DNA from: Yuukianura sp. NJ FZ-2021
Taxonomy: Eukaryota
Assembly: GCA_046563655.1 (NCBI GenBank)
Contig: CM102285.1
Span: 4,898,001 to 4,962,000 of the forward strand
Direction of reading: 5' to 3'
Length of the DNA stretch: 64,000 nt
Shown here: positions 1 to 64,000 of the stretch, one piece after another
Layout: each line of letters opens with the position of its first letter
How positions within the stretch are numbered: the first letter of the stretch is position 1
Program-made: the position numbers and the translations under genes
The notes under the pieces: generated by a model
Databases searched by the model: none
What the model was told of the DNA's origin: nothing
What the model saw: only the letters and a program-made list of their open reading frames with translations

Positions 1-100
1 CGGCCGCCGAAGCTCGACGTAGCAGTCCCGTACTCCCTCAAAACCCGTAACCTGAGAAGTCGACCTTGGCGCGTGGAGGGTTTTAACCCTCCACTACTTC

Positions 101-2105
101 ATGCCTACTCTTTTTCTAGCTTTGATGTGTATTGCAACAATGATCACTGGAGCAAATGTACAGGAAACAGAAATGGAACTTAAACTTTCAAATGGAATTT
201 TGGAAAAAAAGTTAAACGAAGGGGGTACAAAGAAACGTTCCCTCTATTATTCGAAGCGAATTTGCCCGGAAATCAAGAATTCAACTTCCAAGAAAAACCC
301 GAAGACCCACTCCAGAAACACATGCAAGACGCCCTGCAATGCATGAACTCATGGATGAAGCCGCCGAACCTGCATTTCGAGGAAGTTTTTTAAAAGACTC
401 GGAAGTGTTCAAAACGACAACTGAATTTCATCGTGGGACTTCTACCACTGGTGTTGTGGAGTGATCGCTCAGTACGAACTACTACAAATTCAACAGGAGG
501 ATAGGAGACTGGAAGGATTGGCAGCAAACTTTAAGACTAACTTAGACCAGGATCATGCTGACATTGTCAGAGTGATGCAGATCGTCAGCAATTTTAGCAT
601 GAATGTGGAGTTGGAAATGGTGGAACATCAGCAGCGCATCAACACCAAATCAGCTCGGCTCGCCAAAGACAATGAAGCACTGGGAAGGACGTTGACTCAT
701 CACACCAAAAACTTCATTTCACTTATAGGGGCTCTTCAGAAGATCACCATCACCGGGACCAGGAGAAGCAGCATCATGGACTGCAGGGAGGGTTATATTC
801 CCAATCTACTAGTGACCCCAGAAGTTCTATAAGCAGAGGTGGAGATGTTGACAACGAAGGTCAAAGCTTTCCACATGGAACCAGTAATCAGAAGTTCCCT
901 AACGCACCTTTACTACGAGCGAAAAATCGCCAAATGTTCGTATTCAAAATCTAAACTGGTCGTCATAATCTGGGTACCATTGAAACCAATTGGGGGCTGA
1001 TACGAATTTTACGAGCTGACTCCAACGCCATACCTGTTTCATAGGAGCATTTGCCAACTGAACCTGGAAGTGACAAAGTTAGTCAAGAACAATGGAAAAT
1101 TAATTCTAATTCCAGAGAATCACAAAAGTGGTTGTGACCTACCGAAGGAACATTTATACCATGTGATCTGCCCCGACAAAGATGATTCAACCAAGCTGTG
1201 CAGCCGCCTTAATGGAGGAGTAAAATTACATAGAACTTAACAACAAGTGTTTACTTAAGTACGCAGATCACGACGGAGTTACAAGAATCACTGCGGTGGC
1301 GCGAAACAGATACAAGGTCATCAACACAAACGAATCGCTAAAAATCAAATGCGCTGATTCGGAAGAAACGTAGGAGAAAATGAGCGATGTAGGAGTACGG
1401 TGGACGCAACTACACTGTCATTTCGCAGTCTACGGAGAAGATGGCAGGAGACTGATACCCGCCCATTTCCCATGTACCACCATGGAATCGGTCGACCTAA
1501 TCCATCATGATATTCCGCGCATTTGGGCAAAGCCGATGGACCCAGCAGTCAAGGACCTAAGCAACGACAATCTTTCAGACATCCTGTACCAGAATTGCAA
1601 CCACCAAACTAACCACCTAAACTTGACTGCCACATCGCCACCGAAACCAGTGACAGTAGAATCCATGCCATACTTTGAAGCGGTGACTCATTACACCTTC
1701 CTGGGAAACGTCACTAACCTCCTAATTCTCGTATGGGAGGTATGGGTGACATGGACATTGATGAAACCTAACTGGATGACTCTACTAGCAGCCTGTCCGG
1801 GAGTAGGTCACTCAGACGACGCGCACTTAGCTGTCGAAATTGCGGACGATTTAATTCCGATGCTGATCTGAATCACGATGGTGCTCTGCTTCATTAGCTT
1901 ATTTGTCAAGTTGGGTAGCATGAGAAGGAACCGGACAGGAATTTGAGAGGCCCCACCGCCACCATCGGCCCCACCCGGTCGTTACCGACCAAGGGCACAA
2001 GCGCCTGCTCTAACTCAATTTCAACCTAACCTAAATCGGACGAGTCTTATTACAGAAGAAGACGATCTAAACCCAAGGAATGGAACTGCCCGAGACTTGA
2101 ATTGA
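101..2105 (+). pseudogene. Intronless viral envelope/class I fusion-type glycoprotein gene, disrupted
   Basis: Manual translation across frameshifts (~222, ~390, ~440 and later) and in-frame stops (830, 998, 1869, 1944) gives a signal peptide MPTLFLALMCIATMITGA, then KLSNGILEKKLNEG/GYKETFPLLFEANLP. A basic site SKR|QLNFIVG..FYHWCCGV follows, then a heptad-like helix, DCREGYIPNLLVTPEVL, YYERKIAKCS..LVVIIWVPL..YEFYELTPTPY, a Cys-rich region, two hydrophobic segments and a Pro-rich tail. The layout matches baculovirus F/errantivirus Env. Confidence 0.75.
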
Positions 2106-2265
2106 ACATGGGACATGGGAACTGCACTACTCAAAATTTAATTAATTTACACTTAAAGAATGAATGAGTCCAAACTTATAACTTAATACGTTAGAAAAAA
2201 AATTACAATGTTTCGTTCTAATTCTCGTTTTGTTAAGGAAAATAAACACCATCCAGATCTAATCA

Positions 2266-2523
2266 CTACTCTGCAATTACACCTCTCACATACACGCGGA
2301 ATCCAGGAAGGGGTGAAGGGAGAAAGCAGGCTCCTACAAAAGAACGGGCGGTAGCAGGTCCGGCATTGCCCCCTGGGGGTACTGACCTAGCGCTGCTACC
2401 GCCAGGTTCCTCCCGGGCACGGTCAACGGTAAGGATTGCCGCAAGGATCAAATTCTCATCATCATTCACGCATTTGTCCAGGATCAAAAAATCGTTAACC
2501 GGATCCTTCCATTCGATGAGATC
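2266..2523 (-). pseudogene. Possible terminal exon of an orphan gene converging on the env pseudogene
   Basis: Polypyrimidine tract plus AG acceptor (ttgttccttatag) precedes the open frame DLIEWKDPVNDFLILDKC...VIAE*. No recognisable domain and no intact upstream exon. Confidence 0.25.
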
Positions 2524-2751
2524 TATAAGGAACAAAACAGTTTTCTTTCTAGAATCGAAAGTTTTATTGTATAAAATGTGACAAATAATTTATTGTAAAA
2601 CTTATCTGATGGGATCTGCAAGGTGTAAAGTAGACCGAATTAGTATATATTAGTTAGTAGAATTTCAACATCGAACTAAGTAGGAATTTGGTGTAATTAA
2701 TACAACCCTGCCAATCATGATGACAATTATCACCCACGATTTTCTCCCTAC

Positions 2752-3050
2752 ATAAAATTTTTGAAATTCTGAACCAATTTTTTTCAAAAAATGGGAATTT
2801 GATGAAAACACCCTAAATTACGTTTTTCGAACGTTTTTTGATTTTTTCCGACAAATTTCAATTTTTCTGAATTTCTTGAACTGAAAATTGCTGTTTTTGG
2901 GCTAGATTTGAGCTTTTCTGACAAAGGAACTCAATTTTTACAGCGGTATAAAATTTTTGAAATTCTGAACCAATTTTTTTCAAAAAATTGGAAAATGATG
3001 AAAACACCCTAATTTACGATTTTCAAACGATTTTGAATTTTTTGCACAAA
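2752..3050. repeat. Imperfect direct duplication of ~100 bp, period ~196 bp
   Basis: ataaaatttttgaaattctgaaccaatttttttcaaaaaa..g..aa..tgatgaaaacaccctaa occurs at ~2752 and ~2948. Confidence 0.85.
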
Positions 3051-3164
3051 CGTATTGAACGTGAAAATTCCACGTCGCCAATTGTGCCACCCTTGGCCAT
3101 GTGCTAAAAGGCAAATCGACGAACAGATTTTATGCGCACGACAACTATAGGATTCTGACGCCAT

Positions 3165-4300
3165 ATTCGGTCGCACGTGAAATTTCACGTCGCGGATGGT
3201 GACATCCGCAAATTTTCGCGTCGCGCGAGGCGACGCGAATTTTCACAGAAAATGCAAATTTGATGCTCAGTTGCATTACGGCGACACATACAGCGATGGG
3301 ACGCGATTTCCGGTCGCGCGTGAAATTTCACGTCGCGAATACCGACATCCGCGAAATAGGTCAAAAACTAAAAACCGATGTCGGCAGGTGTTATGTGTGA
3401 CAACGGAATTGATCCTAAGCCGTTTCTAGTCGCACGCGAAATTTCACGTCGCGTACGCCGCGAGTGGTGAATTTTCGCGTCGCGCCTGGCGCCTCGAATT
3501 TGGTAGAAAATTGCCCATTTGTTACTCAGCTGTACTCACGGCGACACCAACAAGGATGCGACGCCATTTTCGGTCGCACGTGAAATTTACGTCGTTGTAC
3601 GTCGCGAACGGTGATATCAGCGTTTTTTACGAAAATGCGCATTTGATGCTAGACACGTTCAGAGCGTACCTGTGGTATTGTGAAGCCATGCTTCACTGAC
3701 GCGAATTTTTGCGTCGCGGATGGCTACGCGAATTTTCCCTCTCGCGACGCAAAATTTCGCGTACGACCGGAAATGGCGTCGCATTTCTGTTGGTGTCGCC
3801 TTCAGTACAGCTAACAAAAAGGCAATTTTCTGTAAAAATTCGCGTGTCGCCAGGCGCGACGCGAAAATTCACGACTCGCGGCGTACGCGACGTGAAATTT
3901 TGCGTGCGACTGGAAACGGCTTAGGATCAATTCCGTTGTCACGCATAACACCTGCCGACATCGGTTTTTAGCTTTTGACCTAGTTCGCAGATGTCGCCAT
4001 TCGCGACGTGAAATTTCACGCGCGACCGGAAATCGCGTCCCATCGCTGTGAGTGTCGCCGTAGTAGCGACTGAGCATCAAATTTGCATTTTCTGTGAAAA
4101 TTCACGTCGCCTCGCGCGACGCGAAAATTCGCGGATGTCGCCATCCGCGACGTGAAATTTCACGCGCGACGGGAAATCGCGTCCCATCGCTGTGGGTGTC
4201 GCCGTAGTAGCGACTGAGCATCAAATTTGCATTTTCTGTGAAAATTCGCGTCGCCTCGCGCGACGCGAAAATTCGCGACGTGAAGTTTCACGTGCGACAT
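3165..4300. repeat. CpG-rich inverted-repeat block built from ~120-145 bp units with palindromic cores
   Basis: Arms ~3167-3595 and ~3750-4165 are reverse complements (ORFs 3196+ and 3811- give near-identical peptides). An extra 144-bp tandem copy follows (4008 vs 4152). The core ACGTGAAATTTCACGT is a perfect palindrome at 3175-3190 and degenerate elsewhere. Confidence 0.9.
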
Positions 4301-4869
4301 GAAATAACGCCGGAGTAAAAATTTTCCAAAAAAAAAAAAATTTTTTTTTAATTTTTTTTTTTAATATTTTAATTTAAAAAAATATGGACGTTTTTGCCAA
4401 AATCGTTCTTGGGGACAATCGTCATTCTTGGTGATAATTGTCATTTGGTTTTGGACGGCATGCAGTCTGGGAGTATGGTGAGGGTAGGAGTTAACTTCCT
4501 TCTGTTACACTTCACTTTTGTTTCTTTTGTTTGTAAAGTTTTTGTAGACGCCTGCTCATCCATATAGTTAGTATAGTATTGGGTTTGGGGTAAGATGAGA
4601 TGATGAGTTATCCTGCGTGAGAGTTAGTCTGGTTTTGGTGTTAGAGGAGGAGGAAGAAGAGATGTACAGAGTATCAGATTAGTTATTAGTTGTATTTTTC
4701 AGTTGTTTCATATTACTTTCTTCAGTTTATTAAATATATTTTATATATTTAACCGCTGATGTGGTTTCAGTGTTTTGGTGAGTTTTGGTCTTTCGTTAGT
4801 TGTTGGATCTGCTGGTCAGCGATGAGGGTCTGAGGGCGTGGCTGATTATGTTTTTTTTTTTGTTTGCAG

Positions 4870-6180
4870 GACACCGTGTCCAGTGTGTTATGCTGGTGTC
4901 AAAACTATGGACGAACAAGTTGATGGGCGGAGAATCGACTTCTCCGCCCATGACGGGGCTTATGTTTTTGGCGAAAACCAGAACACTAGGTTAGTGCGTT
5001 TTGTAGAAATATTATTATCATAAAATATTTTTGAATTTTTTTAAAATAGTTATATGTTTTTTTTGTTTCAGTGCTTTTATCTGTGAGATTCGGACAGTGC
5101 TCAATGATATTCAAGGGAGGGTGGCATCTTTGCCAATGCAAAACGCAGCGTGAATTTTTTTTTCTGGTCGTACATGTTCTGAAATCTTTTGTAAACAAAG
5201 AATAATTTTTGTTTTGTTTTTTTGCTAAATTTTTAGAGCACGTAGAGCTGCCGAAGTAGAATGTGGTTCTGCCCAGAAGACTCGGGTCATCATTCAGCTC
5301 CAATTGGGGCTGGAGAAAAAAGAGAATGAACTTAAATCCCAAACACAGTCGTGGTAAGTTTCACAAAAAAAAAGAATAAGTAGGTTTTGTCGCAATTTGA
5401 TTTCGACACGTTCCACTCTAGTTTTTTTTTTGCTTTTTGTTTTTTGCAGGGAAAAAACTTTGGAATGCAATATGAACGGCATGAATCTGCGACTTTCAGC
5501 ATTCAAGAACCGAGTTGAACAGTTGAGTGCAAGGCTTTTGGAATCCGAAGCTCAGGTTCATGCAGAGAAGATTCGTTTGGCTCAAGGGCAGTACTTCAGC
5601 AGCAGCGAGAATGGACACTTTGCAACGTCACCAGTAACCAGAATCTTGTTCGTCGTACGGCCAACGAATATTCGACTTACAAGAACAAGTAGGTAATGCA
5701 CGGGATTCTGCATATTTTGCCGAAGCTAGGGCGTCAGCGGATGACCGCAGTCGGCAGGAAGCCGTCGATGAACTTGCTCGCTTGAGGTCGGAGTTTGCCA
5801 GCATGACTTTCAACAGGGAGTTTCAACCAGCAGCAAATGGACCGTCAGCTTCGGTGACGTCAGGTGTGGGAGATGGAGCGGGTGCGGCAGCGGAGGGAGC
5901 TGGAGTGAGTGGTTCGGGAACCGAAGCGGGTGCTTCGGGAACCGGAGCGGGTGCTTCGGGAACCAGAGCGGGTGCTTCGGGAGCCGGAGCGGGTGCTTCG
6001 GGAACCAGAGCGGGTGCTTCGGGAGCCGGAGCGGGTGCTTCGAGAACCAGAGCGGGTGCTTCGGGAGCCGGAGCGGGTGCTTCGAGAACCAGAGCGGGTG
6101 CTTCGGGAGCCGGAGCGTGTGCTTCTGGAATCGGCGCTAAATTGAATAAAAAAAGTTCATTTTTACCTTCCTCCAAGGAA
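4870..6180 (+). pseudogene. Multi-exon orphan gene with CxxC, coiled coil and Gly/Ala repeat; frameshifted
   Basis: GT-AG bounded exons ~4870-4989 (TPCPVCYAG..), ~5072-5149, ~5238-5353 and ~5450 onward (MNLRLSAFKNRVEQLSARLLESE..). A frameshift between ~5590 and ~5680 is needed to reach ..AVDELARLRSEF. No homologue recognised. Confidence 0.45.
5912..6132 (+). repeat. 21-bp minisatellite, ~10 copies (GCGGGTGCTTCGGGAACCAGA-type)
   Basis: Directly visible; translates as GAGASGT/VLREPER on + and PEAPAPA on -. Confidence 0.95.
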
Positions 6181-6797
6181 GGTCAACAAACTTGTAGTGT
6201 GTTTTTTTTTATTTTAGGCCTAAAAGGCCTGTTTTCACTACAACTTTCTGAGTTTATTTTGAATAGAGTTTCAAAGTAGTTGGTTAACGTTCGTTCGGTA
6301 ATTTCTTACCTCAGAAAGTGGTGTGGGGAGGTATCCCCAAAACCCCTCTAGCCTTCGTGGTTCCCCGTACTCCTCCGCTCCTGTACTCCTCCGCTTCTTC
6401 TGGCAGTTGCATCATCATCTTCTTCTTCCTCCTCCATCTTCTCTGGACGCAGTCGTCCACAACATCTCACAAGGAGAAGACCTCGTCACTCCAGTTCCCA
6501 GTAGCAGCCATCTTCTTTCTTCGTGTCTGGACACGCTACTGCCTCTATTGACCCGGACTTGACCTCTCCTGGACTTCCTGGACAGACCAGGAATACCTGG
6601 TTGATCCGACCAGGACCTCTCGACGCTTCCACTGCAAATTCATTGGCTATCCATACGTAAACGTATCTTTACTTTATTCAAATAAACTAATTGATCATTG
6701 TAGCCGTGTGTCCCACCGTCCCACCATTTATTGCTGTCGAGTGGCCTTTGAGCCAGTCGTCGGGAAAGTCATCCGACTTCCCCTCAGTGGGAAGAAA

Positions 6798-7647
6798 TGT
6801 AGGATAATTGAGTGTTTCATTTTTAGTGTTTTAGATTTCTGTTTGGTAGGAAGTGAGATATTTTGAGCGCGATTTTCTCTTTCTAGTTTCTTAAATTTAA
6901 AATAGGCTTTTGCGCCTGCGCTCAAGTTTTCTCACCTCGAGGTGTTAAGTTTTTAGTAATAAGATACAAGAAGTAACAAGATTAAGTACATGAAGTAAGA
7001 AGAAACTGTAAGAGTTGAATTAATCGGTTTTGATTAATTAAAGCAACTAAAAATCGTTCAGCCACAGTTTTGTAGTTTTGAGTCCGTCTATCAGTCACTC
7101 GTCATTAGTCAGTTTACTCCGGCCAGTTAATTTGTTGGAACTTTGAAAAGAGCAGGAAACGGTTAGTTTTCGTTCGACTTTTCTACAGAAGGAGCAAAAG
7201 TTTACTGCTGAACTGTTCGAGCAGGACTGGATGCCGACACACTTACTCTGGTCTCACTGCATTTGATGAACTGTTTTGAAAAAAATAAACAAAATTGAAA
7301 AGTCGTTCCCAAGTGACCCGGGTTGAAGGTCACAGAATTATTCCCATTGTGTCCACAATCGTAAAGTTAACTTTTGTATTAAATAAATGTTCGATGAGTG
7401 TTTGAAATGTTGAAACGTGATAAGAAGTGTTAACCTTCAAAGATTTCTAACGCTTTGGAGGTTTTGTTTTTGCCTCTGAATTGCTATGTGCAATAAATGT
7501 GAAAGCGATATGGGCAATAAATCGGGATCTCTGGATCCCTTAAGTTATGAACTTCACTCACTTATTCTTTGATCGTGATGCATGCGTAGACCATGACACT
7601 GGAATCAGTCTCATCTCAGATTCTAAGTAGTATAGGTTTACATTACA
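6798..7647 (+). mobile_element. Possible LTR-like segment
   Basis: Begins TGTAGG just after purine run GGGAAGAAA, contains AATAAA signals and ends ..TTACA. It is followed by TTTGGTGCAAAAACC, which weakly resembles a tRNA-Phe primer site. No second copy and no TSD. Confidence 0.3.
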
Positions 7648-8397
7648 TTTGGTGCAAAAACCACGATGCCAGGAAAAAAATGGCAGACTATGAAGTCTGA
7701 ACGCAAAACAAAAGAAAGAATGGGGGTGTTTCACGTAAGTTATTTTTTTTTTTTTGAAATATTTGTACTAAATAGTAATTATACATCTCGAAACTATATG
7801 ATTCAGGTGCCGGGTACCTCTCGTGACAATCCGACGGGAAGGGGCTGCCAAAAAAACCAAACAAAGGAAATAAGGTTTGATTATTTCCTATTATTTCTGA
7901 TTGGCGCAAGGTTTCATTTCCTGTTAGTACCTTACGCATACAGTTTAGGTTAGTCGTACGCGTGTCTTTGTGTAAAAGACTGTACGCCGGAGATTAAAAT
8001 ATGTGGAGGTGGATGCGTTTTACTTTATAAATTGAATTCCACATACCGTTCTAAAGATCATGAAAGTGCGCATGCGCCATTGACGTTCCAAGGCTTTTTT
8101 GTTACGCGCTTTCACTTTCTACGCATAAATTAGTTGCCAATATAAAACAATATATATTTACAACAATGTAACACTGAATCATAAAAAGGCCACAAAAAAT
8201 GAAAATTAAGTTAATTTGAATTTGATAATAAAATAGTTAATTTGAAGTCAAATTTTAAAATTAACTGTTTTGCTTTCCAAATGTGAAAATGACATGGTTC
8301 CTTGAACGCATCAATTAGGTTTAGCTGAGATTGTATTCCTTTTAGGTTCTAGAACAGGGTACAAATACCGGAAATAAATATATGTATCTATTTTCAG

Positions 8398-8769
8398 AAA
8401 TATACAAATCCGTTTCGCAAAATGAGATCGGACAAAAATGCCCAACGCTGGCAACGGTGGGCGCTCGAGCAATATGACCAGGTTATAATGTTTGGGACAT
8501 GTTCCTTTTGTTTTTTCAAGATTTTTCAAATTAACTAACCCAGGTGTGTTGTTAATTTTTAGCGGATTGATATGGGTGAAGACGAAAAAAATGTGGCTCC
8601 GAGGCGGATGCGCAGGAGAATGGAAAGGGATAGGAAGAGGGAGAAAAAAAATAGTAAAGAATTCAAGCGTATTTTACAAGAAAGGAAAACACACCCTAAA
8701 AAACAAAAGGGGCTTGAAGAGAAACATAAACAAACTAAGAAGAAATTCAAACCGCTTGAATTCGTGTAG
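8398..8769 (+). CDS. Small, very basic orphan protein (last two exons)
   Basis: Exon 8398-8481 (KYTNPFRKMRSDKNAQRWQRWALEQYDQ) splices in phase 0 to ~8563-8769 (RIDMGEDEKNVAPRRMRRRMERDRKREKK...FKPLEFV*). It converges on the helicase 3' end. Confidence 0.5.
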
Positions 8770-8920
8770 AAGCCAATCAATTTCAAATATCATTTTCAGC
8801 AATATCAAAATTTTGAAATCAACTCTAGGATTTATTCAATAATTTTTTTTTCATTTGTTATTGGCAAAAATTGACAACTAATGAAATACTACCAAGCACT
8901 TACACTTCATACATGCCTCA

Positions 8921-10564
8921 TTACATAGTCATTTGTTTACAAACACATGAATTGCTACAAACGTCGCAGCATGTGCAATAATTGCATTGGCATTCAGGGC
9001 CACATAATTTGGTGCAACGTACTCTTTTCTCTCCATCAGCCTTGTCGTAATTGAAAAAATGTTTTAATATAGCTGACCGGATACACTCTGAAGAATGAAA
9101 CTGAAATGTAGATTTTCTAAGGTAGTACGCTCGAGTTTTGAACGTGTAAATCACCGCAACTGCTGTTGCCGAATCCCTTCCTGCTCTTCCAATTTCCTGT
9201 TGAAAATTTTGAAAATTAGATATTATTAATTCAACTTAAAGATATATATATTATTATCATATTATTTACACCTCCCATCCCATTCACTTATTACCTGCCA
9301 TGATGCTAGAGCATCGAGCGGAAGTCCCCAAAGCAAAATTCTTCTTATGTCTGTAATATCTATTCCCATTCCAAAAGAAATTGTAGAAATAAGGATTTAG
9401 CATTCTGTTCCCCTAAACAAAGACATAATTATCTCCTTGGTTGCCGCGTCGATTGACCCACTGTACATCATGAAGCGGTAGTTGTTAAAGTCCCCTCTCG
9501 TCGTCACTCTATCAGTCTCACCCAAGTTTTCCCACAAGAAGTAGAAAATTGCGATTACTTCAACGTAAGAATCACAAAAAATTAACGTCTTTGGAACACG
9601 CCCATTATTAAGATCGTTTACTAGAAACCGCAATTTTTCGTAGTCTTTCTTTCCCTCAATGCATCTCAGATATATATTTGGTCTGAAACAAACCCAAATA
9701 GAAAAAAAATTGTCTTCTTTTACAAATGTTGGATTTACCTGTCCGGATTTCTTGTAATTATTGCCAACTTCTCATTAATCAAACTACACTTTTCTTTAAT
9801 GCATTTAAGCATTGTTGAAGTTGTTGTTGCTGTCAGGCATATCATTGGTGCCTTTGTGAAGCTGCGTAGCATTGACAGAGCAGAGTAAGCTTTGCGGAAT
9901 GGTGGGTTTTTGGCAGAGCTACATCCCCTGCAAAAGAATACTTCAGGTTATGTCCGTTTCTTTTCGAAAAACACTAATTAACCAGGTTTTTCTTACCATG
10001 TGCTTACAACATGGACCTCATCTACTACTAGTAGTTTAGGAGCAAACTTCTGAAAAATGGATGTCAAGGCGTTGCTCATTTGGAAAACTTCTGGTGCGAA
10101 GAGCAGAAAGGTTGGCACGGTGGCATTTTTAGCGTCTAACAATTAATTCATATTTAATTTTTCTTAATACTATCAATTTTGAAATACTAAATTTATATTC
10201 AACGTAAGATTTGAATAACGTTGGTGTTTTTCAAATTACCAGCTTCAAGTCTTTCCTCAGAGTACGTCGCAGTTGTATAAATAAACGCTTTGAATCCGTA
10301 GTATTCCAGACGATTACCCATGTCCTTCATCAACGACTCCAGTGGCAGGACTACAAACGTCACTGGATTGATAATTGCTGGCTTCATCATCAAAGGGGCA
10401 ATAATAAACGGAAGCGTTTTCCCAGAGGATGTTGGGGATATTAGCAAGACATCCTTCCCTTCATACAAGGCCCTTAGCGTTTCCAACTGAAAGTCTTTCA
10501 GGTGTTCTGGTAAATTGGAATATTTTTTTGACAAATCACCGTAGACGCTAATAATCTCTTCCAT
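8921..10564 (-). pseudogene. Minimal RecQ-family SF2 helicase, 5 exons, 439 codons, one in-frame TAA (AcademH-type architecture)
   Basis: Exons 10564-10240, 10135-9997, 9927-9739, 9682-9295 and 9196-8921 splice in frame. Motifs: LKDFQ, SPTSSGKT, VVLPLESLM, VVDEVH-VVSTWG..FRKAY, LTAT, NPDRPNI, LIFC, STISFGMGID, QEIGRAGRD, CIRSAILKHF..CTCCDVC. Premature TAA at 9397-9399. No winged-helix/HRDC or N-terminal extension. Confidence 0.93.
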
Positions 10565-10915
10565 TTTCTTTCAAACTTTAGCCAAGCTACACTAATTTTA
10601 CTTCAGGTAGGAATCATTTAAGTAAGTTATAAAACTTCGTTTTTTGGATGGTTGCCAAAACTTCTTCAATTCCAGTGTCCTACTTTTGTGATGACTAACC
10701 ACACTCTGTGATTTCACCTGCCTCGAAGCAGCTGCATAGACGTGACACATCGATCACACCACTTCAAAATCGGACGCCTGGTCGCTGATTGGGCGACGCA
10801 CCTCCGAAGAAGCTCTCAACAGCTTCCAACGTCGCTCTCCCTGGTAAGACGCCTGAGGTTTCAGTTTATTTCCAGACACCGACAGATACGCAGCATGTTA
10901 GAATCATCCAGAAAC

Positions 10916-13647
10916 ATGAAGACTTTACTCATCTTCTGGATTTTGCTATTCTGCGAAGCCACACGAAGCACAAAAATCAAAGTTGTTGACGGTACCTGGC
11001 TGAAACAGGTAATTGAATAGAAAATAAACTATGTATGTATGTTTTTCAGAGGGATCTCTAAGTGCATTAGGCACAGAGAGGATCACGGCGATGAGGCGTA
11101 CTATCGGGCCTATTTCGCACTCTCCATAACAGCAATTTAATTTCAGGGATTAACTCTCCCACCTCTAACCTTCGCTCTTTTTAATTGTCGGAGGAATTCC
11201 GTTAGTTCAGAGAGAGAAGTGTTTTTAAGATCCTCTTTGCTCAAGAGGTATACCCCAAATGCCTTTAGCCTTGGGTTCATGTTTGCCTCACACTCCATCA
11301 GTAGGTGATCACGTGTCTCCTCCCTGTATCCACAGTGTGGACATAGGGGCGAGTCTGCGATACCCATCCTGTGGAGGTGTTTGGCATTTTGTCCATGTCC
11401 TGTGATCAATTCTGTAAGAGATTTAAGGTCTTCTCTATTTAGTTTTAAGCAGTGTTTAGCATTTTGAGTACATGTTTTTGTGATGACTTTTTTGGAGTCT
11501 TCACATCTCTGTTGTGCTCGCCATCTTTTTTCATGACAGGTTCTGGAATAGTCATTGATTGCAGTTACTATTGTACGGTAAGGAATTGGTAATATCGGTT
11601 CTGGCCCAATAAATTTTGTGTAAGTAGCCGCCTTCGCTAAGCTGTCCACTATTTCATTGCCTACGTACCCCTTATGTGCTGGTATCCAGTTAACATTTAC
11701 CGGGCATATTGTGCTGATTTTGTTAAGTGTTATATGAGAATCATAGATGAGATTTGTACTCTCATCATTTTTTCCCATTAGGCTTTTAACAACTCCTTGG
11801 TTGTCGATATAGATTTCAACAAGTGTTATGTTCTTATATTCTGGTTTGTCTGTAGACAAGGTCTTTTCAACCCAGTCAGCAACCGAGAGTAAAGAGTACG
11901 TCTCCGCTTGAAAGACGCTTGTGCAGTGTCCAAGGGGATATATTTCACTTTGTAGTATTTTGTTACCATTGAGTACTACGTATGCAGCACCAGAAGAATT
12001 TATTTTAGATCCATCAGTAAACACTTGGAGGACCGAAGCGCTACGCTTTGGCTCCCCCTCCTCTTCCCAATGTTTCCGTTTCTTTATTAGTATATTGTAT
12101 TTAGGTGATATTTGATTTATGAATTTTGTTTCAATAGGTAGCGTGAGGAGTGGGAGATTATTTCTCCATTCCTCACATTGTTTTATGTGTGTGTTCCTTT
12201 TTAGAAGCCCCATGGATTTCCATGGTAGCCAGTCTTTATGCTCAATTAACCTTAACATTGTTTTAATGCACAATGTCATGATGTGATGGTCGATTGGGCG
12301 TATGTCTATAATGCACTCCATGCTCGCAGTTGGCGTGGATCGCATTGCCCCTGTTATGTTGATCAATGCTGCCCTTTGCGCCTTTTGCAACATGGTTAGT
12401 GTATTTTGTTTGGTTACTGCGGTCGCCCAGCAAACGCACGCATGCGTGATCCTCGGGCGGACAATAGCAGTATAAATCCAGCAACATATTTTAGGATTGA
12501 GTCCCCACGTTGTGGATATGGCTCGTTTACACTGATGCAGGGTGATTACTCCTGCAAGTGCTTTGGTTTGGTTTGGTTTTACAATGTTCAGTCCAGGTTA
12601 GTTTGGAATCAAGCCATACACCAAGGTGCTTGACTACCTTACTGTAAGATATGCTTATACCATTTAGTTGTAATATAGAGTTTGGTATTTTTCTACTGTT
12701 TGTGAATAGTACAGCTTCAATTTTATTGGGGTTTACCCCCAGTCGAATCGTTTTGCACCATTTGTCGACAGTGTTTAGACTTTGTTGCATTATGTTGGCA
12801 AGGGTCGACATATCCTTGCCACATTGTAGTAAGGAAACATCGTCCGCAAAGCCTTGCGTGTTAATCTGCGGAAATTTAGTTCTTAGAATATACAGTAGTT
12901 CATCCAGAACCATATTCCATAGGAGAGGTGAAAGAACGCCGCCTTGCGGGCATCCTTTCTGTACAGTTCTGTGTATTACTTTTCCATTCAGTTCACTGTA
13001 TACGGTTCTGTTTGTCAACATGGACGATATCCAGTTGATAACCGTCTTGTCAACTTCGAACCGATTCAGTGCCTCGAAAATAAACTAACAAAAGTATTAA
13101 ATAAATTTCTCAATTTTTAAAATAGGTTCCTAATCAATAAATATTAAAATTAAAATTAATTAAATTTTGATTTAACAATTTCAGGTTCATTCAGCAGCGT
13201 ACGAAGCTTCAATGCCTATGGTGTTTCGCATTCGACTTCCTAAGAATCTGATTGACTCAACAACTCTGTTCAACAAATGCGTTCAGGAGATGCTGGCGGT
13301 AAAGAATCAATCCATGAGATTGGAATGCCAAACACTGCTGATTTACAAGGATATCATGGAGAGAATTAGGTCCATCGAAAATGACATCAAGGTGAATACA
13401 CATGATTTAACTAATTCCTTGACAACAATTTGAACACATAATGAACATAGCTTAATTTTTATTGCAGCCTAAATCATCCACCTCCACAAAGAAGCATGAC
13501 AACCACATTCGCGAAAAAAGGCAAATACTAGCTGCCGCTGCTGTTGGAGCCGCTGCCCTTGGCGGAGCAGTCTTTGGGCCGGTCATTTCGAAGTATTTCA
13601 AAAACTTTTTCGGTGACTCCTCCGAGGTGAAAGATTACTTGAATAAG
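10916..13647 (+). pseudogene. Intron-containing envelope/fusion glycoprotein gene, N-terminal 160 codons only
   Basis: Exons 10916-11008, 13185-13391 and 13468-13647, all phase 0 with GT-AG. Signal peptide MKTLLIFWILLFCEATRS, then KIKVVDGTWLKQVHSAAYEASMPMVFRIRLP, then furin site REKR followed by QILAAAAVGAAALGGAVFGPVI. No further exon after the donor at 13648. Confidence 0.8.
11032..13075 (-). mobile_element. 5'-truncated non-LTR retrotransposon, LOA/R1-I group (RT, RNase H, CCHC)
   Basis: GCPQGGVLSPLLWN, GFADD, VFTDGSK, SVFQAE, WIPAHKGYVGNEIVDSLAK, CPHC..HLLMEC. (CATA)n 3' tail and 12-bp TSD GAAAATAAACTA at 11020-11031 and 13076-13087. Frame break near 12530-12560. Confidence 0.95.
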
Positions 13648-13703
13648 GTAATTTATTTGCAAATTATTCAAATGAATTCAAAACTTTGTACGAAATTTGT
13701 TCG

Positions 13704-14057
13704 TTAGAGCGCTAGCGTCACCATTGTCGCTTTGTCCTCACGTGCCACAGGCTGATCATCCGGATTCAGGCAGAAGTCCAATTTTCGTCGCACATGAGAA
13801 TTTGTGCCTGGAGGAGGCAGGAACTCTAAAAGTGCTTTGTGAATCGATTTCAGTCTATTCTTACATGAAGAACATAATGCGCGGTTATCTGCTCTATCCC
13901 GGACAGGCGTGAATTGTAGTTGTGAATTCATCCTGAATAACAAAGTTTTCAAAGCCTGCCCAACAGTCACATTGCAATCCCGCAATGTTGCGGAAAATCC
14001 AATAATATCTTGACTATTCTTGAAGGGTTTGTCGCAATTATCGCAGTGTCTGTTCAT
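13704..14057 (-). pseudogene. CxxC...CxxC (ZAD-like) zinc-domain ORF, probably a truncated N-terminus
   Basis: MNRHCDNCDKPF...RALCSSCKNRLKSIHKAL. The ORF ends abruptly next to the truncated env intron. Confidence 0.55.
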
Positions 14058-14392
14058 TTTCGTGCCGACTGTTCTTTCTGAAATTGGGTCCAACTGATAG
14101 TGTATCCACCTTAAAGCACCAGACTTCAAACCAGAACTAATTTCAACCACAGACTGGCAGGTTCAGACAGACTGCCAACCACAGCTTCATGAGTTGTTAG
14201 TGAGTCATTTTCTAATTTGGATACTAGCCAGAAGTGGCGGTTATCTCCCATCAGACACAGAAGGGGTTAAAGGCATCGTAAAACAGAAATACAACCCCCG
14301 CCTAACTATGGACAATGCAATGAGACAGTTAAAATGGTTTTTAATTTAATCAAAATTGATTTTGTTTTGGAGCAAAACTTGCTCCCTCCTAA

Positions 14393-14467
14393 GGGGCGAG
14401 TTGGCTCAGTGGTTAAGCCATCAATGCTTTTCCACTGGCCGGCCTGGGTTCGCACCCAGTCAGCGGG
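14393..14467 (+). other. tRNA-like / Pol III promoter segment (SINE head or pseudo-tRNA)
   Basis: A box TGGCTCAGTGG (~14402) and B-box-like GGTTCGCACCC within the stem CTGGG/CCCAG. No good acceptor stem. Confidence 0.5.
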
Positions 14468-15024
14468 AGAGGAAAAAGAAGTCGAGGCCGTGGGTCCTCC
14501 CTGTCCCGAAGCAGGGAGGCAAGTGCTGGACTTCTGCCTTTCCTGCGGCTGCTGTGTGGACACCCCAAGATAAAGGAGAGTGTCGGGGGCACCGCATCTG
14601 CAAGAACTGCCTGCTGTGGTCACAGTACCAAGCTGACCTTGAGTCAGAGGTCTGTGATCATCGCATGGAGCAGGTAAGAGCTTCGCAGATGTTGGTGTTT
14701 ACTGATTACTACTCCTTGAACCAGTCCATTAAGCAAAAAACACTCATTCAATCTGATTTGTTTATCGAAATACGGACGACCTCCGTAGGGTGATAACATT
14801 CAGATTATCATAATGTGTGTTTGCTCAGAAAGGACAAAAAATAACGCTGTTTCTAAAGGGGTTGATGTTGAAATATTCCATATAAGCGAATGCTCAGCGT
14901 GAGTCAGTCACCTAAATATAGGTGACTGCTCCCCCCAATAAACATATATATGCTCCCTCCTGTTCATCGAAATTATTTTTTTTGGAGAATGTTCTAACAT
15001 AACATAGCCATTACAAAAGATATA

Positions 15025-15490
15025 GGAAAAAGTTTACTTTCAGTGGGTAACTCCGATTTTCGTAATTTTTTTTTCACAAATACCCTTTGACCCCCTGACT
15101 ATGAAAATATAATTTTTTGGGCCCGCTTTCAAAAATTTCGAATTTTTAAAAAATTTTGAAAATGGGCAATTTCCCATAAGATCACATGTTAACTTTTCTT
15201 AAAAATAAATCCCTTTCTCGAAGCCTAAACAAACCTAACCTAAATGCTATAATATCAGTATTTTAGCCTTTAAAAAACCTAACCTAACGAAATAAAACCA
15301 ATAACCTATTTTGAGAAAAAAATTAACATGTGTCCTTATGGGGAAATTTCAATTTTCAAACTTTTATAAAAATTCGAATTTTTTGAGAGCGGGTCAAAAA
15401 AATTATATTTTCATAGTCAGGGGGTCAAAGGGTATTTGTGAAAAAAAAATCACGAAAATCGGAGTTACCCACTGAAAGTAAAACTTTACC
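15025..15490. mobile_element. MITE with ~180-bp TIRs
   Basis: TACTTTCAGTGGGTAACTCCGATTTTCGT.. is mirrored at the right end. GG..CC termini with flanks AAGATATA / AAGATTTA (8-bp TSD, 1 mismatch). AACCT repeats in the spacer. Confidence 0.85.
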
Positions 15491-16310
15491 AAGATTTACA
15501 TCTTGTACAAATTCAACTTTTTACTTAAAACCGAAAACGAGTACAAAAAACATGGATTTCCTTCGTTCAACAAAAATTGTGCATCGATGCACAATCGGTG
15601 GATCCACCGATTTCCCATCTCTTAACATTATACACACTCGCCTTATGGAGTGAAACCCAACCGTGTTTGAGGTGAGCGAAAGTAAACAAACAAACACGGT
15701 TGACATCCTAACAATGACACACTGGGGTTGACCTCTATTTATAGGTTCCCGTGAACCTATTACTGGGGTCACTTAGTGACTAACTAAACTGACAAAAATA
15801 GACTTGCACTCGTAGTCTAATCAAACATGACAGTGTGTTTGCACTTATGCAAACACAGAGAAAACAAAACGAAGACTCTGACATAACTTTACATGACTCT
15901 AATGTAAGTTGTGTGACTGAACTAAAATACAGTTTCTTGACCCGTGTCAATATGCTTACGTGTGGCCGCGTATGTAAAATTACGTAATAACCATGCGGTG
16001 TTCACATATATGGTGGACATGGTTACACGCGCGCAATTCCGATGTCATTTCAACCATTTTGAAAATTTGGAAACCAGGGTGATCTTTTATTTTGCACAGT
16101 ACAGACTACAAAGCGCAGAGAGAGCGTACTGTCGGCGTAAGTTACTGTCTTTAGATTATACCGTCGAGCAGGGATTTTTCACATGCGGGTAACCAGTGAT
16201 GATAACCCATATTAGGGTGCTGCTTCGACTCTTTTACAGAATTGTACTGGAGTAGTATGTGTACTCTTATAATTTAAGTTACAGATAGAAAGTGGCCGAA
16301 CTTTCAAATT

Positions 16311-19300
16311 TCAATGTTGACTTCTGAAATAACTGTTACTTGTAAACTGGGCAGGAGCCCGTCTGTGTTGCTGTTGCTGGTGTAAAACGGAGAGTAGTTG
16401 CGATGTATGGGAAAGGTCAATAGTTGTATACGGGTACCCGTCGACTCCGACGGCGGGACTTTGAAATTGATGAGTGGAAGAATGTGGTGGTGCCCTCTCC
16501 CATCCCTCCCCGCCCCCCATCAGGAAATGTGGTGCTGGTACGAGTGGTTGCTGGAATGTAGTTTGCAAATGGCGATCGCCAACGTGGGCTGGAATAGTCT
16601 CCTGTCTTTCGTAGACTGGGGATGTACTTTGTTCCGACGACAATGGATCCATTCGTTCCTCTTGAGACCTAGAGGACTCAATCGACGAAGAAGACGGCGT
16701 TCTGACCTTTTGAGTTTGTTGTCGTCGCTTCGGTGTAGGCTCAACGGTACGATTTTTGAATCTTTTTCCATAACGAGTCTTTATTCCCAAATGGATTTTG
16801 CTGTGCTGGTAGAGACTTTTTCTGGAAAAAAGACAAAAAATTGTTTAGCAGAGTTCAACATTAACAGGTTAAGGCATAAGGCTATGGTTTCTTATTTTCA
16901 TTTACAATTAATACAATGATAAATGCTATACAATTTTAGATTAGGTTGACCCATAGTGGAATATAAATTCAGAAAAACAAGTTGGGACAATAGCCAATTC
17001 ATAGAGTGTAGCGCTGGCGATGTGCTCTATTAGTACTTGTTGAAGCATTGTTCTTGTTTGCTGTTAACAGGAGGCGGTTTTTTTTTGTGTAATAACGGAG
17101 GCGGTTTTTAGGGTAGTTTACTCTTGAATTTGTGCAGATGACTGTTCCAATCTCTCACCGCTAAAGTACCGGAAACTGGCAAATTGATGGCAAATGCTTA
17201 CTCAAAATTAATGGTTCTTATTATTTTAAATTTGTTAATTTTTTTTTATGCACACGCTTAAGTGTGGGTCTTGGCATATCATTACGCTGGTAACGTAAAG
17301 CCCGCTTTATGTAGCGAAACTGTGTAAACAAGGACGCGGAGTTGAAACGCTATTCAAAAAATAAAATTGATACCTAATAATACCTAAATTCTTTTCTTTA
17401 AAACAATAGTGTTTCAAATCATTTTATAACAATCATTTAAGGCTTCTATCACCGGGGGTGTTTACCGTAATAAACATAGTGTTCATAGTAAGTACATAGT
17501 GTCGACATCCATGGTTAAGCTTCAACCAAAGTAAAAGCTCTAGTCATCTGCTTTAACCGCTACAACATGAAGCGGGATTTACTGCAACAGCGTACAACCA
17601 ATGCCATATAGCGGTCTTTAGAAGAAAATGAACAAACATAAGAAAAATAAAAATTAATTTTAAGCAAAGCACCTGCCCTCAATTTGCAATTTTCCGGTAC
17701 TTTAAGGCATTAGCCATTGGCACAGTTGTAAGCTAAGGAAGAGACAACTAAATTAGTAACAAGTAAACCAAACAGCAAGAAATATAATAATATAAATCAC
17801 ATTGTAATTTATGTAAATTCCAATTTTAAATCTGATCTGAATCAGAATGAATTTTAAATCGGAAACAATAAATTGAAATTGGTCTTACTGTGTCATAAAT
17901 GCTTTCCCACAAGATTCGCAGACGTAGCTCTTTACAGAGTTATGGCTTTCTTCGTGTGCTTTGAGCAGGCAACCCGATACAAATTTCTTGTGGCAAATTT
18001 GACATGTGTAATTCCTCGTATCTGAATGTGAAGCCCTTATGTGGTAATTTAACCCGGATTTAGCTTTATACCTGAAATCAACAAGAAGTTCAATATAAAC
18101 CTAGAATAAATTGCTGAAGTTAGCAGACTCACCCAACCCCACAAATTTCACAAACGTAATTCCTTGTCGTGTCATGGCTTCCCATATGTCGAGCTAACCC
18201 TTTGCTATCCAGCGCCAAGTATTGGCACTGTGTACACTGGAACTCTGTCGAACGTTGTGTGTGTACTGTGAGAATATGACGTTTTAGTTGTGATTGGACA
18301 TCAAATACCTGTCAATATATAATAAAAGCTTCCTGAATAAAATTACACGAGTATATAAACGTTCTACAAATTAGGTTTGTTGAAAACGTATATTAAATAT
18401 TCCCCAGCAAGCATTCACCTTGTTGCATTCTCCACATTTGTTTGCAGCTAGCATCGGCTCATGCTCCTGCCTCACGTGTGTTTTCAAGTCTGCAATAGAA
18501 AGATACCTTCCATCAACCCAACATCAGTTAAAATAGAATACAACATGGCGGTGCTCATTGTTCGTTCGTAACCAGGTCTATATCGAGAGGGTCGATTGCA
18601 CATTTCAGCGTGAAGGGAGGGCGAAACCCCATTTGAAACAAAAGTAGTGCTAATTTAGTGGGTTAAATAAGAAAAAGAAAACGTTTAAAACCTGAAAAAC
18701 GGTCTGCGCCAAAGTTTTAATATAAATTTCATTGTTCGCAGAATGCTGGTTTTCGCATTTTTCAAATGAACGTTTTTCGCATTTTTTCTTGTGTACATAT
18801 TATTAGGGTTTTCTCAAATCAACAAGTACAGCTTTTAATATTTAGCTCATAGATTTGTAATTTTGCTGTATATTTGATGTAAATTCATAAACAATGTGCA
18901 TATGAAAGGTACCTATTATAGCTTTCATTTCAAACGAATTAGAACATTCTATATTGGCATACCTTGTCGATTCGTAAATCCAGAATTGCATATTATGCAG
19001 GAGAACGGGTCCATAGCAATCCTCGCCCTATGTAGGTTCTCGTGAACATCCAAGTCTTCTTGTTTTGAACTTTCGTACATTTTTCCGCAGTAAGAACAGC
19101 TTAAGGTATCTCCAAATGGGTGTCGCAGCGCGATATGCTGAAAAGATAATCATACAAGGGTGTTAAATTAAAACTTTAATTTCTAGACATGAAAAAATTA
19201 TTTTTCCGAGTTCCGACATTCTGAGTTTCTTAGGATGGATAAAATTACTTTTTGATGAAAAATTGAAAGTCTTTAGTAGTACGTTTTGATCCGATTCATT

Positions 19301-21333
19301 ACAGTTTTACACCTTTCAACGCCAGATAAATGGAAACGAACTTCATGTTCATCCCTGCATCAGAACCATGTCAGAAATTACAGCGAAACTATTTTTCGCT
19401 CTAATTTAATAATTGTAACTAGGCAGTCGCCAAATGCCAAGGCTTTAGTAAATTTTCGCAACTGCGAAAACTGGTGGAGTTTTGAGCCACGAACTAATAA
19501 CTAAGCAATCGAATCTAAAGTCTCATAGAAAATAAAGTGATGCTGCCCTGAACAGCTAATGCATCGTTAAATCAACGGTCATTGTTTCATATTAAAGTGA
19601 CGTTAATTGTTAATCACCTTTCTTAATTCTCGCCGAGATGAGAACGGCTTCTGGCAATAAGTACAAGGACCAAGCGGGGTTGTATCTTTAGCCCAACCAG
19701 CACCCTTGCTAGTTTCGTCTCCGTCGCTACGTTTTCCGTCTCTTTCGTCATGGTGCTTCTTTTGATGTAAGTAGTATCGTGTATTTGAGCCGAATTTCTC
19801 ATCGCATTTTTTGCAATGAAACGGTGTTGGGTCTGAACGGTGAACCTTGTTTACGTGAGCCTCCAACTTGTACTTGACGGAACACGTAAAAGAACATTCT
19901 TCACATTTGAGCCTACCAACTGCATTTTGATTAGCTTTTGCTGTTAATGCATTATTTTTGGCTTGACCAAATTTAGTCTTCTCGGGATTAACCCAGATTA
20001 CACGACGATCTGTGTCGTCTGCTCCATAGGCAACGGGTGTACGAAGCACAATTCTGGCCTTGTCTTTGCTGCGCATGACTTTTGGTTTTAGTTTAGTTTT
20101 CATTGGAACTTTCTTTTTCACAAATTCATTTTTTTTAACAATCAACACTGTCTTATTTTCAGACTTAAACGCCACTCTAGGAGCAGTAGAGATCCTTGGA
20201 GTTACAGAAGTTTTGCTTTTGGATTTCATCTTTCCTTTCTTCTTCACACCGGAGTATTTAGATTCCATCTCAACCTCCCAATCCTCATCTGAACTGTTGC
20301 TCGGAGTAGAGAAATCGTCGGTATGCACATCGGGATCATCAGTAGCATCATCACTAACCAAAGTATCGAATCCAGATTTAAGAATTACTTCTACTTGGGG
20401 CGGAGCTTCGAATTCAAGAGCTTCGTCGCCGGGGCTGAACACGTCCGCTTCGGCATCTTCATGAAAATATTCAGTTGGGGAATACTCTGCAGCCATTGGC
20501 GTTTTCCTGTTTCCCTCAGCATTATGTACTGCCACCTTTGAACTTGGAGTTTCATTTGGGAAGATAGAAGCAGATTCAGACTTTTCGTCCTCGCAGTCAT
20601 CCAATTCTTTCCGATTATCGGGTAGAATAGTTCTGTAGAAGGACTTTACCAGTTTTTTATAATCCTCCTGCACTTCCGTTTTTCTGGTCATCACGGAATC
20701 ATAATTTTCTTTCAATAGGGATTCTACCGTAGTGCGTGCTTGTTGGAGTTTGTCTTCAAGTAATTGCAGTGTTCTAAAACTAAAGTCAATGTCACGCAGA
20801 ATATTATGACACCTTGGGCAATAAGGAGCCCCGACAACCATTTGACGGAATGATCTTCGGAAACCGAATAACTTGCAAAAAGATTTGGAACAATTTTCCA
20901 ACCAGAGTGATAAAAGATAACTGTTTGTACTTGTGTCTTCAGGGTTAGGCGCTGCTAGGGATCCACAAAGTACACAACTCAATTCCTTTTCAATAGGGGC
21001 GTGGTCTTCAGCTTCTGGTGGGTCAGCAGTATCCTCATCCTCATACGCTTCATTTTCTTCTGCTTCCTCTTCGTCTTCAACGCTAGAAATATTTCCTTCG
21101 TCGCTTTTTGAGATCCATGAGTGGAATGAAGACTCATCACTGGCATCTGAAAGATATGAACCTTCAATTATAACGTTCCGACTAAGGACTTTAAAGCTAA
21201 AGCACTACTATAATAAGAAATTGGTAGTAGTAAATAGTAATAGTGCTGAAACGCCAACGTAAGCAACACAAAGTCGAAAAAAAAACCTCCACCCCAATTT
21301 AGACCGCTCAGTAATAGGCGCAAGTATAACCAT
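16311..21333 (-). CDS. ZAD-like domain plus multi-C2H2 zinc-finger transcription factor
   Basis: Large exon ~21200-19618 (CVLC...CPRC, acidic linker, CEEC..H..H, CKKC..H..H, CTYC). Further exons ~19138-18962, 18491-18419, 18308-18133, 18072-17889 and ~16821-16311 complete fingers across junctions (SRRELRK|HIALRH; CESCGKAFMTQ|KSLYQHSKIH). The start at 21333 is tentative. Confidence 0.88.
17140..17730. mobile_element. Degenerate foldback/MITE in a zinc-finger gene intron
   Basis: TAAAGTACCGGAAA..GCAAATTGA (17162-) is mirrored by TCAATTTGC..TTTCCGGTACTTTA (~17680-17704). Inner pair GTAAAGCCCGCTT (~17294) / AAGCGGGATTTAC (~17570). Confidence 0.6.
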
Positions 21334-22172
21334 CGCTGGAGAACACCTCTGAACCGTGGCGAAGACTGCTTCACCGTCCAACTCTAACTTAGTTTAGTAT
21401 TTAGGTTGTGCTAGGGTGGGGCCTTACAAGTGCATCTCTCTCATTAGGAGGGTAACTTAGGACCAGAAACCTTTAACAATACTTCAATAGCGTTAAAACT
21501 TAAAAGTTAAAAGGTAAAAATAATTTTCACCAGGTTTAGCAACTTTGAACTTTGTGGTGAAATTAAGTTCTATATAATAAATGACGTATCGTATTATTAA
21601 TTATGACACTTCGTTAAAAAGTTATCGTTGTTTAAAAATTTTTACACTGGGTGTCCCAATAATTTTGGCCGCCACTGTAGCTTTTTTTGACAAGGCATGC
21701 CAAGTCAACGGTCGCTCGCAAATCATTCACAGCAGAAAAAAAAATCCCATGACACGAAAGTTCAACATGCATCTAATATAATACGCGTCCATGAGAAATG
21801 GAAAATTGTGCATTCCAAAATTATGAACCCAGTATTTGGAATCTTCCTTTGACATTCCACTGAAAGAAGAAAGACGCTAGAACAAAATAGGTTATGCCGC
21901 TGGGGAAGAAAAGAAAGTGTTTTGACACAAGTTCCTCAAAATGCCCTTTAAACATGCACAAAGCTCAGTGCCAATTTGATTTGTCAAACACTAGAACCAT
22001 ACAAATAATAACGCTGGATTTGCTGAATTAAGATTAGGTTAAAAGTAAAACATTCGGTATCGGTTCCTACATATTTTGACAAAAAGTTTCCCATAAAAAA
22101 TTATTTCTTCCGAATCAATCTGAATCCAAAAAATACACGTGTTATGGGCAAGGAAATACGCTACTGTCCATA

Positions 22173-22367
22173 TTAGAAATACTCGAAGATGAGCTCACCA
22201 GCCAAACTCCCTTTGCAGACTGATTCTTGATGGATCTTAAGCTGGTCAAGGTCACCTTTCATTTGGGCTGCACAGTAATTGCATTTCGCCCACTTCTCTG
22301 GATAATTCGACTTTCTAATGGGTTTGAAATGAAACCAAACAGGATCTTCCGTTTCGGTCCTCCCCAT
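22173..22367 (-). CDS. BED zinc-finger exon (hAT-type N-terminus)
   Basis: MGR..DPVWFHF...WAKCNYC..MKG..QLKIHQESVC, with a GTGAG donor near 22198. No transposase core is visible downstream. Confidence 0.7.
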   Translation of the reverse strand: MGRTETEDPVWFHFKPIRKSNYPEKWAKCNYCAAQMKGDLDQLKIHQESVCKGSLAGELIFEYF

Positions 22368-22926
22368 TTTTAGTACTAATACTGGTTCAAGTTTAACGAG
22401 ATCCGTTCACCAAGATAGTAGAAACAGGCGGTTAAGACGGTCTTCGTGACATGATGTCACTATGTAAATTCTTATACAAGGTTGAGGTTAGTATATTTTT
22501 CCTTCCACACGAATGCAAATTGACGTTCTGAAATACACAAATTGACAAATATACAAATGATAAGGCGCTGCTGAGGTTCAATTCCATGAAACCATCGGTT
22601 ACTTTTATATAATGAATATAACATTGTTATTATAAGGTTACACATACGTTATGTTAAAATGTAGATAATGCTACATCATGTAACATGTATGGCAGGATAG
22701 CATGTAACTTACATGCTATCCTGCTATATCATACGAAACAGCGATACGCCTCCCTGTATATATGTAACATGTGCAAATGCTGCTACCAAAAGTTGCTATC
22801 ATCAAATATCACTGGCTAATCTATTGGAGGGTATATGGGAAGGGCCGAAGGTATACGGTAGAATAAGCCGGACGAACTCTGCCTTACTCCTGGTCCTGCC
22901 TACTTTTCGTGGCACAGGCATAAGGC

Positions 22927-24693
22927 TATGGGGGGAGATTTGCTGATAAACAACAGGATTTTTTCCGCAACAGGAATACCAAAAAACGGGCAATTCCTGT
23001 TGCAGAAAGTCCTGTTGCGTCAAATCGTCACAGGCAATTTCTGTTGCGAAAAATCCTGGTAGCTAATTCCTGTCGCGAAAAATGCTGACAGTGAATTTCT
23101 GTTGCGAAAAATCCTGACAGCCATTTTCTGTTGCGAAAAATCCTGACAGTCATTTTCTGTCGCGAAAAATCCTGACAGCCATTTTCTGTTGCGAAAAATC
23201 TTGGTAACTAATTCCTGTCGCGAAAAATCCTGACAGTCATTTTCTGTTGCGAAAAATCCTGGTAACTAATTCCTGTCGCGAAAAGTGCTGACGTCTAATT
23301 TCTGTTGCGAAAAATGCCGACAGTTAATTCCATGTAGAAAATCCTGGTCCTCACTTTCTGTTGCAAAAAAAAAAATTTGAGATGTGTTTTTGACACCAGG
23401 AATCGAGACGTGTTTTTACATCCAGGAATATTGCTCCGCTTTACCAAGAGATGGCGCGAGCTGCACCAAATTTAATTCTACTTGATTTATCCTTTTCATT
23501 CTCATCTCACTCAATCAGTAGAGCTACGCATGCACAGTAGTATCAAACTACAAAGCGGGTAGCGCTACCCTTTTCGTCATCGTTTAACATTATAATTAAT
23601 TGAGAAAATAGCAATGGCAAAGGTCAAGAGCATCTTTCGGAAGTGAAAATGTCAAAGTTAGGTTATGTGTACTGCACTTCACTTGAATTCTTACCTGCTT
23701 GTCTAACTCACAGAGATAGAGGAGAGACTTTTAGCAGTTTCTCAAAAATACAAATTCTGAAAACCAGAAACGATTTTTAATAATGAAAATTAATTTTTCG
23801 CACTTCGATTCTTTGTTGGCGAACGCAAAAAAAATTATCCCGCACTTGGGATTGAACTCATGCTGAGCCAAGCCGGCCTTCTTGGAGGCAGTCGCTCTCT
23901 CCACTCCACCAAATCAAAGATTAACTGTCTAACGAGGAAAATAAATTCACTAATGAGCAGCAACTTTTCGTTTCGACATTTTCAATTCCGAAAGATACGT
24001 TTGACGTTTGCCATTGCTATTTTCTCAATTAATTATAATGTTAAACAATGACGAAAAGGGTAGCGCTACCCGCTTTGTAGTTTGATACTACTGTGCATGC
24101 GTAGCTCTACTGATTGAGATGAGAATGAAAAGGATAAATCAAGTAGAATTAAATTTGGTGCAGCTCGCGCCATCTCTTGGTAAAGCGGAGCAATATTCCT
24201 GGATGTAAAAACACGTCTCGATTCCTGGTGTCAAAAACACATCTCAAATTTTTTTTGCAACAGAAAGTGAGGACCAGGATTTTCTACATGGAATTAACTG
24301 TCGGCATTTTTCGCAACAGAAATTAGACGTCAGCACTTTTCGCGACAGGAATTAGTTACCAGGATTTTTCGCAACAGAAAATGACTGTCAGGATTTTTCG
24401 CGACAGGAATTAGTTACCAGGATTTTTCGCAACAGAAAATGACTGTCAGGATTTTTCGCGACAGAAAATGACTGTCAGGATTTTTCGCAACAGAAAATGG
24501 CTGTCAGGATTTTTCGCAACAGAAATTCACTGTCAGCATTTTTCGCGACAGGAATTAGCTACCAGGATTTTTCGCAACAGAAATTGCCTGTGACGATTTG
24601 ACGCAACAGGACTTTCTGCAACAGGAATTGCCCGTTTTTTGGTATTCCTGTTGCGGAAAAAATCCTGTTGTTTATCAGCAAAACTCCCCCATA
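22927..24693. mobile_element. Foldback element with ~730-bp modular TIRs
   Basis: Arms 22927-~23656 and ~23971-24693 are near-identical in reverse. Each holds ~12 copies of a ~29-bp unit (TTCTGTTGCGAAAAATCCTGACAG..). TAAGGC is duplicated at 22921-22926 and 24694-24699. Confidence 0.93.
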
Positions 24694-25424
24694 TAAGGCA
24701 ACCACTGTATATTTGGGTATGTTATGGAAACTAGATTATGCTAGGTTAACCTTACCATTCCTGTAAATGAAACAATGTCATTCAGTCATCACTGGGTGAC
24801 CCTCAGCCAATACACTGATCTCCCAGGAATTATTGATCAAGTTTTTGTCCTTTTTCATGAAAGGCTTCGCGTCGAACTTTGTTTCAACTCTGCTTCTGCT
24901 TAAATAGAACTTAAGTTTAACTTAAACTTATCCGGCTACGTGGATTGTACAATGTTTATTCACTCAACCATATCTCTTTCACTTTTTTTAGAAGTGATTA
25001 TGAAAAGAAACTGAACAATGTTCGGTATGTTGTGTGTTATGATTTCTATCTGTTCTCCTCCCTCCCGTCCCGTCCGTAAATTCGAGCTAAGGCAACTAAT
25101 CCGCTGAAAATTCAGAAAACTCACGTCCCACCGTCCGCGCCAGGTCCACAGAGTCAATTGTTTGTACTGCATCTGCAACTATTAAATTTTTTTTCCAAGA
25201 GATTTTGTGATATAGAGTTGAAGATTAGCTTCAAAACAGTATACCAATTTAATTCCGTTTTTGTCCTAACTTCCAAAAACAATTAATTAAATTTATTTCA
25301 GATATTTCAGATATTTTATTTCAGACGGAGTCTCGTGTACTTGATTGCCGTATTGAACAGCCGTACCAACTTCGTCCCTCCCTACCATTAGAAGAAAAAT
25401 CGGTTTTTACGTCTAGCATGAAAA

Positions 25425-27201
25425 ATGAACAAGCAAGAACCCGACGTAGTCGTGCAAGAAGTGAGTTATATAAGTAGTTAGCTAGGCAGTTCTAATTAAT
25501 CTTAAGTTATGCTTATTCTGGTTTGAGATGACTTTCCGTTATGTTTTGCTAGTATGTGAGTGTATTGCGGTGTACGCAGTGTAAACCTTTGAGTCGAGTC
25601 AACACTCTACGAGTATTTCACAACTTTCTATTTACATTCCAGTTTATTTCTTTTCTGTTTTTTTATCTGAATAGGTTCCTGTGTTTCTGTCTAACACATT
25701 AAATGGCCAGTTGTGCTTACTCCAGTACCCACTGACCCCTTGCCAGATTCCATTTCAAGATGAGCTATCTATCATGCAGGTAAATGCGACTTTTGGCATC
25801 CTGGAATTTTCAGGTCATTTCTTCATCAAAACTCTATACGATACTACTGCTCTATTAATCTACAACTATTTTTCGTATAATTGTTTGCAGGTTCAAATTA
25901 AGCCACGTGAAAACAAAATTCAGTTAAAAGTAGAGCTGGATACTGGGCGTCGATACGACAAAGCAAAAGGAGAATTCTACCAAAACGCAGCGATTGGCAA
26001 AACACTGGGGCCTGATACAAATTCGTAATACTCGTTAAAATTAGGAATAAGAATCAGGATACTACTTTCTTATCCAACCCGCTGTTTAGCTAACCCAAGT
26101 AATTACCCAGGAAGGATGGCGCAGATCTTCTAATCGAGCGGTCTCTGGTATCGGCTCCTGTCCCAGTCAAGTCGAGATCACCCAGATATGTCATCGGGCT
26201 CATACGAGATGGTCGCCTCCATCTTACTCCATTGCTATCTACGGTGAAAATGGAAAACAAGTGCTGGTACTTGACCTCAAGTGATAGAATCACTAATTCT
26301 GCTAAAGGTAATTCACCTCACCATGAGTTTAAATGGGAAATGCTACATCAAAAATCGTGTACAAGAATATAAAGAACTGCAAATTAGTAGTGTGCTATTA
26401 GAACAAACTCAATTACCAATGACCAACCAACTTTCCCTCTTCCGTCCTGGCATTCCTTCCTTTGTGACCCTCTACCAGCAAATATCTCAAACCTCACTCA
26501 ACTAAGAATGAAAATACGGAAGGGAAACATAAATCTAAAACCTAAGCTACTACTTTTTTGCTTCGTTTGAGTAAAAACAGTTAGCTTTTTTAAAAGGATG
26601 TCGGAACTGGGAGCTCAGCTTTATAGATGACGGCACCCGTTAAGAACTAATAAGCCGCTGTCGCAACTGTAAAAACTGAATCCTTGCAAAATTGCATTTT
26701 AAATGAACAATAGGAATAGCGCAGTTAAAAAAGCATAATCGCTGTTTTACTTAAATATATTATCGAAACCATTGTTTTCTGATTAACTGGTCAACTTCTT
26801 TTTTTTTTTTATTTTAAGAGATCGACGGAGGTGGAGACGACGACGAGGTTGCCGATGTAGAATCAACCAAAATTACGCTTAGGTTCAAACAGACGCGTGG
26901 AGCGAATCGTGAAGATGGCTTAGTTAAGGCTAAGAATCCATACTGCAGTTACAGTCAAGCTAAAGCGAACGAGGCACTGGAACCCTGGACAGAGCTGGAA
27001 TACTTTCATCGAAAAGAAAATGAGGAGCATCTTAAGCTTCAATCAAATGTCGACGAAAGTCAGATCCCATTTCTTGTGATGGACAAGACGGAATACTTGC
27101 GAGAACTGTTTCCAATGTATGTTGAAACTCAAGTGCAGGGAACACAGAGTCTGTTTAATACTCCAAAACCTAGCGGCAAAATTACAGGAAAGAATACTTA
27201 G
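25425..27201 (+). CDS. POLR3E: RNA polymerase III subunit RPC5 (Sin/C37) homologue, 284 aa
   Basis: Exons 25425-25460, 25675-25779, 25891-26024, 26111-26307 and 26819-27201 (855 nt, in frame). PDVVVQEVPVFLS..LCLLQYP, IKPRENKIQLKVELDT..YDKAKGE, RYVIGLIRDGRLHLTPL, ITLRF and EPWTEL match Sin_N motifs. Confidence 0.88.
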
Positions 27202-28083
27202 GAGTAAGTCTTTCTGAAACCGGTAAATTTTGAAAAAAAATTGACCATCGATATTTTTGATTTTTTTGAAACTTGGCATGTTTGAAGGTACTACTAAACG
27301 GGAATTTTTGGCTATCTTGATTTTGACCTTTGACCTTCAAGATGGCGGCCAGGTCATGTCAAAGTCGGAAAAAAGGGTTTTTTTGAACTAGGATAACTCC
27401 GGAACGAAACCACATATCGACATGGGGTCAACGGCAAATTGAATCCCATTAAATTCCCCAGATGCATTTTTCTTGCGGTGTCCCTAGGTGCCCTTGACCC
27501 TTGAGGTCAAGGGTCAGCCCTTATGACAACCCTTGGCAAGTAGTACCTCATTGGAAAGCTCTCGTCAAGCTGATTCGGAATATATATAGGTGTTTATGCT
27601 TTCGAGTTACCCCTTGACCTACAGAGGTCATGATATGCGTCCCAGGGTCAAAAAATCACTCCTTGACCTCTGTAGGTCAAGGGGTAACTCGAAAGCATAA
27701 ACACCTATATATATTCCGAATCAGCTTGACGAGAGCTTTCCAATGAGGTACTACTTGCCAAGGGTTGTCATAAGGGCTGACCCTTGACCTCAAGGGTCAA
27801 GGGCACCTAGGGACACCGCAAGAAAAATGGATCTGGGGAATTTAATGGGATTCAATTTGCCGTTGACCCCATGTCGATATGTGGTTTCGTTCCGGAGTTA
27901 TCCTAGTCCAAAGGAACCATTTTTACCAACTTTGCCCTGACCTGGCCGCCATCTTGAAGGTCAAAGGTCAAAATCAAGATAGCCAAAAATTCTCCTTTGG
28001 TGGTAACTTCATCCATGCCAAGTTTCAGCCAGATTAAAAAATACGCTGGTTTTGACATTTACCGGTTTCAGAAAGACTTACTC
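27202..28083. mobile_element. Almost fully palindromic non-autonomous DNA transposon (Sola-like termini)
   Basis: GAGTAAGTCTTTCTGAAACCGGTAAA ... TTTACCGGTTTCAGAAAGACTTACTC with a TTAG 4-bp TSD (27198-27201, 28084-28087). Arms ~430 bp with a ~30-bp loop. Confidence 0.92.
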
Positions 28084-28283
28084 TTAGTGAACAAATTACC
28101 AACTATTACTTCCAGTGCTTCTGCCTTCTATTGTTTACTCGATTATTTGGAGGAAAGTAAAACAGACTTTAAATTGAATACCCCTGCTCGCACAGATTAT
28201 GGCGTGTGTCTATGGTTTATCTAATTTATTTACATTTGACGGTTTTCCTAGTTTTGCTTTTCAATCGGGTTGAACGTGGCCTA

Positions 28284-29420
28284 TTATCCTACGACGACGG
28301 TAGAATCGTTAGGGAAGGAGTATGGGGGCACTTCGAGGTTCAAAGGTGCGGGGCCCTTCCGAATGCGTCCAGAGGAGTCATAATGTGACCCATGACAAGG
28401 GCAGTAGTATCCATTGTAGTCGCCTGAGAATAAAATTCATATTAGTCGACTCGTTCGCAGTTAATCCTAAACTGGAACAATATTCCAATGGAACAAATGT
28501 GAGTATTAAAATTACCACTATTTGCGATTGGAACACAACCCAAATGGGTGCAGACACCGAGAACAATTAGCCACTCCGGATTTTGACATCGATCCGAATC
28601 TGCCTGCGGGTCTCGCAATGATGATACGTCGACTTTAGCTTCTGCTTCAATTTCATCGGCAGTTCTTTTGTCAAAATGGATCAGATTTCAATGTAAGATG
28701 TAAAATTCAACATATCGATATTGTAAGGGTGTACCTGTGTCGAATGAACAATGGTTTTCCTCTCCATTTAAACGTAACGTTCTTCCCTTCCGGGATATCT
28801 CCCAACTTGACTTCAATCGATGCCAGGGCCAAGACATCTGCACTGGCACCCACACTGGCCACCAATTTATGCACCACAGACTTGCCAACATACGCACCGG
28901 CGACGGCCCCAGCTGTAAAGGAGAAAAAGCAATGTCGGAACTTTGGCTACATATTAAAGTTATTTCTCCTATATCTGGCAAGAGTTTCGATTTAGATGAC
29001 GATCTTTCACAGAGACATTCACCACGCATTGGCATTATATTTTTTTTTTTGTTTCATCAACTTACAACCAACAATAAGATAGCTAAAGGCAGTCCTTGCA
29101 GGAGCAGTTTCTCGACTCTGTGCTTTAGAATCCTTCGTCGAGTTCCGGCGGTAGTCGGAAAAATCCGGGACACGAATATCCGTGTGGACGAAGCGGACTT
29201 GAACAGATTTCAAAATTCCAGTGGTAGCTCTTACGTCGCCCGAAGTTGGTACTCGGGTTCGAAATGTGCCAGCTGTTTTCACCGGCGGTGACTGCAGAGC
29301 CGTTAATGGTTTGGGCAATGTCGCACATTCCGAAACTGTCGGTTTCAGCGTATTGATGATAACCGTAGTGTTCTTCATGTACGGCCCCATATTTCCACCT
29401 CGAGCTACGACACTCAACAT
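28284..29420 (-). CDS. UQCRFS1: Cytochrome b-c1 complex Rieske iron-sulfur subunit, mitochondrial
   Basis: Exons 29420-29066, 28912-28735, 28664-28516 and 28423-28284. [63 protein letters not shown]. Confidence 0.98.
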
Positions 29421-30534
29421 AGTTGTAAACTGTTACCCAGATTTAAATTCGTGACCTGGTTAATAACTACAATTTGTAGCCTACAAATACGAATCGAACT
29501 TTATTCAATTTTCTTACAGGCAGAAACTCCTGTCTGCCGTCGTACTATGGATTTGGAGTGCTAAGCCTAAAATAGTCCATTGCGGAATTACTTGAATAGG
29601 AGAGAAGTGCGTTACTAATCCACAGACATAGCGGATAAACAGACGCAGGTTTAGAATGTGGTTACCGACTGTAACCACTTGTAACTTACAGGCCACTGTT
29701 AATGAAGAAAACAATGCGGAATTCGAGGATGAGCATTATAAACTAAACTCCTTCAAAACCAGCCAAAACATGTTAGTATTTATAATGTTTGCAACAAAAA
29801 GAAACGAAAAACAGTTTCTACTATTGATAATCTATTTTCATTGTAATGTATGTTGATTTTTTTTATTTCGAATTTTTAAATTTTTTCGTGAGTCAAGCAG
29901 TCTGCGCCCCCTAGGAACTAATTGGAAGTCATGGCCCACGCCACACAGAATTAATTTTGTTTGCAAACTTAATCGTTTATCAGTTGCAGTCACTAATTTT
30001 GTCCCAGTTTTCAAAATTTTCAAAATACACAGATAAGCTCAAAAGTAATTATTGTCACTAAGTTATTTTAAGAATATTGTGGCCTCCGAAAAATAAATTC
30101 TTTTCTAACTGGGACCGAAGTAGTGGGTGCAACCCGCTTCTACCTTCGTCAATGAATCCGTTTTCACGTCGTTTAACATTAATTTTGAAACTTTCGTCTC
30201 AAAAAGTCTCGACTGACTATCAACCATTTAGATGAAAAAATACACTTCTGGGTGCAATATCGCTGCCGACGTCCGTTGTTTGTACAATCGCTCATCGTAT
30301 ACCAGGCAGATAAATAGCAGGGGTTGCCAGATTCAGAGGTGGCAAAAAAATTTTTATCAATACTTTAAATGTTTTCAATTTTTGGGGGTTTTTGGTTAAT
30401 ATCAAATATATAATTTTTGATCAATATTTAGTTCAATATTTTTGCACTGTTTTGTAAATTATTCCACAACATCATAAATTCAAGTAAAACTCATTACAGA
30501 TGAGTTTAAATGTCACAAAAATTGATGAATCGCC

Positions 30535-33500
30535 TATATCGAATAATTTTGGCCAGCCACTCTAGTGGTGGATGAAATATTTCAGCAATGTCCAAGATCT
30601 CGGATGTATGTACGTACACGGGAATGCTAAACCGTTGAGGCTGTTCTGACCAAGACTCAATTTGAAAAAAGGAAATTCAGTAGCGCTTATATCGAATATT
30701 TCTGTCCAGCCACTCTAGTGGTGGATGAGATATTTCAGCCATGTCCAAGATATTGGATGTATGTACAAGGGAATGCTCAGGTTGTTCTGACTATGACTCA
30801 ATTTGAAAGAAAAATATTCAGTGGCGCTTATATCGAATAATTCTGGCCAGCCACTCTAGTGGTGGATGAGATATTTCAGCCATGTCCAAGATATCGAATG
30901 TATGTACAAGGGAATGCTCAGGTTATTCTGAATATAACTCAATTTGAAAGAAAAATATTAGTGGCGCTTATATCGAATATTTCTGTCCAGCCACTCTAGT
31001 GGCGGATAAGATATTTCAGCGATGTCCAAGATATTGGATGTATGTACATGGGAATGCTCAGGTTATTCTGAATATAACTCAATTTGAAAGAAAAATATTA
31101 GTAGCGCTTATATCGAATATTTCTGTCCAGCGACTCTAGTGGCGGATAAGATATTTCAGCGATGTCCAAGATATTGGATGTATGTACAAGGGAATACTCA
31201 GGTTATTCTGAATATAACTCAATTTCAAAGAAAAGTATTCAGTGGCGCTTATATCGAATATTTCTGTCCAGCCACTCTAGTGGCGGATAAGATATTTCAG
31301 CCATGTCCAAGATATTGGATGTATGTACAAGGGAATGCTCAGGTTGTTCTGAATATGACTCAATTTGAAAGAAAAATATTCAGTGTCGCTTATATCGAAT
31401 ATTTCTGTCCAGCGACTCTAGTGGCGGATGAGATATTTCAGCGATGTTTCAGATATTGGATGTATGTACAAGGGAATGCTCAGGATGTTCTGACTATGAC
31501 TCAATTTGAAAGAAAAGTATTCAGTGGCGCATATATCGAATATTTCTGTCTAGCCACTCTAGTGGTGGATGAGACATTTTAGCGATGTCCAAGATATTGG
31601 ATGTATGTACAAGGGAATGCTCAGGTTGTTCTGAATATGACTCAATTTGAAAGAAAAATATTCAGTGTCGCTTATATCGAATAATTCTGGCCATCCACTC
31701 TAGTGGTGGATGAGATGTTTCAGCCATGTCCAAGATATTGGATGTATGTACAAGGGAATGCTCAGGTTGTTCTGAATATGACTCAATTTGAAAGAAAAAT
31801 ATTCAGTGTCGCTTGTATCGAATATTTCTGTCCAGCGACTCTAGTGGCGGATAAGATATTTCAGCGATGTCCAAGATATTGGATGTATGTACAAGGGAAT
31901 GCTCAGGTTGTTGTGACTATGACTCAATTTGAAAGAAAAGTATTCAGTGGCGCTTATATCGAATATTTCTGTCCAGCCACTCTAGTGGCGGATAAGATGT
32001 TTCAGCCATGTCCAAGATATTGGATGTATGTACAAGGGAATGCTCAGGTTGTTCTGAATATGACTCAATTTGAAAGAAAAATATTCAGTGTCGCTTGTAT
32101 CGAATAATTCTGGCCAGCCACTCTAGTGGTGGATGAGATATTTCAGCGATGTCCAAGATATTGGATGTATGTACAAGGCAATGCTTAAGTGGTTCTTAGT
32201 AAGACTCAGTTTGAAATAAGAATATTCTGTAGCGCTTATATCAAATACTTCGGCCCGCAATTCTGGTGGCGGATGAGATGTTTGAGCCATGTCCAAGATA
32301 TTACATATATGTACAAGAGAATGCTTAGGTTGTTCTGACTATGACTCAATTTGAAAGAAAAATATCCAGTGGCGCTTATATCGAATATTTCTGTGCAGTC
32401 GCTCTAGTGGCGGATGAGATATTTCAGCCATGTCCAAGATTTTGGATGTATGTACAAGAGAATGCTTAGGTTGTTCTGACTATGACTCAATTTGAAAGAA
32501 AAATATCCAGTGGCGCTTATATCGAATAATTCTGGCCAGCCACTCTAGTGGTGGATGAGATATTTCAGCGATGTCCAAGATATTGGATGTATGTACAAGG
32601 GAATGCTCAGGTTGTTCTGAATATGACTCAACTTGAAAGAAAAATATTCAGTGTCGCTTGTATCGAATAATTCTGGCCAGCCACTCTAGTGGTGGATGAG
32701 ATATTTCAGCGATGTCCAAGATATTGGATGTATGTACAAGGGAATGCTCAGGTTGTTCTGACTAGGACTCAATTTGAAAGAAAAATATTCAGTGGCGCTT
32801 ATATCGAATATTTCCGTCCAGCCACTCTAGTGGCGGATAAGATGTTTCAGCCATGTCCAAGATATTGGATGTATGTACAAGGGAATGCTCAGGTTGTTCT
32901 GAATATGACTCAATTTGAAAGAAAAATATTCAGTGTCGCTTGTATCGAATAATTCTGGCCAGCCACTCTAGTGGTGGATGAGATATTTCAGCGATGTCCA
33001 AGATATTGGATGTATGTACAAGGCAATGCTTAAGTGGTTCTTAGTAAGACTCAGTTTGAAATAAGAATATTCTGTAGCGCTTATATCAAATAATTCGGCC
33101 CGCAATTCTGGTGGCGGATGAGATGTTTGAGCCATGTCCAAGATATTACATATATGTACAAGAGAATGCTTAGGTTGTTCTGACTATGACTCAATTTGAA
33201 AGAAAAATATCCAGTGGCGCTTATATCGAATATTTCTGTGCAGCCGCTCTAGTGGCGGATGAGATATTTCAGCCATGTCCAAGATTTTGGATGTATGTAC
33301 AAGGGAATGGTCAGGTTGTTCTGAATATGACTCAATTTGAAAGAAAAGTATTCAGTGGCGCTTATATCGAATAATTCTGGCCAGCCACTCTAGTGGTGGA
33401 TGAGATATTTCAGCGATGTCCAAGATATTGGATGTATGTACAAGGGAATGCTCAGGTTGTTCTGAATATGACTCAACTTGAAAGAAAAATATTCAGTGTC

Positions 33501-34524
33501 GCTTGTATCGAATAATTCTGGCCAGCCACTCTAGTGGTGGATGAGATATTTCAGCGATGTCCAAGATATTGGATGTATGTACAAGGGAATGCTCAGGTTG
33601 TTCTGACTAGGACTCAATTTGAAAGAAAAATATTCAGTGGCGCTTATATCGAATATTTCCGTCCAGCCACTCTAGTGGCGGATAAGATATTTCAGCGATG
33701 TCCAAGATATTGGATGTATGTACAAGGGAATGCTCAGGTTGTTGTGACTATGACTCAATTTGAAAGAAAAGTATTCAGTGGCGCTTATATCGAATATTTC
33801 TGTCCAGCCACTCTAGTGGCGGATAAGATGTTTCAGCCATGTCCAAGATATTGGATGTATGTACAAGGGAATGCTCAGGTTGTTCTGAATATGACTCAAT
33901 TTGAAAGAAAAATATTCAGTGTCGCTTGTATCGAATAATTCTGGCCAGCCACTCTAGTGGTGGATGAGATATTTCAGCGATGTCCAAGATATTGGATGTA
34001 TGTACAAGGCAATGCTTAAGTGGTTCTTAGTAAGACTCAGTTTGAAATAAGAATATTCTGTAGCGCTTATATCAAATAATTCGGCCCGCAATTCTGGTGG
34101 CGGATGAGATGTTTGAGCCATGTCCAAGATATTACATATATGTACAAGAGAATGCTTAGGTTGTTCTGACTATGACTCAATTTGAAAGAAAAATATCCAG
34201 TGGCGCTTATATCGAATATTTCTGTGCAGCCGCTCTAGTGGCGGATGAGATATTTCAGCCATGTCCAAGATTTTGGATGTATGTACAAGAGAATGCTTAG
34301 GTTGTTCTGACTATGACTCAATTTGAAAGAAAAATATCCAGTGGCGCTTATATCGAATAATTCTGGCCAGCCACTCTAGTGGTGGATGAGATATTTCAGC
34401 GATGTCCAAGATATTGGATGTATGTACAAGGGAATGCTCAGGTTGTTCTGAATATGACTCAACTTGAAAGAAAAATATTCAGTGTCGCTTGTATCGAATA
34501 ATTATGGCCAGCCACTCTAGTGGT
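30535..34524 (+). repeat. 141-bp satellite array, left part (~28 units)
   Basis: Unit CTCTAGTGGTGGATGAGATATTTCAGCGATGTCCAAGATATTGGATGTATGTACAAGGGAATGCTCAGG...; 47-aa periodicity in the ORF track. Confidence 0.97.
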
Positions 34525-37500
34525 TTGTTTGTTTGTTTGTTTATTTATTCTGAAAGTACCCTGTATAAACAGGCAATTACACCTCAGTCACTTCATCAGG
34601 CGAGTTTAAAATTAAAATTAAATTTAAGGTTAAAATTAATGACAATAATGTTGTTAAAAAGAGGAAACAAAAGGTAAAATTGTGAGTTTAGTCAAGAGAA
34701 GGATTCATCAAATTCATTAGCAATTTGTGAATTTGTTAATTCAGTTTGTCTATGTAGAAAGAACTTAAAAAGATCAGATTTAGTTTTACAAGAAAGAGGA
34801 TTTTTAAAATCGATGGTACTGAGTTCACTTGGTAGGGACAAAATAATATTTGACACTTTTGCAGCGAAGGAGAGTGGGTGAAAGGATTTACTGGCAGCAA
34901 TGTAAGTGCCATTCCTTGTGGACATGGTGTTGCTTAGGCACTCAAGTACTTCTGAAATAAGGGGTTGAAAGTACGGAATGTTGTATCCGAAAATTTTAGA
35001 GAAAGTAAGAAGATGTTCTAATTTGTTGAGTTGAGACGGAATTAGCCATTTGAGATCTTCATTAATCTTCACGCTCACGGGTTCCCTTTTATTCATTTGA
35101 AAAATAAAGCGTGCGCATCTTCTGTGAAGGGCGTCGATGCATCTAAATTGTGATGACTTACAATTTGACCAAATGATGAGCATGTAGCGAAGAACTGGAG
35201 TTACGTAAGAACTGATCATCAGTTTCCTATGTTTTTGATTCAAAAGATGCTGAACTGGGTATAATGACCACAGTACACTATTGCACTTTTTAGCACAGTG
35301 ACGATATGTTCACACCAGGATAACGTGTTGTCGATTGTTAGGCCAAGAGACTTAAAGGAGGTTACACTTTCGATGATTGAGTCACGGATTCTGAGATGAA
35401 TGGAACCAATTTTCTTAATTATTTTTTCTTTACCAGCCAGCATTATTTTAGTTTTGTCGATGTGGAGGGCCATGTGGTTACAATGCATCCAATCATCAAT
35501 TTGACAAATAAGAGCTTCAGCACGTTGTATTAAGAGGCTAATTTTGTCAGGATGATCACCGATTACAATGTTGTTATCATCGGCGTACAGGATTGCTGAG
35601 CCGTCAACCAGAGAGTCCAGTAAGTCGTTCACCATAATTGCGAAAAGGAGTGGGCCAAGCACTGAACCTTGGGGAACAGACAGGATCGTTTGGGATGATG
35701 ATGAATGTTGATCATTTATTTTTACACTTTGCGTTCGGTTGCATAGGTAGGATTCAAACCATTTTGGGTTAATGTTGTACCATTTCAGTTTGTCAGTTAA
35801 AATTCCTTTGTCTACTGTATCGAACGCTTTTCTTAGGTCCAGGAGATCACCAAACACACTTCACCTCGATGCACATGTGAGTAGATTAATTGTGTGAGAG
35901 CAAGCTGAGCCATTGTGGTGGAGTAATGTTCCCGGAATCCGAATTGTGCACGGTGAAGGATAGAGTACTTGTTTAAGAATTCAGTTAGTTGTACGTGAGC
36001 AAATCTTTCTATCAGTTTTGCTAATGTAGGTTGAAGAGAAATTGGACGCGTCTCTGACGGGTGGGCTGGATTCGAGACTTTTGGCAGTGGTATAACAATT
36101 GAGTGTTTTAGGTCAGATGGGAAAACACCAGAGGAGAAGCTGTCGTTAATTATCTTCATTATTTGATTACTAATAGAAGGAGCACCGACACTGTGGGCTA
36201 GGATCCAATTGGAAAGTCCAAATTGGTCTTTACTTTTGGAATATTTATTCTTGACTCTTTTCCAAATTTTTGAAAATGTGAACGCATCGATTGGTTTTAA
36301 GTTGAACTGCTCGGACGGCGTAATGGTGGATATTGGCTGTCGTGGATACAGAGTAGAAACAGTTTGAGGTGTCGTAATCGACGTGTAGTAGTCGTTGATT
36401 TGATTCACATTAAAAGGAGTTGTCCAATCATGGATTTTTCTTTCGGCTTAATTTTCTGAATCGCTTTAAATGGACCAAGTTTCTCGATATCAAGATTTAA
36501 AGCATTTCTTCTGTCCTGAGTTACTGCAGATTTGATTTTCTTTTTAAGAAAATGCAATTGGTTCTTCTCTGCATCGGATTTGGGATTGATTTTTAGAAGT
36601 TGATCACGGGTTCGAATTAACTTTTTCGTTTCATCAGATATAGTGAGTACTGTGCTGCGTGGGAAGACAGAAAGCGTTTTCACTTTCACTGTTTCATCAA
36701 AGTTGCCTCTCAGTTTTTTCATAAGTGTGAGTACTTGTGCATCTAGATTGTCCTGTTCATCACTGAATGAGGTAAAAATATTTTTGAGACAAAATTCCGC
36801 ATAATCAAAATTTTTGTAATCGATGTACTTTACTTTCACTTTAACCAGTTTCGGCTTTGCTAGGTTCACTGATATTTGTACTAAGTCATGATCAGAGACT
36901 CCCGGATCGGAAATGGACAAGTTAGTAACAGCTTCAGGAATACTTGTGAAAACTAGATCAAGTATGGAGTTGCCACGAGTAGGGTCAGTCACTAGTTGAT
37001 TGTAAATTTTTGAGATTTGGTTGAACTGTTTGCGGCATTTGGATGGGATGTATGAAAGATTTAAGTTAAAGTCACCAAGAACAAACCATTGTTTTTTGGA
37101 GAGAGTTAATGCGCCGAACAGTTCCGAAATAGAGTTCAAATCGTTGGTTATTAAATCCGCAGTATAGTTGGGGATCCTGTAGGCACTACACACAATCACT
37201 GACTTGTTGTGGTCCATTTGTATAACTGCACTTATCAATTCTAGGTTGCGGTTGGGTGCAGTGTTTAGTTCTTTTTGCTTGAATCGTAAAGTTGATCTAA
37301 TTAGCATACCTACACCACCTTTGGCTTGCCACTCACGATCTAGATGGATGAATTCGTAGCCTTCTATGTTTCTGGGTGGATGATTAATGTTTAAGTGGGT
37401 TTCTGAAATGCAGAGGACGTCAATATTGTACAAGTCCAGAAAAACTTTTATTATGTCACACTTAGAGTTAAAACTGCAAACATTTAAAGCTGCAATTTTT

Positions 37501-38667
37501 AGTTGCTTGCGAGAAGATTTTGAATTGTAATTATTACTGGAGCTGATTAGTCAATTTTGATTCTGATTCGGGTTACGGGTCATCGTAGTATAGGTTGGGT
37601 TGGGTGGTGAGCGACTGGTTAAATTGCTTCGGTTGAACACACTTTGCGTCATGGTGGGTGCATTGTTCTCAGATGGCGAGTTGGAGTCCATGTTGTTACG
37701 TCGGGAGGCCATGTTTTTCCGGGTAATGAGTGGAAGGTCTTGGTTAATGTTGAGTTGTGGTAGTGCAGACTTAATTTGCTTCTTGTTTTTCCATACTGTG
37801 TTCCTTGCCTCCAGCGACTTGAAGGTAACTTTGATGGGCTTATCTGGGTACTGAGGCGTGGGTCTTCCAAGGCGATGGGCTTCATCAATGAAGTGTTGAG
37901 TGTCAATTTGTAGTGCATGACCGAGCATATTTTGAAGTTCTGATTTGATTGACTGATTTGTTTCATTGTTTGCAAATTGAACACCGTGAATTATCAAGTT
38001 GGCTTTACTCAGTGCAATTTGTATCTTTTCCAATTCCGAATCTTGAGTATAGATACGAGTGGATAGATCTTTTTGATTGTTTTCAACGGCATGCACTCGG
38101 GAATTGAGGGAGGAAACTTCGGTCGAGAGTAATTGAATTTGCTGAGTAAGCTCGATGTGATTCGAAGTGACCTTATTACTAAGGTCACGAACGGCTGCAA
38201 GTACAGAGGCAATAGTGGCATTGTCGGACTCGGACATTTTCAGTGATTTGGATGAAGTGATGATGTCTTCCTTTGGTTTCCTTTTTTTCCCTCGTGTTTG
38301 GACACCTTCAGATGAGTTCATGATGTGTCATCAACGGTTGATATCTAGATAGATACCAAAACAGGTGCCAGTATCTTTTGGAACTTATACAAAGTTTGTC
38401 AGTAGCACCTTCAGGATTCACATTTACTTAAGTAAGAGGGAACTTACTTTGACTGAGTAGTCAGCTGATATTCCTGGTTTGATATTTGGCTGATTTCCTT
38501 GATATTCCTTGGCAGTAGTTGAACTTCCGTCGTACAGTGATTGCTCTTGGTAGTTTTGGTGTAATGATTGGTCAACAAGGAAGGTACGAACGTTGTCAAT
38601 TGATCACGTTTTTTGTCGATGTCTTTTGTGTCGATGTCTTGGCATATGGACCCTTTAGCATTGAGTT
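34525..38667 (-). mobile_element. Full-length CR1/L2-group LINE (ORF1 plus APE-RT ORF2 with three frameshifts)
   Basis: ORF1 38321-37551 (coiled coil, NLIIHGV, AHRLG..PIKVTF). ORF2 37550-34692: LNVCS, CISETH, LGDFN, ILDLVFT, SDHD, RPISL, QFGFR, LDLRKAFD, VPQGSVLGPLLF, YADD. 3' tail AATAAAT(AAAC)n. GTGGT is duplicated at 34520-34524 and 38668-38672. Confidence 0.96.
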
Positions 38668-40180
38668 GTGGTGGATGAGATATTTCAGCGATGTCCAAGA
38701 TATTGGATGTATGTACAAGGGAATGCTCAGGTTGTTCTGAATATGACTCAATTTGAAAGAAAAATATTCAGTGTCGCTTATATCGAATAATTCTGGCCAT
38801 CCACTCTAGTGGTGGATGAGATATTTCAGCGATGTCCAAGATATTGGATGTATGTACAAGGGAATGCTCAGGTTATTCTGAATATAACTCAATTTGAAAG
38901 AAAAATATTAGTAGCGCTTATATCGAATATTTCTGTCCAGCGACTCTAGTGGCGGATAAGATATTTCAGCGATGTCCAAGATATTGGATGTATGTACAAG
39001 GGAATGCTCAGGTTGTTGTGACTATGACTCAATTTGAAAGAAAAGTATTCAGTAGCGCTTATATCGAATATTTCTGTCCAGCCACTCTAGTGGCGGATAA
39101 GATGTTTCAGCCATGTCCAAGATATTGGATGTATGTACAAGGGAATGCTCAGGTTGTTCTGAATATGACTCAATTTGAAAGAAAAATATTCAGTGTCGCT
39201 TGTATCGAATAATTCTGGCCAGCCAGTCTAGTGGTGGATGAGATATTTCAGCGATGTCCAAGATATTGGATGTATGTACAAGGGAATGCTCAGGTTATTC
39301 TGAATATAACTCAATTTGAAAGAAAAATATTAGTAGCGCTTATATCGAATATTTCTGTCCAGCGACTCTAGTGGCGGATAAGATATTTCAGCGATGTCCA
39401 AGATATTGGATGTATGTACAAGGGAATGCTCAGGTTGTTCTGACTATGACTCAATTTGAAAGAAAAGTATTCAGTGGCGCATATATCGAATATTTCTGTC
39501 TAGCCACTCTAGTGGTGGATGAGACATTTTAGCGATGTCCAAGATATTGGATGTATGTACAAGGGAATGCTCAGGTTGTTCTGAATATGACTCAATTTGA
39601 AAGAAAAATATTCAGTGTCGCTTATATCGAATAATTCTGGCCATCCACTCTAGTGGTGGATGAGATATTTCAGCGATGTCCAAGATATTGGATGTATGTA
39701 CAAGGGAATGCTCAGGTTATTCTGAATATAACTCAATTTGAAAGAAAAATATTAGTAGCGCTTATATCGAATATTTCTGTCCAGCCACTCTAGTGGCGGA
39801 TAAGATGTTTCAGCCATGTCCAAGATATTGGATGTATGTACAAGGGAATGCTCAGGTTGTTCTGAATATGACTCAATTTGAAAGAAAAATATTCAGTGTC
39901 GCTTATATCGAATATTTCTGTCCAGCGACTCTAGTGGCGGATAAGATATTTCAGCGATGTTTCAGATATTGGATGTATGTACAAGGGAATGCTCAGGTTG
40001 TTCTGACTATGACTCAATTTGAAAGAAAAGTATTCAGTGTCGCTTGTATCGAATAATTCTGGCCAGCCACTCTAGTGGTGGATGAGATATTTCAGCGATG
40101 TCCAAGATATTGGATGTATGTACAAGGGAATGCTCAGGTTATTCTGACTATGACTCAATTTGAAAGAAAAACATTTAGTG
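38668..40180 (+). repeat. 141-bp satellite array, middle part
   Basis: The same unit resumes in register after the LINE. Confidence 0.97.
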
Positions 40181-42168
40181 GTAGCGCGACTTTGAAGCGA
40201 TTGCAATGCACATAGTTTTAACCATGCCACCAATGCATTCTGTTTACAGAACTTGGTTGGTATGTTTATGTTCTAAACCTTCAGCATATAACGCCGGGTT
40301 AACTACTTTTGCTCAACACTGTATAGTTTCACCAAAGCGTGCATTTGATACAAACATAAAAAACTACAGAACGCATTGGTACTTATTGGACTTGGTAGCG
40401 CAACTTTGAAGCGGTTGCAATGCGCATAGTCTTCAACATGCCACCAATGCATTCTGTTTACAGAATTTGGTTGGTATGTTTATGTACTAAACTTTCAGCA
40501 TATAACGCCGGGTTAACTACTTTTGCTCAACACTGTATAGTTTCACCAAAGCGTGCATTTGGTACAAACATAAAAAACAACAGAACGCATTGGTACTTAT
40601 TGGACTTCGTAGCGCGACTTTGAAGCGGTTACAATGCGCATAGTTTTAACCATGCCACCAATGCATGCACTACTTTTGCTCAACACTGTATAGTTTCAGC
40701 AAAGCGTTTATTTGATACAAACATAAAAAACAACAGAACGCATTGGTACTTATTGGACTTCGTAGCGCGACTTTGAAGCGGTTGCAATGCGCATAGTTTT
40801 AACCATGCCACCAATACATTGTGTTTACAGAATTTGGTTGGTATGTTTATGTTCTAAACTTTCAGCATATAACGCCGGGTTAACTACTTTTGCTCAACAC
40901 TGTATAGTTTCACCAAAGCGTGCATTTGGTACAAACATAAAAAACAACAGAACGCATTGGTACTTATTGGACTTGGTAGCGCGACTTTGAAGCGGTTGCA
41001 ATGCGCATAGTTTTAACCATGCCACCAATGCATTCTGTTTACAGAATTTGGTTGGTATGTTTATGTTCTAAACTTTCAGCATATAACGCCGGATGCACTA
41101 GTTTTGCTCAACACTGTATATTTTCAGCAAAGCGTATATTTGATTCAAACATAAAAAAACAACAGAACGCAGTTGAAAACTTGCAGCATATAACGCCGGG
41201 TGCACTACTTTTGCTCAACACTGTATAGTTTCACCAAAGCGTTCATTTGATACAAACATAAAAAACAACAGAACGCATTGGTACTTATTGGACTTGGTAG
41301 CGCGACTTTGAAGCGGTTGCAATGCGCATAGTTTTAACCATGCCACCAATACATTCTGTTTACAGAATTTGGTTGGTATGTTTATGTTGAAAACTTTCAG
41401 CATATAACGCCGGATGCCCTAGTTTTGCTCAACACTGTATAGTTTCACCAAAGCGTTCATTTGATACAAACATAAAAAACAACAGAACGCATTGGTACTT
41501 ATTGGACTTCGTAGCACGCCTTTGAAGCGATTGCAATGCACATAGTTTTAACCATGCCACCAATGCATTTTGTTTACAGAACTTGGTTGGTATGTTTATG
41601 CTCTAAACTTCCAGCATATAACGCCGGGTGCACTACTTTTGCTCAACACTGTATAGTTTCACCAAAGCGTTCATTTGATACAAACATAAAAAACAACAGA
41701 ACGCATTGGTACTTATTGGACTTCGTAGCACGACTTTGAAGCGGTTGCAATGCGCATAGTTTTAACCATGCCACCAATACATTCTGTTTACAGAATTTGG
41801 TTGGTATGTTTATGTTCTAAACTTTCAGCATATAACGCCGGGTGCACTACTTTTGCTCAACACTGTATAGTTTCAGCAAAGCGTACATTTGATACAAACA
41901 TAAAAAACAACAGAACGCATTGGTACTTATTGGACTTGGTAGCGCGACTTTGAAGCGATTGCAATGCACATAGTCTTCAACATGGCACCAATGCATTCTG
42001 TTTACAGAACTTGGTTGGTATGTTTATGTTGAAAACTTTCAGCATATAACGCCGGATGCACTAGTTTTGCTCAACACTGTATAGTTTCAGAAAAGCGTAC
42101 TTTTGATACAAACATAAAAAACAACAGAACGCATTGGTACTTATTGGACTTCGTAGCGCGACTTTGAA
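40181..42168 (+). repeat. 214-bp satellite array (~9-10 units, some internally deleted)
   Basis: Unit GTAGCGCGACTTTGAAGCGGTTGCAATGCGCATAG...TACTTATTGGACTT; periods 40206-40420, 40787-41001 and 41536-41750. Confidence 0.96.
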
Positions 42169-42748
42169 GCTCGCATATTTTTGTCCAGCCACTCCAGTGG
42201 TGGATGAGATATTTCAGCCATGTATAAGATATTGGATGTATGTACAAGGGAATGCTCAGGTTGTTCTGACTATGACTCAATTTGAAAGAAAAATATTTGT
42301 AGCGCTTATATCGAATAATTCTGGCCAGCCATTCTCGTGGTGGATGAAATATTTCAGCCATGTCCAAGATATTGGATGTATGTACAAGGCAATGCTCAGG
42401 TGGTTCTTAATAAGACTCAGTTTGAAATAAGAATATTCTGCAGCGCTTAAATCAAATAATTCTGGCATGCCATTCTAGTGGCGGAGAAGATATTTCAGCC
42501 ATGTCAAAGATATTGGATGCATGTACAAGGGAATGCTCAGGTTGTTCTGACTATGAGTCAATTTGAAAGAAAAATATTCAGTGGCGCTTATGTCTAATAA
42601 TTCTGGCCAGCCACTCTAGTGGTGGATGAGATATTTCAGCCATGTCCAAGACATCGGATGTATGTACAAGGGAATGCTCAGGTTGTCCTGAATAATCCTC
42701 AGTTTGAAAATGAATATTCAGGAGCGCCTACATCAAATAATTCTGGCT
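42169..42748 (+). repeat. 141-bp satellite array, right diverged end (~4 units)
   Basis: The unit resumes at TCGCATATTTTTGTCCAGCC and decays by ~42750. Confidence 0.93.
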
Positions 42749-43150
42749 TACAGTGGCTAGCTAAAGAGATTAATTTATTCTGTCGGTGTCGTTTCATCGT
42801 TAAATATATTTTTTTAGATGTTGCGCATGAAGTACTAATTCCCGCGTTTTTTTCAAGTTCAATTATTGAATTAATCTCACATTGAAATTTATCAGGCTAC
42901 TGATCCTTAAAAAAACATTTTGAAGAATATATTTTCGCAAGTCCCGAAAATGCGGCTCCAAAACGCAACCTTAAGTTTAAAATATTTCTAACATTATGAA
43001 TTAGAATCACCATTATCGAGAATTCCAATTTTTATCAACGACCGTTGTGCAGGAGTAGGCTTACGTGAGAATCATAAACGAGTCGACTAAGGTTCGTATA
43101 CAAGAGAGCGGATTTTTAATAACTGAAAAGTCTAACGTGCGAATTGCGTG

Positions 43151-44534
43151 TTATTATAATAGCGAAGCTATTATGATAAAAGTAGTTTGTCTGTCTGTCT
43201 GTCCGTCTGTCCGTCTGTCTGTCCGTCCGTCTGTCTGTCCAGATTAATTATTTCAGAAACTACTGGCCCGATTTGATTCCGGTTTTCACCTATCAACACC
43301 CCATGACCCGGACTAGGTCACTATTGAATATGACCCCCGGGTGTCAACTCCTTCCGGGTCAAACGTCAAGGTCAACCGGTTTCATCCCCGGTAACCCGGA
43401 AAATGACCTCTACAAAAGTTGTTCATCTCATCGAGGGGAACAACTGTTGTGTGTAACGTGTGACCCTAGGTCACCTGCTTCCGGGTCAAAATCGATTTGA
43501 AAGGTCATTTGTACTGCAAGTGTGGGTAAAAAAAACTCTGCTTGTGAGACTGGAAAGGCAATTGGCATGGGCCTTGGTTCTCTGTTTAGCAAAAAATCCA
43601 TTACGCAGTTGACTAACACACTCAACTGTCACCTGTCACACTTCATCTTTCACTTCACCTGTCACGTGCCGGGTATCACCTGTCACGCGCCGGATGTCAC
43701 CTGTCACGTGCCGGGTGTCACCTATCACGGCTATCACGCGCCGGGTGTCACCTGTCACGGCTGTCACTTGCAGGGTGTCAGTTGTCACCTGTCACTCACG
43801 TGCCGGGTGTCACGTGTCACTTGCCGGGTGAGAGTTGTCAACTGTCACTCACGTGTCGGGTGTCAGCTGTCACGTGCTGGGTGTCAGCTGTCACATGTCA
43901 CTTTCCGGGTGTCACCTCTCACCTGTCACTTTCCGGGTGTCACCTGTCACTTGCCGGGTGTCAGCTGTCACCTGTCACTTTCCGGGTGTCACATCTCACC
44001 TGTCACTTTCCGCGTGTCACCTGTCACTTTCCGCGTGTCACCTGTCACTTTCCGCGTGTCACCTGTTACTTGCCGTGTGTCAGCTGTCACCTGTCACTTT
44101 CCGGGTGTCACCTGTCACCTGTCACGTGCCGGGTATCATCTGTCACATGCCGGGTGTCACCTGTCATATACCGGGTGTCACCTGTCACGTGCCGCGTGTC
44201 ACCCGTCACCCTCAAGTGTCACTTGCCGGGTGTCACCTGTCACGCCTCAGCTGTCACGTCTCACCTGTCAACACCCCCTGGAAGGCGGGAAAGTGGGGGG
44301 AACACACCCCCACTACCCGGGGGGGGGCAGGAAAGTGGGGGGAACACACCCCCACGCCTCCTGGGGTGCGGAGCAAAAAAGCGGGAAAACACACCCTCAC
44401 TCCCCCGGCGGGCCGGGAAAGTTGGGGGAACACACCCCCGCTCACCTTTGGAGGGGGGGGGGGCTTTAGGGTGATTTACAAAACTTCCCTATTCTTCGCT
44501 ATTATCATTATGGGCGGTTTACAACCGGTTTATT
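43151..44534 (+). mobile_element. Helentron-associated non-autonomous element (HINE/DINE-1-like)
   Basis: Subterminal inverted repeat ATAATAGCGAAG (43156) / CTTCGCTATTAT (44494), 5' mini-palindrome AATAGCGAAGCTATT, (GTCY)n at ~43188-43239, 3' hairpin CGGTT-TAC-AACCG and T-rich ends. Confidence 0.8.
43625..44272 (+). repeat. TGTCACC-based minisatellite (~22-bp units) inside the HINE
   Basis: TGTCACCTGTCACTTTCCGGG variants in tandem, followed by G/C-run repeats to ~44463. Confidence 0.92.
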
Positions 44535-44763
44535 AACTCATCGAGACGCGAATCTGACTAAGCAGTTCCAACTTAGAATTCTATTTGGAACACTAAAGCT
44601 ACAAATTATTTTCAATGTTTTCCTCAATATTTTGGTGTTTTTAAGTAAATAAATAAATAAATATTCCTGTAGTTGATAGAAAACCATTTTACCATCTTTT
44701 CAGATTACATACCGTTTCCTTATTGCTTTAACCCGACGTCGGCAGGTTTCACACTTTTGTTAT

Positions 44764-45182
44764 TAGGCAGTTATCTGCAGACCACGTATCTTGAAACGTA
44801 CGTTGTAACGTAACGTATCTTTTTTGAGATACGTGATACGTTTCCCGTATCTTTTTCACCAGTTTTCTGCAAGCCCCAAAACCAAAAACCGTAACGTCTA
44901 GCGCAAGTCCGTTTTGTTTACAAAAAAGATGAAAAGAGTGATTTTCAAATTGCACCTGTTACAGATACAAAACAAACTTCTAAATGGATTCACACTTTGA
45001 ACCGGGTGTGATTTGGAATTTAAGATACGTTTACGTCTCCCGTATCTCTCACGTATCTTTTCGATTCTTACGTCGACGTAAGTAGATACGTTTACGTATC
45101 TCAAGCTCTTCACGTATCTTTTTCGAAAAGATACGTGATACGTTTACGTTTTCAAGATACGTGGGCTGCAGATAACTGCCTA
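44764..45182. mobile_element. MITE, 419 bp
   Basis: TAGGCAGTTATCTGCAG..CACGTATCTTGAAA is mirrored at the right end. TTAT on both flanks (or TA if the termini are GGC..GCC). Internal ACGTATCT repeats. Confidence 0.88.
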
Positions 45183-46369
45183 TTATCACGTTATAAAACT
45201 TGCGCAATATGTAGTTGCGGAAAGGTGGGGGATTCTTTGGCGCAACTAAACAAAGGAATAGTTTATTAGAAAGACGGCTAATTTTATGCATCACATTTTT
45301 TAACTAAATTAAAATAGGTTCCATCATTTCCCCAAAACTTTTTTTAAAATGTTTTGGGGAAATGCTTTGACCTACCTCAGAGATCGATAATTGAATTAAA
45401 CCAAAATCATGCTCCAGTTGTGAGGCTCGAAATCGGCTCTGAAATGCTGCTTCTAATATTTTAATGCATCGCTTGCATTGTGTTCAAAAATGTTCATAAC
45501 AAATCACGATTACGCAAATATTGAATACTATCATATACGTTTTGCAGTCTGCCCAATATTGGCCAACGTAGGTTTGAAATAGCATGTCCTATTTGTCCTC
45601 AAAGTAATTTTTCAAGAATGTGAATTTTTTTCGTCGCTTTTTTTCTGGGAGGCAGTGGTTCAACTTTGTTCAGTTTTGCTAGTTTCAGGGAATTTAGTTT
45701 TGTTTAACCTACTGCAAACTGTATCGCTTCAGTTCATACGTTCCTAGCATGTGTTTCAGAAAGGTGTAAAATTAACACCAATATTTGAAGCGAGAACTCA
45801 TCTCCGGTTCAGTTTAAATTGTTAGGCTTTTTCGAGTTGTAAGTGTGCGCGGTTTCGACATTAGCTTTAGCTTAAGTTTTTATTTTTTTTTATTAGAAAT
45901 GAAATTTAAAAAAATCTTTTTACTAATAAGAGGGACATAAATCAACGCCACGACCTCAACTATCCTATTAAATTATTTAACTGTTATAATATTGTAACGA
46001 CTATTCTCAACCTTGTGTTATCATTACGAGAAAGAAAGAAAGCAAATTGCATTCATTCAATTTGAAGAAGTATGAGTATGAGTGGCTTTAATGCAGTCCC
46101 TTGGAAGTCGTTCGGTTTTGTGTCAAACCGGAAACAAATTAGTCATGTGAAGTCACTCAATTAGTCATTAGAGAGGTCATGTGGGATTCATGTGAAAACA
46201 TCAATTCGGTGGTTACGATTCGCAACTTGCGAAGCGATTGTAGCCATGCATGAAACAGAGGAACGGATAGACTGAAAAAGTGCCTACAAAACTTTCACCG
46301 CTATTTAAATAAAGCAGCTTTCCCTTACTTGAACTTACTAACCAACCGTAAGGTACCCCGCTTTGTTAG

Positions 46370-46661
46370 GGTAAGCGCCATATTGCTTCGAACCGAATTG
46401 CTCCGAACGAAAAAAAACAATAATTACTCCAAAAGACAAAATTGCTCCGAAATTAAATAAACTTACGTTAACATGCTTCGTTTTAAGTAGGTTAGGTTAT
46501 GAATCATAAGGTTTATTTTGATCAGGCTAACAATCACGAAATTATATAGGCTTGGGTTCGTTATAAATCACACGGTTTAAGTTAATAAGACTATTTTCGG
46601 AAATATGATATTCGGAGCAATTGGTTTCGTGACAATTCATTGGGAGCAATTGGATTGAACC
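46370..46661. mobile_element. Small MULE-like MITE
   Basis: 9-bp TSD CTTTGTTAG (46361-46369, 46662-46670), GGT..ACC ends, AATTGCTCCGAA subterminal repeats in inverted orientation and TAGGTTAGG in the centre. Confidence 0.75.
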
Positions 46662-49600
46662 CTTTGTTAGATTAGTTACTTAAATTAACGATTGATAACA
46701 TTAGAAACAAAACTGAAGGAATGATGTATGTGATTTGGAAATACACAAAAGGCAACATGTAGAGATGGATAGAAGATGCGCAATTTGTAGGTAGAGGTAG
46801 ATAGCTTTCTGTAAATTCTTTTGTTAGACACAAAAGCTGAGCCTTTACCATTTTATGTCAACGAGAGGTCTTGTGACAAAGCTTTCCCCGCGCTATTTTC
46901 TATTATAATTTTCACCTTCGATACCGATTTTTCACTCTTGCAAGACTCTATTGACAAATGGTTCTTTTATAAAAGCAGCATTGAGTTAACTAATAGTTAA
47001 TAATGAGAAGAGCTATTTATTGATTCATCTTTCACCGTTCACTTCCGACAATCGATGACCTTGACCTTTGACTAGACTTAAAGTTTCCTGCCAGGATGGT
47101 ACTAAATAGCGAATAATTTTAGGTCATGAAACATTAAAAGCTGAAAACGGATTATGAATTTGTAAAGAATAAGTTGATACGAAAATTGCACTGGACAGAC
47201 AAACATGAAGAAAATTATAAACAAGCTTCTATAATTAATTAATTAATCCTTAGTTGGGATTTAGTGTTAATCTTTAATATCAACTCAATTTTAAATAGCG
47301 AGAAACCCAAGAAGAAAAGGTGTAATAAGATGTTTTCGACGTAGCTGAGGAGTGAAATAAAAGGCTCTTCGACCCAAGGTTGATAAACAGAGAAGTACTT
47401 GTTGTTTCACTGTTTTAGGTTTTTTTTCTTTAAAGTTTTTTCTTTAAGTTTAATCGTTGCAGAAAGTTCAATTTCGATGTCCAGGAACCTTGCTTTGATT
47501 AAACTTGCACGAAAGAAAACTTCCATAATTTACAAAACCTTCTTCGCAAAAAGTTCTTCGTAGTCAATTAGATTAGTTACCCAAAGTAATTAAGAAGTAT
47601 ATACGTACAAATTTGTAACCCGATGCATACTACTATTCAGATGAACTATGGCTTCTGGACTTATTTAATAGCTAAGACTCTATTAATTAAGTTATGCGTT
47701 GGTTCCTTTCTTCGTGCGTCTGTCCAAAAAAGTACAGCCAAGAATCCAATACTGAAAGTAAACAAAAATTCACTTCAGATCTAGAGTTTTATAGAAAATG
47801 AAAATAGAGTTTTTGCTTGCAATTTATTGGCATTTAAACATACGCCATTAAATTAAATTAAAATTTAGTCTAATTCAATTCTAAAAGAATTCTGTTATAG
47901 CCCAAAACTACATTTACTTGAGGTCTATTTTGTTTCATCAAGGTTGCCAATAATTAGTATGCCTAATGGCGTCCTTTGGGAATCTTTGTTATGATTTGAT
48001 TGCCAAGAACGATCTCGAGAGGAGATGCAAAGAGCAGGGAGCGTACTAGTACTCTTAACGCAAATCATGGAATAAAAACAACAAATATTTTGAAAATATT
48101 ATTCCTTATTTTATTATTTGTTATTACATGAAAAAAAGAATCTACGGACGCTGCACTTAGCAATCTTGATCGTTTGAGTTTTTACCGAAGAAAAAAGTGT
48201 AAAACTTAGAAGAGTGGACCAATTGAGGTCAAAGAGGTCATCGCCACCATCAGTTCTCCATTTTACAAAAACTTGGGGGGATAAACAAAAAATTTTGGTC
48301 GGCACATAATCTTCAGTTCATACTCCCACCTGTTCTACTTATCTTTCCTATTCCCACCTGTTGCACCGCTTTATAGAGACTCGGCTTCATAAAACTTAAC
48401 TTTTTCCTTACTCCAGTAAACATTTTCCTGCTAAAGTTCCATCTTCAAATTATTCGTCAGTCAACTCCAAGAATACAACTCAGTTTTCCCGAGTATTACG
48501 ATGGAAAATCTATCTTTTGTAACTCATACTCACTCAAATTTCAACACCGAATGAGAACTTGGACGTAGTCCAAGCAATCAGCAACACCGTCGGCATTGGA
48601 ATTCGTTGCTATTTAAAGCTTTAACTAAAATGTAAAATGTATTTGCAAATTCATTTTGAACTTTGGTTTATATTCCATTATTTTCTGTACTTCCAGCAAT
48701 ATGCTAGTACAGAAAATAATGGATTATATTGCATAAAGTATATTGCAGCAAATTTTCCGCATTTCAATTTGCAAATAAAGTAACATTGAAAATAAAAGTT
48801 TTTTGAGTTTTGTAACTAGTCTTTTCCCCCCAACCCCAATACACCTCCCATTGGAATTCCGTTGCTGAAGTGGCTGGATTTGAGAGAGAGGTGATGTTTT
48901 TGATCCTCTTTCCATAAATTCCATGATTTGGTGTGATTGGCTTTTTAAGCACAGTAGGTGAAGTTCCCAAGTTCTTTATTTTCATCTTCGCCTGACCAGA
49001 TAAATGCCTTGGTCTTTAGCTCTGGAACGAGGGTTCGGTGGAAAAGTGAGGATCTCCCTTGCATACAAAATGAGGGAAGAATCCAGTCCACTTGGCTCTA
49101 CTTTGTACCTTAATTCCAACAACACTGCTCAAATTCATTTCAGGAAGCTTCTGGACGGTCATGTCTGCACCATCATATCGCTGGACTTGCGGATTCGTCT
49201 GGACATGGACTATGTAACTCAGGCTAAATCAGGAATCTCCTTGAATCAGCGGGGCAGAGAGTGCGGACCTGTGACTGAACGACGCAGGTCCATAAGTGAC
49301 CGCTCAAAAGTTTCCCGTTACCGCTCACATCGCAACCTCCATTGAGTGGAGTCGAGGAGAGTTCTTGGAATTGCCAAGGGAAGGTGAAGCGACCAGGTGG
49401 AAGGTCTCTCGATTCCTCAAAATCCAAAAAAAAATCTACAAGAAAAAATCCCCAGGAATAAAAAAATCCACTGCCCAAATGGGGACAGGCAGGCGGAGGA
49501 GAATCCACGGCATTTTTATCATCTTCTCCTCCAAGCTTCCATTATTCTTCATTCCCATCACAAAGTCCAACCATTACCACTGCTCCAAGACTTCCTTTTA

Positions 49601-52600
49601 AATTACTCTTCTTCTCACACATTCATTTCAAATGCAAAGCACACAACTCCCCTTGACAATCACAAGATTATCATAAAGTAATCAAAACCACCTTCAACAA
49701 CCAAATTATTTTCTCCAATATTCTAGAAATCCGATTGACGACGGCGTCCATTCCGATGTTCCGGGAATTGAGGCATCCCTTCCTATTTCGTGTAACGGCG
49801 TCAATTGTAATTTTCCGGGAACAGCGGCGTTCATTCCGATTTCCCGGGCCGATGCATGAGCAACGCTCGGCCATCATTAACGTCCTATTAGTTCATAAGT
49901 TAATGGCATAGAGTGCGACCTAATGACGATGAATTTTCGCTCGTTACATCTTTTAGAATGTCATATTACGAATGTTTTCGCACAGCAAAGTTTGAAGTCC
50001 AACATTCGTAATATTTGAAAACATTCTAAAAGATGATGAGAAGTTGAGATGAACAGAAAATGATGAGTCTGGACTCAACTCAACATTTTCTGTTCATCTC
50101 AACTTTTAGCATTTACTTGGAAATAAGGAAACAAAAAGCCAAGGAATGGCTTTGAAATTGAAATTTGTCGGATGAAAAGAGTTCATAACTGGGTAATAAT
50201 TCGGAAAATTGTTATTGACTAAAAGCAAAGGTTGTTGTTGCTTGTGAGGTAATTATTTGGCTTCTCCACAGTGAGGCACTGGGCCCCTTTCTGCCTCATT
50301 CGAAACCGGAACTTTAGCCCCTCGATTGACTGTGGCCCTTCGACCTCCTCTCATCCTTGATTTTACACTGACATGGGAAATGAACGTACACAAAAAAAAA
50401 GAGGCAAGAGGCAAAATGGGCAAAATGATCTGAGTAGAAAAAAGTGAGTATTGGGTTGATTACCACGAAGAACCGTTCACTCGTGTCCTCTGGCGAAGAT
50501 GAATGAACCGGACCGGTCATTCAGCCTTCTTCGTTGTCATGGTTACGAAACACTCCAAAAACGTTAGCACTTACCATGGCAGGTGAATAGTACACAAACA
50601 TGACCGATTGTCTGCCCAATCCCTGAACCATTTCAGTCGATTGAATGAAATATTCATTAGCCACAATTTCTAACTTGTAAACGCGTCTTTTTCTTTTCAA
50701 TATTCAAAATGATTGAACCCATCGATATGAGCGGAGAATCGGTAGGAAGTGCTATTTTCGTTCGAGATGTTGACAGGTCTATTGTCAGCACAGTAGGGGG
50801 CTAAGTGCGGTACAACCGAGACAAATCGGTGTCTACTCAAAATTATCTGAAAATTTGGAGAAAGTGAATCCAACAGTTTAGCAGCCGCAGTTCACTTTGT
50901 CATTGGTTAAAATTCTGTTAATTTTGATAGAATGGAAGTTGCCCATTATTGATTTAGTAAACTTATATAATTTTAATTGATTTTTATAAAAACAAAGGAT
51001 TGATTTGAATATTTTCAATTATATCAACTTATACTATAAATGGATACTACTAGCTCGGTGTATTTAGGAATTTGAGGAGTCCACTCGTTAAAAGCATAGA
51101 ATGCTTTATTTAAACTGAAAAAAGACCATTTGAATGATGACACTTATCCAAACTGTTCTCGGGGGTATTTTGTTCAATTAATCCCTCCAGTGAAAGTTGT
51201 ATGATTTGGAACGTTCCCACACTAGTGGAGCGATGGAACGTGAGAGGAGCGAATAGATAGAGTGTCGGGGAGCTTAGATTTCTTTTGGTTGTGTAAAGTG
51301 AAATTTTAAAAAATTAGGAAGAAAGGGTCACAGGGAGACTTGAAAGGGTCAATTTTTATTTTTCATTGGTCATCCGGGGAATCCCTGGGAAAATGTGCAT
51401 GAGACAACAGGAGACGACCCTACTTGTTCACATTTTTAATAATCTTCCCCCACCATATTCAAACCTCGATTCAAAGATTCTTATATGCTCAACCTCAAAA
51501 GCTGGGATCCCACAGTGATTCAGTCCTCAGATGATGATTCATTAATGACAGTATAAGTAAACATAATGTCAGTCATGCGAATAAAGGAATTTCCGAACTA
51601 CCCGCTTCAAATCGCCAAAAATCTTGCAGCTAATGAACTTACGTCGTTAGTATATTAGCTACTAGACAAAAAAAAAATATAATATGCATCTATTAAAAAA
51701 ATCTGCAAGTTTTGAAATGTGTTTTTTAAATTTCGACTCTCATTGGAAATATGTCATTCCATCGTATTTTTGTTAAAAAAAAAGAGTAAGAATTGGTGTG
51801 TTTTATTTAGATTCTAATGTAATATGTTTCTCTTGTTCATATTAAAAATTCTAATTGTAAGTTCAAGGTAGATCTTCCCTTAAACTGTTTCGTCTAGGGA
51901 TTTTTTTCCTTTTGTATTCAATTCATCATGCCAGTTTTCTGAATTCGTAAATTTTGTTTCCACAATTGGCAACTAAATACAAGCATAGGCTTTGCTGTCT
52001 ACGAATAACCGAAGCAGGGTCAGAAGTATAGGTTGTTTTATTTTCCGTTTCTTTTTGCTTTTATGTGTTCGATTCATGGCAGCATGTTGGAAGGAAAACT
52101 TTTTATTTTTATAAGCATATTGCCGTAGGTTTTACATACGCAAAGGAAAATTATTAATTTTTACCTCAAAGCCTTGTATTTCTCAAGGAATAACTAACAC
52201 ACGTACTTAGCAACCCAAACACAATTAGAATATTGTTTATGATGAGTGACATAAGTAGAATTAGTGTCCATTTAAAGTAAAAAACGCTCTTAAACAGATA
52301 AGCAGTCTTAAGCTCATCTTTCACCCATTAATGTTCTACCTGCAACGAGATTTTAAGGAGTTTAGTACGGAATCGGAATAGAAAGTACACCTTTGTGAAG
52401 ATGAGGGTAGTGGAAGTATGTGGTGGGAATAAAAATTAAAAAATAACCAAGTGCGGGAGTAGACGCCACAAAAGCTGACATTGGGCTCGACCTGTACGAA
52501 TGTGAAATTTAGCTAAGGTTAAAAGTTGGAGACGAGCAGTGAGCTAACCAAGACTCGAAATTTTTTTGGCAAAAAAAGGTGTTTGCTCCTATGAGGCAGA

Positions 52601-53972
52601 AGAGTATGAAACTTGGTTGAATTTGGGAGAAAAAGGTGTATTTGCGTTGTTTGTGGAGAGAAGTGTTTTTTTGTTTGAATATTTGATTCCGTTTGTCCAT
52701 TATTCTGTAAGAAGAAGAATGGGGTAGAATAGGGTAGGGGTGAATGTTAGAGTCTCAAGGGATGATTGGGCATATGGAAGGGGTGAAAAGTCTTGATTCC
52801 AAAGGAGCTGCGGCAACACAGTGTCCGACGAACCTTTTGGCCTCTTCTGCGTCCCTCGACGCTCACCTACCTCTACCTCTGACACTACATTACCCAACCA
52901 CTCCTCAGTCAAATCCTGTCTGACCACCGAGCATACAAGATTCAGTCCAGTTAGGAGCCAAAACCACTCCAGCAATCATACTAATCAACGACGCAGTTCC
53001 GCCACCGGGAGAAAGCAGTTCTCAAAGTGAAAGTTCAGTTCTCAACGCTCATTTGATCTCTATGGAGTCTCAACACAACTCTTCGCAAAGGCACGCAACT
53101 CCTTTTATCCAATTTAGCTTTGTACAGCATTACGGCCAAGAACAAAAGACTGCCAGCAGGAGGTTTGATAAAATCCCTTAAAACCCTCAGCATTTCTTAA
53201 AAAGTCTTAAGTGTTCAAGGATCTTCATTTCGAGCAGAAAAACACAGGGACACTTTTCCTCTCATTTCCAAGTACAGGATGTTCCCTGCCTTTCCTTCTT
53301 ACCTATTCTTTTAAGGATTCTTCATAACAGGGCTATTTTTTATTGAAAATATGGAGCGTGGTTTGAGTGGAATGGTTCATGCACGGTCTTCCAATCCTGC
53401 GTAGAAATTAGGGTTTCACTTCATTGGGAACGAAGATGAGGGAAGATAGAGACGCTACAATTTACAATTTGAAGGATTTGACCCAAACTTTAAAGTTTTT
53501 TTTTCATTAATTTTTTTTTAAAGTAAGTCATTTTATACAATCAGTTTTTAGAAAGTTATGCAGAATTTTTTTTTAAACCAGAGATTTAAGCACTGGGTTA
53601 TAGCAGCTTTAATGTTAGGTTTTTAGTCAGGTTAATAACGTTATAGGTTTTGAAATTTTAACACCAATGCTATAATGTTTGAATTTTGGAGTTCTTGGTT
53701 AATTATAGTTTAAGCATGGCATGGCACTGAGTGCTGTGGCTGGAGTCCTAACTCCAAATTTACCATGTATGTTGACTTGCAGGATCGCTGCCTAATTTCG
53801 TTTCAAGTCGTGTCCGCTAGGCTTCAGGACGACGCTGATAGGCGGTTCCTGTGGGGAGGAGCGCTTCTGCTCCCCCACCAAAGACACATTGGAGGACTCC
53901 CTGGAGCGGAAGGAGCACGAGTTCCGGTTCCTCATTGAACGCGTCAAGGGCGAAGACTTGCGCGTGGGGCGC

Positions 53973-56900
53973 ATGTCGTCAACGGAACTGGGGCCGGCTG
54001 ACACGGCAGTGACCTCTGCCCCCTCCCCTGCACAAACGTCAGATCCCGCCACAATCACACCGCTCACGAACACTACAGAGTGGAGGCCCTACACTTTCGA
54101 ACACCCCCTGACTGCCGCCACGTCGGCCATGCTCAACATTAGTGGCGCTTCTGACGACCCATCCTCCGGTTTCGGAATCCTGTACGACTACCACTACGGC
54201 AAGATGGGTCAGCTGAGCCATGTTATTACTCAAGGGGATACGCACGGTCAGAAAGGAGAAAAGACACTGTCTGCAGATATCTGGTCGTAAGCACTCTCAC
54301 AACTTACTCTTACTCCAATTCCTCTTCATTCACAAAATTAGACCCAAAACTGGATTTTCCGGAATGGGAACTTGGAAGTGGGAAGTGGATTTGGGCAACC
54401 AAGTGTAGTCCTATCCAGATCTCACCAAAAAACCTGAATCCACCCTCTCACAAATAATAACTTCTACCTCAATTTCTTCATTTCCCATATTTTTCCTACT
54501 CGAATTCCTGTCTTCCTTCTATACGTTAGGAATTGTTATCCACATCGCCTATACTCATAAGCCGTTATGTTTTGGAAACAATTTCTTGAAGCACTTACCT
54601 TACGTTAGTTGAAACAAAGGTTCACCTTGTTCTAAGATCATTTTCTAATTAAAGCGTGTAACGGTCCCACGTAAAAGTAGACAGATTTTTTTTTACAAAT
54701 ACTCTCCCCCTATACGCATAGCGAAGGAAAGGAGGGAGTTTAAAATTTTTGGGCGTTTTAAACAAAAACCGTATTGACTCTGGCAAAAAAACCAACAGTT
54801 AATAAGAATTCGTAACTGGTTTTTATTTAAATTCCATCTCAGAATAGGCAACCCGGCAAAGGATTTCCTCACAAAACTTGCATAAATCTTTAACTTAATT
54901 GTATACGGGAGAAAGTACTACCAGAGAAAGTACCAAACTACTGCAGACATTAAGTAGCGTTAAGAACGAAAAAATATAACTTCAAGTTATATTTATTCTC
55001 CAGCTATATCTTACCCAAGGCATGTGTTCTTGCTCTAACGAATTAATTTGCCCGATGTCCATTTATGGGTTAAATTCGTTTTCAAATTCTCCAGCAGTAG
55101 AAAAGCGACAGACCGCAGACGAGAGACACTTAAGAATTAATCGCCCTAATGGAGCCGACTCGGTGTTCCTCAAAAAAATATCTCTCAAAAAAATATCTCG
55201 TTTAAACCTACATCAATCTTGCCTAACATACAGGAATCGGGGCAATCTTCCAAACTTCGTAGATATTTTGCTAAAATAAGATCATATTCATCATTTACAA
55301 TCGGTAGCAACAATTTTGCGGCGTACGCGGTGGCAGAGTGACAAATCGAAATGTTTTTCGTCAATTCTTCGGACCTCAGTACGTTGTTATCCACATAACC
55401 AAAACGAATTAGCTGCGTTTGCTATTTAATAATTAGTAATCCAATCCTCTTTTCTTTTCAACACTTCTGGCTTAAGTAATAACAGTGGACTTTGGAACTA
55501 CCTTTCACCGTATCTTATGAACAGTCATAACGTTCCCATCCTGCTTATATTCCCCAACAGCAATAATTGTTCTTCCACTCTTTCGAGGAAATAAAGACGC
55601 AAGGAGATGAAGCTAGGTCATAAAATTTTGGTTTGAACATACTCCACTGATTTAAGTTAGGGTGAAATCACATTCACAATGTCGCCTTCAGATCAAGTGT
55701 CCCTGATATCCAGTGAATCCATCTCTCTCTTCTTCGATGAGTACAATTGAGTTAATTCCTCATAAATTATGCAAATGACTTCGTATGTGGATGTGGCAAG
55801 GCGCACCCTCAGGTCCTTTCGTTGACAATTGACATGCGACAAGTGGAGAGAGAGAGAGGCTTTTGCTAATTAGAATTCTAAAGATTGGGGTTCATTTATG
55901 CATGACAGACACTGTGTCCTGCACAGATCTGCACTGGGGAAACGCCTTCTGGGGCCGGATGGGTGCTGATCTGAGGAAGGCACTCCCTCTGTAGGGAGGT
56001 GATTGTGACTTACTACCCTCCCCACTACCAATATCCATCAATCAAATACTCAATTCGCACTCTGACAGCATCAAACCACGGCCTACACATACCCGTTCAA
56101 TCTCATTCTGTATGCTCAACTGACACCCTTTTCACCAATTCAACAATCCAACCCTATTAATGCGGAATTCACATTTCCAAAATGTAAATTCAAGTGGGCA
56201 ATTAAATCATGCAAGCATAAAATTTCGATCCTGATGAAATTCATCAGTCGAGACCCAGTTAAAATCAACATCCAATTCCGCTTAGTTTTTGCTCTAATGA
56301 ATTTATAATTCCATACAAGCAAAGATTTTAGTATGACAATTTGTTCCTAAAAACGTTTGACCTTTTCTGTTTTTTTAAACCTAACTTCCAATAGAAGCTC
56401 TTTGAAAATTTAATTACCGTAGTATGAAAGATATCATGGTAAAACTGAGAAAAGACGGACATGAGTCGTCTTGTAATAAAAGTGAGTCCCAATTTTTTTA
56501 CGCAAACGCAGTGAGTGCTGAGTGACCAAGAGTCAATATGGCCTTGATTTTCTCTGATATTGGCAAATGAATGAATTTAACAAGAGAGGTGCTTACTTGT
56601 AATTATAAAAGGATTTCTATGTTAATATGACTTGTTTTTTTTCCAAATGGCACATTGAATCACTGGCTCAATAAGTTAACCACGTCTCCAATAAGACTAT
56701 TCAGCTTTTGTTCATCTAATGTCTGTCATCCTCTCAAACGCTACTTGTTTCTCCGAAAATGAGGTTCTCCAAACTACTTGCTTCTCCGAAATTAAGATTC
56801 TCTCAATCGCTACTTGTTCTCCGAAGTTGAGATTCCCTCGAACGCACATTGCATTGAGAATAATCCTCTCAAATGCTGAATTTTAATCAACCCGAATTTC

Positions 56901-59900
56901 TTACGAAAACGCAAACCAATACGTTGTAGTGTAGTCATAGTTATGTCGTATGTAACCTAACCTAAACTTTCCTTTAACCTCTGCTCTGTATGACCGGGAG
57001 TGGACGTGTAAACGCTTCGTTAGAGAGAGTGTCAAACCCAAAAAGAACGCGATGCGCATTCCAAATTTAAGATTACCTATGCAAACGCCGTTGGTTATGG
57101 AGACCACCGGCTTTTGTATATATCGTATGACCCTATGTAACCGCCTTCTGGGTCAAAGGTTAACTAGTATTTGTTTCACTGTTTCACAATTCTTTCGCTA
57201 CTTACTCACATTCCGGTTTACATTCGGTTTAATTGCATTCAGGGTTACAACCGGTTTAATATTTGTTTTGTGGATACGACAATACTCAAGTCCCTTTCAC
57301 TTTTAGCGGCTTTATACATAATTTTTGCTGATAGGCAGATAGACAAACAATACAAAACCATATAAGTAGCTTCGTTTACTTTCATTAGGAAAGTCTGTAG
57401 GTTTATGACTGTTTACACTTAGATTTTTCACCCCAACTAATTATGAATACCCAAAATTGAACTTTGTTCTCTAAACATCGTTCATTAGATTCTAATATGG
57501 AAAGTGTCTTCAATTTAATTAAATAGAAATTAATTGCAAACTACTGCCACTCAACAGGTCTCTTTCGGATTGCACAACTGAACTATTGTTTACTTTTGCG
57601 TTATTTCTTACACCTCCTTTTTTTTATTGACAGGCCCGTGGTAGTGAGCACTATCGAGGGTGGGACAAAATCCAACGGTGACATCGGTGAAGGTTATAAT
57701 TCATCCAAACTATGTTCTGTACTTCGAAGAGGTGGGGAGGCCAAGATCCAGAAGATGTCTCAGAATGGACAACGATACTCAAACGGAGACCTCAGTCCGC
57801 ACCACCAACCGCTGCAGTCACCGTCACAAACACCTCACCCCACAGTTCAAAGTCATCCAACTGGGGTCATTATACTTAAAGAAGAAGGGCCAAGGTCACC
57901 CGGTAGCCCAAGAAATAACATCACTTCCCTTCACCTTGTCAGTCCTCCAGCACCATTGACACCCACTTCTGTATCTCCCAACGACGATCAACGAGAGTAT
58001 CATTCACCACAACTTTTTGCCACACTGTCCAACCCCATTCACACTAGTCATTATGACTTCGTGGGGTGCGGACCGGCTGGAGCCGCTCAGTTTGGGCCGA
58101 CTGTACGCGGCGGAGTGTATCCTCTGGGAAATTCTCCAAACGAGCCATACTATCGAGTTGACTTCTTTGCAAATGAGTTCGGAGCAAGCGGAGTGACAAC
58201 GGCAAGTCGACAGTTAAGTCCATACGATGGGGGCCATGGCCCAGAGACAGGCCCTTCTTTCGCTGATAGATATGCACGCTCAAGCAACTATAAGCAAGGC
58301 CAGGGGGCGCTGCCTGTGGACCTTCCATCTCCCGACTCAGGAATTGGAGCAGAAACGATACCTCCCAGAGACAATTCCAGCATCCAGGAGGTACGAAATA
58401 GAGAAAAGACTTTGAAAAAATTCATTCACCCAACTAAACATTAGTTGGGTGAATGGCTTAGGCTGCCTACATGCTATTTAATTTCAAGATTGATGCTATT
58501 TTGGCTTTTAATTTAATTATATGTATTTGATTTTAGAGCTTCGACTACAGCGACCTCTGCCAGCAAAATCTCCTTGGAGAAATGAGTGGACGTGCTTCCC
58601 CTGCACATTCCCAGCACTCGCAGTCTCACACTCAAATTAAATCATCCAGGCCCTGGCATGACTTTGGAAGACAAAATGAGGGCGATAAAATACAAATTCC
58701 AAAGCTGTAAGACGCTTTAACACAAAAACACTTTCTACACCAAACTTAAATCCCAACTGTACTCACGTTATAATTTCTAGGTTTTCCAATTTCGGGTTTC
58801 GCTATCACCTGGAATCCCCAATTTCTACAAGTCAGAGGAGGGAGGACGATAGAATAACGTACATCAACAAAGGACAGTTCTACGGAATTTCTCTTGATTT
58901 CATTCCATCTTCAGAAAAACAAATCAAATCACAAACAGTCAAGGTAACTCATCCATTTTTCGTAACGCATCCATTGCTATCCTTTGCTATCCATTGCTTT
59001 ACATAGAATATTGAAAAGTTAAATCGTCTCTGTTTGGAGTGGTAATTCTCCGTTGTAAAATATGTTTTATATGTATAACGAATTTATATATCACATGCAA
59101 GGTGTTACGCATGTACAACATATGTATAATCTATTTACATGTTATACATAATTAATTATGTTACCTTGTATAACATCGGTATCATGCATCCATGTTATAA
59201 CTAATTATGTTACATGTATAGCATACGTATCATGCATGTATTTACATAGTATACATAATTATACCACATGTATAACTTATGTATATACCTACAATGTATT
59301 ATACATATGGTATTTATATATGCATTCATTTGTACTGAAGGTACTGTACGCTCACTTGTTTTTTTTAATACAATCAATGGCGTCGGCCAGTTGTATAAAG
59401 TCAATTAATTTGATTTCCACATCAACTTCAAAATTAAATAGTAATTCTAGAGCATTCATAATGATTAGAACAGAAAAGCCGTAGAAGACGAAACCATATG
59501 ACTATTAATATAGTTCTGACTCCTAATTTTAAACTTTCGTTTTTAGAGCGTGGTCATGCTGGTCTTCCGCGAAGAGAAAAGTCCTGAAGACGAAATCAAA
59601 GCGTGGCAATTCTGGCATGGGAGACAACACTCTGTAAAGCAAAGGATTCTCGATGCAGGTATGATGCTCATGTTTACCTTAATTAGTTTTGTAGCCAGTG
59701 CTTCTAAAGGTTACCGCACACCGGATGGCGCCGACTGTCGGCGGTTGTCTGCTCTACTTTTTCTGTCCACTTTGCTATGGCACACCAGAAAAAGTAGCCG
59801 CCGAACTTTTTCTTTCCGTCGAAGTGGAAAGAAAAAGTTCGTCTCACTTTCGTCGTTCCACACCGCACACCAAGATTCGCTGTCGGCTCCACTCTTTCTG

Positions 59901-62900
59901 CAGACAAAAGTGAAACGACAGATTGTCGGTTCACTTTTGGCGCAGACTATAGCACACCGATGGCGAAAGCTTTCGGCGGCCAAAATTCTGTCGTTCCGGA
60001 AAGTTCAAAAAGTTGAACTTTCCGGGACGAAAACATTCGGCGCCACTTTTTTGCCTATGGCACACTGCACTTTCTGATCAGAAAGTGCATTTAGTAAACA
60101 ACGTCAGCTGTTCCATCTAAATTAATTCTTATTTTGTATCATTCAAAGTGAATGATAGTTTCTATTGTTAAAAAAATAATTCCTGTTTTACTACATATGG
60201 TACCGAGTATCTAGTGTGTCATAACTTAACTTTCATTGGAATAACTCGATTAGTTGAGCCAGTTTAGCATGTGTCTTTGCCGTTTTCTAGCCAGCATTGT
60301 TACCACTATCTTGGCCTAACCCAAGGAGTAACCCCAGACGTATATAGTAACAGGGGAACAGTTCTGACAACAAAATTTGCAACTAATCATTAGTTTCATA
60401 CTGGGGAATCCTATTGACTTAAGATTATGAACTGATTCTCAAGTTCATATTTGAAAAAAAGAGAATGGCGCCATTCTGTGTTGACATATTCTGATCACTT
60501 CGAATTCCTATGGCAGACCAGCTGAAACGACAAAGTGGAGCAGAAAGTTGTCGTGCCATTAAGTCCAGTGTGCTGGGTTAAAAGAAAAAGTAGAGCAGAA
60601 AAAATGGAGCCCCTGCGCCGTCGGCTCCATTTCTTCTTCCGACACTTTTTTGGTGTGCCGGGTACAACGAACAAGTGGCGCAGAAGCCGCTGGGATTCCA
60701 TTGTTCGTTTCACTTTTTTGGTGGGCGGTAAGCTTAAGACACTATTCATCACTAATTGATGACTAAAAAAATGAAGTTAGATGGTATGTCTTACCATGCC
60801 ATGAGTTTCACTTTAATCTCGAGCGTGTACGAGGAATGTTTTTAACGCTAACCTAACCTAACCTAACGCCTACAGCTTATGTATTTTTTAAATTAAATTC
60901 AGACACAAAAAACAGCACTGGACTAGTGGGGTGCATAGACGAAATTGCTCATAATGCAATAGCTGTTTACTGGAATCCTATGGAAAGCGCGGCAAAGGTA
61001 CAGTAAAACTGTTTCCAACACAAACACTTCGTCACCTTTTTGTTGAGACAAATCTAACTAACCTATGCCTCCAATTCTACAGATCAACGTGGCGGTCCAG
61101 TGTTTGAGCACGGATTTTAGCAGTCAAAAGGGTGTTAAGGTTAGCTGGATTAATTCCTTATTAAGTTGAAACACCTGAAATTTAATGCGAGCTTTGTGTT
61201 GCTGATGTTAATTGCAGGGCCTACCTCTCCACCTCCAGATTGATACCTACGATGATCCTAGGGACCCCAACTGTCCCCTTTCACACCGAGCATACTGCCA
61301 AATCAAAGTGTTCTGTGATAAAGTAAGCCAATACTAATCCCATGCAGGTCAACGATTAAATGAACCTTGTAAGCATACACACATTTTATTTAATATTTTC
61401 TGTAACTATATTGAAGGGTGCCGAACGCAAAACTCGGGATGAAGAGCGGAGAGCGGCGAAGCGAAAACTTACCGCCAACGGACGCAAAAAAGTGGAAGAT
61501 CTCTACCATACCCCAGCAGAAAGATCCGAATTTTACACAATGTCGGATCTAACAAAACCTCCTGTCCTATTCACTCCTGCCGAAGACATTGACAAGGTAC
61601 GTAGATTTAATCGCTTCTTCCTTTTGTTTTTCGTTCATTACAATACTTTGCCTATTTTGGTCTTATAACGCTATGGAAAGCAATACAGAAACCCCTCTGT
61701 TATATTCACTTGGCTTATACAGCAAACGTTCCCCGATTGCGTCGAATAATGGCGTCATACCACCCAAAAACTCAACAATAATAATTCACAACAACTACAG
61801 TAAAGCTTCCTCCAAAACTATATGCTTTACGGTATAAAAAAAAGTTTCCCATAAGAGAGGTTCTTCTGTATAGTCACCTCGCGCTATTCCGTAGAAAAAT
61901 ATATTTCGCTTCCTGCGTGCATAAATCCAGTGATTTAATCCTGTCACCTTTAGACGTGGCGCCTCCAACCTTACGAGTTACGCTAATGTAGTATATCCGC
62001 TTCACATGTCTAGTTTCGCAATGTGTCAGTTTAATGACTCATATAAAAGCATTTGGGACAAACATTTAATATTACTCCAACAATACCTATGTACTATCAA
62101 GTTGTCATTAATTACAACTTACCATTTTTAGTTAACGTCTCTGGAACTGCACGGATTTTACAACACAAATAGTGATGGATCGGACAATTCGCTGAGGTGA
62201 GGCAATTAGAAATTAGACCAAATGCACTGCCGCACAGTGAAAGAAAGAATAGCTTCTTCACTTTCTTCCTGTACTTTCCCAATCGATCCTCTCAAATCTG
62301 CCTTTAACGTCCTGCTCTTAATTTGCACTGTATTGCAAGTGAGTATTAATCATCACTTTATAGTGCTGGCGGAGGTCAAGACGAGAGATTGCGCTTGATC
62401 AGGCAGGGTGGACACAGCGAGGAATCACCGCCAAGGAGCCCAGTCCCACATTCCCATCTCTTTTCCCACCAAGGTGGGACCGTGCTTAAGTTTCATCACA
62501 ACTTCCCGCCCGAATCTCCACCGACGTATGTACACACGAGCAGTCTCAACCTTAGCCTCCAAGGACCTTGTCACAGCAATTCCAACTCACCGCCGCTTCC
62601 AGTCGCCACACATCAGCCGGTGTCAGTCATCTCCAAGTAAGGCAGAATATCTTATGAAACCAACTTTACTTCTTCCCAGAAAACTTTACTTTCACTTTCT
62701 CCTACGAGGGTAGTCGGGTTCAGTAGACAGGATAGCACACGTGAAACTTTTACAAAAACTTCCTGTTCTTTTAATCCTGTCTTCATGCGGTGTCTGACAT
62801 ATCTGTTTGCAGTTGTATAAGCGAAATTCGAGTGTTTGGAATTGGATTTTACTGTAAAAGCAACGACAAGCATTCCTTGTTAAACATTTTTTTGGTAAAT

Positions 62901-63865
62901 GATGGAAGTGTGCGCATTCCCAGAAAATGTTTCTCTAGAAGTCTGAAATGATTCAGAAAAAATTTATTTACATTGAACTAAAAATATTCTACATTGAACA
63001 TTGACTAGCAAAGAGAACTTCAACAAACCCATTCGTTAAAAGCGATCCGGGATTAAATAGCCGGTCAAAAGTCAACGAGAGTTACACAATCATCACAATT
63101 AGCAACTTTATGCGCTAATTTTCAGAATGAAACAATTCAACTTTCACTACTATTATTCACTTCGGTAACGGTGTGTTTTTGTTACCCTTCTTTGAGTGGC
63201 GTTAAAAATTTTGAGAAGTATTTTCCGGTTGCGTTACCACTTCCATCCTCTTCTTATAGTAAAGTCACATAATTGAAAGGGACGCATGCTATTGGTTCTA
63301 AAATGCTTCTAAAGGAGCATTGGTTCTAAAAAGTTTTCAAAATACTGTTAAAGGATAGTTTTTTTTAGAACTAATTTTTAGAAACTTTTTCGTTAGAAGC
63401 AATTCATTTGAAACAATGGCATGGAACCAAACTATGTATGCATATGAACCTTTCTGCAAACGGTAGCGTTCCAATGGAACGCGTTGGAACTTCCAAACAC
63501 TTTTCCAAAGCAGTACAAAAAAGCGTCTTGCATTTCACTCAACGCTGTAAGGAAAAATGAGAAATAGATGTTGCGCATTCATGCTAACTGAAGATATGGC
63601 AGCTGATCCCGACATTTGATAACCTATGCCTTGTTCCAGTGAGAAGACAAAGGAAGTGAGTGAGTCCAACGGCAGCGCCTCCAGCACGAACGATCTGTCC
63701 AGCGACAACAGCGTCATTTTCTCCACTTCGCCTAATTCCCAGAAGCGGATGAGGCTATTCCCCCAACCCTCCCAAAGACTCATGATTTACGTTCGAGAGG
63801 AGGGGGAGGACGTCTTTACCCCCCTTCATCTCGTCCCTCCCACTCGAGAAGCGCTTCTTAAGGCA
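53973..63865 (+). CDS. grh: Grainyhead transcription factor (3' end beyond window)
   Basis: Exons ~53973-54286, 57634-58390, 58537-58706, 58781-58943, ~59547-59658, ~60903-60997, 61083-61139, 61218-61322, 61417-61596, ~62132-62196, ~62363-62636 and ~63639-63865. Motifs: [102 protein letters not shown]. The start codon is tentative. Confidence 0.97.
56730..56875 (+). repeat. Short degenerate ~34-bp tandem repeat in a grh intron
   Basis: CTCTCAAACGCTACTTGTTTCTCCGAAAATGAGG-like unit, 3-4 copies. Confidence 0.65.
59698..60743. mobile_element. Degenerate TIR element in a grh intron
   Basis: Left AGTGCTTCTAAAGGTTACCGCACACC resembles the reverse complement of GGTGGGCGGTAAGCTTAAGACACT. GC-richer arms mirror each other (CTACTTTTT..TCCACTTTG / CAAAGTGGA..AAAAGTAG). 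Perfect 24-bp palindrome at 60066-60089. Confidence 0.55.
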
Positions 63866-64000
63866 GTACGTTCATTTCATCAATTCCCGCTTTCTTACGC
63901 ATAATGCTTTCCAGTCCCACCGTAGTCCACGGAAGAGTCAAGTACATTTAGAGCCTGTATTGTATGCGGTGTGTATCCTGATTTTACTCACCGTTTCTTG

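Follow-up and report, generated by a model that had tools for sequence, protein, structure and literature searches.

Gene content of the locus

The window (the whole 64-kb stretch of DNA that was analysed) contains a RecQ-core helicase gene on the minus strand, a spliced gene on the plus strand that we refer to as 'env', and two small open reading frames (ORFs), one basic and the other marked by a CxxC...CxxC pattern; the same interval also carries several repeats (Table 1). The helicase and env genes lie head to head, and the gap between their start codons, put at about 350 bp in the preliminary description, measures 351 bp. The basic ORF is tail to tail with the helicase gene across a gap of 151 bp. 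Both small ORFs of the preliminary description are present, and with spacers of 151-351 bp the tight packing of the locus is borne out. The host genes nearby are RPC5, a Rieske gene and a C2H2 zinc-finger gene.

Table 1. Features of the helicase-env locus, in window coordinates
Feature	Position	Strand	Basis or remarks
Left 8-bp direct duplication, GACACACT	7236..7243		edge of interrupted dispersed repeat
8,472-bp segment interrupting a dispersed-repeat copy	7244..15715		four genes and nested repeats inside
Basic ORF, Lys/Arg/Glu-rich, 88 aa, 2 exons	8422-8481, 8563-8769	plus	GT-AG intron
RecQ-core helicase gene	8921..10564	minus	splice model, Pfam DEAD, PDB matches, colinearity with P0005, family tree
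Helicase exons 1-5	10564-10240, 10135-9997, 9927-9739, 9682-9295, 9196-8921	minus	splice model
TAA stop in the frame of helicase exon 4, between motifs IV and V of the C domain	9397-9399	minus	translation 'RGTEC*ILISTISFGMG'
Divergent intergenic region, helicase ATG to env ATG	10565..10915		351 bp, 44% GC
'env' gene, 3 exons	10916..13647	plus	phase-0 GT-AG junctions, GC contrast, hydrophobicity
env exons 1-3	10916-11008 (signal-like), 13185-13391, 13468-13647 (REKR and hydrophobic segment)	plus	
Possible env exon 4	13708-13755	plus	would add 15 aa
Non-LTR retrotransposon fragment, 5'-truncated, 2,044 bp, in env intron 1	11032..13075	minus	Pfam
CxxC...CxxC ORF, 117 aa, convergent with env	14057-13707	minus	ORF list
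Highly repeated right part of segment	14224..15715		depth 27-37x unique parts in run X1
tRNA-like, SINE-looking stretch	about 14390-14700		box-A/box-B-like motifs
Palindromic MITE-like insert	arms 15020-15197, 15318-15495		inverted repeat, 178-nt arms, 89% complementary
Right 8-bp direct duplication, GACACACT	15716..15723		sequence and contig joints

A RecQ-core helicase with a single lesion

The earlier identification of a RecQ-type gene on the minus strand, starting from the ATG at 10564, is confirmed by the splice model, which joins five exons into 438 codons, by a Pfam match to DEAD (E = 7.3e-12 in exon 1, with Helicase_C at 0.0098) and by a PDB search in which all eight matches at E<=1e-3 were to RecQ or RECQ1. 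The four introns, of 104, 69, 56 and 98 nt, all have GT-AG boundaries. In the spliced frame, helicase motifs I to VI are followed by a C-terminal cysteine cluster of the form CxCxxCxCC(S/D)xCxxxCxC, present here as CQCNYCTCCDVCSNSCVC, the columns of which are almost invariant in the family alignment (A1). The protein ends in CGPECQCNYCTCCDVCSNSCVC and is colinear with residues 4-448 of a 453 aa relative, P0005. The exons of the helicase and env genes alike have a GC content of 39-48%, compared with 13-33% in their introns, a contrast that argues against either being a chance assembly of open frames.

The preliminary description overlooked, however, that the helicase frame is interrupted by one nonsense codon, a TAA in exon 4, at a site occupied by lysine in both of the nearest relatives (P0002 and P0009). 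From a reading of the sequence, no GT and AG pair around this codon would be able to splice it out. The TAA is found in every listed contig from three runs of the source sample, which may be the assembly's own source. Such a solitary, intron-bearing and nearly intact copy could represent either domestication or a very recent loss.

Being otherwise intact, the helicase could also be a working host gene in which the stop is polymorphic or misread. Extended to the whole locus, this explanation makes the helicase a domesticated, functional gene, with the TAA as a polymorphism, a loss specific to the strain or a site of read-through; all four would be ordinary host genes of this lineage, and an old segmental insertion with no relation to them would account for the 8-bp duplication around them. 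The four canonical introns, one of them common to relatives at around 50% identity, fit such a history, as do the single-copy depth, the presence of every helicase motif alongside just one lesion and the proximity of the host genes named above. It has to be set against the agreement of all listed contigs from the three source-sample runs on the TAA, the absence of an annotated protein containing exon 1 among longer proteins (241 candidates in a word-indexed search, which is weak evidence) and the absence of any listed RNA run containing positions 8400-11030. We consider it an unlikely account.

Relatives of the helicase and their association with DUF6589

A search with exon 4 returned 473 proteins at E<=1e-3, 25 of them at E<=1e-10. 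The top matches were not long cellular RecQs, but proteins of 126-453 aa that have the cysteine cluster; the best family member scored 121.8 bits, compared with 25.5 bits for WRN, the best PDB match, which aligned over residues 101-162 only. Pfam found DEAD and Helicase_C in 18 family matches and otherwise only noise, with neither an RQC nor an HRDC domain in any of these 18. A quick tree was built from 47 rows, leaving out L072 and P0002 and with no cellular eukaryotic RecQ1, BLM, WRN, RecQ4 or RecQ5 among them. Its branch between the cysteine-cluster group and 12 bacterial and giant-virus RecQs has 99% SH-aLRT support, and the window helicase fell within a clade of 28 rows, supported at 96%, to which the loci L001 and L002 also belong. 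In the relative P0009, an intron that is retained in frame stands at the WQ|E position where the window helicase also has one.

Like cellular RecQs (E. coli RecQ, human RECQ1, WRN and BLM), the window helicase has DEAD and Helicase_C domains, the motifs GKT, DEVH, TAT and QEIGRAGRD and, past the core, a zinc-type region rich in Cys. Unlike them it lacks RQC and HRDC domains and is only around 440 aa long, and its scores against them are 25-31 bits, whilst those against family members are 60-122 bits. These scores and its nesting in the tree support the proposal, made in the preliminary description, that it is of the stand-alone kind, a RecQ core with a C-terminal cysteine cluster, rather than a cellular RecQ; this places it in a eukaryotic family of stand-alone RecQ cores that is large and little described. 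A cysteine cluster of the type CCDxC is presumably a mark of AcademH helicases.

A profile search with the family alignment gave 580 confirmed metagenome stretches and 264 viral ones, of which 80 each were kept. These 160 loci were mostly generic RecQs, of 24-32% identity, and the cysteine cluster was found in four of them; a fifth candidate, L115, was rejected, as its match to the pattern was a low-complexity run of cysteines. In three of the four recovered family contigs (L002, L018 and L072), a gene encoding a DUF6589 protein is convergent with the helicase gene, although these are distant relatives, with 28-30% identity to exon 4 of the window helicase. The DUF6589 ORF of L018 had no match in a PDB search, and a search of the literature for DUF6589 or PF20231 found one passing mention and one false match. 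The repeated tail-to-tail pairing with the RecQ-core family makes a role as the transposase likely for DUF6589. On gene order, the pair looks like a two-gene transposon unit, and we infer that it stems from an Academ-like DNA transposon, with the DUF6589 protein as its DDE-type transposase. The part of the helicase there would be to unwind or remodel DNA as the element transposes.

The env-like gene and the small ORFs

The env gene had been described as a fusion-type glycoprotein gene starting from the ATG at 10916. A spliced gene of 160 codons is supported, with all junctions of the GT-AG type and in phase 0, as is the order of its parts, which is a likeness of pattern only: a signal-like N terminus beginning MKTLLIFWILLFCEA, then REKR, then the hydrophobic stretch QILAAAAVGAAALGGAVFGPVI. 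The role of fusogen is not. The hydrophobic segment, of 21 residues and rich in Ala and Gly, lies in the single hydrophobic window past the signal peptide (residues 118-142), and is followed by just 20 residues in exon 3, or about 35 with the possible fourth exon; the next reading frame past exon 3 adds at most 15-19 residues. Neither a heptad-repeat region nor a C-terminal membrane anchor was found downstream of the putative cleavage site. Pfam searches, run exon by exon, gave no match, Baculo_F being absent even at E<=10. The word-indexed search among longer proteins gave no significant relative (three candidates for exon 2 and 2,364 for exon 3), which is weak evidence, and scans of viral contigs with exons 2 and 3 found no relatives.

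Baculovirus F proteins and errantivirus (gypsy) Env are class I fusion glycoproteins with a signal peptide, a short N-terminal part containing two cysteines, an RxKR site and a hydrophobic stretch. The env product is like them in its signal peptide, its two cysteines and its REKR followed by a hydrophobic stretch, at the level of pattern only, but unlike them in that this stretch is as long as a membrane span and comes without a Baculo_F match, heptad repeats or a C-terminal anchor. It lacks parts that a class I fusogen requires. The predicted protein would consist of a signal peptide, an ectodomain of around 100 residues with two cysteines, the dibasic REKR and a hydrophobic segment near the C terminus; by this predicted topology it is most likely either a small membrane protein of type I or a precursor that is secreted and processed by furin. 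We regard env as a putative orphan gene, encoding a protein of around 160-175 aa.

It might be asked whether env is a gene at all, as opposed to open frames and splice-like sites that fall together by chance. Frames of 83-85 aa from stop to stop are common locally, with 109 frames of at least 40 aa in 9.5 kb, and env has neither a homologue nor RNA evidence. Such an origin is nonetheless improbable: the env exons have a GC content of 42-48%, compared with 13-28% in the three putative introns, matching the contrast in the verified helicase gene; every junction is GT-AG and in phase 0; and taking out the nested non-LTR element together with one copy of its duplication leaves an intron 1 of normal length, 120 bp.

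The basic ORF has a GC content of 39-57% in its exons and 27.5% in its intron. Pfam had no match at E<=0.01 for either small ORF; relaxing the threshold to E<=10 brought only noise for the basic ORF and weak zinc-ribbon noise for the CxxC ORF, which also had no PDB match at E<=10. A ZAD domain was considered for the CxxC ORF but found no support, zf-AD giving no match at E<=10 and the PDB none either, and a single-sequence AF2 model had a mean pLDDT of 55, which makes it unusable. Both would appear to be further orphans, with no family match. Decayed frames at positions 1-1900 were also considered as env-like, but found no support from Pfam or from a viral-contig scan with the ORF at 425-829, which returned no relatives.

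A segment bracketed by an 8-bp duplication

The new observation at this locus is that positions 7244-15715 interrupt a dispersed repeat and are bracketed by an 8-bp direct duplication, GACACACT, which is found only twice in the 64-kb window, starting at 7236 and 15716. The duplication is perfect over 8 bp, extension to 9 or 10 bp bringing in one or two mismatches. Contigs of four runs join 7233-7235 directly to 15715-15729, the eight letters fitting either side, and the flanking bins (7000-7300 and 15729-16000) have a depth around 7-9 times that of the unique parts of the segment. From the duplication it follows that the genes came in, or were enclosed, as a group. Depth is that of a single copy, 131.6, across 8106-11059, which is covered by one error-free contig of 2,954 nt, and 13031-13740 is also at single-copy depth; the nested repeats are at depths of 1000-4800. 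There is no second copy in the 64-kb window.

The ends of the segment have no terminal inverted repeats (TIRs), the best alignment of the left end with the reverse complement of the right end scoring 18, whilst shuffled sequences scored up to 28. Inspection by eye of 7236-7250 and 15700-15723 found neither the ends of a Helitron (TC...CTRR at an A|T site) nor hAT-like YARNG ends. A TIR-less insert of 8.5 kb bracketed by 8 bp is an unexplained structural event.

The statement that no gag or pol is visible here needs correction, as env intron 1 houses the non-LTR fragment, which encodes reverse transcriptase and RNase H (RVT_1, 1.2e-20; RNase_H, 1.1e-7; zf-RVT, 2.7e-4). It is flanked by a 12-bp target duplication, GAAAATAAACTA, at 11020-11031 and 13076-13087, and its depth is 5-17 times that of the unique parts. 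Further right, the tRNA-like stretch may be a SINE, to judge from its box-A- and box-B-like motifs; ARAGORN and Rfam detected nothing in 6000-17000 or in the 64-kb window. Contigs skip 15004-15493, which corresponds to the MITE-like insert. The 8.47-kb segment would have entered the dispersed-repeat copy, producing the 8-bp duplication, and later have received the non-LTR, SINE-like and MITE-like elements.

Origin of the gene cluster

The preliminary description joined these genes into one large element. On that reading it would be of AcademH descent and by now non-autonomous, having carried the helicase, a secreted, furin-cleaved protein with a fusion peptide and a basic DNA-binding protein, and would amount to a DNA transposon with an envelope or to an endogenous virus. 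That the genes belong to one large element stands to the extent that all four lie in a single 8,472-bp insert within a dispersed repeat, bracketed by 8 bp of perfect duplication; the enveloped mobile unit does not. Tight packing of the genes, the REKR-plus-hydrophobic pattern of env and the linkage of the helicase family elsewhere to a probable transposase are all in its favour. Yet the unique parts of the segment are single copy, and env is without a homologue in Pfam, the word-indexed protein search or the viral contigs and has only 20-35 residues past its hydrophobic segment. The lack of a transposase core and of TIRs, already remarked upon, was upheld by tblastn, Pfam and the alignment of the ends: no DUF6589-like sequence occurs in the window (best tblastn E = 0.17), no transposase domain was detected by Pfam in 41, 14 and 15 ORFs, 70 in all, taken from the first 28 kb and from further on, and capsid and polymerase are likewise missing. 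Nor does the linkage of helicase and env recur, as none of the 160 helicase-bearing loci (the 80 of 580 metagenome and 80 of 264 viral stretches, with the four family loci among them) has an env-, basic- or CxxC-like gene. We therefore judge the enveloped element, as it was proposed, to be highly improbable; that the segment was one Academ-like mobile unit, now minus its transposase, which once paired the helicase with a furin-cleaved, fusion-peptide-bearing membrane protein, is likewise highly improbable.

The interval is probably better described as a cluster of four small genes with short introns, in which the helicase is a solitary relic of transposon type, than as one enveloped element. 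We take the helicase to be a relic because its partner gene is absent, as are terminal repeats and any further copies, and because the TAA cuts its frame; it would be either the remnant of an insertion made long ago or a gene that was once domesticated and has only just been lost.

AcademH DNA transposons were reportedly defined by Kojima in Mobile DNA in 2020, and we know of no envelope-like gene described for any helicase-bearing cut-and-paste superfamily. AcademH is reported to have a stand-alone superfamily 2 helicase as an accessory gene (PMC10045372, PMC10799480). The window helicase resembles this in that its relatives at other loci adjoin a protein that we take to be the transposase, in this case DUF6589; unlike AcademH, the locus has no transposase and no TIRs, is single copy, and has a duplication that is perfect over 8 bp, compared with the 9-10 bp reported in PMC10045372, a difference that may also count against the enveloped element. 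RecQ helicases are known from KolobokH and Kolobok-1_CCri DNA transposons, in one of which the helicase is on the complementary strand; KolobokH is reported from fungi only, its helicase being fused to the transposase on the downstream side (PMC9587614). Neither a Kolobok transposase nor TTAA-type ends are found in the window.

If the enveloped reading were true, it would represent a second route, besides that of Mavericks, by which DNA transposons could leave the cell, but the evidence does not support it. Mavericks have polymerase, integrase and capsid genes and long TIRs, all of which are missing from the window. Nematode Mavericks reportedly captured a fusogen, which provides a precedent among DNA transposons (bioRxiv 10.1101/2022.07.12.499685).

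Variation among contigs

Depth rises to 1.3-1.7 times that of a single copy in the helicase bins 9107-10009, and one contig of run X3 skips 9601-9732; there may hence be a partial paralogue of the helicase. A contig of run X2 with 10 differences, at 1.7x depth, spans 13711-14262, the region of the CxxC ORF. Further contig joints link 7332 to 15558, 7622 to 14956, 7764 to 15131 and 9600 to 9733; their sides span 26-41 letters, or unknown letters separate them, and they possibly represent nested layers of repeats or deletion derivatives.

A stop-interrupted helicase of transposon type

The minus-strand gene that the preliminary description had taken for a RecQ-type helicase is indeed one: exon 1 matches the Pfam DEAD family (7.3e-12), all eight of its PDB matches at E<=1e-3 are RecQ or RECQ1, and the motif set is complete (SPTSSGKT, VVDEVH, LTAT, TISFGMGID and QEIGRAGRD), with Helicase_C weakly matching the motif-V exon. 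The four introns (104, 69, 56 and 98 nt) are all GT-AG, and the C-terminus is a cysteine cluster, CQCNYCTCCDVCSNSCVC. An in-frame TAA at 9397-9399 (RGTEC*ILISTISF) had been overlooked; reading the sequence by eye revealed no GT..AG pair able to splice it out. Both closest relatives, the proteins P0002 and P0009, have a lysine at this position, hence one base change suffices to explain the stop.

Features of the interval and host genes of the surrounding window
Feature	Position	Strand	Details
RecQ-type helicase gene	ATG 10564 to stop 8921-8923	minus	5 exons, 438 codons
env gene	ATG 10916; exons 10916-11008, 13185-13391, 13468-13647	plus	160 aa
Basic ORF	8422-8481 + 8563-8769		88 aa; no family match
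CxxC...CxxC ORF	14057-13707	minus	no family match
Non-LTR element, 5'-truncated	inside env intron 1		2,044 bp; RVT_1 1.2e-20, RNase_H 1.1e-7
tRNA-like stretch with box-A/box-B	14390-14700		depth at least 27x
Palindromic MITE-like insert	15020-15495		178-nt arms, 89% complementary
C2H2 zinc-finger gene (host)	19.6-21.2 kb
RPC5 (host)	25.7-27.2 kb
Rieske subunit (host)	29 kb
CP2 factor (host)	59.5 kb

Queried with the exon-4 piece, X standing in for the stop, a full phmmer search found 473 proteins with E<=1e-3, of which 25 reached E<=1e-10; the top-ranking one shares 51% identity with the query across 126 aa. The top matches comprise short pieces and complete proteins of ~410-460 aa, with the same tail as the window helicase (CxCxxCxCCSxCxxxCxC), which is colinear with the family proteins across all five exons. 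In the 18 family proteins put through Pfam only DEAD and Helicase_C were found, RQC and HRDC being absent from all of them. With the exon-4 query, family members scored from 121.8 down to ~60 bits, whereas WRN, the highest-scoring cellular RecQ of solved structure, reached 25.5 bits over 62 residues. We also computed a quick maximum-likelihood tree from 47 rows, omitting P0002 (too short) and the helicase of contig L072 (no single long frame); in it, a branch with 99% SH-aLRT support parts the Cys-cluster proteins from 12 bacterial and giant-virus RecQs, the tree being without cellular eukaryotic RecQs; the window helicase lies beside P0009, inside a 96% clade of 28 rows. P0009 retains an in-frame intron at WQ|E, the position of an intron in the window helicase, and therefore at least one intron is common to the two genes. 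Tail, domain content, bit scores and the 99% split together support the earlier reading of a stand-alone RecQ core with a cysteine cluster rather than a cellular RecQ.

Metagenome and viral contigs were also scanned, using a 20-sequence family alignment as the query, which mostly returned generic RecQs. We examined 160 RecQ-bearing loci (80 of 580 metagenome and 80 of 264 viral matches); among these listed matches, the cysteine cluster was present only in contigs L001, L002, L018 and L072. A Pfam DUF6589 gene is convergent (tail-to-tail) with the helicase in L018 (1.3e-22), L002 (3.2e-9 and 1.5e-7) and L072, where it was recognised by a tblastn match to the L018 protein (1.6e-38); L001 has just ~730 bp of sequence past the helicase. 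A PHD-like finger frame sits between the DUF6589 pieces of L002. This linkage points to DUF6589 as the transposase of a DNA transposon that also bears a helicase, and we infer that it is specifically that of Academ; only a passing mention of DUF6589 was found in the literature. According to three papers, both AcademH and KolobokH transposons carry helicases, that of KolobokH being a RecQ (PMC10045372, PMC10799480, PMC9587614). Given this literature and the conserved helicase-DUF6589 unit, a transposon origin of the Cys-cluster helicase family is likely.

The candidate fusogen

The gene model of 'env', the candidate fusogen, holds at the level of predicted structure: its junctions are all GT-AG and in phase 0, and the exons have a GC content of 42-48% against 13-28% in the introns, a contrast that the helicase gene shares. 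Intron 1 is long because of the nested non-LTR element, which has a 12-bp duplication (GAAAATAAACTA) on both flanks and without which only 120 bp of intron would remain. The product opens with a signal-like sequence and continues with ~100 residues that include two cysteines and one NxS site, then REKR followed by QILAAAAVGAAALGGAVFGPVI, the sole hydrophobic window past the signal peptide and of the length of a membrane span.

Class-I fusion subunits require heptad repeats and a membrane anchor beyond the fusion peptide, whereas env has no room for these after its hydrophobic stretch: 20 residues follow, to which a possible exon 4 (13708-13755) would add 15 and read-through 19. For this reason, and given the span-length stretch, we take the predicted product to be either a type-I membrane protein of small size or a precursor processed by furin. 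It matched no Pfam family, even at E<=10, and had no relatives among the longer proteins searched or in viral contigs. The spliced gene and its order of signal, REKR and hydrophobic stretch stand, but the fusogen label rests on a low-information pattern.

Of the other two small genes, the CxxC...CxxC ORF bears a likeness to an insect ZAD domain, which Pfam did not confirm, and its AF2 model was too poor to use; a DNA-packaging role for the basic protein is pure conjecture.

An interrupted repeat

Depth and joints were taken from contigs of four public sequencing runs (X1-X4) from two studies; X4, under a second organism label, is ~99% identical and does not increase the evolutionary depth. Contigs from all four runs link 7233-7235 straight to 15715-15729, those of X2 (327 nt) and X4 (456 nt) having 163 and 183 letters, respectively, on the shorter side, with eight letters fitting either side in X4. 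The flanks (7000-7243 and 15716-15900), which adjoin one another in other copies in each of the four runs, are at ~7-9x depth and so represent two halves of a dispersed repeat, of which the window's copy is broken by 7244-15715 (8,472 bp). No inverted ends of this repeat were found between 6700-7235 and 15724-16400.

The sequence GACACACT occurs at both edges of the segment and nowhere else in the window. From the interrupted repeat and this 8-bp duplication, the segment either entered as a single piece or was built in place by nested insertions. The bracketed segment alone favours the 'one block' of the preliminary description, and weaker joints (7332/15558 and 7622/14956) hint at layered insertions. 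Terminal inverted repeats, LTRs and poly-A were not found for 7244-15715, nor, by eye, were Helitron-type or hAT-type ends. Within the segment, the MITE-like insert is absent from other copies of the surrounding repeat (joint 15003->15494), and the tRNA-like stretch, for which neither ARAGORN nor Rfam made a call, is probably a SINE.

Copy number and missing partners

A 2,954-nt contig of X1 spans 8106-11059 with zero differences at a depth of 131.6, and env exons 2-3 lie in a 710-nt contig at 137, the nested repeats reaching 1000-4800. Bins across 9107-10009 are at 1.3-1.7x depth, such that there may be a partial paralogue. Separately, 7274-8135 has ~1.6-2x the helicase depth in X1-X4, and the contigs there show eight differences from the window sequence; a second copy or haplotype thus shares this stretch, diverging near 8106-8135.

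None of the four genes has a second copy in the 64 kb. No DUF6589-like sequence was found in the window (best tblastn E 0.17), and the 70 frames scanned contained no transposase, capsid or polymerase domains, the only RT and RNase H coming from the nested non-LTR fragment. An env-, basic-protein- or CxxC-ORF-like gene accompanied the helicase in 0 of the 160 RecQ-bearing loci listed. With no transposase, TIRs or capsid, an env lacking the parts of a fusogen, and no linked loci among those listed, we reject a single helicase-plus-fusogen element. The preliminary observation is confirmed in part, and its interpretation is borne out only for a helicase of transposon type. We favour reading the interval as orphan genes around a solitary helicase of an Academ-like transposon, interrupted by a stop codon and either a relic or a domesticated copy since lost.

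Surrounding sequence

The window's eukaryotic DNA is AT-rich; repeats are numerous, host genes are present and the spliceosomal introns are short. Decayed ORFs lie in several frames of 1-1900 (e.g. 425-829, 1001-1237 and 1374-1868); they gave the impression of a retroelement envelope gene's C-terminal region, for which Pfam, PDB and viral contigs provided no support. At 5833-6168, at least 11 tandem 21-nt units give frames rich in Ala, Gly and Ser on either strand. A weak BED zinc-finger match (22176-22406, minus strand; E 0.0012, below the Pfam cut-off) lies 6.5 kb past the 7244-15715 segment. A near-complete non-LTR retrotransposon occupies 34692-38327 (minus strand) and has an RT and an endonuclease (Exo_endo_phos) besides an ORF1-like frame; it lies within a stretch marked by strong GC skew and by tandem repeats of ~200 bp (31-34 kb).
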